Below, piece by piece: positions 1-64,000 of a stretch of DNA of 64,000 nt. The stretch spans positions 2,320-66,319 of the forward strand of contig CAWGAS010000026.1 of the NCBI GenBank assembly GCA_963820645.1. Direction: 5' to 3'. Below the pieces are notes generated by a model. The model saw only the letters and a program-made list of their open reading frames with translations. It searched no databases and was not told the origin of the DNA. Source of the DNA: an uncultured Acidobacteriota bacterium (GTDB lineage Bacteria > Acidobacteriota > Vicinamibacteria > Vicinamibacterales > 2-12-FULL-66-21). Numbering within the stretch: the stretch's first letter is position 1; every line of letters starts with the position of its first letter. The translations under genes were made by a program, and so were the position numbers.

Positions 1-1474
1 GTCGCTGTCGAAGACCGGATAGCGCGCATCGCTCAGGCCGTCGGTCAGCTGCCGGCTCTTGCCCTCCGCGATCGAGTGCAGAAAGATCGCGCTCATGTAG
101 TTCGGGAGCCGCTTGGAATAAGCAATCCACCTGCTGTCGGGCGACCAGACAGGGACGCGCTGCGGGGGCGGGAACAGATACCGATCCTTGTCTACCTTCA
201 CGGGCTTGCGCTCGTCGATGTCCACGTACCAGGTGTTGAGATGCGCGTCCAGAAACGCGATCTTCTTGCTGTCGGGCGACCACCGCGGCATCAGATAGAA
301 GGTCGGCTTCGGCTCGAGGCGTATCTTCCGCGGCTCGTTTCTCCCCAGTGAATCGCGGACGTGCAGTTCGTACTCGCCGCTCGCGTCCGAGAAGTACGCG
401 ATCCACTGCCCGTCCGGCGACCACGCCGGGTCGCGCTCCATCACGCCGGGCGTCGAGGTCAAGTTGCGCGGATCGCCTTTTTCGGCAGGCACGGTCAGGA
501 TCTCTCCGCGAGCCTCGAACAACGCCCGCACGCCGGTCGGCGAGATGTGCGCGTTGGTCAGGCGCTTCCCGACGTTGACGTACTTCGGCCGCATTTCGAC
601 GATGTCCCCGGCGATCGAGATCTTCAGGGAGCGTCAGCCGGCCGGACGCCAGGTCGTACAGCTGGATCTGCCCGAACTGTTCGAGGACGATCGCGCCAGG
701 GCCGGCGGATGCAGACTTGAAATCCATGCCGGCGTTCGAGACGGCCTGCGCCACCTTCTTTGTCTTGATGTCGTATGAGTAGAGCGTGACCGGCTCGGTC
801 CGGTCGCTGAGAAAATAGATCCTGTCATCGACCCACATCGGGCAATAGTCGTTCGATGCGTCGCGCGGGATCTTCTCGACGTGGCTGTTGGACAACGAGG
901 CGATCCAGATCGGCGTCGCCCGGCCGCCGCGATAGCGCTTCCACGCCGTGAACGCGCGCGACAGCGGCACATACGCGAGGCGGTCGCCCGATGGAGAAAA
1001 GGCGGCTTCGAACCCCATCGGAAGCGGAAGCTTCTCCTCCAGCCCTCCATCGAGGCCGACGAGATAGAGCTCCCGGAAGCGGGAGTAGCTCGTTCGCGTG
1101 GACGAGAACAGCACCCGCTTACCGTCGCGGGTCCAGCCAAGCGCGGTGTCGGGATCGGGATGCCAGGTCAAACGCTTTGGCACGCCACCCTGTGCGGGGA
1201 CCACGAACACATCGACGTTCCCGTCGTACTGGCCGGTAAACGCGATCCAGTTCCCGTCGGGCGAGAACGACGGATTCGACTCCACGCCCGACCCCGTCGT
1301 CAGACGCCGGGCATCGCCGCCCGATCGAGGGACGATCCACAGATCGCCTGCGAAGACGAAGACGACCTCCTTCGCGCTGAGCGCCGGCTGCTGCGCAAGA
1401 ACCGGCGTCTGGGCCGGGGCGGGCGTCGAAGAGAACAGGACGACAGCGGCGGCCAGACCGGTGAGATGCCTCAT
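1..1474 (-). CDS. Tricorn-like S41 protease, N-terminal beta-propeller part (runs off left edge)
   Basis: Manual translation from ATG 1474 (GGAGG RBS upstream): MRHLTGLAAAVVLFSSTPAPAQTP..FVFAGDLWIV..PSFSPDGNWIAFTGQYDGNVDVFVV..KRLTWHP; signal peptide plus PD40-type repeats. Not in the ORF track because it has no stop in the window. Confidence 0.85.
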   Translation of the reverse strand, partial: MRHLTGLAAAVVLFSSTPAPAQTPVLAQQPALSAKEVVFVFAGDLWIVPRSGGDARRLTTGSGVESNPSFSPDGNWIAFTGQYDGNVDVFVVPAQGGVPKRLTWHPDPDTALGWTRDGKRVLFSSTRTSYSRFRELYLVGLDGGLEEKLPLPMGFEAAFSPSGDRLAYVPLSRAFTAWKRYRGGRATPIWIASLSNSHVEKIPRDASNDYCPMWVDDRIYFLSDRTEPVTLYSYDIKTKKVAQAVSNAGMDFKSASAGPGAIVLEQFGQIQLYDLASGRLTLPEDLDRRGHRRNAAEVRQRREAPDQRAHLADRRAGVVRGSRRDPDRACRKRRSAQLDLDARRDGARPGVVAGRAVDRVLLGRERRVRTARPRFTGEKRAAEDTPRAEADLLSDAAVVARQQEDRVSGRASQHLVRGHRRAQAREGRQGSVSVPAPAARPCLVARQQVDCLFQAAPELHERDLSALDRGGQEPAADRRPERCALSGLRQR

Positions 1475-1631
1475 ATGTGCCTCCGTATGGGCTGATACTA
1501 ACGCTTTCTCGCGGCTCGCGGGTCGCGGTTTGCTGGCTCGGGAGCTCATTGACCCGGGAACCAATGCCGGAAGGCACGGAAGCCGCTCCTGACGGCGTGG
1601 CGGGGTATAGTTCTCCACACAGGAGATCATC

Positions 1632-2126
1632 ATGACCATCGCAGAGCTCGTTCAGGAGTTCGAGGCGGAAGCCAAGACGACGCGCCGCGTGCTCGAGCGT
1701 GTCCCGTCCGACAAGCTGACGTGGACACCGCATACGAAATCGATGACGCTCGGCAGGCTTGCCATGCACCTGGCGTCGGCGCCGGCGACGATTTCGGGCT
1801 GGCCGATCGCCGACCAGTTCGAGTTCAAAGGCGATTCGACGCCGCTGCCCACGTCCACCGACCAGATCGTGGCGGCCCACGACCACGGCGTCGAACAGGT
1901 GAAGGCGAACCTCGAGAAGATCGGCGACTCGGGCCTCGGCGTTTCGTGGACGGCGACGGCGGGCGGCAAGACGCTGATGACGATGCCGAAGGCGGGCCTG
2001 CTGCGCGCGCTGCTGATGAATCACACCTACCATCATCGCGGCCAGCTGTCGGTGTATCTTCGACTGCTCGACGTGCCGGTGCCGCCGATTTACGGTCCGA
2101 GCGCCGACGAGAATCCGTTCACGTAA
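1632..2126 (+). CDS. DinB family protein
   Basis: AGGAG RBS; motifs WTPHTKSMTLGRLAMHL and NHTYHHRGQLSVYLRLL. Confidence 0.9.
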   Translation: MTIAELVQEFEAEAKTTRRVLERVPSDKLTWTPHTKSMTLGRLAMHLASAPATISGWPIADQFEFKGDSTPLPTSTDQIVAAHDHGVEQVKANLEKIGDSGLGVSWTATAGGKTLMTMPKAGLLRALLMNHTYHHRGQLSVYLRLLDVPVPPIYGPSADENPFT

Positions 2127-2158
2127 CGGACCGGACGCGGTCGATCCTCGAACCCGGG

Positions 2159-4413
2159 ATGACAGAGCGACAAAGCTGGTGGGCGGCGGCTGCGCTCTTT
2201 GTCGGCCTGACGCTCGTGCTCACCTACCCGCTGTCGGTGACAGCCCATCGGGCGCTGCCATCCGACAGTCCTGACGACCACCTCTTCATGTGGACGATCG
2301 CGTGGGACACCCACGCCTTCGTGCACCAGCCGCTGTCGCTCTTCGACGCCAACATTTTTTATCCGAACCGCCGCTCGCTGGCGTACTCCGAGAACCTGAT
2401 CGGCAGCGCCGTCTTCGCCGCGCCGGTGCTGTGGCTCACCGGAAACCCGGTGCTCGCCGTCAACGTCATCTCGCTCCTGTCGTGCGTGTTGTGCGGACTC
2501 GGGGCGTACGGGCTCGGACGGCGCGTGGGATTGACCCCGGCCGCGGCCCTGCTGACCGGCATCGTCTTCGCCTTCTCGCCGCCGCGGTTCTTTCGCTTCA
2601 GCCAGCTTCATCTCGCGCCGGTGCAATGGATTCCGTTCGCCCTGGCGTCGCTTCACGCGTATCTGGAGGGTGGCCGGGCGCGCGATCTGCGCCTGGCAAT
2701 CGCTTTTTTCACGCTCCAGACGCTGGCGAGCGGACACGGCGGGGTCTTCGCGGGAGTCGCCATCCTCCTCATGCTCGCGTACCGGCTCGCCCTCGGCGAA
2801 CCGGTTCTTTTCGGGAAGCGCCTGCGCGATTTCGGTCTCGCGGGCGCGCTGCTGCTGGTGCCGGTCATCCTGGTCGCGATTCCGTATCGTGTGAATCAGG
2901 TCGAGGTGGGACTCCGGCGTGTGCTCGCCACCGCAGGGACGCCGCTCACGAATTTTCTCGCCTCGCCGACACCCGTGGACAGGTTCCTGCGATCGCTCAT
3001 CACGAGCCAGGCCCCTGACGGAGAAGTGACAGCCTATTTGTTCCCAGGGCTTCTCCCCATTCTTCTCGCCCTGGTCGCGATCGCCGGAAGCGCCGCGGCA
3101 TTGGCGACTCGCATCAAGCACATGGCGCCGGCGGATGCCGCGGTGCGAGGACATGGCTCTCGACGGCGGGTCGATACAAGAGTCCGCTTCGTGTATTCCT
3201 CATCGCCGGGCTCTCGTGGGCCTTGCTCGGTCTCATTCCCTCGATCGTGCGCCCCGGCGCCAGGCTGACAGCGCAGGCTTACGGCAACGATAGAGTCGCG
3301 TGGACCGGGTACCTGAATATTGCGCAGACGGGCCGCTACACCTTCCGTGTTCCATCAGATGGGGAGTGGCGGCTGACGATCGGAGACGAGGTGATCTTCG
3401 ACCGCCCAGCCGGGCAGGTGGAAGCCCCGGGTAGGGGAACCGTGGCGTTGATCGCGGGGTCTCACCGCATCTTCCTGGAGCGCCGCCACCGCGTCGGATC
3501 GCCGGTCTTCAGGCTGCTCTGGGCACGGGAAGGCGACGATGAGAGTTTTCAACCGGTGCCTTCCAGCGCGCTGTCGCGGGGGCCGGTCAGCGACTCGGCG
3601 CTCGTGCTCCTCCGCGCGCTCGCCTGGCTTCGCGTCACCTCCGCGATCGTCGCCGCGTCGGCCGCACTGTGGTGCGCAGGCGCCTGGCTTGCCCGGCGGC
3701 GCACGGCCTGGACCGCGTGGGGCGCCCGGTACCGTCGCAGCCCGACAGCGTTCTACTTGCTGCTGACCGCCGTCTCAGCAGGCCTCGCGCTCGGGGGACG
3801 GTCAGGGCTCTGGCAATTCGTTTACTGGCTCCCCGGATTCAATTTCATTCGCGAGCCGTCCCGTTTCACGGTGCTGAGTGTTCTCGGAATCGCCGTTCTG
3901 GCTGGCGTGGGATTCGACTGGCTGACCGCCTGGCTGTCGCGCTCGCGCCGTCGCCTCGCTGCCGTCGTGGCCGGCGGGCTGTTGGTGGCGGAGTTTTCCA
4001 CGATCCCGTTCACGGCGACTCCGTACCGGCTCGAGATCCCCGCCGCCGATCGGTGGGTGGCCGGCCGGCCGAAGCCTTTCTCAATTGCAGAGGTCCCGGC
4101 GCCGGGGCCCGAGCGTTACCATTCGAACTACATGCTGCATTCCATGGCGCACTGGCAGAAGACGGTGCACGGATTCAGCGGGATCCGGCCTGCTCTTCAT
4201 GACGAGCTGTACCGGCAACTCGAGAGCTTTCCGAGCGAGGAAAGCGTGCGGCATCTTGCGCAACTCGGCGTGACCTACGTCATCGTCCACAGCAGCTGGT
4301 TCCCGCCTGAGGAACGCGGCTCGATCGAAGAACGTCTGCCCAGGTTCGGTTCGTCATTGACGCTGGAATACATGGACGCGGATTCCCGGGTCTACTCCGT
4401 TCATCGCCGGTGA
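2159..4413 (+). CDS. Multi-pass GT-C/YfhO-like membrane glycosyltransferase with internal PA14-like domain (frameshift near 3200)
   Basis: W..AWD.H...LFDANIFYP...LAYSE motif; hydrophobic helices; PA14-like WTGYLNIAQTGRYTFRVPSDG; C-terminal RxPSRF and GVTYVIVH; joined from ORFs 1721-3268 and 3223-4413. Confidence 0.7.
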
Positions 4414-4449
4414 CCCCGGTGCGGGAACGTTGTAAGCTACGCTCGCAGC

Positions 4450-5391
4450 ATGAAGAATTATCACGATATCGTCGGCGACGGAGGGTCCGGAGTCCTCGAG
4501 CAGGTTGCCGAGCAGCGCGCCCGCATTACCGACGGCCTCGCCGGGGTGCGCCATCTCGTGGCCGTCGGCTCCGGCAAGGGCGGTGTCGGCAAGAGCACCT
4601 TGACGCTGCACCTCGCCGGCGCTCTGCGCGCCCGGGGGCTTCGGATTGCGATCCTGGACGCGGACTTCAACGGGCCCTCACAGGCGCGCATGGCGGGCAT
4701 CCAGGGGTCGCTGTTCGTTCCCCCGCCTTCGCCCAAGGGCTTCGGCCCTTCGACAAGCTCAGGGCCGTCCCGAGCAACGTCGAGGGACGGCGCGGCAAGC
4801 GGCAGCGACAAAGTCGCGCTTCCCCGGACCAGCAACGGGATCGGCGTCTTCTCGATGGGCTCGATGATCCCGGAGTCGGAGTCGCTCGAGTTCGAGAGCG
4901 CGGCGCAGGGCGAGTCCCACACGTGGCGCGCCACGAGGGAGTTCGCTCTCCTCAGCGAGATCCTGGGGGCCTTCGAGTGGGGAACGCTCGATCTGCTGAT
5001 GTTCGATCTGCCGCCGGGCGCCGAGCGGACTGTCCAGTACGCCGATTTTCTCGGACCACGGACCTCGTTCCTGCTCGTGACGATCCCTTCCGAGGTGGCC
5101 CGGGGCGTGGTCGCGCGCTCGGTGGCCGCTCTGTCGAGGGGCCCGAATCGCCTCCTCGGGTACGTCGAGAACATGAGCGGCTACTACTGCCGCGACTGCA
5201 ACGCCATCAAGCCTCTGTTCGATTCACCCGTCCGCTCTGGCATCGAAGTCCCCTGTCTCGGGACCGTTCCCTTCGATCCCGAGCTGGCACGGCACTGCGA
5301 TCGGGGTCTTCCTCTCGAAGACCTGCCCGGAACCCCCGTCGGCAGAGCCCTCGACCAGGTGGCGCAACAGCTTCTGGAGACGCTTCAATGA
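4450..5391 (+). CDS. Mrp/NBP35 (ApbC-like) Fe-S carrier ATPase
   Basis: Deviant Walker A GSGKGGVGKST, DADFNGPS, DLPPG, ENMSGYYCRDC (CxxC). Confidence 0.9.
   Translation: MKNYHDIVGDGGSGVLEQVAEQRARITDGLAGVRHLVAVGSGKGGVGKSTLTLHLAGALRARGLRIAILDADFNGPSQARMAGIQGSLFVPPPSPKGFGPSTSSGPSRATSRDGAASGSDKVALPRTSNGIGVFSMGSMIPESESLEFESAAQGESHTWRATREFALLSEILGAFEWGTLDLLMFDLPPGAERTVQYADFLGPRTSFLLVTIPSEVARGVVARSVAALSRGPNRLLGYVENMSGYYCRDCNAIKPLFDSPVRSGIEVPCLGTVPFDPELARHCDRGLPLEDLPGTPVGRALDQVAQQLLETLQ
4723..4800. repeat. Nested REP-like palindromic elements inserted in frame in the Mrp gene
   Basis: ccgccttcgcccaagggcttcggc[ccttcgacaagctcagggccgtcccgagcaacgtcgagggac]ggcgcggcaagc, 78 bp = 26 codons. Confidence 0.7.
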
Positions 5392-5812
5392 AGTTCCTGT
5401 GTGTCCCCTGCGACAGCCCGATGAAGCTGCAGACCGTCGGCCCGCCCGAGCGCGGATCGCTGTCCATCGTGTACTCGTGCCCTGAGTGCGGCTACGAGAT
5501 GGCGATGCTGACCAACGCGTACGAAACACAGGTCGTTCAGTCACTCGGCGTGCGGATTGGGCCCGAAGCGGCGGTTGGAACATCCGGAGGCAAGTGTCCG
5601 TTCTCGGCGATGATTCCAGGGAACGGGGAAGCGCGGCCGGATGATCCGGTCCCCGTCCGGTGGACGGCCGCCGCCGAAGCCAGGCTCGCCAACATTCCCG
5701 ATTTCGTCCGTCCCATGGCGCGGACCGGCATCGAGAAATTCGCGCGCGAGAGAGGGACCCTCGAAGTGGACGAGAGATCCTCGACGCGGCCCGTGACTTC
5801 TTCGGCATGTGA
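5388..5812 (+). CDS. Small protein: N-terminal double-CxxC zinc ribbon plus C-terminal PCP_red domain (1-bp frameshift near 5775)
   Basis: ATGA overlap with Mrp stop; MKFLCVPC..YSCPECGY..GKCPF..WTAAAEARLANIPDFVRPMARTGIEKFARERG..ILDAARDFFGM*. Confidence 0.8.
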
Positions 5813-5838
5813 GGCTGTGTTGACCGCAAACCGTCTTG

Positions 5839-5912
5839 AACAGGAGATCAGGAGATCAGGAGTTATTTTGGTTTTGAGAAAGAAATCTCCTGACCTCCTG
5901 AACTCCCTGTAA
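5839..5912. repeat. Octamer-based inverted repeat (CAGGAGAT)n...(CTCCTGA)n; related copy at 58571-58638
   Basis: aacaggagatcaggagatcaggagtt ... atctcctgacctcctgaactccctgt. Confidence 0.75.
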
Positions 5913-5946
5913 AGCTGACTGTCACAGGCGCCGCTAATCAGACACC

Positions 5947-7455
5947 ATGCCGCATCCGGACACGATCCCGCCTGCCCTGAGCCGAGTCGAAGGGTTCGCC
6001 CGGCCCTACGTCGTCTCCTGGAACCTCACCTACCGCTGCAACCTCGCCTGCGAGCACTGCTATCTCGACGCCGGCGGCGCGCCTCAGGTCGGCACCGAGA
6101 ACTTCGCGGACCGGAGCGAGCTCGGCACCGACGAGTGCTTCAGGGTCATCGACGAAATCGCCGCCTTCGCGCCTGAATGCCTGACGATCCTGACGGGCGG
6201 CGAGCCGCTGCTCCGCCGCGACATCCTGGAGATCGTCAGGCGCGCGTCGGAGCGTGGGCTTTGGGTCGTCGTCGGCACCAACGGCGTGAGCATCACGGAG
6301 AACCTGGCCGGGCGGCTCGCGGAAGCCGGCGCGCGGGGGCTCTCGCTCTCCCTCGATGCTCTCGATGCCGATCGTCACGACCGTTTCAGGAATGTTCGCG
6401 GCGCGTGGCGGAACACGGTGGAGGGAGCGGAGATCCTGAACCGGACCGGGCTCCCCTTCATCGTGCAGACGACCGCGGGCTCGCACAATCTCGGCGAGCT
6501 CGACGCGATCGCCGACTTCGCGCACGATCGCCTCGCCGCCAAGGTCTGGAACCTCTACTTCCTGGTGCCGACGGGGCGCGGGCAGTACGTGTCGGACATC
6601 ACCCCCGCGCAGTACGACGATGTTCTCGCCTCGCTCTACCGGATCCAGAGGAAGTACGACCGCCGGATGCTCGTGAACGCGAAGTGCGCTCCGCACTACA
6701 TCAAGACCGTTCTGGAGAATGCCGCCCAGCACGGCTCAGGGCAGGCCCTTCGACCGGGCTCAGGACCGGCGGCGCGCAGGGCGATCCGATCCCCGCGGAT
6801 CCCCACCTTCGCCAAGGCTACGGTGGGCAAGCCGAATCGGCGAGCGCCTTCTCCCGGATCAGGACCTACTCCGGAGGGGCCGGCGGGTGCCCGGCCGGGA
6901 CGCATTACATGGGGATACGGCCGAACGGAGATGTCACCCCGTGCCCCGTACCTCCCGGTCTTCGCGGGAACTCTTCGCAGCTCGAGTCTGGCGGACCTGT
7001 GGACGTCCTCGGGTCTGTTCGCCGACATCCGCCGCCGCACCTCGCTCGGGGGGCGATGCGGGGAGTGCGAGATGAACGGACACTGTGGGGGCTGCCGCGC
7101 GCGGGCCTACGGGATGACCGGCGATCTGATGGCCGAAGACCCGCTCTGCACCCACACCCCCGGCACGTTCGCCGGGTCCCCGCTTCGCGCGTCGCGGCGC
7201 GGCGGGGCCACGCCCGCCTTGCCCCTGCGGCGCTCGGCGAGACGCGCGCGATCGAGTACGGTCCCGAATCACCGACGACCGTCGCATGGGACGATGCGGC
7301 GGCCGAACGTATGAAGAAGATCCCGGCGTTCGTCCGGGGCATGGTCGTCAGCGGCCGTCGAGGAGTCCTGCCGCAGGAACGGCCTCGACCGCGTGACGGC
7401 GGAAGAGCTGGAGAAGATCCGCGCGCGGATGCCGACGCCGAAGATGTTCGGGTAG
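5947..7455 (+). CDS. Radical SAM/SPASM enzyme (AhbD/NirJ-like) with C-terminal PCP_red domain (several frameshifts)
   Basis: WNLTYRCNLACEHC; TGGEPLLR; KCAPHY; SPASM cysteines CPAGTHYMGIRPNGDVTPCP and CGECEMNGHCGGCRARAY..DPLC; tail WDDAAAERMKKIPAFVRGMV..ELEKIRARMPTPKMFG*. Confidence 0.85.
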
Positions 7456-7462
7456 CTGCGGC
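7401..7462 (+). repeat. 62-bp direct repeat, copy 1 (3' end of the radical SAM gene)
   Basis: ggaagagctggagaagatccgcgcgcggatgccgacgccgaagatgttcgggtagctgcggc; one mismatch to 11351-11412. Confidence 0.95.
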
Positions 7463-8060
7463 GAGCGGAACGGACCGGGCCGGAGGAGCCCCCGCGAGTG
7501 GAACCGAATTGATGTTGACGAGACGCGGACGACGGAACCACAGACCCAGCTGGACGTGACCTCAAACAGCAGACCGACTTGCCTACGGTCTTCATCGACA
7601 GGGCCGTGCGTCAGGCCGCGAGGAAGAGGCTGCGGAAGTTCAAGGGCCGCGCCAAGCCGAGCTGATCGGGGTGGCGGCAGGTGAATCAGGTGATCACCAG
7701 GTCGATGTGCGCGAGCGTCTCTCGATCGATCGCGGGCCATGGTGCCGGGAGGGCGGCACCGCTAACGAGAGCCCCGGCGCATTTGTCGTGCAGCAGGATC
7801 GAAGGGAGGGCTCGAGGCCGAGGCGCAACTGGGGTAGACCCGATTGGCAACCGCAGTTGCCTCAGCTTGCACATGCGCGTGGCTGTCTGCGCGATTCCCC
7901 ACTAACACACCGCCGCCGATGTGTGCTGTGGGCTCTTCGTGGGCTCGGCCGACGGCACGACGTACGCTGCGCGTCCAGGCGTACCCGCCGGGTGCAGGAG
8001 TCGGTCCACATGTCTCATGGGTCCGCAGCGATGCTACCGGACGACGCATAACGCCCGGGG

Positions 8061-8160
8061 GTTGCTCTCGTTCCGCCCCAGACATCGGGGTCGCTCCCGA
8101 AGCTCGTCGACCGCGTCCGCGCCGCGGTGCGCACGCGGCACTACAGCCGCCGAACCGATA
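8061..8160 (+). pseudogene. Integron-integrase (IntI-like) N-terminal fragment
   Basis: Frame from 8097 reads PKLVDRVRAAVRTRHYSRRT, resembling the IntI N-terminal consensus (P.LLD.VR...R..HYS.RTE..Y); similarity then stops, and there is an in-frame stop upstream at 8049-8051. Confidence 0.7.
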
Positions 8161-8230
8161 GATGCCGGGGGCACGGCCGGAGAAACGGCCAACTCGATTG
8201 CCGTGTAGGATGGCTCCTCTGAGGGTTCCC

Positions 8231-11200
8231 ATGAAAATGAGAATGCGCCATCCCATTGCGCTGATCGTCCTCGTCTGCGCCACGCTGCTTTCTGCCCGCC
8301 CAGCCCTCGCGCAGTTCTCACAGCAGGGGCCGAAGTTGGTGGGGACGGGCGCCGTGGGGAGCGCTTCCCAAGGCACTCCGTGTCCGTCTCCGCCGACGGC
8401 AACACGGCCATCGTCGGAGGGCCCGCCGACAACGGTCGCTGGGGCCGCGTGGGTCTGGACGAGGAGCGGAGGCGTCTGGACCCAGCAGGGACCCAAGCTG
8501 GTCGGCTCGGGCGCCGTGGGAGCCGCCGCTACAAGGCTACTCCGTGTCCCTCTCCGCCGACGGCAACACGGCCATCGTCGGAGGGCTCGAGCGACAACAG
8601 CGACGCTGGGGCCGCGTGGGTCTGGACGCGGAGCGGAGGCGTCTGGACCCAGCAGGGACCCAAGCTGGTCGGCTCGGGCGCCGTGGGGAACGCTGGCCAA
8701 GGCATCTCCGTGTCCCTCTCCGCCGACGGCAACACGGCCATCGTCGGAGGGATCGGCGACAACGGTGGCGCTGGAGCCGCGTGGGTCTGGACGAGGAGCG
8801 GAGGCGTCTGGACCCAGCAGGGCCCCAAGCTGGTCGGCTCGGGCGCCGTGGGGAACGCTCACCAAGGCTGTTCCGTGTCCCTCTCCGCCGACGGCAACAC
8901 GGCCATCGTCGGAGGGCACGACGACAACAGTGGCGCTGGGGCCGCGTGGGTCTGGACGAGGAGCGGAGGCGTCTGGACCCAGCAGGGACCCAAGCTGGTC
9001 GGCTCGGGCGCCGTGGGGAACGCCCAACAAGGCCGGTCCGTGTCCCTCTCCGCCGACGGCAACACGGCCATCGTCGGAGGGTCCGGCGACCGTCGGCGTC
9101 GGGGCCGCGTGGGTCTGGACGAGGAGCGGAGGCGTCTGGACCCAGCAGGGACCCAAGCTGGTCGGCTCGGGCGCGGTGGGGAACGCTCAGCAAGGCTATT
9201 CCGTGTCCCTCTCCGCCGACGGCAACACGGCCATCGTCGGAGGGCCCATCGACAACAGTCAACGCTGGGGCCGCGTGGGTCTGGACGAGGAGCGGCGGCA
9301 GTCTGGACCCAGCAGGGACCCAAGCTGGTCGGCTCGGGCGCCGTGGGGAGCGCTGACCAAGGCGTCTCCGTGTCCCTCTCCGCCGACGGCAACACGGCCA
9401 TCGTCGGAGGGCGGACCGACAACGGTAGCGCTGGGGCCGCGTGGGTCTGGACCGCGTCCACGCCGCCAACAATCACGACGGAGCCTTCAAATCAGACGGT
9501 GAAGGCGGGGCGGTTGGCGACCTTCTCGGTGGCCGCGGTCGGGACGCCGACGCCGACGGTGCAGTGGCAGGTGAGCACGAACAGCGGAGGCATGTGGACC
9601 GATGTCGGCGGTGCGACGTCGACGACGTACGCGTTAACCGCGACGGCCGCGGACCACGGCAAGTGGTTCCGCGCCGTCTTCACGAACAGCGTGAGTTCGA
9701 CCACCAGCAACGCGGCCACGCTGACAGTGCGCTCGGTAAGCGGCAGCGACTTCAACGGCGACGGCGCGACCGACATGGCCGTGTACCGATCATCGACCGG
9801 TATGTGGTCCATCCGGAACCAGAGCGCCGTGCAGTTTGGCGGGCCGGGCTACATTCCGGTGGCGGGGGACTACAACGGCGACGGCACGACCGACATGGCC
9901 GTGTACCGGCCGTCCAATGGCACGTGGTCCGTGCGCAATCAGTCGACCACCCAATTCGGGATCCGGGTGACATCCCGGTGCCGGGCGACTACGACGGTAA
10001 TGGCACGACCGATCTCGCCGTGTATCGACCGTCCACGGGGGGCTGGTTCGTGCGCAACCAGTTTGCGGTCCCAGGGTTTGGCGGCCCCGACTACATTCCC
10101 GTCGTCGCGGACTACAACGGCGACGGCACGGCCGACATCGCGGTGTATCGTCCGTCCACCGGGCAGTGGTTCGTGCGGAACCAGTTCGCGATCCAGTTCG
10201 GCGGGCCGGGCGACGTGCCGGTGCCTGCAGACTTCAACGGCGACGGGTCGGCGGACCTGGCCGTGTATCGTGCGGCGACCGGGTTCTGGTTCGTGCGGAA
10301 CCAGCTCGCGCTGTCGTTTGGCAGCCAGGGGGACCTGCCAATCGCGCGCGACTTCAACGGCGACGGGACTGCCGATCTCGCGGTGTATCGACCGGCCACC
10401 GGCCAGTGGTTCGTGCGCAACCAGTTCACCGTGCAGTTCGGCGAGGGAGCCGACATGCCGGTGCCGCGCGGGGCCTATCCCCTCGCGGCGACCAACGGCG
10501 ATTACAACGCGGACAACGTGACCGACCTGGCGGTGTACCGGCCATCGACGGGCCAGTGGTTCGTGCGCAACCAGGTCGCGGTACAGTTCGGCGATCCCAG
10601 CGACAATCCGGTGCCGGCCGACTACAACGGCGACGGACGCATGGACGTAGCGGTCTACCGGCCGTCCACCGGACACTGGTTCGTGCGCAACCAGTTCGCG
10701 GTGCAGTTCGGCGACCCGAGCGACATTCCAGTGCCGGGCGACTACAACGGCGATGGCGTCGCGGACGTCGCCGTGTACCGTCCGTCGAATGGGTTCTGGT
10801 ACATCCGCAATCAGCCGGCCGTGCAGTTCGGTCAGTCGGGCGACATTCCGGTGCCCGGGGACTACAACGCCGACGGGGTGACCGACATCGCAGTCTATCG
10901 GCCGTCGACCGGGTTCTGGTACGTGCGGAACCAGCTCGCGTTCCAGTTCGGGGAGTCGGGTACGTGCCGGTCGCAGGGGACTACAACGGGGACGGCCTGA
11001 CCGACCTCGCGGTGTTCCGCACCTCCACCGGGACGTGGTACGTGCGCGACCAGCTCGTGGTGCAATTTGGCGACAGCACCGACAAGCCGGTGCCGGGGGA
11101 TTACAACGGCGACGGCACGACGGACGTGGCGGTCTATCGCCCGTCCACGGGCACGTGGTACGTGCGAAACCAGTTCGCCATTCAGTTCGGGGATGCCACA

Positions 11201-11236
11201 GACGTGCTGGTCGTCCGTATCGGCGGCCCGCAGTAA
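8231..11236 (+). CDS. Secreted repeat protein: 7 FG-GAP-like repeats, Ig-like domain, about 12 VCBS/FG-GAP-like repeats (multiple frameshifts)
   Basis: Signal peptide MKMRMRHPIALIVLVCATLLSARPALA; repeats WTQQGPKLVGSGAVG..SVSLSADGNTAIVGG..GAAWVW; Ig PTITTEPSNQTV..PTVQWQVS; repeats GDYNGDG..D.AVYRPSTG.WFVRNQ..QFG. Confidence 0.85.
8321..9450 (+). repeat. Coding tandem repeat, 7 units of about 165 bp
   Basis: Units start near 8321, 8483, 8650, 8815, 8980, 9143 and 9310 (cagcaggg.cc.aag.tggt). Confidence 0.9.
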
Positions 11237-11350
11237 GCCCTCCAATTCAGAAGGGTTGCGCGCACGACGCGTGACCGTGACGTGGGCTTGTTTTCCTACC
11301 GCGCCGGGTTCGACAGAACCCGGCGTGTTTCATTATGTAATCGCAAGGGT

Positions 11351-11412
11351 GGAAGAGTTGGAGAAGATCCGCGCGCGGATGCCGACGCCGAAGATGTTCG
11401 GGTAGCTGCGGC
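11351..11412 (+). repeat. 62-bp direct repeat, copy 2 (orphan copy of the radical SAM gene 3' end)
   Basis: ggaagagttggagaagatccgcgcgcggatgccgacgccgaagatgttcgggtagctgcggc. Confidence 0.95.
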
Positions 11413-11471
11413 CTGGAGCAAAGGCGTGATTGAACACACACTCGACCAGGCGAAAATGGAGGCACTCGAAC

Positions 11472-12392
11472 ATGACTAGAAAGCTTGCTGCCTTGCTCGT
11501 GACACAGATCGTCCTTGGCTGGGTGCCGCCAGAGGCGTTCGCCCAGGACGACACGACGCTCGAGCGCGTGCGAAATCTGGACGTCGAATCCCTGCCAGGC
11601 CCTGTGCCGACCTACTACAGCCCGGGGGCGCGCCCGCGGGCCGAAGAGCTTCAGCGCCGAGTGCGGGACGCTGTCAGTTTCTTTGAGAGTCGCTACGGCA
11701 TTCCAGCGCCCTTGAGCCTGGCAATTCTCAACGAACCGCACTGGGCCGCCATGGGCCGGGGGCCCTACGGGGGGATGAGTGCCTCGGCCGCTCCGCCTGT
11801 CGTCCTTTTGCCCGCGTTCCCCGACAGAGGGGTGATGGCGCAATTCTTCCGCGCAACTCACGCCGCCGCGTCGTCGCCTGAGGTCCGCCAAGCCTGGGCC
11901 AGTCTTGGGGTGTCGCACGAGATGGCAGTCCCTCAGGTGATCGATGCGATGGTGTTTCACGAGGTCGGCCACGTGTTTGGGAGGGCACTCGGCTTTTCGT
12001 GGACGCGACACTGGTTCAACGAGTTCACGGCCACTTACATGGCGCACATCCTTCTACGCAGCAGGGAACCGGCGACTCTCAACATGTGGAAGGCGGTGTC
12101 ATTGGACATCGTTCATGGGTTCAAACCATCGACGCGAAGCCTGGACGAATTCAATCGGCTGTACGGGATGAAAATGGGACCTGAAACGTATGGATGGTTT
12201 TATTCTCACATCAATCTCGGGGTTGCCGCAGTACTCGAGCACCCGCCGGATGCGGACTGGTTCAAAGAGCTGCGCGCGGCCGGCCTCGACAAAGCCAACC
12301 CCTCCCTCACGACGTCAGAGCTGCTCGACCGACTGGAGCGAATGACACCCGGCATCAAGAGTTGGGCTGAGAGGCTGGAGAAAGGTCCCTGA
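11472..12392 (+). CDS. Secreted putative zinc metallopeptidase (gluzincin-like)
   Basis: GGAGG RBS; signal peptide MTRKLAALLV..AFA; HEVGH followed by WFNE. Confidence 0.65.
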   Translation: MTRKLAALLVTQIVLGWVPPEAFAQDDTTLERVRNLDVESLPGPVPTYYSPGARPRAEELQRRVRDAVSFFESRYGIPAPLSLAILNEPHWAAMGRGPYGGMSASAAPPVVLLPAFPDRGVMAQFFRATHAAASSPEVRQAWASLGVSHEMAVPQVIDAMVFHEVGHVFGRALGFSWTRHWFNEFTATYMAHILLRSREPATLNMWKAVSLDIVHGFKPSTRSLDEFNRLYGMKMGPETYGWFYSHINLGVAAVLEHPPDADWFKELRAAGLDKANPSLTTSELLDRLERMTPGIKSWAERLEKGP

Positions 12393-12433
12393 CACGCGCT
12401 TGAAGCTGACGGCGCGCGTAGATTACGGAATGG
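12386..12433 (+). other. Truncated attC-like integron cassette site (left half)
   Basis: tccctgacacgcgcttgaagctgacggcgcgcgtagattacggaatg overlaps the stop codon and resembles the cctaac..cgcttgaagctgacggcg start of environmental attC sites; no matching right arm (GTTRRRY) follows. Confidence 0.5.
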
Positions 12434-12477
12434 TCAAGCTCGGATTCTGACGTCGGCAGGGTCGCTCTGCCCGGTGA

Positions 12478-12999
12478 TCACAGCTTGTACTTCTCTTCCA
12501 ACCACCATGGAATGTAGGCACGGGTTGTAAGGCCTTTCTTGCCGTGGCAGTCGAATCGCCATGTTTGTGCGAATTCAAACATCCGAAGGCCGTAAATCAT
12601 TCCATATTGCACTGCGGTGAGCAGCTTGTTATCGCGGTAGCGAACCCCTTCCGGGGTGACGCGGACATGTTCGTAGTACCCGTTCAGAATCGCCCGCCAC
12701 ATTTTCAGGTCCGCGAGAAAGACGTGCGTTCTATCCAGTTGTCCGGCCATCGACCACGGTGTCGGCACCCGCATCACAAAAACGCCTCGAGCACCCATGA
12801 CGCGGTGGAGTTCATCCAAAACAGTGTAAGGGTCCAGGAAGTGCTCGAGGAGCGATGAGGCTCTCATCTCGTCTGCGCACGCGTTGGCGAACGGCAGACA
12901 GGTGACATCCGCAACAGTCTGAACTCCGGGCACGCGGCGGATATCGATATTCACATAGCCCGCGAGCGGCTCGTTGCCTGAACCGACGTTGATTTTCAC
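12478..12999 (-). CDS. Class I SAM-dependent methyltransferase (type 11-like)
   Basis: GTG start; KINVGSG..GYVNID..ADVTCLPF..LLEHF..LDELHRV. Confidence 0.8.
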   Translation of the reverse strand: MKINVGSGNEPLAGYVNIDIRRVPGVQTVADVTCLPFANACADEMRASSLLEHFLDPYTVLDELHRVMGARGVFVMRVPTPWSMAGQLDRTHVFLADLKMWRAILNGYYEHVRVTPEGVRYRDNKLLTAVQYGMIYGLRMFEFAQTWRFDCHGKKGLTTRAYIPWWLEEKYKL

Positions 13000-13009
13000 G
13001 CACCGCCTG

Positions 13010-13810
13010 TTAGCGGAAGATGTCCGATTCGCCCTTGAGCTTTTCCCCTTCGTCCGCCATCCACTTCTGGAACTCCTCGGCGGTCTGGACGGTGACAAAT
13101 CCTCGCATCGCGGAATGGCCCAGACCGCAGAGCTGCGCGCAGGCGATCTGGTACTGGAACTCGGCATTCCCCTTCCGGGTCCGCATCTCCGCGGTCGTGA
13201 TGGTCGGGACGAACCAGAGGGGGATCGTGAGGCCGGGGATGGCGTCCTGCTTCACGCGGAACTCGGGGACGCCGAAGCTGTGGATGACGTCCTTGCTCCT
13301 GAGCCTGATGATGATCGGCTTGTTCACGGGCAGATAGAGCTGATTGAGCGTCGTGATGTCGTCCTTCCCGGCAGGATCGGCGCGATCGAGTCCCAGGGGG
13401 TTCGCCTGGGCGTCGAGCAGCTTGATGTCCGTGCGGCCGAATACCCCGTCGGGGCCGGCATAGTGGACGTTCCAGGCGAACTGCTCGGCGGTGACCCGAA
13501 CGACCAGCGATTCGCTGTCCGGTGGCATGCGATCGACCCTCGCGGCCCAGAGCGGGATCGCGAATCCGACCAGGAGAATCATTTCGACCACCGCCACGCC
13601 GATCTCGAGATAGCTCGAGGTGTGCGACTTGACCCCCGTGTAGTTCGCGACCGGGTTCCGCGAGCGCCGGAAACGGACCAGGGTGTAGGCGAAGAACCCT
13701 CCCCACCCGACGAACAGGATGAGCATGAACACATGAACCCAGCCGATCATGTCGTCGATCTGCCCGCCGTGAGCCGAGGCGAGCGCCGGGAGTCCGAGCC
13801 AGTCAGTCAT
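13010..13810 (-). CDS. coxB: Cytochrome c oxidase subunit II (CuA, no fused cytochrome c)
   Basis: AEQFAW, DVIHSF, KQDAIPG, CAQLCGLGHSAM; no CxxCH. Confidence 0.92.
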   Translation of the reverse strand: MTDWLGLPALASAHGGQIDDMIGWVHVFMLILFVGWGGFFAYTLVRFRRSRNPVANYTGVKSHTSSYLEIGVAVVEMILLVGFAIPLWAARVDRMPPDSESLVVRVTAEQFAWNVHYAGPDGVFGRTDIKLLDAQANPLGLDRADPAGKDDITTLNQLYLPVNKPIIIRLRSKDVIHSFGVPEFRVKQDAIPGLTIPLWFVPTITTAEMRTRKGNAEFQYQIACAQLCGLGHSAMRGFVTVQTAEEFQKWMADEGEKLKGESDIFR

Positions 13811-14136
13811 GATATTTTCGGCGCCCCCTGGAGCTCCGACCATTCGGTGTCGAGATCCACGTCCGCGATGTGCTTCGCGCGCTTGCGGAGATAGAGAAAG
13901 AAGGCCAGGAACGCGCCCTGCACCGCAAAGGTGATGACCAGCATCACCAGGACGCCGAGCTTCGTCCCGTCGATCATCGAGGTCTCCTCCGCCCCGAAGC
14001 ACGCCGGGCAGGCGAGGACGCTCGAGCTGCCGGCGATCACCACGAACGCGGCTGTGGCGAGAACCCGGCCGATCCTGAGGTCTTTCGTCTGAAGACTGAA
14101 GACCGAAGACAGAAGACCGGAGACCGGAGACTTCAT
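13807..14136 (-). CDS. Small membrane protein with exported CPAC motif
   Basis: Signal-like segment, then ACPACFG and one TM helix; ATGA overlaps on both sides. Confidence 0.75.
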   Translation of the reverse strand: MKSPVSGLLSSVFSLQTKDLRIGRVLATAAFVVIAGSSSVLACPACFGAEETSMIDGTKLGVLVMLVITFAVQGAFLAFFLYLRKRAKHIADVDLDTEWSELQGAPKIS

Positions 14137-14333
14137 CGCAGCGTCCTCGTCTTGCGCAGGAACCACGAGTCGTAGACAACCAGACCGGCCGACACGGCGA
14201 ACGCCGCGACGGCCGCGAGCAGATTTGCGACCCCGTTCCCCCGCCCGTACTGGCCCAGACACCAGACACCGAACAGCACCGCGAGGGCCGCGGAGAGGAG
14301 GATCAGCAGTGCGTGGAACCACCTGAGGTTCAT
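14133..14333 (-). CDS. Small two-TM hypothetical protein in the oxidase operon
   Basis: MNLRWFHALLILLSAALAVLFGVW..WFLRKTRTLR*; translationally coupled. Confidence 0.75.
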   Translation of the reverse strand: MNLRWFHALLILLSAALAVLFGVWCLGQYGRGNGVANLLAAVAAFAVSAGLVVYDSWFLRKTRTLR

Positions 14334-14704
14334 TAATGCGGACTCGGAGCCGGCGCGATTGGCGCGTCGCTCGGCGGTGCTTCGGGAATCCAGTAGCCGT
14401 TGCTGTGGGTGACGACGGGAAGGGCCAGCAGGGCGACGAAGAAGACAACGGTCAGCACGAGGACCGCGTAGATCAGCTTCTTCTCGGAGACGAGGTGCAT
14501 GAAGTAGCACGCCACCAGCGATCCCTTGATGGTCGCGACGAGCAGCGCCACGGTCACGGCCATCGCCACGGACAGGTGGAGGTAGGAGATCGCCACGGTG
14601 ACGATGGTCAGGACCATGAGCACCACGAAGACGGTGATGTAGACCCTGACGTGTCTGTCGATGTCGGCGGCGTGGTCGCTCGTCGCTGCGTGGTCGCTCG
14701 TCAT
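14333..14704 (-). CDS. Cytochrome c oxidase subunit IV (CtaF-like)
   Basis: Y..VFVVLMVLTIVTV..IKGSLVACYFMHL..EKK. Confidence 0.85.
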   Translation of the reverse strand: MTSDHAATSDHAADIDRHVRVYITVFVVLMVLTIVTVAISYLHLSVAMAVTVALLVATIKGSLVACYFMHLVSEKKLIYAVLVLTVVFFVALLALPVVTHSNGYWIPEAPPSDAPIAPAPSPH

Positions 14705-14705
14705 T

Positions 14706-14765
14706 ATTGCCTACAAAAAATAGAGATTGCCTACAAAAAATAGAGATGGCCTACAGAAGGTACAG
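14706..14765. repeat. Three tandem 20-bp units; the third is the real coxIII 3' end
   Basis: attgcctacaaaaaatagag x2 plus atggcctacagaaggtacag. Confidence 0.9.
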
Positions 14766-15341
14766 GGTCGGGAAGAGGAAGATCCAGACCAGATCCACGA
14801 AGTGCCAGAAGAGGCCCGAGTGCTCGACGCGGTTGGTGAACCACTCCGGGTTCGTCTTCCACTGCTTCGCGCCGGGGCCCCAGAAATAGGCGTTCACCGC
14901 CATCCCGCCCATGACGTGGAGCATGTGCAGACCGGTGAGCGTGAAGTAGATGGCGAGGAAGTTGTTCGTGCTCGGATAGAGGTGGTGCTCGAACTTGGCG
15001 CTGTATTCGAAGTACTTGACCACGAGGAAGACGAACCCGAGCAGGATCGTCGCCCCCATGTAGATCCGATAGGTCCCGAAGCGGCGGCGCATCAGCGACG
15101 CCCAGGCCATGACCATCGTGACAGAGGACAGGATCAGGACGATCGTGTTGAACGTGGCGAGCGGGACGTTCAGAATCGTGGCGCCCCGTGGCCAGCTCGT
15201 CGCCCCCGTCCGGATCAGGATGTAGCTCGCAAACAGGGCGCCGAACAGCATGACCTCTGAGGCCAGGAAGAGCCAGATGCCGATCTTGCCGTTGGTGAGA
15301 CCGGTGTCCCGGCGCACCTCGACGGTGTAGGGAATATCCAT
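14751..15341 (-). CDS. coxC: Cytochrome c oxidase subunit III
   Basis: GIWLFLASEVMLFGALF, TGLHMLHV, WHFVDLVWIFLFP. Confidence 0.92.
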   Translation of the reverse strand: MDIPYTVEVRRDTGLTNGKIGIWLFLASEVMLFGALFASYILIRTGATSWPRGATILNVPLATFNTIVLILSSVTMVMAWASLMRRRFGTYRIYMGATILLGFVFLVVKYFEYSAKFEHHLYPSTNNFLAIYFTLTGLHMLHVMGGMAVNAYFWGPGAKQWKTNPEWFTNRVEHSGLFWHFVDLVWIFLFPTLYLL

Positions 15342-15346
15342 CTCGA

Positions 15347-17107
15347 TCAGGCCTCCTGCTGCGGCAGGAAGTCCTTGGCCGCGCCGGGAACGCTGTACTG
15401 GTACGGCCCGCGGTGCGCTTCCGGGGTCACCAGGAAATTGCCGTGCGGGGGAGGCGAGGGAGCGGCCCACTCGATCGTCGTGGCCTGCCACGGGTTCGCG
15501 CCGGTCTTCGCCCCCTTCCAGATGCTCCAGAAGAAATTGAAGATGAAGGGAATCTGGAAGATCCCGAGGGTCCACGCGCCCCAGGAGGACACGACGTTCC
15601 AGTGGAGGAACGGCTGCGCGAAGTCGTAGGTCGCGCCACCGTCGTACAGCCGCCGGGAGACGCCGGCCATTCCCTGAATGAACATCGGCATGAAGACGAC
15701 GTTCATGCAGACGAGCGAGCCGGCGAAATGGATCTTGCCGAGCGTCTCGCTCATGGTCCGCCCGGTGGCCTTCGGGAACCAGTAGTAGATCCCCGCGAAG
15801 AGGGCGAAGATCGTTCCCGGAGCGACGACGTAGTGGAAGTGGGCGATGACGTAGTTCGTGTCGTGCAGCGGGATGTCCGTGGCGTTGAAGGCGAGCGGAA
15901 GCCCCGTGAGCCCGCCGATGCCGAACATCGGGAGAAAGCCGAGCGCGAAGAGCATGGGCGTGTTGAAGCGGATCGATCCGCCCCAGAGCGAGATGATCAG
16001 GGCCGTGAGGATCACGACCGACGGGATCGAGATGATCATCGTGGTCGTCTGGAAGAACGCCGCCATCTCCGTCCCCATGCCGGTCATGAACATGTGGTGC
16101 GCCCAGACGATGAACGACATGAAGCCGAGGAAGACCAGCGAGTAGACCATCGAACGGTAGCCCCACAGAGGCTTCCGCGTGTTGTTCGCGATGATCTCGG
16201 CCACGATGCCCATCGCCGGAAGGATCAGGACGTAGACTTCCGGGTGCGCCAGGAACCAGAACAGGTGCTGCCAGAGAATCGGGTTGCCTCCGCCGGCCAC
16301 GGGGAGGACCTGGCCGCTGACGACGAGGCCGCTCGGGAGGAAGAAGCTCGTGCCGGCCAGACGATCCATCAGCTGCAGGACCGCCGCGGCTTCGAGCGGC
16401 GGGAAGGCCAGGAGCAGGAGGAAGGCCGTGACGAGCTGGGTCCACACGAAGAAGGGGAACCGCATGAAGGTCAGCCCCTTGACGCGGAGCTGGATGATGG
16501 TCGTGATGAAGTTGATCGCTCCGAGCAGCGACGAGGTGATCAGGAAGACCATCCCGATGAGCCACGCCGTCTGGCCCGGCGCGATGATGGCGAGGGGCGT
16601 GTAGGAGGTCCACCCGGACTGCGCGGCCCCTCCGGGGAGGAGAAAACTGGCCAGCATGATCACGCCGCCGAGGAAGAAGCACTGGTAGCTCACCATGTTC
16701 AGCCTCGGGAAGGCCATGTCCGGGGCTCCAATCTGGAGCGGGACCACGAAGTTCCCGAATCCTCCGACGGCGAGAGGGACCACCCCGAGGAAGACCATGA
16801 TGGTGCCGTGCATCGCCCCGAGCTCGTTGTAGAAGTCGGGGAGCATCGTGCCGCCCGGCATCCGCGCCTCGCCGAAGAGGCCGCCGATCAGCGGCAGCGC
16901 GGCGCCCGGGTAGGCGAGCTGCCAGCGCATGAGCATCATCAGCGAAAAGCCGAAGAGGAGGAACAGGAGGCCGGTGACGGCATACTGGATGCCGATCATC
17001 TTGTGGTCGACGGAGAAGACCCACTTGCGCCAGAAGCCCGGCTCCTCGTGATGGGCTTCGTGCGCGCCGTGCGGCCTCGGGGGGGCGACAGCTCCTGGCT
17101 GACTCAT
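15347..17107 (-). CDS. coxA: Heme-copper oxidase subunit I, A1-like
   Basis: DHKMIG, MHGTIM, LFWFLAHPEVY, WAHHM, AHFHY, RR pair. Confidence 0.95.
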   Translation of the reverse strand: MSQPGAVAPPRPHGAHEAHHEEPGFWRKWVFSVDHKMIGIQYAVTGLLFLLFGFSLMMLMRWQLAYPGAALPLIGGLFGEARMPGGTMLPDFYNELGAMHGTIMVFLGVVPLAVGGFGNFVVPLQIGAPDMAFPRLNMVSYQCFFLGGVIMLASFLLPGGAAQSGWTSYTPLAIIAPGQTAWLIGMVFLITSSLLGAINFITTIIQLRVKGLTFMRFPFFVWTQLVTAFLLLLAFPPLEAAAVLQLMDRLAGTSFFLPSGLVVSGQVLPVAGGGNPILWQHLFWFLAHPEVYVLILPAMGIVAEIIANNTRKPLWGYRSMVYSLVFLGFMSFIVWAHHMFMTGMGTEMAAFFQTTTMIISIPSVVILTALIISLWGGSIRFNTPMLFALGFLPMFGIGGLTGLPLAFNATDIPLHDTNYVIAHFHYVVAPGTIFALFAGIYYWFPKATGRTMSETLGKIHFAGSLVCMNVVFMPMFIQGMAGVSRRLYDGGATYDFAQPFLHWNVVSSWGAWTLGIFQIPFIFNFFWSIWKGAKTGANPWQATTIEWAAPSPPPHGNFLVTPEAHRGPYQYSVPGAAKDFLPQQEA

Positions 17108-17127
17108 GAAGGCTGTTCTCCGGATCG

Positions 17128-17851
17128 CTACTTCGCGGGGAGGGCGAACTTGAAGTCCTGGGTCTTCTTATCCGGTGGCGCCAACCGTGACCGAGGCCGT
17201 CTGCGTCCCCAGCCTCTCGTGCCAGGCGGTAATCTCGTAGGTGCCGGCGTCGAGGCCGGAAAGCGTGAACTTCCCGTCCGCGCTCGTCACCGAGAAGAAA
17301 GGATGGGCGAAGACGCCGATGTAGGCAGTCATCCACGGGTGCACGTCGCACTTGATCTGGAAGACCGGCTCCGGCTTGTCGAACGTCGTGGTCGTCTCCT
17401 TGAGCGACGGCGGCATCGGCTTGTTGAACTGCCGGTTGACCTTGGGGAGGGAGTGGACGTTGTGGAGGATGCCGTCGGAGTTCAGGATCTTGTAGGACTG
17501 ACCGACCATGATCCCCTGCGCGTGCGGCACGTACTGACAGCCCTTCTGATCGAGAACCACCGGAGTCGCGGGAGCGGGGTAGGTCTTCCCGGCCGGAAGC
17601 CCCTTCGAGACCCAGACAATGATGTTCCCCATCGTGTTGCCGCTGCCGAGGACCAGCGCCTCGCCCGGCACGGGTGTCGAGTGCTTCTTGGCGCACGCGG
17701 GGTCGGCGTCCATGGCGAGCGGCTTGATGTTCGGGGCTTTCCCGGTGAAGGTGACGGTTCCGGTGACGGACGAGGCGGCGGACGCGATGCCCGGCCACAT
17801 CACCGCAACCAGCCCCGCCGCCAGCCACAACTTGTTCACTGTCCTACGCAT
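17128..17851 (-). CDS. Secreted cupredoxin-like / carboxypeptidase-regulatory-like protein with type-1 Cu motif (probable indel near 17170; ORF-track stop at 17168)
   Basis: AAGGAG RBS; signal peptide; LHNVH..KCDVHPWM; YEITAWHE; alternative frame ends DKKTQDFKFALPAK*. Confidence 0.8.
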
Positions 17852-17931
17852 GCTCGGCTCCTTGGTCATCGCAAAGCGCAAAAATCCTACAGTGGGCCGA
17901 CTGTACACCGCGGCCCGCCGTCCGTGCAACC

Positions 17932-19149
17932 CTACATGTTCTCGAAGGCCAGCGATTCGGCAAGCCTCGGGTCGCGCAGTGGAACGAGCGCCTGCCGCCG
18001 CATCAGCCAGCTCACGGCCGCCACGAAGCATCCGCCGACGGTCACGAGCGCGGCGACGTCCAGGACCGACGGACGGAATCCTTCGGGATGGAGCGTCGGC
18101 ATGACTTGCCAGTAGAGATCCACGAAGTGCATGGTGAGGATCCACGCTCCTCCGACCGCCAGGGTCGTGCCGTTCCGCTTGACGGTCCTGCCCCATCAGG
18201 TAGAAGAACGGCGCCACGAAATGTCCCGCCATGAGGAAGAGCGAGACCTGCAGCCAGGACCCTTCCATCCGCGTCTTGAACCAGATCGTCTCCTCCGGGA
18301 GGTTCCCGTACCACATGAGGAAGAACTGCGAGAAGGCGATATAGGCCCAGAACGCCGTGAACGCGAACAGGAACTTGCCGACATCGTGCAGGTGCTCGGG
18401 GGTGACGACCGTGTCCAGCAGCCCCGCCCCGCGCATCGCCACCACGACGACCGAGAGCAGCGCGATGAACCCCACGAAGGAACCCGCGAAGAAATAGACG
18501 CCGAACATGGTCGAGTACCAATGAGGCGTGAGCGACATGATCCAGTCGAACGAGGCGAAGGTCTGGGTCAGCGCGAGGACGATGATGGAGGGCCCGGCGA
18601 GGCGGCGCAGCCGGGCCGACACCCCGGGATCGCCCGTCGCGTCCTGACTGCGCGAGCCGCGGTAGTAGAGAAGGGCGATGAAGGACCAGCTGCCGAAGAA
18701 GACCGCCGCCCGGATCAGGAAGAACGGCACGTTGAGGTAAGGCGCCTTCCACTGAAGCAGGGCATCGTGCTCGGCCGCACCGGGGACGGTCCACGAGTAC
18801 AGATCGCGCAGGCCGAGGAGCAGCGGCAGGAAGAGCGCCGCCATCACTGGAAGCGTGACGAAGATCGTCTCCCCGATCCGTCGCAGCACGATCCCCCATC
18901 CGCCCTGGGACGCGTACTGGATCAGCACGAAAAAGAGCCCGCCGAGGGCCAGGCTCAGAAAGAACAGGAACGACACGAGCCACGAGAAGAAGAATTGCTT
19001 CGGATTCGCCGCCCCGAGAATCGCGCAGCGCGACCGCCCCCACCAGCGCGACGGACGGCGGCAATGACCGGCATGCGGTTCCACGGGTGCCCCGGCGGGA
19101 TCGTGACCTGCTCGGAGCGCAGCGCGGCGCGATCGTGGTCGTGGGTCAT
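17932..19149 (-). CDS. actF: Alternative Complex III subunit ActF, copy 1 (frameshifts near 19040 and 18190)
   Basis: WKAPYLNVPFFLIR, FDWIMSLTPHWYSTMFG, HDVGKFLFAF..FSQFFLMWYGNLPEE. Confidence 0.9.
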
Positions 19150-19740
19150 TCAGGACTCCAGGAGCTCGACGCTTCGGGCGCCCAGGGACTCCAGCAGCTT
19201 CCTGGTGGCCGACGGATCGAACCGGGGATCCCACGATTCGATCGAGATGAAGAAGGCGTCGTCGGTCACCCGCTCGAAGACCTTGGATTGGAAGAGCGGA
19301 TGATGGTGCATCGGCAACCGGTTCAGGCCGAACATGCCGAAGACGGCGCCGAGCGCGCCGAAGAGGACCGCGAGCTCGAAGGTGACCGGAATGAACGCGG
19401 GCCAGGTGAAGAACGGCTTGCCGCTAATCACGAGCGGGTAGGCGGTGGTGTGGACCCACCACTGCAGGCCGAACCCGGCCGCGGCCCCCATCAGTCCCAT
19501 GACGAGCACGATCCAGGGAAGCTGGGAGCGCCGGAGCCCCATCGCTTTCGGGAGGCCGTGGACGGGGAACGGGGTGTGGGCGTCCCACCGGGTGAAGCCC
19601 GCGTCGCGCACGCGCTCGCACGCGTGATAGAGGTTCGCCGGCGTCGCGAACTCGCCGAGGACGCCGTAGTACGGCCCGGCCGGGAGCCGCGGGACGAGCG
19701 GCAGCTGGAAGCTCCATCGTGACCCCGCCTTCGCGCCCAC
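19150..19740 (-). CDS. actD: ACIII subunit ActD (DUF3341), copy 1; start unclear, possibly fused to ActC
   Basis: [42 protein letters not shown]. Confidence 0.85.
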
Positions 19741-19766
19741 CTCCGCGCCGCCGATCACAGCCGGCG

Positions 19767-21192
19767 CTACGGTGGGCAAGCTCGGGCCGGGGTGCCGTGT
19801 TCGTCGCCGGCGCCGTAATGCGGATCGGCCTGCGGCAGGACGGTCTTGACCTCGGCGGTGGCCACCATCGGAAGGAAGCGCACGAACAGGCAGAACATCG
19901 TGAAGAAGAGCCCGAAGCTTCCGAGCAGGCACAGCACGTCCCACAGCGTGGGAGAGAAGTAGCCCCAGGACGAGGGAAGGAAGTCGCGGTGCAGCGACGT
20001 CACGATGATCACGAACCGCTCGAACCACATGCCGATGTTGATGACGATCGACACGACGAACAGGATCGGGATGCTCGTGCGCGCTTTCTTGAACCAGAAG
20101 ATCTGGGGGCTGATCACGTTGCAGCTGACCATGATCCAGTACGGCCCAGGCGTACGGTCCGCCCGCGCGGTTCAGGAACGTGAAGAGCTCGTAGGGGTTC
20201 CCGCTGTACCACGCGGTGAAGAACTCCGTGGCATAGGCGTAGCCGACCATCGTCCCCGTCACGAGCATGATCTTCGCCATGTAGTCGAAGTGCCGGAGGG
20301 TGACGATGTGCTCGAGGCGGAACGCCTTGCGGCAGATCACCATGAGCGTCAGCACCATCGCGAACCCGGAGAAGATCGCGCCCGCGACGAAGTAGGGCGG
20401 GAAGACCGTCGTGTGCCATCCAGGCAGGAGCGAGACCGCGAAATCCATCGAGACGATCGAGTGAACCGAGAGGACCAGCGGCGTCGCGAGGGCGGCGAGA
20501 ACGAGGTAGGCGGTCTCGTAGTGATGCCACTGCCGCACCGAGCCCCGCCATCCGAGGGCGAGGGCACCGTAGACGACCTGCCGGGTGCGGGTTTTCGCGC
20601 GATCGCGAATCGTCGCCAGGTCCGGGATCAGGCCGACGTACCAGAACAGGAACGAGACGGTTCCGTAGATGCTGACCGCGAAGACGTCCCAGAGGAGTGG
20701 GCTCCTGAAGTTGGGCCACATGTCCATCTGGTTCGGGAGCGGGAACATCCAGTAGGCGACCCAGACGCGTCCCACGTGGATCCCCGGGAACGTCATCGCG
20801 CACATGACCGCGAAGATGGTCATCGCCTCCGCCGAGCGGTTGATCGAGGTGCGCCATGTCTGGCGGAAGAGAAAGAGGATCGCCGAGATGAGCGTCCCGG
20901 CGTGGCCTATCCCGACCCAGAACACGAAGTTCGTGATGTCCCACGCCCAGCCGACGGGGACGTTGAGGCCCCAGATGCCGATCCCCTCCCAGAAAAGCCA
21001 GGAGACCGCGATGCCGAGAAGGCTGAGGAGCGCGAGGGAAGGGATGAAGAAGAGCCACCAGCCGATTGGCGTCGGCCGCTCGACCGGCTCGGCGACGACG
21101 TCGGTGATGGAATGGAAATCCGGCGAACGCAGGATCAGCGTCGGACGGCCCGCGACAGGGTTGTCTAGCAGCTCTGCTTCCGTCTGGGCCAA
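19767..21192 (-). CDS. actC: ACIII subunit ActC (NrfD family), copy 1 (frameshift near 20150)
   Basis: [48 protein letters not shown]. Confidence 0.92.
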
Positions 21193-21291
21193 GCCGTTTT
21201 CCCCGCTCCGACTGTTGAAAGTTGCTGTTTGTTATCATCTTGCATCGCCGGGAGTCAAGCCTAGAACCGCGCGCGGTATGATTCGGCGCGC

Positions 21292-22603
21292 GTGATCGGG
21301 CTCCGTCCATCCCTCACCCCCCTCAACGCGATCGCGATGGTCGCCGGCACGATCATCGGCGCGTCGATCTTCGTGCAGCCGTCGGAGATCGCCCGTCACC
21401 TCGACACGCCTGGCCAGATCATGCTCGTCTGGGTCGGTGTGCGGCGTGCTGACGCTGTTCGGCGCTTTCGTCTGCGCGGAGCTGGCGTCCGCATTCCCGC
21501 AGACCGGCGGTGTGTATGTGTTCCTGCGCGACTCGTTCTCGCCGCTCGCGGGGTTCCTGTGGGGCTGGGCGATGTTCTGGAGCATGCACTCCGGGATCGT
21601 CGCGGCCATTGCGGTCGTGTTCGCGCGGTACTTCGCCTTCTTCGTGCCGATCGGCGGCACGGGCGTCCGCGTAGTGGCGGTGGTCGTGATTCTCGCGCTG
21701 TCGGCGCTGAACTACGCCGGCGTACGCGCGGGCGGCCGCGTCCAGACGGCGCTCACCGGCGCGAAGCTTGCCGCCATTGCGGTTGTCGTCGTGGTCGGCG
21801 TCACCGCGTCAAATGGCGGGACCAGCGGGGCGCTGGCCGGTGCGGCGCTGCCGGTGGCCCGGGAAGGCGCGTCGGTCCACGATTTCCTGCTGGCCATGGT
21901 CGCCGGACTCTTCGCCTACGGCGGATGGCACATGGTCACCTACACGGCTGGAGAGACGCGGATGCCGGCGCGGACGATCCCTGTCGCGCTCCTCGCCGGC
22001 GTCGGGATCGTCACCGTCTCGTACGTCGCGCTCAATCTCGTGTACCTGCGCATTCTTCCGCTCGACGCGCTGCGATCGTCGACGCGCGTTGCCGCCGATG
22101 CCGCGGACGCCGTGCTCGGCCGCGGCGGATCGGCTGTCCTCGCCGCGCTGGTGATGGTGTCGTCGATCGGCGGGCTGACCGGCATCGTGCTGACCGGGCC
22201 GCGCGTGTACTACTCGATGGCCCAGGACGGTCTCGCCCCGCGATGGCTCGGCTACGTCCACCCGGTTCATCAGACGCCGTCGCACGCCATCATCGCGCAG
22301 GCGGTCTGGTCCAGCGTCCTGGCCGCGACCGGCGCCTATCGCGAGCTCTTCACCCGCGTGATCTACACGGAGTGGCTGTTCTTCGCGTTGATGGCCGCGG
22401 GCCTGTTCGTGCTCAGGCGCCGGCCGGACTACAACCCGTCGTACCGCACGTGGGGCTATCCGGCGGTCCCGCTGATCTTCATCGTCGCGTCGCTCGCCAT
22501 CGTGATCAACCAGTTCATCAGCACCCCGGCCGAAGCGGCCATCGGGCTCGGGCTGGTCGCGGCTGGAGCACCGATCTACTATCTGCGGCATGCGTATCGT
22601 TGA
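21292..22603 (+). CDS. APC-family amino acid permease (frameshift near 21438)
   Basis: GTIIGASIF, AELASAFPQTGGVY, FAYGGW, PRVYYSMA, YRTWGYP. Confidence 0.9.
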
Positions 22604-23570
22604 TTTTCACAATCACTACTACCCGCCGGTCTACGTCGAGGCGCTGCTGAGCTCGACGTCGGTCGTCAAGGTCACCTACGACGAGCAGGCGAACCCCTGC
22701 GTCCACTATCCGGGGGACTACAACGTTCTCGTGCCCGGCCATCGCGACATCGAGTACCGCCGGATCGTGCTCGACGAGCACCACGTCGACACCCAGGTGC
22801 TGTCGTTCACGACGCCGGGCGTTCACGTCGAGCCGCCGGCCGAGGCGGCGCGCCTGGCGACCCAGATCAACGACGCCTTCGCGCGCGTCTGCCGGCACAG
22901 CAAGGGCCGGTTCGCCGCGCTCGCGACGCTGCCGCTCAACGACCCCGCCGCCTCGGTCCGGGAGCTGCAGCGCGCGATGCAGGAGCTCGGCCTCCCGGGC
23001 GCGATGGTCTTCAGCAACGTCAATCACGTGGCGCTCGCCGACCCGCGGTTCGCGCCGCTCTGGAAGAAGGCCGACGAGCTCGGTGCGGTGATTTACATCC
23101 ATCCGACCGACCCGCTGGGCGTCGAGGCCATGCTGGAGTACTGGCTGATGCCGCTCGTCGGCTTCCTCATGGACACGACGCTTGCGACGTCGAAGCTGGT
23201 CTTCAGCGGCGTGATCGAACGCCACCCCGGGATCCGCTGGGTGCTGACGCACATGGGCGGCGCGATCCCGTACCTGGCGGAGCGGCTGGATCGGGGCTAC
23301 CGCGCGTTCGCCGACTGCCGCCGGCACATCAACCGTCCGCCGAGCGAGTACCTGAAGACGCTGTACTACGACACGGTCAACTTCAACCCGGACGCGGTGA
23401 AGTTCGCGGTGAGCTTCGCCGGCGCGGATCGCATCCTGGCAGGCAGCGACTATCCCCACCAGATCGGCAGCATCCCGCTGATGATCGACACCATTCAGGC
23501 GCTCGACGTGGGCGACGACGTGAAGAGGAAGATCTACGGGGAGAACGCGGTGCGGTTGCTGGGGATGTGA
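22590..23570 (+). CDS. Amidohydrolase_2 family (ACMSD-like decarboxylase)
   Basis: DFHNH, IHP, HMGGAIP, LYYDT, GSDYPH. Confidence 0.88.
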   Translation: MRIVDFHNHYYPPVYVEALLSSTSVVKVTYDEQANPCVHYPGDYNVLVPGHRDIEYRRIVLDEHHVDTQVLSFTTPGVHVEPPAEAARLATQINDAFARVCRHSKGRFAALATLPLNDPAASVRELQRAMQELGLPGAMVFSNVNHVALADPRFAPLWKKADELGAVIYIHPTDPLGVEAMLEYWLMPLVGFLMDTTLATSKLVFSGVIERHPGIRWVLTHMGGAIPYLAERLDRGYRAFADCRRHINRPPSEYLKTLYYDTVNFNPDAVKFAVSFAGADRILAGSDYPHQIGSIPLMIDTIQALDVGDDVKRKIYGENAVRLLGM

Positions 23571-23752
23571 ATTCAGGGTTCCACAGGGTTCCGCTGGGTT
23601 CCACTAGGTTCCGCAAGGTTCTGTTCCGCCGGGTTCTACAGGGTTCAGGGTTCTAGGTTCAGCGACTCCGCGGCAGAACCCCGTGGAACCGAACCCCGTG
23701 GAACAGAACCTAGCGGAACCCTGTAGAACCCAGCGGAACCCCGTGGAACCCC
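23570..23752. repeat. Decamer-based inverted repeat (GGGTTCCNNN)n/(GAACCCNNNG)n between convergent genes; related one-arm array at 47786-47884
   Basis: gggttccaca gggttccgct gggttccact aggttccgca ... gaaccccgtg gaacctagcg gaaccctgta gaacccagcg. Confidence 0.85.
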
Positions 23753-25063
23753 TTATTTCGCCTTCACCCACCGCAACATCTCCGCCATCGTGGCCGACTT
23801 CCCCTGCATCAGCAGTCCCGTCCGGAAGATCTTGCCCGCGGCCCAGATGGCGAGGACGACGGTGCCGGCCATGAGCGCGATCGAGAGCGCGATCTGCCAC
23901 GCCGGCGGGCCGGGCCGCAGCGAGATGCGCAGCATCATCAGAAACGGCGCCGCGGTCGGGATGAGCGACAGCACCGCCGCGGTCATGCCGTCCGGCGCGC
24001 GGAGCACGGACATCCACGTGAACATCGGCAGCATGACGAGCACCATCGCCGGCGTCGCCATGCTCTGCGTGTCCTTGAGATCGTTGCACGCCGCGCCGAT
24101 GGCGATGAAGATCGAGCCGAAGATCAGCCCGGCCATCACGAGGAACAACGTGAACCAGGCGAGCGCGCCCGGCGTCACGGCGCTCGCGTAGCCGCCCCAG
24201 TACTGCGCGACGACGAGTCCGCCGGCGATGTAGATGGCGGCCAGCAGCACCGAGACGCCGACGCTGCCGATCAGCTTCCCCATCATCAGCTGGAACGGCG
24301 TGATCGCGCCGATCAGGACCTCGCTGATGCGGCTCATCTTCTCCTCGATGACGCTGTTGAGGAGCTGCGGCGCGCTCGACATCACGGTGATGTACATCAG
24401 GACGAGCATCGCCAGCGGCACGCCCTGGGCGCGGACCTGGTCGACTGCCTCGGCCTGCTTCACGGTCCCTGCCGCGTCGCGCTCGAACAGGCCGAGGTTC
24501 TCGACCGGCGCCTGCCGCGTGAGCCGCGCCACGAGCGCGCGATCGATCGAGGCCCGCCGGAACCGCTCGTTCAGGACGAGCCCGTTCACGGTCACCCGCA
24601 GCCACATCGACAGCGCGTTGTAGGACGGGTGATCGGAGTAGTAGCGGATCTGCGCCTTGCCGGCGGGATCCAGGAGGTTCTCGGGGATCTCGACGAACGC
24701 GAACAGCTCCTCGCGGCGGACGCGATCGGAGAGCTCCAGGCGCAGGGCTTCGGGCGGCCGGCCGTCCGGCTTGACTTCGACCGGGATGAAGCGCGGCGTG
24801 GTCCGCAGCGCCTGTGGATCGGCGAGATCGCCGGAGCCCGCGTTCAGGACCTGGGCCACGGCGACGAGCGGCTCGCCGAGGACGCCCGTGTAGTCGACGA
24901 ACGCGAACGTCCGATCCTTGCCGTCGGTCGCGTTCTTCGTCGCGCGCATGAGCACCACCGACAGCACCATGATCACCGGCATCAGCACGATGCTGACCAT
25001 GAAGGCCTTGCTGCGGACGAGCGTGGCGAATTCCGACTGGGCGACGATCAGGATCTTGTGCAT
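23753..25063 (-). CDS. ABC-2 type permease (NatB-like)
   Basis: SVIEEKMSRISEVL, MGKLIG, six-TM layout with a large external loop. Confidence 0.88.
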   Translation of the reverse strand: MHKILIVAQSEFATLVRSKAFMVSIVLMPVIMVLSVVLMRATKNATDGKDRTFAFVDYTGVLGEPLVAVAQVLNAGSGDLADPQALRTTPRFIPVEVKPDGRPPEALRLELSDRVRREELFAFVEIPENLLDPAGKAQIRYYSDHPSYNALSMWLRVTVNGLVLNERFRRASIDRALVARLTRQAPVENLGLFERDAAGTVKQAEAVDQVRAQGVPLAMLVLMYITVMSSAPQLLNSVIEEKMSRISEVLIGAITPFQLMMGKLIGSVGVSVLLAAIYIAGGLVVAQYWGGYASAVTPGALAWFTLFLVMAGLIFGSIFIAIGAACNDLKDTQSMATPAMVLVMLPMFTWMSVLRAPDGMTAAVLSLIPTAAPFLMMLRISLRPGPPAWQIALSIALMAGTVVLAIWAAGKIFRTGLLMQGKSATMAEMLRWVKAK

Positions 25064-25074
25064 GAATCCTCCAA

Positions 25075-25164
25075 GAATTCAGGAGACAGGAGGCAGGAGA
25101 CAGAGCGATGCGCGCTCGGCCTTCTCACTCCTGCCTCCTGAATTCTGTCTCCTGTCTCCTGTCC
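25075..25164. repeat. Heptamer inverted repeat (CAGGAGA)n/(TCTCCTG)n
   Basis: caggagacaggaggcaggagacag ... ctcctgcctcctgaattctgtctcctgtctcctg. Confidence 0.8.
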
Positions 25165-26055
25165 CTACGGCTTCGCGATCCGCACGAAGATATCCTGCAG
25201 CGACGGGCGCGTGATCTCGAAGTGATAGACCGCCGTGCGCGCGGCGAGGCGCGAGAGGAACGCCTGCGGATCCCCCTTGAGCCGGACTTCCTGGAGCTGG
25301 CCGAAGTCGTTGACCGACTCCACGTCCGGCATGCCGGCGAGCGCGGCGGCGCCGGCCGACGTGCGGATCCGGACGGTGTCGGCGCCGTACTGGTCCTGGA
25401 TGCTCTCGAGCGAGCCGTCGAGCACCTTCCGGCCGCGGAAGATCATGAAGATGCGATCGCACATGCGCTCGGCGGTCGCCATGTCGTGCGTGCTGAAGAC
25501 GACCGTGGCGCCGCGGCGCCGCATTTCGAGCACGGCGTCCTTCAGCACCTCGGCGTTGACCGGGTCGAGGCCGGAGAACGGCTCGTCCAGGATCAGCAGC
25601 GCCGGGTCCGACACGACCGCGGCGATGAACTGGACCTTCTGCGACATCCCCTTCGAGAGCGTCTCGATCTGCCGATCGAGCAGCCCCGGCAGCTCCATCC
25701 GCGCCATCCACTCGTCGATCGCCGCGTCGATGCGGCTGCGCGATCCGCCCTTGAGGCGGCCGTAGTAGCGCAGCAGCCGGCGGATCGTCATCTTCTTGTA
25801 GAGCCCGCGCTCCTCGGGCAGGTAGCTGACGCGATCGCGCGCCGCGGCGGTGTCGCTCGACCCGAGGACCTCGATCTGCCCTTCGTCGGGCAGCAGGATG
25901 TGCATGATCATCCTGAGCGTGGTCGTCTTGCCGGAGCCGTTCGGGCCGATGAAGCCGTAGATCGAGCCCGTGGGGACGGTGAGGGACAGATCGTCGACGG
26001 CGGCGATGCCGCCGAAGCGCTTGGTGACGTCGCGCAGGACGATGGCATCGTTCAT
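25165..26055 (-). CDS. ABC transporter ATP-binding protein (NatA-like)
   Basis: GPNGSGKTT, LSKGMSQK, ILDEPFSGLDP. Confidence 0.92.
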   Translation of the reverse strand: MNDAIVLRDVTKRFGGIAAVDDLSLTVPTGSIYGFIGPNGSGKTTTLRMIMHILLPDEGQIEVLGSSDTAAARDRVSYLPEERGLYKKMTIRRLLRYYGRLKGGSRSRIDAAIDEWMARMELPGLLDRQIETLSKGMSQKVQFIAAVVSDPALLILDEPFSGLDPVNAEVLKDAVLEMRRRGATVVFSTHDMATAERMCDRIFMIFRGRKVLDGSLESIQDQYGADTVRIRTSAGAAALAGMPDVESVNDFGQLQEVRLKGDPQAFLSRLAARTAVYHFEITRPSLQDIFVRIAKP

Positions 26056-26070
26056 GGTCGAAACGTCACT

Positions 26071-26226
26071 CCGTTCTCGGTTCTCAGTTCTCGGTTCGTC
26101 TCGGTTCTGCACAGTTCTGCGTTTCCGTTCCTCGTTCTATACCACGGCGCTGTGGACTCTACGCCGCCACTTCACGAAGAACGAAGAACCCGAAACGAAG
26201 AACCAAGAACCAAGAACCAAGAACCG
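26071..26226. repeat. Heptamer inverted repeat (GTTCTCG)n/(AAGAACC)n
   Basis: gttctcggttctcagttctcgg ... gaagaaccaagaaccaagaaccaagaacc. Confidence 0.8.
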
Positions 26227-26237
26227 TTTTGTCCCGT

Positions 26238-26266
26238 TTGACACTTTGTGAAAAGTTTCACATTAT
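26238..26266 (+). promoter_or_regulatory. Sigma70-like promoter of the act operon with overlapping Rex/CRP-type operator
   Basis: TTGACA (26238-43), 17-bp spacer, CATTAT (26261-66); palindrome TTGTGAA-AAGT-TTCACAT at 26246-26263. Confidence 0.75.
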
Positions 26267-26396
26267 GAGTGACGAGCGATGGACGGTCCCGGGGTCGGCG
26301 CCGGCCCGCCCGCCGGCCTGCACGGCGCCGCTGTCCGCTTCTGCAATACCCCGGTTTCGAGTAGGCTCTTGGGAACTTGGCGCGGACGTCGAGACG

Positions 26397-27057
26397 ATGA
26401 GTCAGATCTTCCATCGCTACTCGAACATCTACTCCCGGCTCAGCATCCTGGCGGCGGTAGGGTTCGTGGCCGTCCTCGGCGCCTCGGTCGGTCTGCTCCA
26501 TCTGTCCGGCTACAACACCGGCCAGAGCCAGTTCGTCGATCAGCCGGTCCAGTTCAGCCATGCCCACCACGTCGGCGGCATGGGGATCGACTGCCGCTAC
26601 TGCCATACGTCGGTCGAAGAGTCGGCGTTCGCCAATATCCCGCCGACCAAGACCTGCATGAACTGCCACTCGCAGATCTGGACCAACGCCCCGATCCTCG
26701 AGCCGGTCCGCGCCAGCTTCCGCGACAACAAGCCGCTGCGCTGGACGCGGGTCCACGATCTGCCGGATTTCGTGTATTTCAACCACAGCATCCACGTGAA
26801 GCAAGGGGTCGGCTGCGCCACGTGCCACGGGCCGGTCGACAAGATGCCGCTCATGTACCAGGAGAACCCCGCTCACGATGACCTGGTGCCTGGACTGCCA
26901 CCGCGATCCCGCGAAGTACATCCGCCCGCGCGATCAGGTCTTCAACATGGCCTAGGAGCGCCCGGCCGACGACCCGGACTTCGGCGAGCGTCTCGTCAAG
27001 GAATACAAGATCGCGAGCGTCGAACAGCTGACGAGCTGCTCGACATGCCATAGGTAA
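26397..27057 (+). CDS. actA: ACIII pentaheme cytochrome c ActA (frameshift near 26870; in-frame TAG at 26953)
   Basis: CRYCH, CMNCH, CATCH, CLDCH, CSTCH; QPVQFSHAHH; LPDFVYFNHSIH. Confidence 0.92.
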
Positions 27058-27140
27058 GCTACCAGCTTCCAGCTTCCAGCTGCCAGCTTGGAGCGTCAGG
27101 AAGCGGAGGCGTAGCGGGAAGCGGGAAGCTGGAAGCTGAA
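27056..27140. repeat. Heptamer inverted repeat (CCAGCTT)n/(GGAAGCT)n
   Basis: ccagcttccagcttccagctgccagctt ... gggaagcgggaagctggaagctg. Confidence 0.8.
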
Positions 27141-27146
27141 TTGAGC

Positions 27147-31660
<4,514 letters not shown>

Positions 31661-31671
31661 GCGCGTGAGCC

Positions 31672-32223
31672 ATGGATCACACACCAGCCGGTTCGACGCT
31701 CTACGGCGTGATGGCCGAGTTCGACGATCCGACGGCGCTCGTCGAGGCGGCGCGCCGCACCTACGACGAGGGCTATCGGCAGTTCGACTCGTTCTCGCCG
31801 TTTCCGATCGACGACATCTTCAGCGCGATGCACCTCGAGGATCGGCGGGTGCCGTGGCTGGTCCTCGGCGGCGGGATCGCGGGCCTGCTGACCGGGCTCG
31901 GGCTCCAGGAGTGGGTGTCGGCCTACGCGTACCCGTTGAACATCGGCGGCCGGCCGAATCTGAGCTGGCCGATGTTCGTGCCGGTCACGTTCGAGCTGAC
32001 GATTCTCTTCGCGGCCTTCGCGGCGGTCTTCGGGATGTTCATCCTGAACGGGCTGCCGATGCCGTATCACCCGGTGTTCAACGTGGAGCGGTTCACCGCG
32101 CACGCCAGCCAGGACAGCTTCTTCCTGGCGATCGAGGCCGTCGATCCGAAGTTCGATCGGCAGGCGACGCGGGCGTTCCTGCAGGACCTCGGGGCGAAGG
32201 AAGTGAACGATGTCGAAGCGTAG
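31672..32223 (+). CDS. actD: ACIII subunit ActD (DUF3341), copy 2
   Basis: YGVMAEF, SPFPI, YPLNIGGRP, PVTFELT, PYHPVF. Confidence 0.92.
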   Translation: MDHTPAGSTLYGVMAEFDDPTALVEAARRTYDEGYRQFDSFSPFPIDDIFSAMHLEDRRVPWLVLGGGIAGLLTGLGLQEWVSAYAYPLNIGGRPNLSWPMFVPVTFELTILFAAFAAVFGMFILNGLPMPYHPVFNVERFTAHASQDSFFLAIEAVDPKFDRQATRAFLQDLGAKEVNDVEA

Positions 32224-32885
32224 AAGCGCTGGGCCGAGCGCGAAGTCGCGAGGCGCGCGCGATGGCTCGCTGGTCGCGGACCTGCGCCGCTCGGCGAGGC
32301 TCGTGCGGCTGTGCCATGCTCGGCGCTGGCGCGTCGGGCTGCCGCCAGGACATGCACAATCAACCCAAGTACCGCGGGCTGCGCCCGAGCGTGTTCTTCA
32401 CCGACGGCGCGAGCGCGCGGCCGCGGGTCGAGGGGACGGTCGCGCGCGGGACGCTGCAGGAAGACGACGCGTTCTTCACCGGCAAGGTCAGCAACGCGAC
32501 CGTGAAGGAGCTGCCGTTTGCGATCGACGAGCACGTCCTCGATCGCGGCCAGGAGCGGTTCAACATCTACTGCTCGCCGTGCCATGGCCGGACGGGCAAG
32601 GGCGACGGCATGGTGGTGCGGCGCGGGTACCGCCAGCCGCCGTCGTTCCACAGCGACCGGCTGCTGCAGGCCGACGCCGGATACATCTTCGACGTGATCA
32701 CGAACGGGTTCGGCGTGATGCCGGACTACAAGGCGCAGATCGCGCCCCGCGACCGGTGGGCGATTGTCGCGTACCTCCGCGCGCTGCAACTGAGCCAGCA
32801 CGCGTCGGCGTCCGACATCGAGGGCGGCGATCCGACGAAGCCGCCCCAACCCGGCGGTGGCGCGCGCGCGCCCGAGAAGCATTGA
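32210..32885 (+). CDS. actE: ACIII monoheme cytochrome c lipoprotein ActE (start uncertain)
   Basis: Lipobox-like ASGC, then RQDMHNQPKY, GTVARG, CSPCHG, GFGVMP. Confidence 0.88.
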
Positions 32886-32887
32886 GG

Positions 32888-34081
32888 ATGGAAACACACA
32901 CTGTGAACACCGACGTGCCCGCCCTTGCGCGCCTGCAGCAGAGGGCGCTTGTCGTCGGATTCTGGGGGCTGGTGGCCGGGGGGATCGGCGGGGTCTTTGC
33001 GCCCGCTCAGTTCTTCAGGTCCTGGCTCATCGGGGTCCTCTTCTGCCTCGGGCTGTCGCTGGGATCGCTCGCGCTCCTGATGCTGCAGCACATGTCGGGC
33101 GGGCAGTGGGGGCTCGTCGGGCGCCGCATCTTCGAGGCGGCGTCGCGGACCCTCCCGCTCGTGGCGCTGGCGTTCGTGCCGCTGCTGTTCGGGCTGCCGA
33201 GCCTCTACAAATGGGCGCGGCCGGAGCTCGTCAGCACCGACGGCATCCTGCAGTTCAAGGCGCCGTACTTGAACGTGCCGTTCTTCGTCGGCCGGGCGGT
33301 GTTCTACTTCGCCGTCTGGATGCTGTGTTCCTGGCTGCTGAACAAATGGTCGGCGGGCCAGGATCGCGGCGAGGTGGCGGTCAAGCCGAGCGACACGCTG
33401 CGGTTCCGCCAGGTGAGCGCGCCGGGGCTCCTCGTCTACGTCCTGACGATGACGTTCGCGTCCGTCGACTGGGTCATGTCGCTCGACCCGACCTGGTACT
33501 CGACGATTTTCGGACTGATTTTCGTGGCCGGCCAGGGGCTCTCGGGCCTGTCGCTCGTCATCATCGTGCTGTCCATGCTCAGCGGGACCGAGCCCTACGC
33601 CAGGTACCTCAGGCCGGGGCACTTTCTCGATCTGGGCAAGCTGCTTCTGGCCTTCGTGATGCTGTGGGCCTACTTCGCGTTCTCGCAGTTCCTGATCATC
33701 TGGGCGGGCAACCTGCCGGAGGAGATTCCGTTCTTCGTGAACCGCCTGAATCACGGCTGGCAGTACGTGTCGCTGGCGGTGCTGCTCGGCCACTTCGTGC
33801 TCCCGTTCGTGCTGCTGCTGTCGCGGGATCTGAAGAAGCGGCCCTTGCTGCTCGCCAGGGTCGCCGCCGTGGTCCTCGTCATGCGGCTCGTCGACCTGGT
33901 GTGGCTCGTCGGGCCGATGTTCGAGAGCGGCAGGTTCCCCATCCACTGGATGGACGTCGCGCTGCCGATGGGCCTCATCGGCGTCTGGCTCTTCCTGTTC
34001 GCGCGTCTGCTCCGGGGCCGGGCGCTTCTGCCTCTCAACGATCCGTTCTTCAAGGAGGCGTTCGCGCATGACGTCCACTGA
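32888..34081 (+). CDS. actF: ACIII subunit ActF, copy 2
   Basis: KAPYLNVPFF, VDWVMSLDPTWYSTIFG, DLGKLLLAF..FSQFLIIWAGNLPEE. Confidence 0.92.
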   Translation: METHTVNTDVPALARLQQRALVVGFWGLVAGGIGGVFAPAQFFRSWLIGVLFCLGLSLGSLALLMLQHMSGGQWGLVGRRIFEAASRTLPLVALAFVPLLFGLPSLYKWARPELVSTDGILQFKAPYLNVPFFVGRAVFYFAVWMLCSWLLNKWSAGQDRGEVAVKPSDTLRFRQVSAPGLLVYVLTMTFASVDWVMSLDPTWYSTIFGLIFVAGQGLSGLSLVIIVLSMLSGTEPYARYLRPGHFLDLGKLLLAFVMLWAYFAFSQFLIIWAGNLPEEIPFFVNRLNHGWQYVSLAVLLGHFVLPFVLLLSRDLKKRPLLLARVAAVVLVMRLVDLVWLVGPMFESGRFPIHWMDVALPMGLIGVWLFLFARLLRGRALLPLNDPFFKEAFAHDVH

Positions 34082-34649
34082 TCATTCGTCGCCGGAGCTG
34101 GACAACGAGGACGTTGCGCACGAGGAGTCGGATGTCGACGTCCGGACGATTCTCCGGTTCGGCGTGGGGATCGTCGCGGTGGTGGCGACTGCGTTCCTGC
34201 TGATGTGGGGGCTGTTCCGCGTCCTCACCCACCAGGCGGCCGCGAACGACCCGCAGCTGTCGCCGCTCGCCCGGCCGACGTGCCCGTATGCCGACCTCGA
34301 GAAGTGCCCCGAGCTGCTTCCGGCGGGGCCGCACCTGCAGACCAACGAGCCCGAGGCCCTCGCGAAGATCCGGATGACGGAGGCGAAGGCGCTCGAGGGT
34401 TACGGGTGGGTCAATCAGGCCGCGGGCGTCGCGCACATACCGATCGCCGAGGCGAAAAAGCTGATCGTGCAGCGCGGGCTGCCGGTCCGGGCCGCCCCTG
34501 TTCTCGATCCGCGGGCGGGCACGCACGCTCCCGCGATGGGCGAGTCGTCGGGTGGACGAACGATCGGAGTGCCGGCGCCCGCAGTCGGGACGCCGCCGGC
34601 GCCTGCTCCGCCCGCTTCGCCCGAACCGCATGGCGGCGGACACAAGTAG
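34068..34649 (+). CDS. actG: ACIII subunit ActG-like single-TM protein
   Basis: HEESDV, one TM, P.LQ, YGWV..AHIPIAEA; position between actF and SCO. Confidence 0.75.
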   Translation: MTSTDHSSPELDNEDVAHEESDVDVRTILRFGVGIVAVVATAFLLMWGLFRVLTHQAAANDPQLSPLARPTCPYADLEKCPELLPAGPHLQTNEPEALAKIRMTEAKALEGYGWVNQAAGVAHIPIAEAKKLIVQRGLPVRAAPVLDPRAGTHAPAMGESSGGRTIGVPAPAVGTPPAPAPPASPEPHGGGHK

Positions 34650-34666
34650 AGCGGACACGCGATCCG

Positions 34667-34751
34667 GTAGTGTCCGGCTTCAGCCGGACCAGACAAGCGG
34701 TGGCGTCCGGCTTCAGCCGGACCAGCAGGTCCGCCTGAAGGCGGACGCCAC
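34667..34751. repeat. GTAG-type REP palindromes (3 units, BIME-like)
   Basis: gtagtgtccggcttcagccggac; gtggcgtccggcttcagccggac; inverted gtccgcctgaaggcggacgccac. Confidence 0.85.
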
Positions 34752-34779
34752 CGGAATCAGGCCGACAGGACAAAAGACC

Positions 34780-35646
34780 GTGACGTTGAGAAGAGCGATA
34801 GGGGCAATCGGGATGACGGCCATCGTGCTGGCCGCGCCGGCCCCTGCGCGCGCGCAGCCCGTGTCGCCCGAGCCGGGCGACGCGGCCACGGCGAAGCCCG
34901 GGCTGCTGAAGCAGATCGGCATCGATCAGCGGCTGCAGGAGCAGGTCCCGCTCGATCTCGCCTTCAAGGACGAAGCCGGCCGCGACGTGCGGCTCGGGGA
35001 CTACTTCGGCAAGCGGCCGGTCATCCTGGTGCTCGGCTACTACGAGTGCCCGATGCTCTGCACGCAGGTGCTCAACGCCGCCGTCAGCGCGCTCAGCCTG
35101 CTGACCTTCGACGCCGGACGGGAGTTCGACGTCGTGGCGGTCAGCATCAACCCGAAGGAAACCCCGGCCCTGGCCGCGCAGAAGAAGCAGTCCTACATGG
35201 AGCGCTACGACCGGCCGCACACGGTCGAGGGATGGCACTTCCTGACGGGCACGGAAGCCTCGATCAAGCGCCTCGCCGCGTCGGTCGGCTTCCGCTACGC
35301 GTACGACGAGGAGATCCAGCAGTACGCGCACGCCGCCGTCATCGAGGTGCTCACGCCCCGCGGGGTCATCTCGAAATACTTTTACGGGATCGAGTTCTCG
35401 GCGCGCGATCTCAAGTTCGGCCTGATGGAAGCGTCCGAGGAGCGGATCGGCACGGCCGTCGACAGCGCCCTGCTGCTCTGCTACCACTACGACCCGACGA
35501 CCGGAAAGTACGGCGCGTCCGCGATCGCCGCCGTCCGCGTCGGGGCGGTGGCGACCGTGCTGGCTTTCCTGTCGTTTCTGTACATCAGCCTCAAACGAGA
35601 GCGGGCGGCAACGCGACGCGGCACTGTGACGGTTAATCGAACCTGA
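34780..35646 (+). CDS. SCO1/SenC family copper chaperone
   Basis: YYECPMLC (CxxxC), WHFLTG, YAHAA; signal peptide and C-terminal TM. Confidence 0.9.
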   Translation: MTLRRAIGAIGMTAIVLAAPAPARAQPVSPEPGDAATAKPGLLKQIGIDQRLQEQVPLDLAFKDEAGRDVRLGDYFGKRPVILVLGYYECPMLCTQVLNAAVSALSLLTFDAGREFDVVAVSINPKETPALAAQKKQSYMERYDRPHTVEGWHFLTGTEASIKRLAASVGFRYAYDEEIQQYAHAAVIEVLTPRGVISKYFYGIEFSARDLKFGLMEASEERIGTAVDSALLLCYHYDPTTGKYGASAIAAVRVGAVATVLAFLSFLYISLKRERAATRRGTVTVNRT

Positions 35647-35648
35647 CG

Positions 35649-36618
35649 ATGTTCACGAACTTTCCACTGTTTCCGCAACAGGCTTCGGTCCAGGCCTCGC
35701 AGGTCGACGGCATCTATTTCTTCATGCTGGCCGTCACCGCGTTCTTCTCCCTGCTGATCGCGGGGCTCGTCGTGTTCTTCGCGGTGAAGTTCCGGCGGCG
35801 CCACGAAGACGAGGTCGGCGTGCCCATCCACGGGTCGCTCGCGCTCGAGCTGCTGTGGACGATCATCCCGTTCCTCATCACGCTGGTGATGTTCGGCTGG
35901 GGCGCGAAGGTCTTCTTCGAGCTCTACCGCGCTCCGGCCGGCGCGATGGAGGTCTACGTCGTCGGGAAGCAGTGGATGTGGAAGGTGCAGCACATGGACG
36001 GGCAGCGCGAGATCAACGAGCTGCACGTCCCGCTCGGCCGGCCGGTGAAGCTGATCATGGGATCCGAGGACGTGCTGCACAGCTATTTCATTCCGGCGTT
36101 CCGGGTGAAGGCCGACGTCATCCCGGGCCGCTACAACATGCTCTGGTTCACCGCGTCGAAGCCCGGCCGGTATCCCCTGTTCTGCGCCGAGTATTGCGGC
36201 ACGAACCACTCGGGGATGATCGGGACGATCATCGTCGATGGAGCCGGCCGAGTTCCAGGCGTGGGTGGGGGGCGGCCGATCCTCGGACACGCCGGCGGCC
36301 GCCGGGGAAAAGCTGTTCCAGAGCCAGGGGTGCGTCGCCTGCCATCGTCAGGGCGCGACGATTCAGGGGCCGCTGCTCACGAACATCTTCGGGTCCACCG
36401 TGCCGCTGCAGGGCGGGGCCACGGTCGTCGCCGACGAGGCGTACATCCGCGAGTCGATCGTCAATCCCCAGGCCAAGATCGTCGCCGGCTTCCAGCCGCT
36501 CATGCCGACGTTCCAGGGGCTGGTTTCGGAAGAGCAGTTGATGCAGCTCATCGCCTACATCAAGTCGCTGAGCACGCCGGGCGGTGCGCCCGCAGGGGCT
36601 CACGCGCCGGCGAAATAG
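35649..36618 (+). CDS. coxB: Cytochrome c oxidase subunit II with fused cytochrome c (caa3-type; frameshift near 36237)
   Basis: KQWMW, DVLHSY, CAEYCGTNHSGM; C-terminal CVACH..MP. Confidence 0.93.
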
Positions 36619-36668
36619 ATCGAACAACGCGTTGCGCGGGGCACCGGCTTCGCAGCTGAACGGACACT

Positions 36669-38262
<1,594 letters not shown>

Positions 38263-38270
<8 letters not shown>

Positions 38271-39045
38271 GGGTCGCCCGTCCGACCACTACCGGAGGTC
38301 GGGAGTTTCGGAGGGCCACCCCTCCGAGCACTATCCCGGCCCGATGCACCAGCCGCCGGTGCACCGGGAGCGGGCCCATGCCGACGTGCACGTCGCGCAC
38401 CATCCGAAGCTGCAGCACCATTTCGACGACATGGCGCAGCAGGCCGAGGCGTCGACGCTCGGCATGTGGGTGTTCCTGGTCACCGAAATCATGTTCTTCG
38501 GCGGCCTGTTCATGTGCTACCTGGTCTACCGGACGGCGTCGCCGGAGGGCTTCGCGGAGGCCAGCCATCACCTCAACGTGGTCTGGGGCGCCGTCAACAC
38601 GATCGTCCTGATTGTCAGCTCGCTGACGATGGCGCTCGCGGTGCGCGCCGCGCAGACGAGCGCGCCGCCGAAGACGCAGGTGTTCTGGCTCGTGGCGACG
38701 ATGTTTTTCGGGATCGCGTTCCTGGGCGTCAAGGCCATCGAGTACGCCGACAAGTTCGATCATCACCTCGTCCCCGGCCCCAACTTCGTGTGGGAAGGCA
38801 AGCATCCGGCCGCGGCGGAGATGTTCTACTCGCTGTACTTCTGCATGACGGGGCTGCACGCGCTGCACATGGTCATCGGGCTCGGGATCATGACCGTCAT
38901 CGCGATCATGGCGTGGCGGCGGCAGTTCGACGCCGACTACTACACGCCCGTCGAGGTGTCCGGCCTGTACTGGCACTTCGTCGACATCGTCTGGATCTTC
39001 CTGTTTCCGCTGCTCTACTTGATCGGCGGACACGTCGTCGACTGA
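38263..39045 (+). CDS. coxC: Cytochrome c oxidase subunit III
   Basis: [31 protein letters not shown]. Confidence 0.92.
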
Positions 39046-39057
39046 GGGCTCGAACAT

Positions 39058-39360
39058 ATGTCAGCTGGTCACGTCGCTCCGAAGAGCATGTATTACTGGG
39101 TGTTCGCGGCCCTGGTCGTGGGGACGATTCTCACCTACCTGGTCGCCCTCGTGGACCTGGGCCCGTTCAACAACATCGTCATGCTCACGATCGCGTGCAC
39201 GAAGGCCACGCTCGTCATCCTCTTCTTCATGCACGTCCGCTGGAGCTCCCGGCTCACGTGGGTCGTCGCGATGTCCGGGTTCTTCTGGCTGCTCATCCTC
39301 TTCAGCCTGGGCATGAGCGACTACATGAGCCGCGGCTGGATCCCGGGGACGCTGCGGTAG
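39058..39360 (+). CDS. Cytochrome c oxidase subunit IV
   Basis: IACTKATLVILFFMHV; three TM helices. Confidence 0.88.
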   Translation: MSAGHVAPKSMYYWVFAALVVGTILTYLVALVDLGPFNNIVMLTIACTKATLVILFFMHVRWSSRLTWVVAMSGFFWLLILFSLGMSDYMSRGWIPGTLR

Positions 39361-39372
39361 GGGCCGCTTCGC

Positions 39373-39560
39373 GTGGTGTCCGGCTTCAGCCGGATGACCA
39401 CGGTGGCGTCGCGGCTCAGCCGGCTGTCACCACGGTGGCGTCCGGCTTCAGCCGGACCTTGTCACCACGGTAGGCGTCCGGCGTCAGCCGGACCTTGTCA
39501 CCGCGGTCAGGCGCTCCGTCAGGTCCGGCTAAAGCCGGACGCCACCGGGTTCAGCCGGCA
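39373..39560. repeat. Cluster of about 5-6 GTAG/GTGG-type REP palindromes after the oxidase operon
   Basis: Repeated gt(g/a)g(t/c)gtccggcttcagccgga with gtcaccac linkers and an inverted unit gtccggctaaagccggacgccac. Confidence 0.85.
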
Positions 39561-39704
39561 CCCGTTCGCCGCCGAAAACCCGCCACTCGCCGGGCAATGT
39601 GATCCTCTTCCGGAAGGCCGCCGTAAATTCTGGCTATACTTGAGTCGGGCGGCACGAGCTGTCCGCCGCCCGAACCACTCACAGCACTCAGAGAAGCAAT
39701 TCCT

Positions 39705-40935
39705 GTGGCCAATCTCAAGGACGACCTCGCTTCACTTCGGATCGAACAGACCTCCCGCGCGGGCGGAAGCCGCCGCGGGGTCTGGATTGCGCTCGCGCTC
39801 GTGGCGGTTGCGGTCGCGGCCGGCGGCTGGCTCTGGACCACGCGCGTCGATGCGGCGCCCGTGACGATCGCAACCGTGACCGCGCGGACCGGGGCCGGCG
39901 CGGCCCCCGGCGCGGTGTTGAACGCCTCGGGGTACGTCACGGCCCGGCGCCGGGCGACGGTGTCGTCGAAGGTGACCGGCAAGGTCCTCGAGGTGTTCGT
40001 CGAGGAAGGCAAGGCGGTCCGGAAAGGGCAGGTGCTCGCGCGGCTCGACGACTCGCAGGTGCGGGCGGCGCTCGCGGTCGCCGAGGCGCAGCTCGAGGCC
40101 TCGCGGCGCGGCGCGGCCGAGGACGAGGCCCGGCTGCGCGAAGCAGAGCTGACCCTCGGCCGCCGTGAGCAGCTCATCAAGGACAAGATCATCGGGAGGG
40201 CCGAGCTGGACTCGGCGCGGGCGGAAGTGGAGTCCATCAAGGCGCGGATCTCGCTGTCCCAGCAACAGGTGAAGGTGTCGGAGAGCCTGGTGAACCAGCA
40301 CCGCACCGATCTGGCGGACATGACCGTGCGCGCGCCGTTCGACGGCGTGGCGATCTCGAAAGACGCGCAGCCGGGCGAGATGATCTCGCCGGTGTCCGCC
40401 GGCGGCGGCTTCACGCGCTCCGGCATCGGCACGATCGTGGACATGTCGTCGCTCGAGATCGAAGTGGACGTGGCCGAGCAGTACATCGACCGCGTGCGGC
40501 CGGGCCAGCCGATCGAGGCGGTGCTCGACGCCTACAAGGACTGGCGCATCCCGGCGCACGTCATCACGACGGTCCCGTCGGCCGATCGGGCAGAAAGCCA
40601 CGATGAAGGTGCGGATCGGGTTCGACAAGCTCGACCCGCGGATCCTCCCCGACATGGGCGTCAAGGTGTCGTTCCTCACGGAGAAGGCGCCGGTCGAGAC
40701 CGCGGCGCCGCGCGCGCGGCTGCTCGTGCCCAGGACGGCGGTGCGAACGGAGGACGGGCGTGATGTCGTGTTCGTCGTCCACGACGACCGGGTGGAGCGC
40801 CGGGCGGTGACGGCTGGCGCCGCCGACGGCGATCAGGTCGAGATCGTCTCCGGCGTGACCGCGGGCGAGAAGGTCGTGGTCGACGGTCCGGCGACGATGA
40901 AGGACGGCGACAAGGTGACGGTCAAGGAGCGTTGA
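39705..40935 (+). CDS. MacA-like periplasmic adaptor (frameshift near 40590)
   Basis: LNASGYV, GKVLEVFVEEG, VRAPFDG, ILPDMGVKV. Confidence 0.88.
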
Positions 40936-41624
40936 ATGGATACGCTGGTCAAGATCAGGGATCTGCACAAGATCTACCGCCGCGGCGAACGAGCGCATCG
41001 ACGTGCTCCAGGGCGTGACGCTCGACATCCCGTCGGGCGACTTCCTCGCGCTGATGGGGCCGTCGGGCTCCGGCAAGACGACGCTGCTCAACCTGATCGG
41101 CGGCCTCGACACGCCGACCGAGGGCTCGATCGAGGTGGCCGGAGATCGCATCGACAAGATGTCGGGGGGCAAGCTGTCGGCCTGGCGCGCCCGGCACATC
41201 GGCTTCGTGTTCCAGATGTACAACCTGCTCCCGGTCCTGACGGCGGCGAAGAACGTCGAGCTGCCGCTGCTCCTGACCAAGCTCGGCTCCGCCGATCGCA
41301 AGCGCCGCGTCCAGACCGCTCTCGGCGTCGTCGGGCTGGGCGAACGCGCGAAGCACTATCCGCGCCAGCTGTCGGGCGGACAGGAGCAGCGCGTCGGCAT
41401 CGCGCGCGCCATCGTCACCGATCCGACGCTGCTGCTGTGCGACGAGCCGACGGGCGATCTCGATCGCAAGGTCGGGCGACGAGATCCTGGACCTGCTCCA
41501 GGCGCTCAACCGCGATCACGGCAAGACGATCGTGATGGTGACGCACGACCCGCACGCGGCGGCCCGCGCGAAGCGGACGCTGCACCTCGACAAGGGCGTC
41601 CTCGTCACGGAGGCGGTGGCATGA
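40936..41624 (+). CDS. MacB/LolD-like ABC ATPase (frameshifts)
   Basis: [31 protein letters not shown]. Confidence 0.9.
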
Positions 41625-42800
41625 AGTTCCTCCGCATCGTCTGGCGCAACCTGCTGCGGCAGGAAGGTCCGCACGATCTTCACGCTGCTGTCGATCTTCG
41701 TGGCGTTCGTGCTGTTCGGCGTCCTGATGGCGATCCGCGCCGCGTTCACGCTGGGCATCGAGCTCGCCGGGGCCGACCGGCTGATGATCCTCAACAAGAT
41801 CTCGCATCATCATGCCGCTGCCGAACAGCTATGCGCGAGCGCGATCCGGACGCTCGAGGGCGTCACGGACGTCACGCACGCCAACTGGTTCGGCGGCTAC
41901 TACCAGGAGACGAAGAACGCGTTCGCCAACATGGCGGTCGACGCCGAGAGCTGGCTGCGGATGTACCCGGAGTTCGCCGTCGCCGGAGGATCAGAAGAAG
42001 GCGTGGCTCGCCGACCGCACGGGCGCGATCGTCGGGCGTCGACACGGCGCAGGCGATTCGGCTGGAAGGTCGGCGACCGCGTGCCGCTGCAGGCGACGAT
42101 CTACCGGAGGCCCGACGGCACGGCGTGGGAGTTCAACGATCGACGGCATCTACGACTCGCCCGTGAAGGGCACCGACAAGACGCAGCTCTTCTTCCACTA
42201 GGACTACCTGAACGAGACGGTCCGCGGCAGGATCGGCTTCGCGCGACCAGGTCGGCTGGTACGTCATCAAGGTCGACGACCCGCGACCAGTCGGACCGCG
42301 ATCGCGAAGAAGATCGACGCGATGTTCGCGAACTCGCCGACCGAGACGAAGACCGACAGCGAGAAGGCGTTCGTCGCGGGCTTCGCCGAAACAGATCGGC
42401 AACATCGGCCTGATCACGCAGCTCATCGCCGACGGCGGCCATCTTCATGATCCTGATCGTGACGGCGAACACGATGGCGCAGTCGATCCGCGAGCGCACG
42501 AGCGAGCTGGCGCGTGCTGAAGACGCTCGGCTTCGGCGACGGCCGCATGCTGGCGCATGGTGCTGCTGGAGTCGTGCCTGCTCGCGCTGGTCGGCGGCGT
42601 GGCCGGGCCTCGCGGTCGTCGTGGGTGCTCATCGCGCTGGGGCGATCCGACCGGCGGCGTTCCTGCCGACGTTCTACTTCCCGGTCCGCGATCTGATCGC
42701 CGGCGTCGCGCTCGTCCTGCTGCTCGGGCTCGCGGCCGGCGCGCTGCCGGCCTGGCAGGCCGGCGCCTGCGCATCGTCGACGCGCTGAGGAGGACACTGA
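41621..42800 (+). CDS. FtsX/MacB-like ABC permease 1 (many frameshifts; in-frame TAG at 42199)
   Basis: [35 protein letters not shown]. Confidence 0.82.
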
Positions 42801-42804
42801 CGCA

Positions 42805-44000
42805 ATGCTCTCGCAGATCCTCGCGGTCACCGGCGTCAACCTGCGGTCGATCCGGCAGCGGCTCGGCTCGTCCGCCGTCGCGATCATCGGCATCGCCGGC
42901 GTCGTCGTCGTGTTCGTGGCCGTGCTGTCGATCGCCGAAGGCTTCAGCGGCCGCGATGACCGACGTCGGCGATCCGCAGTCGCGTCATCGTGATGCGCGC
43001 CGGCAGCGACACCGAGATGACGAGCGGCCTGAGCGGGCGACGATGCGCAGCTCGATCATGGACACGCCCGGCATCGCAGCGCGACGCGAGCGGACCGATC
43101 GCCTCGCCCGAGCTGTTCGTCATCGTCGGCCATCCGACGAAGAAGGACCCGAGCGACGCGAACGTGCCGCTGCGCGGCGTGTCGCCGGCGGCGTTGAAGG
43201 TCCGCGGCCGGACGTGAAGATCGTCGAAGGCCGGATGTTCACCGCCGGGCACGAACGAGATCGTCGTCGGCCGCGCCGCGTCGCGGCAGTTCGCCGGCCT
43301 CACGGTCGGATCGTCGATGCAGTGGGGCCAGAACACCTGGCACGTCGTCGGCATCTTCGACGCGCAGGGAAGCGTCGCGGAGTCCGAGATCTGGTGCGAC
43401 GCGCAAGGTGCTGCAGCCCGCCTACCAGCGCGGCAACAGCTATCAGTCGGTGCTACGCGCGCTGACAGCGCCGAGACGGTTCCAGACGTTCAAGGACGCG
43501 CTGACGACCGATCCGCGGCTGATCGGTCACCGCCGATCCGCGAGCCGGAGTACTACGCCGCAGCAGTCGGAGGTCCTTCACCAGATCATCAGCACGATCG
43601 GCTTCATCATCGCCGGGCTGATGGGCATCGGCGCGGTCTTCGGCGCGGTGAACACGATGTACACGGCGGTGGCGAGCCGCACGCGCGAGATCGCGACGCT
43701 GCGGGCGCTCGGCTTCGGCAGCGTCCCCGTCGTCGTGTCCGGTGCTGATCGAGGCGGTGCTGCTTGAGCCTGATCGGCGGCCTCATCGGCGGCCTCGCCG
43801 CGTGGGTCGCCTTCGACGGCTATCAGACCGTCGACGATGAACTTCCAGTCGTTCAGCCAGGTGGCCTTCGCGTTCGCGGTCACGCCGACGCTGCTGGCGC
43901 AGGCGCTCGTCTATGCGCCGTCATGGGCCTGCTCGGCGGGCTGCTGCCGGCCATCCGCGCGGCCCGGCTCCCGATCGTCACGGCCCTTCGAGAGCTCTAA
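42805..44000 (+). CDS. FtsX/MacB-like ABC permease 2 (many frameshifts)
   Basis: NLRSIRQRLGSS, NTMYTAVASRTREIATLRALGF, PAIRAARLPIVTALREL*. Confidence 0.85.
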
Positions 44001-44259
44001 GAGCGCCCGTTCGTCGAGCTCATCCGGGCAGTAGCATTTCCAAACAGCCGCCCGCGGCCAGAATGCACGATCACTACACTCAATCAAGCTCTGCTGATTG
44101 GTGCGGTCCGATCGGCCGCTCGAAATAAGTTACGTTCTATCAAAAACTTACATCAAGTTGTCGAGCCTCTGTCGTATAGCTCAACAGGGCCGGTACAAAC
44201 CTTGCTTTCAATCTGGCACTTGTAAGACGAAATGTCAGGGAAGCCGCGGAGGCAGCCTG

Positions 44260-44508
44260 ATGCGCTTCGACGACGTGCTTCAACGGATTCAGGGCGAGTT
44301 CGTGGAAATGCCCGGACTTCGGCTGACATCGGCACAGGCACAACGTCTGTGGGGTCTCGAGCGCGACGTTTGCGATGCGCTGCTCGGGGCGCTCGTTGAC
44401 GCGAAATTTCTCGCACAGACTCGTGACGGCGCGTTCATCCGTCTGGATGGGGCCCGGCCGAGTCAGTTCTCGACGGTTCGTCGCCACGAGCGAATAGCTG
44501 TGGCTTAG
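44260..44508 (+). CDS. Small hypothetical protein, probable winged-helix fold
   Basis: GGAGG RBS; RIQGEFVEMPGLRLTSAQAQRLWGL..C..LL..LV...FL..TRDGAF. Confidence 0.7.
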   Translation: MRFDDVLQRIQGEFVEMPGLRLTSAQAQRLWGLERDVCDALLGALVDAKFLAQTRDGAFIRLDGARPSQFSTVRRHERIAVA

Positions 44509-44710
44509 GGTTCTGCCCGCCGGTGCCGGCATGCTGACTACCTGCCTCGTCAGCAATATTTGCCGGCTCGCATCCTCGCTCCCGGGCGAAAGCGCCCGCG
44601 GCCAGGTTTGTCGGAGGTTGAAGGCTTCGGCCTTCAGCCTTCGACATCACATCCTCAACTCCCAAAAAGCCAACACCCAACTCCCAAAGTGTCTAGGGGT
44701 GAAATTCGCG

Positions 44711-45172
44711 TCAGAGTGCTTTGAGGGCCTCAAAGACCTCGTCGTTCTTCGGCTGCTCGGGGATCTGGTAGACCTTCGACCAGGCGATTCGCCCCTGCTT
44801 GTCGACGACGAAGATCGCGCGCTCGGAGAAGCCTTCTTTGGGCCTGAAGACGCCGTATTGCTGCGCGACCTCCCCGTGAGGATGGAAGTCGCTCAGCAGA
44901 TCGTACGAGATCGGCCCGATGGCTTTCGCCCAGGCCGCCTTGGCCGGCTGCGCGTCGATGCTGATGCCGAGGACGGCCGCCCCCTCGCGTGCGAACCGCT
45001 CGAGATTGGATTCGTACCCGCACATCTGTGCCTCGCACACGGGCGTGAACGCCAGCGGGTGGAACGCGATGACCACGTTCTGCCGGCCGCGAAAATCCGA
45101 CAGCTTGACCGTGCCGCCGCGATGGCTGCGCAATTCGAAATCAGGGGCCTGGTCGCCGATCTTTAAGGACAT
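44711..45172 (-). CDS. Peroxiredoxin (AhpC/TSA; AhpE/BCP-like)
   Basis: [17 protein letters not shown] (PxxxTxxC), [13 protein letters not shown]. Confidence 0.92.
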
Positions 45173-45173
45173 C

Positions 45174-45298
45174 GTCTCAGGTCTAAGGCTCAGGTCTCGA
45201 TCTCGGTCTCGCGTCTCGCGTCTCGCGTCTCAGGTTCTGGGCTCGAAAAACCATCGACCGAAGACCCATAGACCTACCAAAGACCTGAAGACCAGAGA
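45174..45298. repeat. Heptamer inverted repeat (GTCTCGC)n/(AGACC..)n
   Basis: gtctcgcgtctcgcgtctcgcgtctcagg ... gaagacccatagacctaccaaagacctgaagaccagagac. Confidence 0.7.
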
Positions 45299-45796
45299 CT
45301 ATCTCAACACGTCAATCGCCGTCACGTGCGCGATGCGCCAGGTCCCGCCGGCCTTCGTGAAGCCCAGCGCGAACTCGCGGGCGTCGCGCGATTCCTCTCC
45401 GGTCTGGCTTCCCCGTATGAAGCTCGCGGTCAGCGTGACATCGGCGGTTGCGGCGCCGGACGTCATCTCGACGCCGACGTCGTCGAACTCCATGCGGAAT
45501 GCGGCGGTTCGCGGCTGAAGCCGCTCGGCCATCCCCATGAGCGTCATGCGGCCCCGGATGGGCGCGGTGCCCTGCCCGAGATCGACGACGACGTCCTCGG
45601 TGAAGTAGCTTCCGATGTTGGTCGCGCGGGAGATGGCGGCGAGGCCCTCTGCGGAGCGGTTCACCTCGCTGCGCAGCGCTTCAATCCGCTCGCGAATGAC
45701 GCGCTCGTCGCCGGACCCCCAGCGGCTCCACACGAACAACGCGACGGCGGCCAGCGCGACGCCGCCTCCGATCCGCAGCGCGCGGCGTCTCGTCAA
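45299..45796 (-). CDS. Membrane-anchored NTF2/SnoaL-like protein
   Basis: N-terminal TM; YFTEDV..PIRGR..K.GGTWRIA. Confidence 0.65.
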   Translation of the reverse strand: MTRRRALRIGGGVALAAVALFVWSRWGSGDERVIRERIEALRSEVNRSAEGLAAISRATNIGSYFTEDVVVDLGQGTAPIRGRMTLMGMAERLQPRTAAFRMEFDDVGVEMTSGAATADVTLTASFIRGSQTGEESRDAREFALGFTKAGGTWRIAHVTAIDVLR

Positions 45797-46281
45797 AAGA
45801 CGACCTTGCCGACGATGCGCGAGACATCGACGCGGCCGAAATCATGGTCGCTGGCGCGCATTCCGCGGTTGTCGCCGATGACGTAGTACTCGCGTGTCGT
45901 CAAGGTCACTTCCGGCACGTCCCACGGCCGGCGCTGCTGCACGTACGGCTCGCTGAGCGGAGCGCCGTTGACGTAGGCCTGGCCCTGGGACATCGAGAAT
46001 CGCTCACCCGGCAGGGCCACGATGCGTTTGACGTACAGCACGTGCGGTCCTGCGAGCCGGATCGCCACGACGTCTCCGCGCGACGGCTTGCGGGACGCGA
46101 AGGCCAGGCGATTGACGAGCTTGAGCGATCCGGAGCGGTACGTGGGCTCCATGCTGATGCCTTCGGCGCGGATTGGCATCAGGACCCAGCGGAACATCAC
46201 GAAGCTCAACGCCCCGAGGACCAGCACGCGCACCAGCGTGCGCCGGGGATGCGAACCGAAAACAAAGCGCCGTAGGCTCAC
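45793..46281 (-). CDS. lepB: Signal peptidase I
   Basis: GISMEPT (Ser), YVKRIVALPGE (Lys), GDNR. Confidence 0.9.
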   Translation of the reverse strand: MSLRRFVFGSHPRRTLVRVLVLGALSFVMFRWVLMPIRAEGISMEPTYRSGSLKLVNRLAFASRKPSRGDVVAIRLAGPHVLYVKRIVALPGERFSMSQGQAYVNGAPLSEPYVQQRRPWDVPEVTLTTREYYVIGDNRGMRASDHDFGRVDVSRIVGKVVF

Positions 46282-46306
46282 TCGTGCATCCGCTTCTCTG
46301 GGGACT

Positions 46307-47371
46307 TCAGATTAGCAGATCCGGCGGGGCCGGCGGCATTCTGAGCTGTCGGAGGGCGAAGGCGGGACAGCGCGATACCGCGATGGCAGACGCGCCTATC
46401 TGGAGCGTGCGAGGTCTCAGTGATTCAAGGATTCGCGAGGGATTAGGGATTACGGATTCCTCACGTTTCTTCCAGTACCGGGATAGTCCCTGCCACGAAT
46501 AGTCGAGCCGGCCGGCACGGTTGTATCTCTCGGCGTCCTGTTCCCCGATCTTTCGTCTGAGATCGAGCAGCGCCTCCTCGACGAACGCGCGCTCGCGTTG
46601 GGCGTCGTCCAGTGTCTGGTCGCCGAGCAGCCGCCGTGCGATCCGGCTCCACGCGTCGAGCCGATCCATCAGCTCCTGGAAGTGCAGGCGGGCGCCGTGG
46701 AAGGGGCCAAAGTGCGTGAGGAACAGCGTGTCCGGATCCCAGGCGAGGATTCGATCGGCGCTCGTCCGCCACGCCTCGAGGTCGACGTCCGGCGGCGGCG
46801 TGGGCGGCAGAATGTAGCTGAACTCCGGACGGCAGATCCCGGCCGTGTCGCCGACGAACGCGATGCGGCTCGACGGGTCGAAGTAGCTGACGTGATGGGA
46901 GGCGTGGCCGGGCGTATACGTCACCTGCAGCTCCCGGCCGCCGGCCATGACGCGCTCCTCGCCTTTGAGCACGCGCACCCGATCGGCCGGGACGGCCAGG
47001 AACTCTCCCCAGAAGGGTTCCATGTCCTGGCCATAGAGCCGGCCTGCGCTTGCGAGGAGCTTCGACGGATCGACCATGTGCGGCGCGCCGCGCTCGTGCA
47101 CGAACACCTCGATCGCCGGGTTCTCACGCACGAGCGTCCCGGTGACCCCGGCGTGGTCGAGATGGATGTGGGTCAGGAGCAGCTGGCGGACGTCGGCGAT
47201 GCCGATTCCCTTGCGCCGGAGCGCGGCTCGCAAGGTGTCGAGCGTCGTCGACGGCCCCGGGTCGATGAGCGCCACCCCGCCCGCGCCCTGCAGGACGGCG
47301 GTCGCGATGATCTCGGCATTTCCAAGGAAGTTGAGGTCGACGTAGTCGATCCCTGACGCAAGTGTGGACAT
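46307..47371 (-). CDS. MBL-fold metallo-hydrolase (C-terminus may be over-extended past about 46460)
   Basis: IDPGP, THIHLDHAG, TPGHASHH, GD, THFG. Confidence 0.88.
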   Translation of the reverse strand: MSTLASGIDYVDLNFLGNAEIIATAVLQGAGGVALIDPGPSTTLDTLRAALRRKGIGIADVRQLLLTHIHLDHAGVTGTLVRENPAIEVFVHERGAPHMVDPSKLLASAGRLYGQDMEPFWGEFLAVPADRVRVLKGEERVMAGGRELQVTYTPGHASHHVSYFDPSSRIAFVGDTAGICRPEFSYILPPTPPPDVDLEAWRTSADRILAWDPDTLFLTHFGPFHGARLHFQELMDRLDAWSRIARRLLGDQTLDDAQRERAFVEEALLDLRRKIGEQDAERYNRAGRLDYSWQGLSRYWKKREESVIPNPSRILESLRPRTLQIGASAIAVSRCPAFALRQLRMPPAPPDLLI

Positions 47372-47470
47372 GAATGTCGGCCGGATGAGTCCGCTGTGCC
47401 GTCTCCGCCTCGAGCCCGTGGGCGCCTTTAGTCGGAACCCATCCAAGCTGTTAGAATCATGAGGATAGCC

Positions 47471-47785
47471 ATGGCCGGCAGCGACCGTCAAACGGACGGC
47501 GAAATCCTCGAGCGGTCAAAGCAGGAGACGAAGAAACCGGATCTGTACAAGGTCCTCCTGCTGAACGACGACTACACGACCATGGACTTCGTCGTGGAGG
47601 TGCTCGAGTCGATCTTCCACAAGCAGACGGAAGAGGCCTTCCGCATCATGATGGCGGTCCACACGCAGGGCAAGGGCCTCTGCGGGGTCTATCCGCACGA
47701 AGTGGCGGAGACGAAAGTCGATGCCGTCATGGAACGCGCGAGGGAGAACGGGTTCCCGCTGCGGGCGGCGATGGAACCCGAATAA
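47471..47785 (+). CDS. clpS: Clp protease adaptor ClpS
   Basis: YKVLLLNDDYTTMDFVV, VHTQGKG, EVAETK, FPLR. Confidence 0.95.
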   Translation: MAGSDRQTDGEILERSKQETKKPDLYKVLLLNDDYTTMDFVVEVLESIFHKQTEEAFRIMMAVHTQGKGLCGVYPHEVAETKVDAVMERARENGFPLRAAMEPE

Positions 47786-47885
47786 AGGGTTCCACGGGGT
47801 TCCGCGGGGTTCCACAGGGTTCCGCTGGGTTCTAAGGGTTCAGGGTCAGGGTTCGCCAGGGTTCCGAGGTTCTAAGGGTTCCAGG

Positions 47886-50277
<2,392 letters not shown>

Positions 50278-50323
50278 ACCCGGCGCGCCCAAAGCGCGCA
50301 CCAGATTCCATAAAGACACATCA

Positions 50324-50902
50324 ATGACCGACAAAGAGCACGAGATACCGGTGAAGGTAGTGGACCGCCGCTGGTGGGCGCGCGGCGACGACGGCGAGGC
50401 CCCGGCCAGCACGCTCGTCGAAGCCGACCTACGTCGAAGAGCTCGAACGGCAGCTGGCCGAGAAGGATCGGATCGCGACGGAGTACATCGCCAAGTACCG
50501 GCAGGCGGCGGGCGAGTTCGAAGAGTCGCGCGCTGCGGCTGCGGCGCGAGATTTCGAAGGACATCGAACGCGGCCGCCGGGAGATTCTCGCGGACCTGCT
50601 CGACGTCGTCGACAATCTCGATCGCGCGATCGAGTCGGCCAGGCAGGCGACCTCGCCCGAGGCCCTGCTGCAGGGGGTCGAGCTGGTGCGCCGTCAGTTT
50701 CTCTCGAAGCTCGAAGGGCTCGGCGTGAAGCGAATCGAAACGCGCGGACGTCGCATTCGATCCGCTCGTCCACGAAGCGATCAGCACCGTCCCCGCCGCC
50801 TCGCCGGATCAGGACGGCCGCGTCGTCGGGGTCGTGCGGCACGGCTACACGATCGGTGACGACGTGCTCCGGCCCGCGTCGGTGGCGGTCGCGAAGAGCT
50901 GA
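50324..50902 (+). CDS. grpE: Nucleotide exchange factor GrpE (frameshifts)
   Basis: [39 protein letters not shown]. Confidence 0.88.
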
Positions 50903-50986
50903 CGTCCGACCTCAGACACGTTGACCGTAGCCGAAGTCGAGTGCTTGGCGTCATCAGCCGCCTGAAGCGGAGCCACAAGGTCTCCG

Positions 50987-53725
50987 TCATTCATCCCTCA
51001 GCACCACCAGCGGATCCACTGACGCCGCGCGGCGCGCCGGAATCAGGCACGCGGCGACGGCGCTGGCGCCGAGCAGCATGACAATCGCGCCGAGCACGAC
51101 GGGGTCGCCGGGCTCCACGCGATAGAGCAGCGCCGTCAGCAGCCGCGACGCCGCCAGCGATCCGGCCATGCCCGCGACGATCCCGGCGCCAATCGGCACG
51201 AGCGATCGCTGCAGCACGAGCCGAATCACCTCCCCGGCACGCGCGCCGAGCGCCATCCGGATCCCGATCTCGCGGGTCCGCTGCGAGACGACGTAGCTGA
51301 CGACGCCGTAGACGCCGATCGCGGCAAGCACCAGCGCGACGGCTGGAGAACAGCGCGAGCAGCAGCATCGGGAATCGCCGCGACCCGATGGACTCCTCAA
51401 TCACCTGGTCCATGCGTCCTGATGCGCGACGACCGGCTGATCCGGATCGATGCGCGCCAGCGCCGAACGGACGCTGCCGGCGATCGCCAGAGGTTCGGTC
51501 GCGGTCTTCACGGTAATCGTCATCGCCGGCCAGGCCGCCTGGCTGTAGGGCCGGAACATCTCGCGGCGCGCGTCGGCGTCGAGCCCGAAGTGGCGCACGT
51601 CCTTGCGTCACGCCCACGACGGTCATCCACGGGTTCGTCGGAAGCGGACGGCCCGATCTTCAGCCGCTGACCGACCGGATCCTGGTTCGGCCAGTAGCGC
51701 GACGCCGTCGTTTCGTTGATGATGACGACGCCCGGCGGCCGTGATGGCGTCGCGGGCGTGAAGTCCCTTCCCTTGACGATCGGGATCCCCAGCGTCTTGA
51801 AGTAGCCGGGACAGGTCAGCCGGTACGACGCGCTCGGCACGCTCTGGCCGCGGCGGCATCGGCGCGGCCTTCGATCGTGAAGCCGCGGCCGGCGTTCGCG
51901 CCGCTGAGCGGCAGGTGGCTGATCGCGCCGACCGAGGTCACGCCCGGCAGCGCTCCGACCTCGCGCTGCGACGTCGTCGCAGAACGTCGTCCGGACCGGC
52001 GGTCCGTAGGTGTCGGTCTGCGGCAGCGCGATCTCCATCGACGAGCACGTTGTGCGGCGTCAGGCCGGGATCGACGCCGATGAGCCGGGTGACGCTCTTG
52101 ATCATGAGGCCGGCAGCGGCGAGGACGATCACCGCGAGGGCGACTTCGGTCGCGACGAGCGCGTTTCGCAGCACGCGTGAAGCGCGCGGTGCGCGCCGCG
52201 GTCGCCGGCGGCCTTCAACGCCGCGCCCGCGTGCGCCGCGCGCGCCGAGCATCGGCGCGAGGCTGAACAGGATGCCGGTGATCGCGGCGAGGCCGAACGT
52301 GAACGCCAGGACCGCCGGATCGCAGCGGCACGGTGCCGCGCATCGCGGAACGGCGCGAGACGGATGCTCGCGGGGCAGCGACCCGGCGAGCGCGGCCGTG
52401 CCGGCCCACGCGAGCGGCGACGCCGGCGATGCCCGCCGAGCACCGCGATGCAGGAGGCCCTCCGCGAGCATCTGCGACGCGAGCCGCCCGCGGCCGGCGC
52501 CGAGCGCCGCACGAATGGCGAACTCGCGGTGCCGTCGCGACGGCCTGCGCGAGCAGCAGGTTCGCGACGTTGACGCACGCAATCAGCAGGACCAGCCGAC
52601 GGCGCCGAGCGAGCGCGTACAGCGTGGGCCTCAGCTGCGTGACGCCGAGCTCGCTCATGCGGCGTCATCGTGGCGCTTTCTCCCTTGTTCCGTCGGGTAC
52701 TGCTTCTCGAGACGCGCGGCCGATCGTCCGCATCTCCGACCTTCGCCGTCGTCGAACGTGACGCCCGGCTCGAGGCGCGCGGCCGCGTAGAACGAGTGCG
52801 CAGCCGCGCTGCCGCGTCCTGCTCGCGTGAAGGCGATCGGCATCCAGACGCGCATGGCGCTGTTGGAGAACGCGAACGACGGCCGGCATGACGCCGATGA
52901 TCTCGTACGGCTGGCCGTTGAGCCGCGTCGTCTGGCCGATGACGTCCGGACGGCGCGCCGAAGCGGCGCCGCCACAGGCGCGTCGCTGATGACGGCGACG
53001 TCGTGGCCCGGCTCGTCCTCTTCCGGCCGTGAACGTGCGGCCGAGCTGCGGCGCCACGCCGAGCATCGGGAAGACCGTGGACGAGACCCGGAGGCCCGGC
53101 ACCTGCTCCGGGTCGGCCGTCGCCCGAGATGTTGAAGCGCAGGTACTCCCAGATGGCCGTGTGCGCGAACGACGTGCTCTGCGCTCGCCAGTCCTGATAG
53201 TTCGGCGCCGCCACGATGTAAGCGTCGCGGCCTCGTCGTCGGCGTCCGTTTCCCACAGCATCACGAGGCGGTCGGGTTCGGGAAACGGCAGCGGCGCGAG
53301 CAGCATCGAGTGGACGACGCTGAAGATGGCGGTGTTGGCGCCGATGCCGAGCGCCAGCGTCAGGACGGCGACCGCGGTGAACGCCGGCCGCGCGGCCAGC
53401 AGCCGGACCCCGTAGGCGAGGTCGCGGCCGAAGGCTGAGAGCAGGCGGAACCGCCCCGGCCGCGCGGCTCCGGCGCCGGCAGGCCGCGCCGGCGGCGCGC
53501 GCGCGCGGGCGGCGCGGATCAAGGCCGGCACGTCATCCAGCTCGGCCTCGACGGCCGCCAGCGACTCCGCGTCGCCGCGTCCCGCCGCGCGCGACGATCG
53601 GTACAGTTCCTCGGCGTGCTGCGCGATTTCGTCGACGACGTCGGGGTCGAGGTTCGCCGCGCCGAGGCGGGAGCGCACGAGCGTGCGCCAGAAGAGCGGC
53701 GAGCGTCGGCGGTTTCATCAGGCAT
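50987..53725 (-). CDS. Duplicated ABC permease of the acidobacterial ADOP type (many frameshifts)
   Basis: [78 protein letters not shown]. Confidence 0.9.
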
Positions 53726-54065
53726 GACGGATCCCTGCCACGCGCGTCAGCGCGAGGATGAACTCTTCCCAGCGGCGTGCGATGGCTGGCCAGCTCGCGC
53801 CGGCCCTCGGCGGTGATGCGATAGAAGCGGCGGCGGCGCTGCCCGGCCTTTTCGACCCAGCGGCCCGGCGATCAGGCCGCGGCGCTCCAGGCGGTAGAGC
53901 ATCGGGTAGAGCGAGGCGATGTGGAACTTGAGGACGCCGTCGGAGCGCTCCTCGATGAGCTTCGCGATCTCGTAGCCGTGGCGGGCGCGGTCCTCGACGA
54001 GCGCGAGGACGAGGAGCTCGGCGCTGCCCTTCTTGACGTCCGGCCTGACCTGCGTCGTTCGCCAT
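53718..54065 (-). CDS. PadR family transcriptional regulator (frameshifts)
   Basis: KKGSAELLVLALV..RHGYEI..SLYPMLYRLE..RRRRFY; directly upstream of the ADOP permease. Confidence 0.9.
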   Translation of the reverse strand: MANDAGQAGRQEGQRRAPRPRARRGPRPPRLRDREAHRGALRRRPQVPHRLALPDALPPGAPRPDRRAAGSKRPGSAAAASIASPPRAGASWPAIARRWEEFILALTRVAGIRHA

Positions 54066-54084
54066 ATGTATGATCGCAACATAT
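54064..54084. promoter_or_regulatory. Putative PadR autoregulatory operator
   Basis: ATATGT-N9-ACATAT inverted repeat abutting the padR start codon. Confidence 0.5.
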
Positions 54085-54250
54085 ATGACGGACGCATGTC
54101 AAGGATGGTTGGCACGGGCTCGGACTCGGGCCCGCGTCGCTTGCCGCGATGTCGGCACGTAGCGGCAAGCTGTGGCGCGGCTCCGCCGAAGTCGCGCTGA
54201 CTCTTGCACACCGGAGGCGGCGGATTCGACTGAGGGATCCGAGATCGGGA

Positions 54251-54955
54251 TTAGGGATCTAGGCGATTCTCGAGCACGCCCTTCGCCAGGTACCACTCGT
54301 GGATCTCGGCCTCGAGGCGGCCGAATTTCACCATCGGGTCGGCGGTCGCCCAACCTCGTGCCTCGTCGGCGGAGGCGGCGCGATAGACCACGAGGCCGGC
54401 GCGGCTCCCGCCGCCGACGAACGGGCCGCCGAGAATCAGGCGGCCGGCTTTGTGCTGGGCGTCCATGTAGGCGAGGTGCTCGGACTGCAGGCGCTTCGCG
54501 CTCTCCTGATCCGGCGCGCGGTTGGGCCCGCCGTTCAGGAACACGAAGTACACCGTCTCCATCGCGAAGGGGGTCGCGGGTTTGTGGAACCATCCTTCGG
54601 GGGCCATGAACGGCAGCACGTCGATCGCCAGGCGCCCGGCCTTCACCGCCGGATCGGCGGCCTCGAGCTCGCGCGCGTGCTGTTCTGACTTCGCGGTGAC
54701 GATGAGGAGTCCGCGGATGTCGCCGCCGTCCGCCGAACGGACCCGCCGCCAGCCCGACGCCCTCGTCGCCGAGCTTCGTGAGGTGCGCGATGTGCTGTTC
54801 CTGGAGCTTGGTCCGCTCCGGCGATTCCTGCGCGGTCCAGGCCTTTCCCTTGAGCAGCACCACGAGGTAGTAGGTCGTGAGCTTCTGCTCCTGCGCCGCG
54901 CCGCGGGGGCCGCCAGGAACGCAAGCGTCAGGATCGCGATCGCGCGCGTCATCAT
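54251..54955 (-). CDS. Secreted protein with two YciI-like domains (frameshifts)
   Basis: Signal peptide; QEQHIAHL..AAGPF..ADPAVKAGRL and SEHLAYM..GGPF..DPMVKFGRL. Confidence 0.8.
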   Translation of the reverse strand: MMTRAIAILTLAFLAAPAARRRSRSSRPTTSWCCSRERPGPRRNRRSGPSSRNSTSRTSRSSATRASGWRRVRSADGGDIRGLLIVTAKSEQHARELEAADPAVKAGRLAIDVLPFMAPEGWFHKPATPFAMETVYFVFLNGGPNRAPDQESAKRLQSEHLAYMDAQHKAGRLILGGPFVGGGSRAGLVVYRAASADEARGWATADPMVKFGRLEAEIHEWYLAKGVLENRLDP

Positions 54956-55022
54956 CGTTCTGCTCCCTTTCCAGTCGGGCTCGGAAACGGAATTCTAGCG
55001 CGACCTTGATAGAATGTGGGTC

Positions 55023-55274
55023 ATGCCGCTTTACGAATACGAGTGCCGCGACTGCGAGAAGCCGTTCGAAGCGTTCGTGACGGCGGACCGTCCCGCAGCA
55101 TGTCCCGCGTGCCAGGGCGTGAATCTCGCGAAACGCCTGTCCAGTCCCGGGATGGTCGGCGTGGCCTCGAGCCGCAGCGAAGGCTGCGCCTGCCGGACCG
55201 CTCCGGCGTGCGGCGCCGGCCGCTGCGGGTGCGGCCGAACTAGCAGCCGCGGCTCACTGTCGCTCGCGCGGTAA
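55023..55274 (+). CDS. FmdB-family zinc ribbon protein (true stop may be 55243)
   Basis: MPLYEYECRDC..FE..CPAC..KRLS; Cys-rich tail. Confidence 0.85.
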   Translation: MPLYEYECRDCEKPFEAFVTADRPAACPACQGVNLAKRLSSPGMVGVASSRSEGCACRTAPACGAGRCGCGRTSSRGSLSLAR

Positions 55275-55333
55275 GGGCCGGCTCACTTCGCAGAGCCGGT
55301 CAGCTTGATGTCACCCGACCGACGTAGTAGCCT

Positions 55334-56775
55334 TTGCCCACTTCGACTAGCCTGCGCGCCGACACGCTCGAGCTGTCAGTGCTGCAGAGCGAAGGCGTCG
55401 GACACTCCAATATGTACTCACGCGACGAAGTCAAAGCGGTCACCGACAAGCTCATCAACATGGCCAAGGCCGACGCCGTCGAGGTGGACTTCTCCGGCGG
55501 CGAGCGATCCGCCACACGCTTCGCCAACTCGACGATCACCGCCAACATGGTCCAGTTCGATCGTCAGGTGAGCGTGACCGTCTACAAGGGCGCCAGATCG
55601 GCCTCGGCGTCGACGCGGCAGTTCGACGACGCGTCGCTGCAGAAAATCGTGGACGAGGCGCAGACCGCCGCGGAGAAGGCCCGCGAGAATCCGGACCAGC
55701 AGCCGCTCACCGAAGGGCCGCAGGACTACATCGCGGTCGACGCGGCGCTGCCGAGCGGCGTCAACTTCGGCCCGGCCGAGCGGGCGCAGGCTCGCGCGCC
55801 AGAGCATCGACCTCTCCGACAAGCTCGGCGTGGTCGGCTCCGGCTACATCCCGAAGACGCATCAGACGACCTGCAACGCGAACTCGAAGGGGTTGTTCGC
55901 GTACTACCAGTACGCGGAGGCCGGCTTCATCCTGACGTGCCGGACGCCGGATGGCGACCGGCTCGGGCTGGGCCGGGATCACCGGCGTCAAGGACACCAG
56001 CCTGATCGACGCGGTGCAGCTCACGCGGACGGCGTCCGAGCAAGGCGCTGAAGAGCCGGAAGGCGCGCGCGCTCGAGCCCGGACGCTACACCGTCATCCT
56101 CGAGCCGCGCGCCAACGCGCGCTTCCTGTCGTTGATGACGGGCCTGTTCAACGCGCGATCGGCCGAGGGACCGTTGGCGCGCACGTACTTCACCGGCAAG
56201 GAGACCGGGCACGACGAAGGTCGGCGAGAAGGTGTTCAGCGACGCCATCACGATGAAGAGCGACGTCGGCAATCCGATCCTGCGGCAGTCGCCGATCGGC
56301 GTCGACGGCCTGGCCGCCCGGCCGGTGACCTGGGTCGAGAAGGGCGTGCTGAAGAACCTCTCGTACGATCGCCAGTGGGCGGCCCGGCAGAAGAAGCCGC
56401 TCACGACCACCCCGGTCAACTCGAACCTCGTCATGGAAGGGACCGAGATGACGATCGACCAGATGATCAAGTCCACGCGGCGCGGCCTGCTCGTCACGTT
56501 CTTCTGGTACATCCGCGGCGTCGACCAGCAGACGCTGCTCAACACCGGCATGACGCGCGACGGGCTGTTCCTGATCGAGAACGGCGAAGTCACCGGCCCG
56601 GTGCAGAACTTCCGCTGGAACATGTCGCCGATTGTCGGCTACAACAACGTCACCGCGATCGGTCGAGCCGGTGCCGATCCACACCGGCGAATCGTACGAC
56701 GGCCCCGGCACGGCGCTCGTGCCGCCGGTGCGCATCGAGGACTTTCTGATGACGTCGGTGTCCCCGGCGGTTTGA
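55334..56775 (+). CDS. TldE/PmbA-like protein (frameshifts; start could be ATG 55412)
   Basis: ATRFANSTIT, LEPGRYTVILEP, GLLVTFFWYIR, TGMTRDGLFLIENG..PVQNFRWN; no HExxxH seen. Confidence 0.85.
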
Positions 56776-56795
56776 GAGTGCGTTAGAGCCGTATA

Positions 56796-56871
56796 TTCAC
56801 CACAGAGTCAACGGAGTAAACGGAGAAGACAGAATTGTTTTTCTCTGCTATCTCCGTCACTCTGTGGTGAA
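56796..56871. repeat. Inverted repeat TTCACCACAGAG...CTCTGTGGTGAA with internal 9-mer units
   Basis: ttcaccacagagtcaacggagtaaacggag ... ctccgtcactctgtggtgaa between tldE and tldD. Confidence 0.8.
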
Positions 56872-56898
56872 CAATTCTGCAACTCCAAGGATCAAGCC

Positions 56899-58571
56899 AT
56901 GAAACGACGCGACTTCGTCAAAACCGTGGCGATGTCGGGGATGGCGGTCGCCGCGAGCGATGTGATCGCCGATCTGATCGCGCAGTCGCCGTCCGGGCGC
57001 GTGCTCGAGTCGAAGTTCAAGGGTCTATCGGACGTCGCGCTGATGGAGGCCCGCCGCGGCGGGTGCACGTACGCCGACATCCGGTTCACGCGGAGCACGA
57101 GCCGCGGCGTGAACGCCAACGGCGGCAACCGTGACGCGGACGATCTCGGCGGGTTCGGCGGCGGCGGCCGCGGCGGTCGTGGCGGCGGCGGACGCGGCGG
57201 CGGCGGGGCGGCTTCGGCGGATTCGGCGGCGGCAACGCCGGCGCCGGCGCCGGCAGCAACGACGCCGCGGGGTTCGGCGTGCGCGTGATCCACAGCGGCG
57301 TCTGGGGCTTCGCGAGCAGTCCGATCGTCACCGAGGACGAGATCCGCCGCATCACCCGCGTGGCGACCGAAGTCGCCAGGGCCAGCGCCATCGCGAAGAA
57401 GGTCGACGTCAGGCTCGCGCCGGTTCCGGCCTACACCGAGTACTGGGTGACGCCGATGCAGAAGGATCCCGCGTCGGTGTCGCAGGAGGACAAGCAGGCG
57501 CTCGTCCAGAAAGTCGTCGACCTGGCCGTGAAGGTCCCGGACGTGCTGTCCGTCAACGCGTCGATCCAGCTCGAAGCGGAATGGAAGTACTTCGCGTCGA
57601 GCGAAGGGTCCTACATCGAGCAGGAGATCTTCACGACGACCCCGGGGTTCAGCGTGACGGCGCGCAAGGACGGCCAGACGCGCTCGCGTCAGTTCACCGG
57701 CGTGCCGGGCACGGGCGGATGGGAAATCGCCGAGGCCGCCGGCCTGGTCGAGAACGCCGAGCGCATCGCCGCCGAAGCGGTCGAGTACTGCACGGCCAGG
57801 CCCATCGACATGGGCATCAAGGATCTCGTGCTCACGCCGTCGCACGCGATGCTCACGATTCACGAGATCGTCGCGCACGCCACCGAGCTCGATCGCATCA
57901 TGGGCTACGAGGCGAACTACGCCGGCACGAGCTTCGTCAAGGTCTCGGACGTCGGGAAGCTGAAATACGGATCGAAGCTGTTCAACGTGACGGCCGACCG
58001 GACCATCCCGACCGGCGTCGCCACGATTGGCTACGACGACGACGGGGTGAAGACGCAGCAGTGGCCGCTCGTGCGGGAGGGCATCCTGGTCGGGCTGCAG
58101 ACCAACCGGGAATCGGCGCACTTCATCGGCGAGAAGGCGAGCCGGGGCTGCACGTCCGCCAACTCGTGGCGCGACTACCCGTTCCTGCGCATGCCCAACG
58201 TGCACGTCGAGCCGGGCCCCGCGGGATCGCCCACGCCCGAGCAGATCATCGCCGACACGAAGGACGGCGTGATGATCGACGGCCGCGGCAGCTACTCAAT
58301 CGATCAGCAGCGCTACAACGGGCAGTTCGGCGGGAACGCGTTCTGGGAAATCAAGAACGGCAAACGCACCCGGATGGTGACCAACGTCACCTACAACGCC
58401 ATCACGACCGACTTCTGGGGGAACCTCGACGCGATCTCCGGCAAGGAATCGTGGCAGATGTTCGGCACCGGCGGAGACGCCAAGGGCCAGCCGACGCAGA
58501 CCAACAGCATCTCGCACGGGTCGCCGTGGCTGCGCATCCGGAAGATCATGGTCGGCGCCGCGTTCGCCTAA
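56899..58571 (+). CDS. tldD: TldD-like metalloprotease with Tat signal peptide (frameshift near 57205)
   Basis: MKRRDFVK; YADIR; GFGVRVIHSGVWGFAS; HEIVAHATELDR; YDDDGV; RMPNV; DAKGQP..SHGSP. Confidence 0.88.
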
Positions 58572-58649
58572 ACAGGAGATGAGGAGATGTTTTTGATCAT
58601 TAATTCAAAAGGATCTCCTGACCTCCTGACCTCCTGTTACAGCGCGTGT

Positions 58650-59606
58650 TCAGCGCGCCGCGATCGGCGCGACGGTCGAGCCCGTGCCTCCCTGGATCTT
58701 GAGCGGTTGCACCATCAGCGCGAACTCGTACGCGCGCTTCGCCGCCAGCTCGTCGAGCTTCAGGTTCTCGAGCAGGTGAATGCCGTTGACGACCAGCATG
58801 ATCTGATGGACCGGGTTGTTCACCTGCGGATCGACGTCAGGGCTCACGCCAACGCCGGTGTTGTCGGATCCGACGAGCATCGGATCCTGGCGCGCGAGCC
58901 ATTCGGCCGCGGCGACGCCGATGCCGGGGTTGCTCTTCGTGTAGCGCCCGTTGTCCTTGCCCCACAAGCGTCCCCAACCGGTGTTGATGATGACGGCGTC
59001 GCCCGGCTGCAGCGTCAGGCCCTGGCGCTGCAGCGCCTGCTGTAAGTCCGCCACCGTGATTTCATACGTGTCCGGAAGGGTCTCGGTCCCTTTCAATGCG
59101 GCGACGTCGATGAGCACCCCGCGGGTCATGAGCAGGCCGACCAGCTCGATGCCGAGTTTGGTGAAACCGGTCCGCGTCGAGGTCTCGTCCACCTTGAAGC
59201 AGTTGTACATGCTGTTGCCGATTGTCTGGTGGCTGAAGCCGTCGAACTGCGTGCCGACCTGGCCGATTTCACCGACGACCATCTCCTCGTTGCTGCCGCG
59301 GGAATTCGTGCCCGGATTCATGACCGTGCGCTTGGTATAGACGTCGAAACGCCGGGTGCCGAAGAAGGGCATGCCCGACGACAGCACGCGCCCGAGCTCG
59401 AAGATCTCGCCCGTGCGGATCAACCGGGCCGCGCGCAGGACCGTTTCGGGCTTCATGTGGTTGCCCGCGCCCCGCTCGTCACCTGCCCCCCACTTCGAGG
59501 GGCAGCGGGCACTATCGGCGGGCGGCTTCCAGGATTGGGCGCGGATGGCGGGCGCCCCGGCGGTGAGCGCCGCGGCGGCCGCGATGACGACGATGACGTT
59601 GCGCAT
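58650..59606 (-). CDS. Secreted cyclase-family (KynB-like fold) hydrolase
   Basis: Signal peptide; WGAGDERGAGN, GTQFDGFSH, RGVLID, GSDN, VHQ, ENL, PLKIQGGTGS. Confidence 0.88.
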   Translation of the reverse strand: MRNVIVVIAAAAALTAGAPAIRAQSWKPPADSARCPSKWGAGDERGAGNHMKPETVLRAARLIRTGEIFELGRVLSSGMPFFGTRRFDVYTKRTVMNPGTNSRGSNEEMVVGEIGQVGTQFDGFSHQTIGNSMYNCFKVDETSTRTGFTKLGIELVGLLMTRGVLIDVAALKGTETLPDTYEITVADLQQALQRQGLTLQPGDAVIINTGWGRLWGKDNGRYTKSNPGIGVAAAEWLARQDPMLVGSDNTGVGVSPDVDPQVNNPVHQIMLVVNGIHLLENLKLDELAAKRAYEFALMVQPLKIQGGTGSTVAPIAAR

Positions 59607-59649
59607 TGGCAGTTAATCTGTTGGGAGACCGGTCCTGCACGTTTCCTCC

Positions 59650-60333
59650 TCATTCCGGGTGAGCCGGCGCCGCGTCCCACCACCGCGAGAGGTTGCGGCC
59701 GGCGGCCCGGGGGTCGTGCGCGTAGTGCGACGTGTCGTTGAAGAGCATGAGGCGCACGCGCACCGGATCGCGGAAATCGAGCACGTTCACGCAGGCCGGC
59801 GCCTGATCGAGACGGTCCCGGTAGCCGCGCGGGTCGAATCCCAGCAGGCTGCTGATCACGAGGCGGAGGGTGGCCTTGTGCGAGACGACGAGCACGCGCT
59901 CACCCCGGTGCTTCGTCACGATCTCGCGGACGACCGGCAGCGCACGCGCGAGCACCGCCACGCCGGACTCTCCCCCCTCCGGCGCGAAGGTGAACGGGTC
60001 TTCCTCCCAGGCCATGTACTCGGCGGGATAGCGGGACTCGACGTCGCGGCGCGTGAGCCCTTCCCACCGCCCGTGGCTGATCTCACGCAGGGCGTCGCGC
60101 GTCTCGATCGACAGCCCGCAGCGGCCGGAAATGATTCGCGCCGTCTCCATCGTCCGCGACAGCGGGCTGGCGTAGAGCGCGGTGATGCCCTCGTTGTGAA
60201 GGCGCTCGCCGAGGAGCGCCGCCTGTCCCCGCCCTTCCTCGGACAGCTCGACGCCGATGGCGCCGGAGAACTTGTCCTCCGCCGTGAGCTCGGTCGCGCC
60301 GTGACGCACGAGATAGAGTCTGGTTGCGTTCAC
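59650..60333 (-). CDS. Histidine phosphatase family protein
   Basis: LVRHGAT, SPLSRT, EISHGRWEG, GGES, VVSH. Confidence 0.92.
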   Translation of the reverse strand: MNATRLYLVRHGATELTAEDKFSGAIGVELSEEGRGQAALLGERLHNEGITALYASPLSRTMETARIISGRCGLSIETRDALREISHGRWEGLTRRDVESRYPAEYMAWEEDPFTFAPEGGESGVAVLARALPVVREIVTKHRGERVLVVSHKATLRLVISSLLGFDPRGYRDRLDQAPACVNVLDFRDPVRVRLMLFNDTSHYAHDPRAAGRNLSRWWDAAPAHPE

Positions 60334-60437
60334 CTGTCAGCTCCTGGGAGTCCTCTACCGCCTCGCCGGGGCGGTGTTTCTGCCAACGAGCCGATAGCGT
60401 CGCACCAATTCGGACCGAATCCAAGTATTCTCGAACG

Positions 60438-60522
60438 CTCGGGACTCGGGACTCGGGACTCGGGATTCGGAAGCGGGAAGCGCGACGCCGAGAGCGGGAA
60501 GCGGAAGCGGGCGAAGCGGGAG
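60438..60522. repeat. Heptamer arrays (TCGGGAC)n and (GGGAAGC)n
   Basis: ctcgggactcgggactcgggactcgggattcggaagcgggaagc..gggaagcggaagcggg. Confidence 0.8.
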
Positions 60523-60529
60523 ATTCCAC

Positions 60530-61564
60530 ATGATTCGCTGGGGCATCATCGGGTGCGGGGACGTCACGGAAGTGAAGAGCGGTCCCGGATTTCACAAGAC
60601 GCCGGGATCCGCGCTCGTGGCGGTCATGCGGCGGGATCGCGCGAAGGCCGAGGATTTCGCCCGCCGGCACAACGTCCCGCGCGTGCACGCGAGCGCCGGC
60701 GATCTGATTGCCGACGCCGATGTCGACGCGGTGTACGTGGCCACGCCTCCCTCCACGCACTGCGAGCTGTCGCTTCGCGTGGCCGCGGCCGGCAAGCCCT
60801 GTCTCGTGGAAAAACCGATGGCGATGGACCACGGCGAGTGCCTCCGGATGGTGGAGGCGTTCCGCACCGCCGCCCGGCCGCTCTGGGTCGCGTATTACCG
60901 CCGCGCGCTTCCCCGGTACGTTGCCGTTCGCGATCTGCTCGCCGGCGGGGCGATCGGTCGCGTGACGTCGGTGCGAGTGGAAGTCATGGATCGGCTGGCC
61001 ACGGCGGAACAGGCGGCCGCCTGGCGGTTCGACCCGGCGATCGCGGGCGGAGGCTTGTTCCTCGACGTGGGCTCGCACGGCATCGACCTGCTCGACTATC
61101 TCGTGGGGGAGATCGTCGAGGCCGCCGGCTTCCCGGTCAACACCGGCGGGACGTACGAGGTCGAGGACGCGATCGCGGCGTCCTTCAGGATCGCCGGGGA
61201 CGTCGTGGGCACGGGCATCTGGAACTTCAATGCCGGCAGCAAGCGAGACGGCATGGTGTTCACCGGCTCCCTGGGTGAACTGCGCACCCCGCTCTTTCAC
61301 GAGGCCGACACGGTGGTCTCGACAGCGGAGGGGGAGGTCGCGTATCCGATCCGGAACCCTCCCCACGTCCATCAACCGCTCATCCAGACGATCGTCGACG
61401 AGCTGCACGGCCGCGGCCGATGCGAATCGACAGGCGAGAGCGGCGCCCGTGCATCGCGCGTGCTCGATCTGTGCCTGGGACGTTCTGCGCGTAGTGCCGA
61501 CCTTCAGGTCGGCTCGGCTGGCCGAAAGGCCGTTGGGGCTGGCCTGAAGGCCGTTGGCGCTTAG
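60530..61564 (+). CDS. Gfo/Idh/MocA family oxidoreductase
   Basis: WGIIGCGDV, VYVATPP..H, EKPMA, AYYRR, GGLFLDVGSHGID. Confidence 0.92.
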   Translation: MIRWGIIGCGDVTEVKSGPGFHKTPGSALVAVMRRDRAKAEDFARRHNVPRVHASAGDLIADADVDAVYVATPPSTHCELSLRVAAAGKPCLVEKPMAMDHGECLRMVEAFRTAARPLWVAYYRRALPRYVAVRDLLAGGAIGRVTSVRVEVMDRLATAEQAAAWRFDPAIAGGGLFLDVGSHGIDLLDYLVGEIVEAAGFPVNTGGTYEVEDAIAASFRIAGDVVGTGIWNFNAGSKRDGMVFTGSLGELRTPLFHEADTVVSTAEGEVAYPIRNPPHVHQPLIQTIVDELHGRGRCESTGESGARASRVLDLCLGRSARSADLQVGSAGRKAVGAGLKAVGA

Positions 61565-61614
61565 GTCGGACTGGTCGGGAACGGCCATCGGGCTGGCCTG
61601 AAGGCCAGCGCTAC
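61491..61614. repeat. GTAG-type REP palindromes overlapping both convergent gene ends
   Basis: gtagtgccgaccttcaggtcggc; ggctggcctgaaggcc x2; inverted gctggcctgaaggccagcgctac. Confidence 0.8.
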
Positions 61615-62390
61615 AGTCCGTCCAGCGCCGCGAGCGCGATGCCGGCGGCGACGACGACGTTCAGGGAATCCACGCCGTCGGCAATTGGAATGCGCAGCCT
61701 GACGTCGGCGGCGTCGAGAGCCTCCGGCGTGAGGCCGGACCCCTCCGAGCCGAGAATCAGAACGAGCGGCCGGTTCCGGCCGGCCGTGGCGGCATATCCT
61801 GCGAGCGGCGTCGCGATCCGATCGGGCGTGAGCGCGGCAATCTGGAATCCGCGGCGGCGAAGCAGGCCGAGGTCCGAGGGCCAGGACTCCAGGCGTGTGA
61901 ACGGCAGGTGGAGCGACGCGCCCATCGACGTCCGGATGGCTTTCCGGTAGAACGGATCGCCGGTCGCGCGGTCGAGGAGCAGGCCCCCCGCATCGAACGC
62001 GGCGGCGACGCGAAAGAGCCCGCCGACGTTGTCCGGGTTGGCCACGGACTCGAGCGCCAGCAGCCGGCGGGCGCCGGCGAACGCCTCGAGCGGCGGCTGG
62101 ACGCCGGGGCGCCTCGCGAGCGCGAGGCAGCCCCGATGGAAATCGATTCCCGTCAGCGACGCGAGCTCGGACTTCTCGACGACGTGGACGGGACACCGTA
62201 CGCGCGCGCGGAGGTCCGAGAGGCCTTCGAGCGCGGCCGGCGTGACGACGAGAGAGAGAGGCTCGTAGCGCCCGGCTTCGATGAGCCGCCGGACGACGAG
62301 CCGGCCTTCGGCGACGAAGAGGCCGTGCGCCCGCAGCCACACGGGATCGCCGACGTGCGCGTACTGCGCGAGAACCTCCGCTGGGATCAC
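61611..62390 (-). CDS. TrmH/SpoU family RNA methyltransferase
   Basis: FVAEG, NPDNVGGLFR, RTSMGA, LGSEGSGL, DSLNV. Confidence 0.92.
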   Translation of the reverse strand: MIPAEVLAQYAHVGDPVWLRAHGLFVAEGRLVVRRLIEAGRYEPLSLVVTPAALEGLSDLRARVRCPVHVVEKSELASLTGIDFHRGCLALARRPGVQPPLEAFAGARRLLALESVANPDNVGGLFRVAAAFDAGGLLLDRATGDPFYRKAIRTSMGASLHLPFTRLESWPSDLGLLRRRGFQIAALTPDRIATPLAGYAATAGRNRPLVLILGSEGSGLTPEALDAADVRLRIPIADGVDSLNVVVAAGIALAALDGL

Positions 62391-62984
62391 TCGCTGGTTC
62401 GAACCACCGACCGGCGGCTTCGGTGCCGATCGATGACGTGCTGGCCGAGACGTTTGCTGAGGAACACCTTCGACTCGCCGCTCTCGTACGGATGCTGCAC
62501 GAAGCGGATCACGTCGAAGTGCAGCTGGGCGAGCGTGCTGCGCATTTCGTAGAAGCGGTTCTTCGTCTTGACGAGGATCTCGTCGAAGCCGTTGGCGAGC
62601 GCCCAGACCTCCTGCTCCTCGGTGAGCGCGCGGAAGTGTCCCTGGCCGCGCCAGTCGCTGCGGGTCCCGCCGATCCACTGATAGAGGACGCGCCGCCCCT
62701 CGAACTGCACGCAGTCCTCGAGCTGCGCGACGAGGTCGGCCAGCTTCGGATCGTTCTCGTTGGCGCGCAGCTCGTGCGCGACCTTGAACGACACCGGGAC
62801 GATCATCCCGGGATCGTCGGGGAGAGGCGCCTCGGCCATCAGGATCTGATGGTCCCGGCTGTCCAGCCGCGTGATCACTTCGGCGGCGGTCTTTTTTCTG
62901 GGGAAATCGAGGAAGAACTCCTCGATGTACTGGATCTCGAGCGCCCCCTGCTGGAGCGAGGTACTGTTTCAGAAGGTATTCCAC
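62387..62984 (-). CDS. GNAT family N-acetyltransferase (5' frameshifts)
   Basis: LYQWIGGTRSDWRGQG (acetyl-CoA motif), VKTKNRF; N-terminus VEYLLKQY..LEIQYIEEFF in adjacent frames. Confidence 0.78.
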
Positions 62985-63125
62985 GGGTCCACTACTATAC
63001 CCGACCGCGGGACAAGTTGAGGTACCGCGACAACAAGGATGGCACACGCACCTCGCGCGCACCCGGCCGTAGCGGCGATCCCGGGCGCGGGACAGCCCGC
63101 GGCTGTTTGCGAGAGAAATCGCACC

Positions 63126-63716
63126 ATGCCGACACTCCCAGCCGACCTTCAGCGGATTCTCGACGACATCGATGCGGCCGACCGCGCCGGGGAGACGATT
63201 GCCAGCCAGGTGACCGACGAACAGTTCAACTGGCGGCCCCGCGAGGGACAAGGCTGGAGCATCGCGCAGTGTCTCGATCACCTGGCCACGATCAACGCGT
63301 TCTACAGCAAGCCCGTCCAGCAGGCCGTGGACGTCGCGCGCGCGCGGGGGTGGACGCGGCAGGGACCGGCGGCGCCGGGGTTTTTCGGCCGCCGCTTCGT
63401 CGCGTCGCAGGAGCCTCCGGTGAAGCGCCGGTTGCGCGCACCGGGACGCGTGCAGCCGGCGCCGGCTTCCAGGAGCCGCGAGGAGATCCTCGGCGCCTAC
63501 CACGACGCGCACACATCCGTCCGGCGGTTGATCGCCAGCGCGGCGGAGGTGGACATCAACCGGGCGACGTTCCCCAACCCGTTCCTTCGGATCATCCGCA
63601 TGCGGGTCTCGACCGCGCTCCTCACCCTGGCAGCCCACGATCGCCGCCATCTCTGGCAGGCGGAGCAGGTGCGGATGGCGCCGGGCTTCCCCGCGCCGGT
63701 GGCGCGAACCTCGTAG
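63126..63716 (+). CDS. DinB family protein
   Basis: WSIAQCLDHL..HDRRHLWQ. Confidence 0.88.
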   Translation: MPTLPADLQRILDDIDAADRAGETIASQVTDEQFNWRPREGQGWSIAQCLDHLATINAFYSKPVQQAVDVARARGWTRQGPAAPGFFGRRFVASQEPPVKRRLRAPGRVQPAPASRSREEILGAYHDAHTSVRRLIASAAEVDINRATFPNPFLRIIRMRVSTALLTLAAHDRRHLWQAEQVRMAPGFPAPVARTS

Positions 63717-63734
63717 GCATGGTGTTGGGCCGCC

Positions 63735-64000
63735 TCAACGCTTGCTGAAGCTTGTGGATGCGAGCGCGTTTTCGGCCGACGGTTCCGCCTCGACCTCCCA
63801 CAGGTAGATCGCATTGCCATCGAGGTCTTCGATCCCGGCGAAGTTGTCCCGTCCGGATCGAATGATGTCGCCCGTAATCCGGACGCCGCGCCCGGCCAGA
63901 CGGGACAGCACGCGGTCGATCGGCTCGTCGATCTGGAGACCGAGCATGATGGCACCGTGTGTTCCCGGCTCGGGATGTTTCGGCGACCGGGGATGCAGTC
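63735..64000 (-). CDS. VOC/glyoxalase family protein, C-terminal part (runs off right edge)
   Basis: LHP..G.HGAIMLGL..L..RGV..FAGIEDLDGNAIYLWE. Confidence 0.7.
   Translation of the reverse strand, partial: LHPRSPKHPEPGTHGAIMLGLQIDEPIDRVLSRLAGRGVRITGDIIRSGRDNFAGIEDLDGNAIYLWEVEAEPSAENALASTSFSKR

Follow-up and report, generated by a model that had tools for sequence, protein, structure and literature searches.

Four described systems come closest to the locus studied here, two of them parts of DPOR. In DPOR, the subunit BchB/ChlB ends in a PCP_red module, a three-helix fold of the PF08369 sequence family (2KRU, 2L09 and 2YNM chain D, residues 479-528), and the Fe-S ATPase BchL docks, in an ATP-dependent way, on its catalytic partner BchNB. 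Fe-S carriers of the Mrp/NBP35/ApbC/NUBPL type have a deviant Walker A motif, two cysteines in CxxC spacing to hold a bridging cluster, and a full-model match to PF10609; NUBPL/Ind1 serves the assembly of respiratory complex I, and we know of no Mrp protein for which electron transfer is established. AhbD, the heme b synthase, and its relatives NirJ, NirJ2 and AhbC are radical SAM enzymes with a CX3CX2C site and a SPASM-type auxiliary region. In bacteria that use the coproporphyrin route, coproheme is otherwise converted to heme b by the H2O2-dependent ChdC. The available portion of PMC10114771 gives the auxiliary-cluster motif of AhbD as CX2CX5CX2CX17C and states that an AhbD-like radical SAM enzyme 'might be responsible' for anaerobic coproheme decarboxylation, and that of PMC10965808 calls the oxygen-independent coproheme decarboxylating enzyme 'yet unknown'. 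The accessible sections of 10.1101/2025.02.17.634645, PMC13474568 and PMC5443842 hold nothing on the PCP_red domain. Literature searches with 'PCP_red' together with 'radical SAM' returned no paper, those with PF08369/PCP_red and PCP reductase/Asr4154/2KRU nothing apparently relevant to the module, and those with AhbD, Mrp, NBP35, ApbC, oxidase and radical SAM no paper on the gene set described below.

The locus occupies positions 4450-7455 of the window (the whole 64,000-nucleotide stretch of DNA analysed). It comprises three genes on the + strand, co-oriented as the first-pass annotation had it: an Mrp ATPase (4450-5391), a protein with a zinc ribbon, a linker and a PCP_red domain (gene 2, 5388-5812; PF08369, family alignment and structure model) and a radical SAM enzyme with SPASM and a PCP_red tail (gene 3, 5947-7455; Pfam, NCBIfam and Cys pattern). 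The proposed ATGA coupling is present, the TGA of the Mrp gene (5389-5391) overlapping the ATG of gene 2 (5388-5390), and the DNA encodes both peptides quoted for the tails, WTAAAEARLANIPDFVRPMAR and WDDAAAERMKKIPAFVRGMV, as well as the KCAPHY motif. Contrary to the earlier description, genes 2 and 3 are broken reading frames in the window: gene 2 requires a single frame change, gene 3 four or more. The frame of gene 2 is lost near 5775/5776, so that the ORF 5388-5912 bears a false 45-residue tail; the true end, ...EILDAARDFFGM*, with its stop at 5810-5812, is in another frame. Gene 3 is read in five pieces, in frame 1 (5947-6729), frame 0 (approximately 6852-6947), frame 1 (6946-7209), frame 0 (7230-7352) and frame 1 (7354-7455), and its WDDAAAERMKKIPAFVRGMV and KCAPHY lie in different frames.

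When compared with nine out of nine related loci, the window has one base missing at approximately 5775/6 and one extra base each at approximately 6944-6948 and 7351-7353. Since these three clean single-base indels are found in this assembly alone and hemH of genome G000 is also split, over three frames, the breaks are most likely assembly errors rather than gene decay, as judged from the sequences. FG-GAP genes are likewise spread over three frames, and the assembly itself is 70.6% complete in only 56 contigs. Sequencing runs searched for the 2.2-kb stretch gave shares of 0.19 or less only, and none was its source. Under genuine decay, the frameshifts would be real and would have followed the loss of two genes upstream, Usp-PCP_red and GNAT, leaving a functionless locus. 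At least five frame breaks fall within 2 kb, the Usp-PCP_red gene was not found in the own assembly, and the locus has been invaded by a 3.9-kb insert and by dispersed repeats, all of which would fit decay. It is nevertheless very improbable: genes outside the locus are frame-broken as well, the first 260 residues of the radical SAM protein are 93-96% identical to those of intact relatives apart from the indels, its correct frames are free of stops, and the Usp gene of the closest relative is found about 13 kb upstream, a spot that here would be past the contig start. One of the dispersed repeats (5833-5960, no strand assigned) lies between genes 2 and 3 and reaches into the first codons of gene 3; sequences 79-93% identical to it are present on several contigs of both G000 and G004. 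Downstream, 7401-7462 and 11351-11412 (+ strand) form a direct repeat flanking the insert of approximately 3.9 kb, which consists of the frame-broken FG-GAP genes; the second copy carries the last 17 or so codons and the stop of gene 3 (97% match in the DNA alignment). No counterpart of 7456-13003 was found in G004.

The first gene encodes an Mrp/NBP35/ApbC-type P-loop ATPase of 313 residues as read, identified by its translation, PF10609, NCBIfam models and an alignment of orthologues. The PF10609 match spans the whole model (158.5 bits; cut-off 27.1). The deviant Walker A reads GSGKGGVGKST and the conserved CxxC reads CRDC; GKGGVGKS and C221/C224 are invariant in 13/13 aligned sequences. Unlike the described carriers, the protein is translationally coupled to a PCP_red protein and has an N-terminal motif of its own, MKxYHDIxGDGGS, invariant in the ortholog alignment and located in a conserved 32-residue extension. 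It stays under the equivalog cut-offs for MrpORP (NF041136; 138 vs 450) and ApbC (NF008669; 95.8 vs 348).

Gene 2 begins with a four-Cys zinc ribbon (MKFLCxxC...CPxCG), continues with a disordered linker carrying CPF and ends in a three-helix PCP_red domain, which scores 52.1 bits against PF08369 (cut-off 32.5). Its structure model has an overall pLDDT of 80.8, falling to 47-54 over linker residues 61-100. In the fold comparison, made for gene 2 only, residues 107-161 of the model superposed on 2KRU with a Z of 9.6 and an rmsd of 1.3 A (55 residues aligned), on 2ynm_D 479-528 with a Z of 6.4 and an rmsd of 1.2 A (50 aligned) and on 2L09 with a Z of 6.7. Among the DPOR entries returned, 2YNM, in which the L-protein is bound, was the only one to align with the PCP_red domain. 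The tail of gene 3 (7287-7452, + strand; partial PF08369 match and frame segments) reaches 26 bits in the window, over model positions 1-20 of 45, and is below the cut-off because the domain is split by the extra base at approximately 7351-7353; intact orthologues score 48-51 bits. The earlier claim that both tails are PCP_red stands on HMM evidence for both, for gene 3 by way of its orthologues, and on structure for gene 2. The module differs from DPOR in its setting. It occurs without an Oxidored_nitro body, BchL/BchN or chlorophyll genes, and is fused to a zinc ribbon, a radical SAM enzyme and a Usp protein. The match to TIGR01278 (DPOR subunit B, BchB/ChlB) amounts to 30.8 bits where 490 are needed, over positions 457-499 of 512 only. 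The own genome has two PCP_red matches only, both at this locus, and therefore no BchB. The idea that PCP_red is a lid over the tetrapyrrole pocket of DPOR was ruled out, as the helix covering protochlorophyllide is BchB 398-420 in the available text of PMC12022308 and PMC4071322, apart from PCP_red, which forms the last 50 or so residues.

Gene 3 carries the radical SAM motif CNLACEHC and matches Pfam Radical_SAM with 79.1 bits; intact orthologues are 455-500 residues long. Of the 119 relatives listed, 79 carry PF08369 and most carry PF13186. Against this SPASM model (cut-off 21.5 bits), two distant orthologues scored 38.6 and 35 bits, and the fragment in the window only 21.3 bits because of the frame break. 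The earlier description of the enzyme as AhbD/NirJ-like agrees with the NCBIfam comparison, in which AhbD and NirJ2 are nearest. Two intact orthologues scored 296.7 and 291.9 bits against TIGR04545 (AhbD; cut-off 500), one covering the model end to end (positions 2-339 of 339), and its AhbD score of 297 exceeded those for NirJ2 (274) and TIGR04053 (259). The best TIGR04545 match of the own genome is gene 3. All curated cut-offs are missed (NirJ2, 273.8 vs 500; NirJ, 158 vs 515; AhbC, 141.6 vs 650; PqqE, 121 vs 381), which counts against identity with AhbD. The cysteines C23, C27 and C30 and C346, C349, C355, C358 and C376 are invariant in 11/11 sequences, and the C-terminal pattern C346x2C349x5C355x2C358x17C376 is exactly the AhbD motif. 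In contrast to AhbD, gene 3 has an additional C-terminal PCP_red domain and a variable insert of 20-60 residues after KCAPHY. Its companions are Mrp and a PCP_red partner, and its neighbours are oxidase genes, not genes of the siroheme pathway. Judged by these sequence features, it is a subfamily separate from AhbD.

Most SPASM enzymes act on peptides, and many RiPP maturases are found among the weaker NCBIfam matches of gene 3. The enzyme could then be a protein or peptide maturase with gene 2 as its substrate or carrier, the Cys-Pro-Phe of the low-confidence linker as the modified or ligand-binding site, and PCP_red as the element by which enzyme and substrate recognize each other. CPF is invariant in 12/12 close relatives of gene 2 and common in a set of 33 sequences, and gene 2 and the radical SAM gene nearly always co-occur. 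We consider a maturase unlikely. Over its full length the enzyme most resembles tetrapyrrole enzymes rather than RiPP maturases, CPF is missing in several members of the gene 2 family, the fixed neighbour of gene 2 is Mrp and not the radical SAM enzyme, and the Usp protein, which has the same PCP_red module, shows no linker motif of this kind.

In soil bacteria, the three genes recur as the core of a widespread gene set near respiratory oxidase genes. Conservation of the trio was borne out by a neighbourhood survey over hundreds of loci. Gene 2 has Mrp as its immediate upstream neighbour in 77/78 genome loci and 45/55 metagenome loci, the most constant adjacency across all gene orders seen; the other 10 of the 55 have a gene 2 relative and no adjoining Mrp, which counts against the reading preferred below. 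The radical SAM gene is present in 59/60 genome and 12/18 metagenome loci of at least 10 kb. At least three gene orders occur, and in types I and II other genes stand between gene 2 and the radical SAM gene. As a complete system the trio was drawn too small, for the first-pass annotation missed a Usp-Usp protein of about 700 residues, which combines a zinc ribbon with two to three PCP_red repeats, and also a GNAT-like protein, a bd-like oxidase, cytochromes c and EB_dh genes; the oxidase of the wider set is either heme-copper or bd-like. None of the Usp-PCP_red, GNAT, bd-like and cytochrome partners received a name from NCBIfam. Among the 26 genomes of the genus, all PCP_red proteins are lost or gained jointly; five genomes are without PCP_red, three of these at least 95% complete, and two congeners of 100% completeness have no radical SAM orthologue, no orthologous COX1 and no PCP_red domain of any kind. 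The module is therefore dispensable, which counts against the reading preferred below.

In the window, a heme-copper oxidase operon (Pfam, tblastn) runs convergently on the - strand (13013-17872), with COX2 (13013-14302), COX4_pro (14336-14710), COX3 (approximately 14750-15340), COX1 (15350-17167) and a conserved 248-residue CarboxypepD_reg-like protein (17174-17872); alternative complex III genes come after it, up to 21231. The link to neighbouring oxidase genes pointed out earlier extends, in several gene orders, far outside the own genome: COX, bd-like CydA or cytochrome c/EB_dh matches were found in 44/60 genome and 10/18 metagenome long loci, against a background in which identical queries match 90/11,795 windows of 12.4 kb of the own genome. 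At one metagenome locus of GC 0.44 the set comes after COX3-COX4-SCO1 and contains CopD.

Such an association may also indicate that the radical SAM enzyme tailors heme for the neighbouring oxidases instead of making heme b, by an oxygen-independent formyl route to heme a, for instance, or by modifying heme for the bd-like (OR-type) oxidase, with Mrp and the PCP_red proteins as assembly factors. The set is tied to oxidase operons and the assembly genes SCO1 and CopD in several orders, and each of 5/5 genomes checked has either both the orthologous COX1 and the trio or neither. Bd-like families without a quinol site have unknown biochemistry, according to the available part of 10.1101/2021.01.16.426971. 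This alternative seems rather unlikely to us. CtaA is present in 22/26 genus genomes and in 14/14 high-quality ones, so there is no heme a gap to fill, and the radical SAM enzyme as a forced replacement of heme a synthase was ruled out; both the cysteine motif and the top HMM match favour AhbD-type propionate chemistry, and in 16/60 genome and 8/18 metagenome long loci no oxidase-type gene lies within reach.

The heme pathway of the genus was also surveyed. UroD and ferrochelatase are present, and 24/26 genomes have a match to the Chlor_dismutase family. AhbA/B (PF17805), the marker of the siroheme route, was found in 0/26 genomes, while a control search found PF17805 in three archaea. True HemN (over 325 bits) occurs in 9/26 genomes, with and without the trio alike, and two genomes of 95% completeness have neither trio nor HemN. 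A strong ChdC stands alongside the trio in G017, G020 and G007, which counts against the trio as a coproheme decarboxylation system. The notion that the trio complements HemN or ChdC was dropped, since the distribution has no clean pattern. A general link of ChdC beside COX1 was dropped as well, being seen in only two genomes (G017 and G020); tblastn with the ChdC found there detected none in the window, in the own genome or at any of 160 loci.

Our preferred reading, held tentatively and at somewhat less than even chances, is that the trio is the core of a conserved cofactor-maturation module which accompanies terminal-oxidase operons and in which an iron-tetrapyrrole enzyme is served by an Mrp ATPase recruited through PCP_red. 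Gene 3 would be an AhbD-type radical SAM enzyme for oxygen-independent side-chain chemistry on an iron tetrapyrrole, most likely the decarboxylation of coproheme to heme b for oxidase biogenesis. The Mrp-like dimer may load or repair the three Fe-S clusters of the enzyme, or gate electrons to them. Mrp would be recruited by the three-helix PCP_red modules, which both the enzyme and the small zinc-ribbon protein carry, as does the large Usp-PCP_red scaffold in most relatives; gene 2 may act as adaptor or carrier. Against this reading, canonical AhbD requires none of these accessory proteins. Being common in abundant Acidobacteriota of soil, where it neighbours oxidase operons, the AhbD-like enzyme is a concrete and testable candidate for the oxygen-independent coproheme decarboxylase. 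Whatever the substrate, a domain of a chlorophyll enzyme recurs on three unrelated proteins in the neighbourhood of an Mrp ATPase, and the gene set offers a second entry point to the bd-like oxidases.

Docking of Mrp on PCP_red is attractive because of the analogy to BchL-BchNB in DPOR, where a SIMIBI-class dimeric Fe-S ATPase is likewise encoded with PCP_red-bearing partners; here, in contrast, the ATPase is Mrp-type and not NifH/BchL-type. For the Mrp dimer with two ATP and gene 2, complex prediction gave an ipSAE of 0.59 (runs 0.59, 0.48 and 0.60), the best control being 0.00; the score refers to the whole gene 2 protein, PCP_red and zinc ribbon together. The runs had at least 68% of contacts in common and a partner pLDDT of at least 67. 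In the benchmark, the ipSAE mark was reached by 58/80 solved complexes and 2/110 mismatched pairs, at 0.60 or under by 7 of the 80 and by both mismatches; the tool holds scores of this range to be more often wrong than right unless the pairing was likely beforehand, and its verdict was 'weak support'. The earlier proposal that PCP_red is a docking tag for Mrp is neither shown nor refuted; in its favour are the constant adjacency of Mrp and gene 2, the joint gain and loss of PCP_red proteins, the weak docking score and the alignment with 2YNM alone among the DPOR entries returned. Were it such a recruitment handle, it would account for an unexplained part of DPOR and show how Fe-S carriers find specific clients. 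PCP_red may even be a docking handle, portable between proteins, for Fe-S ATPases of the SIMIBI class in general. Mrp would then dock as BchL does on BchNB and use ATP to supply either low-potential electrons or fresh clusters to a radical SAM enzyme that acts in an aerobe as an oxygen-independent coproheme decarboxylase, supplying heme for the oxidases when oxygen is scarce. This full scheme we regard as improbable.

The Mrp gene of the window also contains an in-frame insert of about 78 nucleotides (approximately 4723-4800, + strand), seen as a gap in 11/12 orthologues. Its 26 extra residues (PPSPKGFG...) are encoded by one copy of a short dispersed repeat, which matches many unrelated places in the genomes of relatives.

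The first-pass annotation described three co-oriented genes, and that description was borne out in part. On the plus strand, an Mrp/NBP35-type ATPase gene (4450-5391, 313 aa; PF10609, 158.5 bits) is followed by gene 2 (5388-5812), the TGA of the former (5389-5391) overlapping the ATG of the latter (5388-5390). As read, gene 2 has a CxxC...CxxC unit in its N-terminal part as well as a CPF motif, and it matches PCP_red (PF08369), the C-terminal domain of the DPOR subunit BchB/ChlB, at 52.1 bits against the Pfam cut-off of 32.5. Gene 3 starts at 5947, ends at 7455, and combines a radical SAM domain (CNLACEHC, 79.1 bits) with the KCAPHY motif. Genes 2 and 3, however, are frame-broken. The only two PCP_red matches in the genome both lie at this locus, and thus the genome is without BchB. 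Upstream of Mrp, a DinB-family gene (1611-2123, +) and a PA14-domain ORF (3019-4410, +) occupy the place of the Usp-PCP_red and GNAT genes of many relatives.

Frame switches were located by three-frame reading and ungapped tblastn with intact relatives, and a GC3 frame plot gave identical switches. Gene 2 changes frame near 5775/5776, and its real end, ...EILDAARDFFGM with the stop at 5810-5812, belongs to a different frame. Gene 3 falls into pieces at 5947-6729 (frame 1), ~6852-6947 (frame 0), 6946-7209 (frame 1), 7230-7352 (frame 0) and 7354-7455 (frame 1). By comparison with related loci (9/9 in each case), one base is missing from the window at ~5775/6, and one is extra at ~6944-6948 and at ~7351-7353; the remaining switches fall within variable linkers and are placed only approximately. 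The ferrochelatase gene of the same genome (contig C21, 98507-99321) is split across three frames and whole in three relatives, which is evidence for assembly-wide indel errors. Downstream FG-GAP genes have Pfam matches in three overlapping frames, single-base gaps relative to the closest relative run throughout 25 kb, and the genome, in just 56 contigs, has a completeness score of only 70.6%. As such breaks are not special to the trio locus, they are very probably assembly errors, and true decay of this copy is improbable. In a search of sequencing runs, the highest share of sampled words in any run was 0.19.

The tail of gene 2 had been taken for PCP_red, and its fold agrees. In the AlphaFold model (pLDDT 80.8), a zinc-ribbon sheet spans residues 1-52 and is joined by a linker of low confidence to a three-helix domain. 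The latter matches the solved PCP_red domains 2KRU (Z 9.6, rmsd 1.3 A, 55 residues), 2L09 (Z 6.7) and 2ynm_D 479-528 (Z 6.4, rmsd 1.2 A). The likeness to DPOR structures was also seen by sequence search. Members of the gene 2 family, which at E up to 0.001 numbers 707 representative clusters, have in common the N-terminus MKFLCxxC...CPxCG...AMLTNPxETQ, a linker that varies but usually contains CPF, and the C-terminal PCP_red domain.

Intact gene 3 orthologues are 455-500 aa long. PF08369 was found in 79 of the 119 gene 3 relatives listed, as counted from a precomputed column, and SPASM in most; the shorter ones are apparently truncated. The best NCBIfam model for an intact orthologue was AhbD (296.7 bits across the whole model, cut-off 500), followed by NirJ2 (273.8 vs 500) and TIGR04053 (259 vs 395); no NCBIfam model's cut-off was attained. 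In an alignment of 11 sequences (45-85% identity) the invariant cysteines were C23/C27/C30, C239, C290, C308 and C346x2C349x5C355x2C358x17C376. The last group has exactly the spacing of the AhbD auxiliary-cluster motif, CX2CX5CX2CX17C, whereas the NirJ motif is CX2CX5CX20-21C (both as given in the review PMC10114771). The Mrp protein has a deviant Walker A and an invariant CxxC, and fell below the cut-offs of both the ApbC and MrpORP models. Its 32-residue N-terminal extension (4450-4545), MKxYHDIxGDGGSxxxxQV, is invariant in 13/13 orthologues and bears a loose resemblance, which may be due to chance, to the conserved autoinhibitory DGEGSVQVH at the N-terminus of BchL (PMC7948495).

A neighbourhood survey, which the first-pass annotation had proposed, confirmed that the three genes co-occur. 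Among the best 80 genome loci, Mrp was present in 80 and the radical SAM gene in 79; of the 78 loci with at least 1 kb upstream, 77 had an Mrp gene ending no more than 400 nt from gene 2. Close relatives with named records were MAGs labelled Acidobacteriota, Vicinamibacteria or Vicinamibacterales, and a few with other labels. In the metagenome set (80 loci of GC 0.37-0.76, from searches with more distant queries), Mrp adjoined gene 2 in 45/55, and at ten loci a gene 2 relative stood without Mrp. The trio is part of a larger gene set. Pfam scans of flanking genes revealed a GNAT-like protein and a larger one of 630-900 aa that combines two Usp domains with two or three PCP_red repeats and a rubredoxin-like zinc ribbon. 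A complete congener operon reads bd-like CydA, cytochrome c, 139-aa ORF, di-heme cytochrome c with EB_dh, Usp-PCP_red, GNAT, Mrp, gene 2, radical SAM. Gene order varies with lineage: type I is cytochrome c/EB_dh, radical SAM, Usp-PCP_red, Mrp, gene 2; type II is Mrp, gene 2, Usp-PCP_red, radical SAM, bd-like CydA, cytochrome c; a GC-0.44 locus has COX3, COX4, SCO1, Usp-PCP_red, a PQQ-type propeller, Mrp, gene 2, CopD, radical SAM. The constant element is the Mrp-gene 2 pair. Within the window's own lineage, the closest relative has its Usp gene ~13 kb upstream, a position that here would fall beyond the contig start.

The operon's CydA is a distant homologue of 629 aa (PF01654, 72.5 bits; congener locus L111, G016:C31, 8962-10848, minus strand). 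With its cytochrome c and EB_dh partners it travels with the PCP_red set at L111 and at metagenome loci L135, L136, L142, L143, L153, L156, L159, L161, L176 and L181. It may belong to the uncharacterised bd-like families described in the preprint 10.1101/2021.01.16.426971, whose main text does not mention radical SAM.

The heme-copper oxidase neighbourhood noted earlier holds in the window, where the trio faces COX2-COX4-COX3-COX1 and alternative complex III in convergent orientation, and recurs in relatives. Where loci reached 10 kb or more, 44/60 from genomes and 10/18 from metagenomes had a match to COX, bd-like CydA or cytochrome c/EB_dh. With the same queries and threshold, 90 of 11,795 own-genome windows of 12.4 kb gave a match; the non-independence of relatives makes this ratio an overstatement. 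Recurrence of oxidase genes in rearranged contexts is the stronger argument. Of five genomes that are 98-100% complete, three carry the trio together with an orthologous COX1 (83-86% identity) and two have neither, one of these with COX1 paralogues of 38-50% identity at best and the other with no match at E 1e-50. No PCP_red domain was found in these two; in the genus, 21/26 genomes have one. Just upstream of COX1, many loci keep a CarboxypepD_reg-like protein of 248 aa (17174-17872, minus strand, in the window) that contains a CDVHPWM motif; in four relatives, paralogues (41-46% identity) stand next to CtaA.

UroD and ferrochelatase are present. AhbA/B were absent from all 26 genus genomes and CtaA was found in 22/26, including 14/14 of high quality; thus the radical SAM enzyme lies outside the siroheme route and is not required in place of CtaA. 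A Chlor_dismutase-family match occurs in 24/26 genomes (strong, 115-182 bits, in five) and true HemN in nine, among them both complete genomes that lack the trio, in which it adjoins hemH; no clean complementarity of the enzyme with HemN or ChdC emerged across the 26. A gap that the enzyme could fill is stated in PMC10965808 and PMC10114771, the latter suggesting that an AhbD-like radical SAM protein might decarboxylate coproheme under anaerobic conditions. Our tentative preference, held at somewhat below even confidence, is that the enzyme would carry out oxygen-independent side-chain chemistry on an iron tetrapyrrole, most likely coproheme decarboxylation, in the service of oxidase biogenesis; Mrp would supply clusters or electrons, and the PCP_red modules would join the parts. 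Heme tailoring for the neighbouring oxidases is unlikely, and so is a role of the enzyme as a protein maturase acting on gene 2.

PCP_red had been proposed as a docking tag for Mrp. When an Mrp dimer with two ATP was modelled together with gene 2, the complex scored 0.59 (0.59, 0.48, 0.60) against 0.00 in three controls, which weakly suggests that the Mrp dimer may dock with gene 2; no interface was returned. Among DPOR entries returned by structure comparison, the domain aligned only in the L-protein-bound complex 2YNM, and by sequence search it is also within the constructs of 3AEK, 2XDQ and 8VQI; this is compatible with, but does not prove, PCP_red ordering on complex formation. A role as lid over protochlorophyllide was dropped, the lid helix being BchB 398-420 and not the last 50 residues (PMC12022308 and PMC4071322). 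In the literature searched, nothing was found on PCP_red outside DPOR or on this gene set, and NCBIfam had no name for any partner gene. The enzyme class is known; new to the sources searched is the tagged, Mrp-coupled, oxidase-linked architecture.

Between the trio and the oxidase genes lies a 3.9-kb block (7463-11350) of frame-broken FG-GAP/Ig-domain genes lacking in the closest relative. The 3' end of the radical SAM gene, ~17 codons with the stop (7401-7462), recurs 3.9 kb downstream at 11351-11412 with one mismatch in ~62 nt, so that the block looks like an insertion with target duplication. Short dispersed repeats, which have many copies across this genome and its relatives, lie at ~4723-4800 (inside Mrp, in frame, adding 26 residues), 5833-5960 (intergenic) and ~6723-6780 (the variable linker of gene 3).

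Follow-up and report, generated by a model that had tools for sequence, protein, structure and literature searches.

How can an operon that encodes ActC, ActD and ActF of ACIII, and none of ActA, ActB and ActE, serve a respiratory chain? In the canonical ACIII–caa3 'superoperon' of Rhodothermus marinus and Flavobacterium johnsoniae, actABCDEF is followed by cox genes. The operon considered here runs from 21192 to 13010 on the minus strand of the window, the term used for the whole 64,000-nucleotide stretch of an uncultured Acidobacteriota genome that was analyzed. Profile searches place its genes in the order actC-actD-actF-cupredoxin-coxI-coxIII-coxIV, followed by a 66-aa transmembrane ORF, a 108-aa ORF with a CPAC motif, and coxII. 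A complete act operon lies 5 kb away. The actCDF genes of the cupredoxin–oxidase operon are referred to as S-type, as opposed to the full-operon copies.

19767..21192, minus strand: actC (S-type), predicted NrfD-like quinol-binding membrane subunit (Pfam NrfD, PF03916)
19150..19758, minus strand: actD (S-type) (PF11821 ActD, E 6e-67, 225 bits against a cut-off of 25.7)
17932..19149, minus strand: actF (S-type), second NrfD-like membrane subunit and ActC paralogue, ATG at 19149
17128..17869, minus strand: cupredoxin with an N-terminal signal or anchor, an amicyanin-like type-1 copper domain and a CarboxypepD_reg-like beta domain
15347..17107, minus strand: coxI, subunit I of an A1-type heme-copper oxidase (PF00115, E 2e-133; motif AHPEVY)
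14751..15341, minus strand: coxIII (PF00510, E 2e-18)
14333..14704, minus strand: coxIV, prokaryotic subunit IV (PF03626, E 6.5e-11; TIGR02229)
14133..14333, minus strand: orfTM, 66-aa two-helix membrane ORF whose start overlaps the coxIV stop
13807..14136, minus strand: orfCPAC, membrane ORF of about 109 aa whose start overlaps the orfTM stop
13010..13810, minus strand: coxII, aa3-type, with a CuA site and without a cytochrome c domain (PF00116)
26229..39045, plus strand: complete operon actABCDEF-orf-SCO1-coxII(c)-coxI(A2)-coxIII (Pfam)

This gene order had been proposed in an initial annotation of the window, and it holds from actC through coxII. The junction that the annotation had described between actD and actF was also recovered: the actD stop TGA (19152-19150) directly abuts the actF ATG (19149-19147), leaving no actE between them. 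For the divergent permease, which had been placed about 100 bp from actC, the ORF starts at 21292 and actC at 21192; 99 bp separate the two, with no actA or actB. Neither these two genes nor actE occur anywhere within 13010-21192, and this interval does not encode a complete ACIII, in which ActA, ActB and ActE accompany the membrane subunits. CxxCH motifs, reported as missing from the operon, are absent from all three minus-strand frames across the interval, and CoxII lacks a cytochrome c domain, as had been stated. A scan of 12300-21600 returned no promoter-like sites and 11 terminator-like sites against 5.5 expected, nearly all of them inside coding sequence. Among the sequencing runs searched, none contained over 26% of the sampled words.

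S-type ActC closely matches the solved R. marinus ActC (6f0k_C; phmmer E 2.8e-150) and 6btm_C (phmmer E 2.1e-127). His139 and Ser164 (R. marinus numbering), named as quinol-site residues in the accessible text of PMC8076601, are aligned and identical in S-type ActC in the phmmer alignment to 6f0k_C, so that the quinol-site conservation singled out for checking by the initial annotation is present. The locus thus encodes the parts that define an ACIII membrane module, namely ActC with its quinol-site residues, ActD and ActF. ActD occurs in two copies in the genome, both inside the window. The start of S-type actD is uncertain, with in-frame GTG codons at 19758 and 19740; actD of relatives starts at an ATG overlapping the actC stop, a position with no ATG, GTG or TTG in G000 or in the closest relative, G004. 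NCBIfam contained no match for ActD, ActF or the cupredoxin. S-type ActF is 44-45% identical to full-operon ActF and, when matched across three frames, 80-88% identical to the intact 404-aa ActF of G032; across subunits, S-type and full-operon proteins are only 44-61% identical.

Single extra bases break the reading frames of the operon five times: once in actC (near 20142), three times in actF (near 19062, 19021 and 18190) and once at the 3' end of the cupredoxin gene (near 17180). The coding sequence of actC consequently switches frame between 21192-20143 and 20141-19770, ending with the stop TAG at 19769-19767, and the true cupredoxin stop at 17130-17128 lies past the break. These breaks were absent from the initial annotation. 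Five single-base insertions across actC, actF and the cupredoxin gene could be taken to mean that they are real and that the act genes of the cupredoxin operon are decaying pseudogenes. That reading was rejected and is very improbable, given comparable break density in neighboring genes and intact orthologues in relatives. The full operon has at least seven breaks in 12.8 kb (one in actA, at least four in actB, one in actC and one in coxII) and the permease has one; the orthologues in G014, G032 and G015 are unbroken, and in these genomes and in G004 a single frame runs through the actC pieces, and likewise through those of actF. The protein pieces are 95-98% identical to those of G004 and contain no internal stops, and low marker completeness (70.63%) in an assembly with few contigs (6.58 Mb in 56 contigs, versus 9.6 Mb for G004) fits indel errors. 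Because the full operon and permease are broken as often and the orthologues of relatives are intact, the breaks are best read as assembly errors.

The cupredoxin domain is embedded in a protein of about 245 aa that also contains the CarboxypepD_reg-like domain. His136, Cys174, His177 and Met180, which are presumably the type-1 copper ligands, are invariant in 20 of 20 sequences, as are two further cysteines, C59 and C111. An AF2 model (mean pLDDT 86) has the beta-sandwich fold expected of a type-1 copper protein together with this His/Cys/His/Met set, and its best Foldseek matches are amicyanins (E 6e-5 to 2e-4, with 2gb2 at E 5.9e-5; TMt 0.66-0.69); superposition on amicyanin 1aaj gives an rmsd of 2.0 over 90 columns, and phmmer matches 5fc9 at E 0.007. 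Fold and His...Cys-x2-His-x2-Met spacing resemble those of amicyanin, plastocyanin and pseudoazurin, the C-x2-H-x2-M spacing being the same as in amicyanin, whereas the larger two-domain protein and the extra C59 and C111 set it apart from them. The cupredoxin call of the initial annotation is therefore correct, and the protein is a putative amicyanin-like blue-copper carrier. Its family is very large (at least 6,614 clusters) and is present in 231 of 401 genomes of the phylum. A predicted complex of cupredoxin residues 30-233 with the CoxII periplasmic region (92-266) reached 0.02 and 0.03 where 0.32 is the mark, values that carry no weight either way.

Heme-copper oxidases with an xHPEV D-channel glutamate motif belong to type A1, and those with YSHPxV to type A2, in the Pereira–Santana–Teixeira classification. 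CoxI of the cupredoxin operon reads FLAHPEVYV, agreeing with the earlier A1 assignment, and CoxI of the full operon reads FYSHPAVYI; the former scores 577 bits against TIGR02891, below the curated cut-off of 671. CoxII scores 141.8 bits against TIGR02866, just under the cut-off of 147.7, and its H177, C224, C228, H232 and M235, which we take to be the CuA ligands, are invariant in 19 of 19 sequences. The HPEV motif and CuA site together mark an A1-type aa3 oxidase, and the CxxCH that a caa3 enzyme carries fused to CoxII is lacking here, in contrast to full-operon CoxII with CVACH at 36331. The two small ORFs are kept at the same positions in relatives (38-94% identity for orfTM and 32-86% for orfCPAC, which has its CPAC motif at residue 42 of 108 translated residues) and had no family match in Pfam or NCBIfam.

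The complete gene order recurs in G004, G014, G032 and G015, in 12 of the 20 loci retrieved around cupredoxin matches across the phylum, and in 30 of 80 species-level loci from an alignment search with S-type ActF, mostly Vicinamibacteria. S-operon proteins share 52-98% identity among loci with the same order, which shows selection acting on their genes. S-type ActF falls within a tree of 110 ActF proteins, on which D-F adjacency takes 3 changes, compared with 36.6 under shuffled labels, and a cupredoxin gene follows actF in 44 of 51 loci of the D-F type versus 0 of 56 of the D-E-F type. All trees are FastTree trees, of loci picked by ActF similarity or fetched individually. Five genomes (G016, G182, G329, G160 and G313) carry the cupredoxin and cox genes without S-type actCDF, so the oxidase module is not strictly dependent on S-type ACIII.

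Relatives with actA, actB and actE in this operon, which the initial annotation had named as speaking against its proposals, do exist. The order is A-B-E-C-D-F in G214, there followed by the cupredoxin and cox genes, and in L144; it is C-D-F-A-B-E in L092 and L121, and in L112 (Binatia) E-B-A is divergent from C-D-F-cupredoxin-cox. Depending on the genome, the actABE block is fused to S-type actCDF, lies next to it or is found far away. All six stand-alone E-B-A loci (G371, G412, G220, G004, G032 and G390) lack actC, actD and actF in the 20 kb fetched. Full-length ActB-like proteins and actCDF sets occur in a 2:2 ratio in G004, G014, G015, G032, G390, G395, G198, G315, G165, G297, G045 and G214, and in a 1:1 ratio in G371, G412, G363 and G220, in which S-type ActD is the only strong ActD match; G403 has two ActB, with a contig that is cut short. 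Hence the survey that the initial annotation had proposed finds the order recurring and an ActB available for each actCDF set in 17 of 17 other carriers checked, the count for G403 being limited by contig ends, with no ActB-less carrier among them. On an ActB tree of 58 proteins, a branch with SH-like support of 97 separates the 10 ABE-block sequences from all the others; this tree omits frame-broken or split genes (HSP <600 aa or ORF <850 aa), including those of G000 and G412.

Downstream of the actABE block of relatives there is usually a cydA-like membrane protein and then a membrane cytochrome c. The cydA-like protein (640 aa) aligns with PF01654 (E 2.3e-22), the alignment being restricted to the first 239 of the profile's 418 positions, and with 9r2g_A (E 7.8e-14). 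This cluster is absent from the window and from the present assembly, and tblastn across all 56 contigs found the sole ActA, ActB and ActE in the full operon, with no second copy, cydA-like protein or partner cytochrome c. In G004, whose DNA is 95-97% identical and syntenic, the block lies about 25 kb beyond coxII. The contig under study (C26) ends at the counterpart of G004 position 595,858, beyond which no orthologue occurs in any of the 56 contigs. The actABE block is therefore likely to be missing from the incomplete assembly rather than from the organism.

These observations indicate that the cupredoxin operon belongs to a known respiratory system whose genes are split, and not to a heme-free one. 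It probably encodes the membrane half of a second ACIII of a distinct lineage, with a dedicated actABE encoded separately and the cupredoxin and A1-type aa3 oxidase co-transcribed. This reading is based on gene content and order, conservation, actABE co-occurrence, the copper and CuA ligands and the ActC quinol-site residues; for this organism, the dedicated partner rests on relatives and on assembly incompleteness, since no second actABE is assembled. ActC, ActD and ActF would form the membrane half, co-transcribed with the periplasmic cupredoxin and the oxidase, and would presumably assemble with an electron-transfer half of the same lineage comprising pentaheme ActA, Fe-S ActB and monoheme ActE. 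Menaquinol would be oxidized at the ActC site, and electrons would pass through the Fe-S clusters of ActB and the hemes of ActA and ActE to the type-1 copper of the cupredoxin. The latter, acting as electron carrier, would replace the cytochrome c domain fused to CoxII in the neighboring caa3 operon and may deliver electrons to CuA of CoxII, heme a, a3-CuB and finally O2.

Two other arrangements, both anticipated in the initial annotation, were weighed. The assembly contains a single ActA, ActB and ActE, the two operons are 5 kb apart, and for Chloroflexus aurantiacus the available portion of PMC9316378 proposes that two ACIII forms share modules; all of this would fit S-type ActC, ActD and ActF assembling with the full-operon ActA, ActB and ActE, so that two membrane cores use one type of peripheral arm. 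Such sharing is nevertheless unlikely: all 17 other carriers examined encode either an ABE-block-type ActB or one ActB for each CDF set, the closest relative has a dedicated block, the assembly is 70.6% complete with a contig ending before the syntenic position, and S-type and full-operon subunits have diverged to the extent given above. The earlier suggestion of a membrane core that needs ActA, ActB and ActE in trans thus stands, but not that of borrowing them from the full operon, as relatives have a dedicated block of the same lineage. A quinol:O2 route free of heme and Fe-S from ActC/D/F through the cupredoxin to the aa3 oxidase was suggested by an operon without CxxCH or an Fe-S protein and with the cupredoxin gene between actF and coxI, an arrangement seen in those 44 D-F loci. 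The evidence does not favor copper as a substitute for Fe-S clusters and c hemes, with an ActB for each actCDF set and no ActB-less genome among the 17 carriers checked, and this route is extremely improbable: ActC and ActF of the solved ACIII have no redox cofactor according to the accessible text of PMC8076601, actABE is fused or adjacent to S-type actCDF in five loci, and the occurrence of cupredoxin and cox genes without actCDF fits an oxidase carrier rather than an ACIII subunit.

Compared with the canonical ACIII–caa3 arrangement, the cupredoxin operon retains homologous ActC, ActD and ActF and an A-family oxidase directly downstream. It differs in that actA, actB and actE are absent, actD abuts actF, coxI is separated from actF by a cupredoxin gene, and the oxidase is an A1-type HPEV enzyme without a cytochrome c domain on CoxII, rather than an A2-type YSHPAV caa3. 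For Chloroflexus aurantiacus, the available portion of PMC9316378 describes a Cr operon with actABEG and no actCDF, proposed to share the Cp ActCDF, and auracyanin as copper acceptor. Together with the module division of Refojo 2010, as cited in the accessible part of PMC3534657, this may be regarded as an earlier example of ABE and CDF forming distinct modules. Both systems are split at the ABE/CDF seam with a blue-copper carrier, putative here, downstream of ACIII. The present operon, however, is the mirror image of Cr, with the CDF half standing alone and tied to the oxidase, and in relatives each CDF set has an ABE block, instead of one CDF being shared; its cupredoxin is an amicyanin-like domain with an extra beta domain. 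A literature search found no description of an actCDF-cupredoxin-aa3 operon or of an ABE/CDF split in Acidobacteriota; a prior description may exist.

A parallel for the actABE block comes from Nitrospirales, in which actAB1B2CDE occurs with an OR-N5 cytochrome bd-like oxidase (accessible text of PMC12342949) of the OR-N family (available part of bioRxiv 10.1101/2021.01.16.426971). As in OR-N-linked ACIII, a bd-like, cydA-like protein follows actABE in relatives, and then cytochrome c; unlike there, the bd-like gene accompanies ABE only, and CDF accompanies an aa3 oxidase. A two-part hub is conceivable, though rather doubtful, in which actCDF is transcribed with the cupredoxin and A1 aa3 oxidase, and actABE with a quinol-site-less bd-like (OR-N-like) oxidase and the membrane cytochrome c. 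If so, one quinol-oxidizing complex would feed copper-mediated and heme-c-mediated branches, and separate regulation of the halves could tune these branches, possibly to iron or copper demand. All four modules occur together in L112 (Binatia) and are shuffled as blocks elsewhere.

Among soil bacteria, Vicinamibacteria and related Acidobacteriota are abundant, and their respiratory chains have been inferred mostly from annotation. Annotators could misname an actCDF operon without actABE, either as a damaged ACIII or as a novel enzyme free of heme, and indel-rich, incomplete assemblies can mimic both pseudogenes and missing subunits. The survey points instead to a conserved, widespread encoding of ACIII in two blocks, with a separate terminal oxidase linked to each and a cupredoxin where the fused cytochrome c would be. 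If this reading is true, ActABE would co-purify with S-type ActCDF, the cupredoxin would reduce the aa3 oxidase, and O2, Cu and Fe may regulate the two blocks differently.

The S-type operon lies on the minus strand, running from 21192 to 13010 in a window (G000:C26:2320-66319) with a G+C content of about 66%. Its gene order is actC-actD-actF-cupredoxin-coxI-coxIII-coxIV-orfTM-orfCPAC-coxII, in which four genes are described as follows:
actC, minus strand: NrfD-like protein
actD, minus strand: PF11821 protein
orfTM, minus strand: membrane ORF of 66 aa
orfCPAC, minus strand: ORF of roughly 109 aa with a CPAC motif

The actF ATG (19149) immediately follows the actD stop codon TGA (19152-19150), and a divergent amino-acid permease begins 99 bp upstream of actC. 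Start and stop codons overlap at the coxIV/orfTM, orfTM/orfCPAC and orfCPAC/coxII junctions, as a single operon would show. No CxxCH motif occurs in the three minus-strand frames across 13010-21192; the CoxII of the full operon, the complete act-caa3 operon at 26229-39045 (plus strand), carries CVACH at 36331. In the own assembly, G000, ActD and COX1 are each represented by two genes, every copy inside the window, and ActA, ActB and ActE by a single gene each, all in the full operon. Gene search and frame scan thus agree with the initial annotation on gene content and order, on the absence of actA, actB and actE, and on the lack of CxxCH. The CoxI motifs are AHPEVY in the S-type operon and YSHPAVY in the full operon, which we take to mark A1- and A2-type heme-copper oxidases, respectively.

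The position of orfTM and orfCPAC (13807-14333, minus strand) between coxIV and coxII is kept across the phylum, and neither matches a Pfam or NCBIfam family. An SCO1 gene is absent from the S-type operon and present in the full operon at 34552-35646; because the S-type operon is without SCO1, we speculate that the CPAC protein might serve CuA assembly. The start of actD varies among carriers: four relatives (G032, G014, G015 and G371) have an ATG that overlaps the actC stop, at a site where G000 and its closest relative, G004, have no ATG, GTG or TTG. The closest in-frame GTG codons for G000 actD are at 19758 and 19740 (region 19690-19770, minus strand), and G004 (locus L035) has none nearby.

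Three genes of the S-type operon cannot be read in a single frame, which the initial annotation had missed:
~20142, minus strand: actC frame break, single extra base
~19062, ~19021 and ~18190, minus strand: actF frame breaks, single extra bases
~17180, minus strand: cupredoxin frame break, single extra base; true stop at 17130-17128

We read these breaks as probable assembly errors for several reasons. The full operon contains at least seven (one in actA, at least four in actB, one in actC at ~30830 and one in coxII at ~36230), and the permease (21292-22650, plus strand) switches frame once, near 21440. The assembly, 6.58 Mb in 56 contigs, reaches a marker completeness of only 70.63%. The actC and actF orthologues of G004, G014, G032 and G015 run uninterrupted in one frame, and the S-operon protein pieces are 95-98% identical to those of G004. 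The whole G000 assembly appears rich in indel errors.

The initial annotation proposed surveying genomes for this gene order, and the order recurs. It is found in three members of the same genus (G004, G014 and G015) and in G032, from another family of the same order; across the phylum, it occupies 12 of 20 loci around the best cupredoxin matches, the rest comprising one locus cut by a contig end, five with cupredoxin and cox genes without actCDF, and two other contexts. Among 80 species-level GTDB loci retrieved by alignment of the S-type ActF, 30 show the same order, and the other 50 divide into 42 D-E-F, two C-D-F-A-B-E, one A-B-E-C-D-F, two other D-F orders and three with ActF only. Close carriers are labelled Vicinamibacterales or Vicinamibacteria (Acidobacteriota) in their records, and remoter ones Thermoanaerobaculia, Polarisedimenticolaceae, Binatia or 'Deltaproteobacteria'. 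ActD is present in 36 of 41 relatives, a tally that takes in G022, flagged unpublished. Six public MAG records, three with the C-D-F-cupredoxin operon (L101, L107 and L111) and three with A-B-C-D-E-F (L134, L145 and L146), have titles naming Bifidobacteriaceae, cyanobacterium, Verrucomicrobiia or Rickettsiales, probably because of mistaken taxonomy or mis-binned contigs.

The whereabouts of ActA, ActB and ActE in carriers is the decisive point for reading the S-type operon, which the initial annotation took for either a swappable ActCDF core or a heme-c-free copper route. The three genes precede the S-type actCDF on the same strand in G214, follow the order A-B-E-C-D-F at locus L144 and C-D-F-A-B-E at L092 and L121, and lie divergent from and adjoining C-D-F-cupredoxin-cox, as E-B-A, at the Binatia locus L112. 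All six stand-alone E-B-A loci (G371, G412, G220, G004, G032 and G390) have no C, D or F gene within the fetched 20 kb. With ABE genes adjoining actCDF or placed in a separate block elsewhere in carriers, the heme-free route is not supported among the carriers examined, and we read the operon as neither a heme-free alternative complex III (ACIII) nor a categorically new route.

Gene counts point the same way. In G371, G412, G363 and G220, the sole strong ActD match is the S-type one and each genome has one full-length ActB; the last three are 98-99% complete in 1-3 contigs. In these four genomes, the genes for ACIII are split between two places. Two full ActB genes occur in 12 two-operon genomes (G004, G014, G015, G032, G390, G395, G198, G315, G165, G297, G045 and G214) and two ActB genes in G403, where the S-operon contig is cut. 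One ActB and one ActD each are found in G016, G182 and G329, which have the cupredoxin-cox genes without an S-type actCDF. In an ActB FastTree of 58 proteins, leaving out genes with an HSP below 600 aa or an ORF below 850 aa, the 10 from ABE blocks fall on one side of a branch with support 97, apart from the 48 from ABCDEF operons. In the ActF tree (110 rows), the D-F arrangement requires 3 changes versus 36.6 with shuffled labels, and a cupredoxin gene comes after 44 of the 51 ActF genes in D-F order and after none of the 56 in D-E-F order.

The module cupredoxin-coxI-III-IV-orfTM-orfCPAC-coxII without an S-type actCDF was seen at L054 (G016), L056 (G182), L057 (G329), L067 (G160) and L068 (G313), the last near a cydA-like gene and a partner cytochrome c. 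A third, remoter ACIII-like cluster in G412 (L076, C1:2,072,000-2,091,999) encodes a multiheme c protein and molybdopterin-like, Fe-S and NrfD-like proteins, the last scoring 43% against ActC; ActD is matched weakly there (E 7e-16), and ActE and ActF have no match.

In G032 (L081:5013-12813), a gene for a 640-aa membrane protein resembling CydA of bd oxidases comes after the ABE block, and one for a membrane cytochrome c of roughly 300 aa comes next. The CydA-like protein aligns to PF01654 (E 2.3e-22) in no more than the first 239 of the profile's 418 positions, and to a CydA of solved structure, 9r2g_A, with E 7.8e-14. By tblastn, 11 loci carry the cydA-like gene and nine the cytochrome c, among them all six stand-alone ABE loci, L092 and L121; at L112, the cydA-like gene stands without the partner cytochrome c, and neither was found in G000. 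Loci combining ABE with these genes are:
L081 (G032), L074, L075, L077, L079+L080, L082, L092 and L121: ABE block with cydA-like gene and membrane cytochrome c
L112: ABE block, cydA-like gene only

The neighbour looks like an OR-N-type bd-like oxidase that may be wired to the electron-transfer arm of ACIII, and the cluster resembles the Nitrospirales ACIII and OR-N5 clusters of PMC12342949.

Among the carriers examined, G000 alone has two actCDF sets but one ActB. Its DNA is 95-97% identical to that of G004 and syntenic over the whole region, and in G004 actE-actB-actA lies about 25 kb past coxII. Blocks collinear in G004 (C14:584,411-595,858) are reordered, all in the same orientation, in G000 C26:1-14709 (window 1-12390 plus the 2.3 kb before it), possibly through a rearrangement or a misassembly, and C26 stops there. 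None of the G000 contigs carries an orthologue of G004 DNA past 595,858. The sequence available for G000 covers all but 3,201 bases of the assembly, too few to contain the ABE block. We think that the ABE block of G000 is probably unassembled rather than absent, because G004 has the block, C26 ends short and the assembly measures 6.58 Mb versus 9.6 Mb for G004.

To our knowledge, no electron path leads out of the quinol site without ActB and ActA. Against R. marinus ActC, whose structure is solved, the N-terminal 350 residues of ActC align with E 2.8e-150. The conservation check proposed in the initial annotation shows that the counterparts of His139 and Ser164 are retained; PMC8076601 names these two as quinol-site residues and describes ActC and ActF as lacking redox cofactors.

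The cupredoxin itself has invariant H136, C174, H177 and M180 (C-x2-H-x2-M), along with C59 and C111, in 20 orthologues and paralogues. Its AF2 model (mean pLDDT 86; residues 1-29 below 50) retrieves amicyanins first in Foldseek (E 5.9e-5 to 2e-4; 1aaj, rmsd 2.0 across 90 columns), then plastocyanins and pseudoazurins; phmmer against 5fc9 gives E 0.007, and the C-terminal part matches CarboxypepD_reg under the cut-off. The family is very large: clustering at 90% identity yields at least 6,614 clusters, for many of which JGI gives the label 'plastocyanin', and within the phylum it occurs in 231 of 401 genomes (G086, G188 and G063 among them flagged unpublished). None of the individual claims made here relies on genomes flagged in this way. 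Many paralogues have lipoprotein-like N-termini; a second, divergently oriented one of this kind lies just upstream of actC at L069-L071 (G412, G363 and G220), L105 and L106. The fixed place before coxI, a CoxII without a cytochrome c domain and the cupredoxin-cox modules without actCDF suggest that the cupredoxin may be the electron entry partner of the aa3 oxidase.

The S-type operon comes nearest to three known systems: the canonical ACIII-caa3 superoperon, the Cr operon of Chloroflexus aurantiacus and the ACIII-OR-N clusters. According to PMC9316378, the Cr operon has actABEG without actCDF, is proposed to share the Cp ActCDF and has auracyanin as carrier. PMC3534657 credits Refojo et al. 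2010 with dividing ACIII into ABE and CDF modules; our literature search found no account of an actCDF-cupredoxin-aa3 operon, nor of an ABE/CDF split in Acidobacteriota. The S-type operon is a real, conserved and widespread arrangement and, because most members of the genus hold the full-operon type only, an accessory second system.
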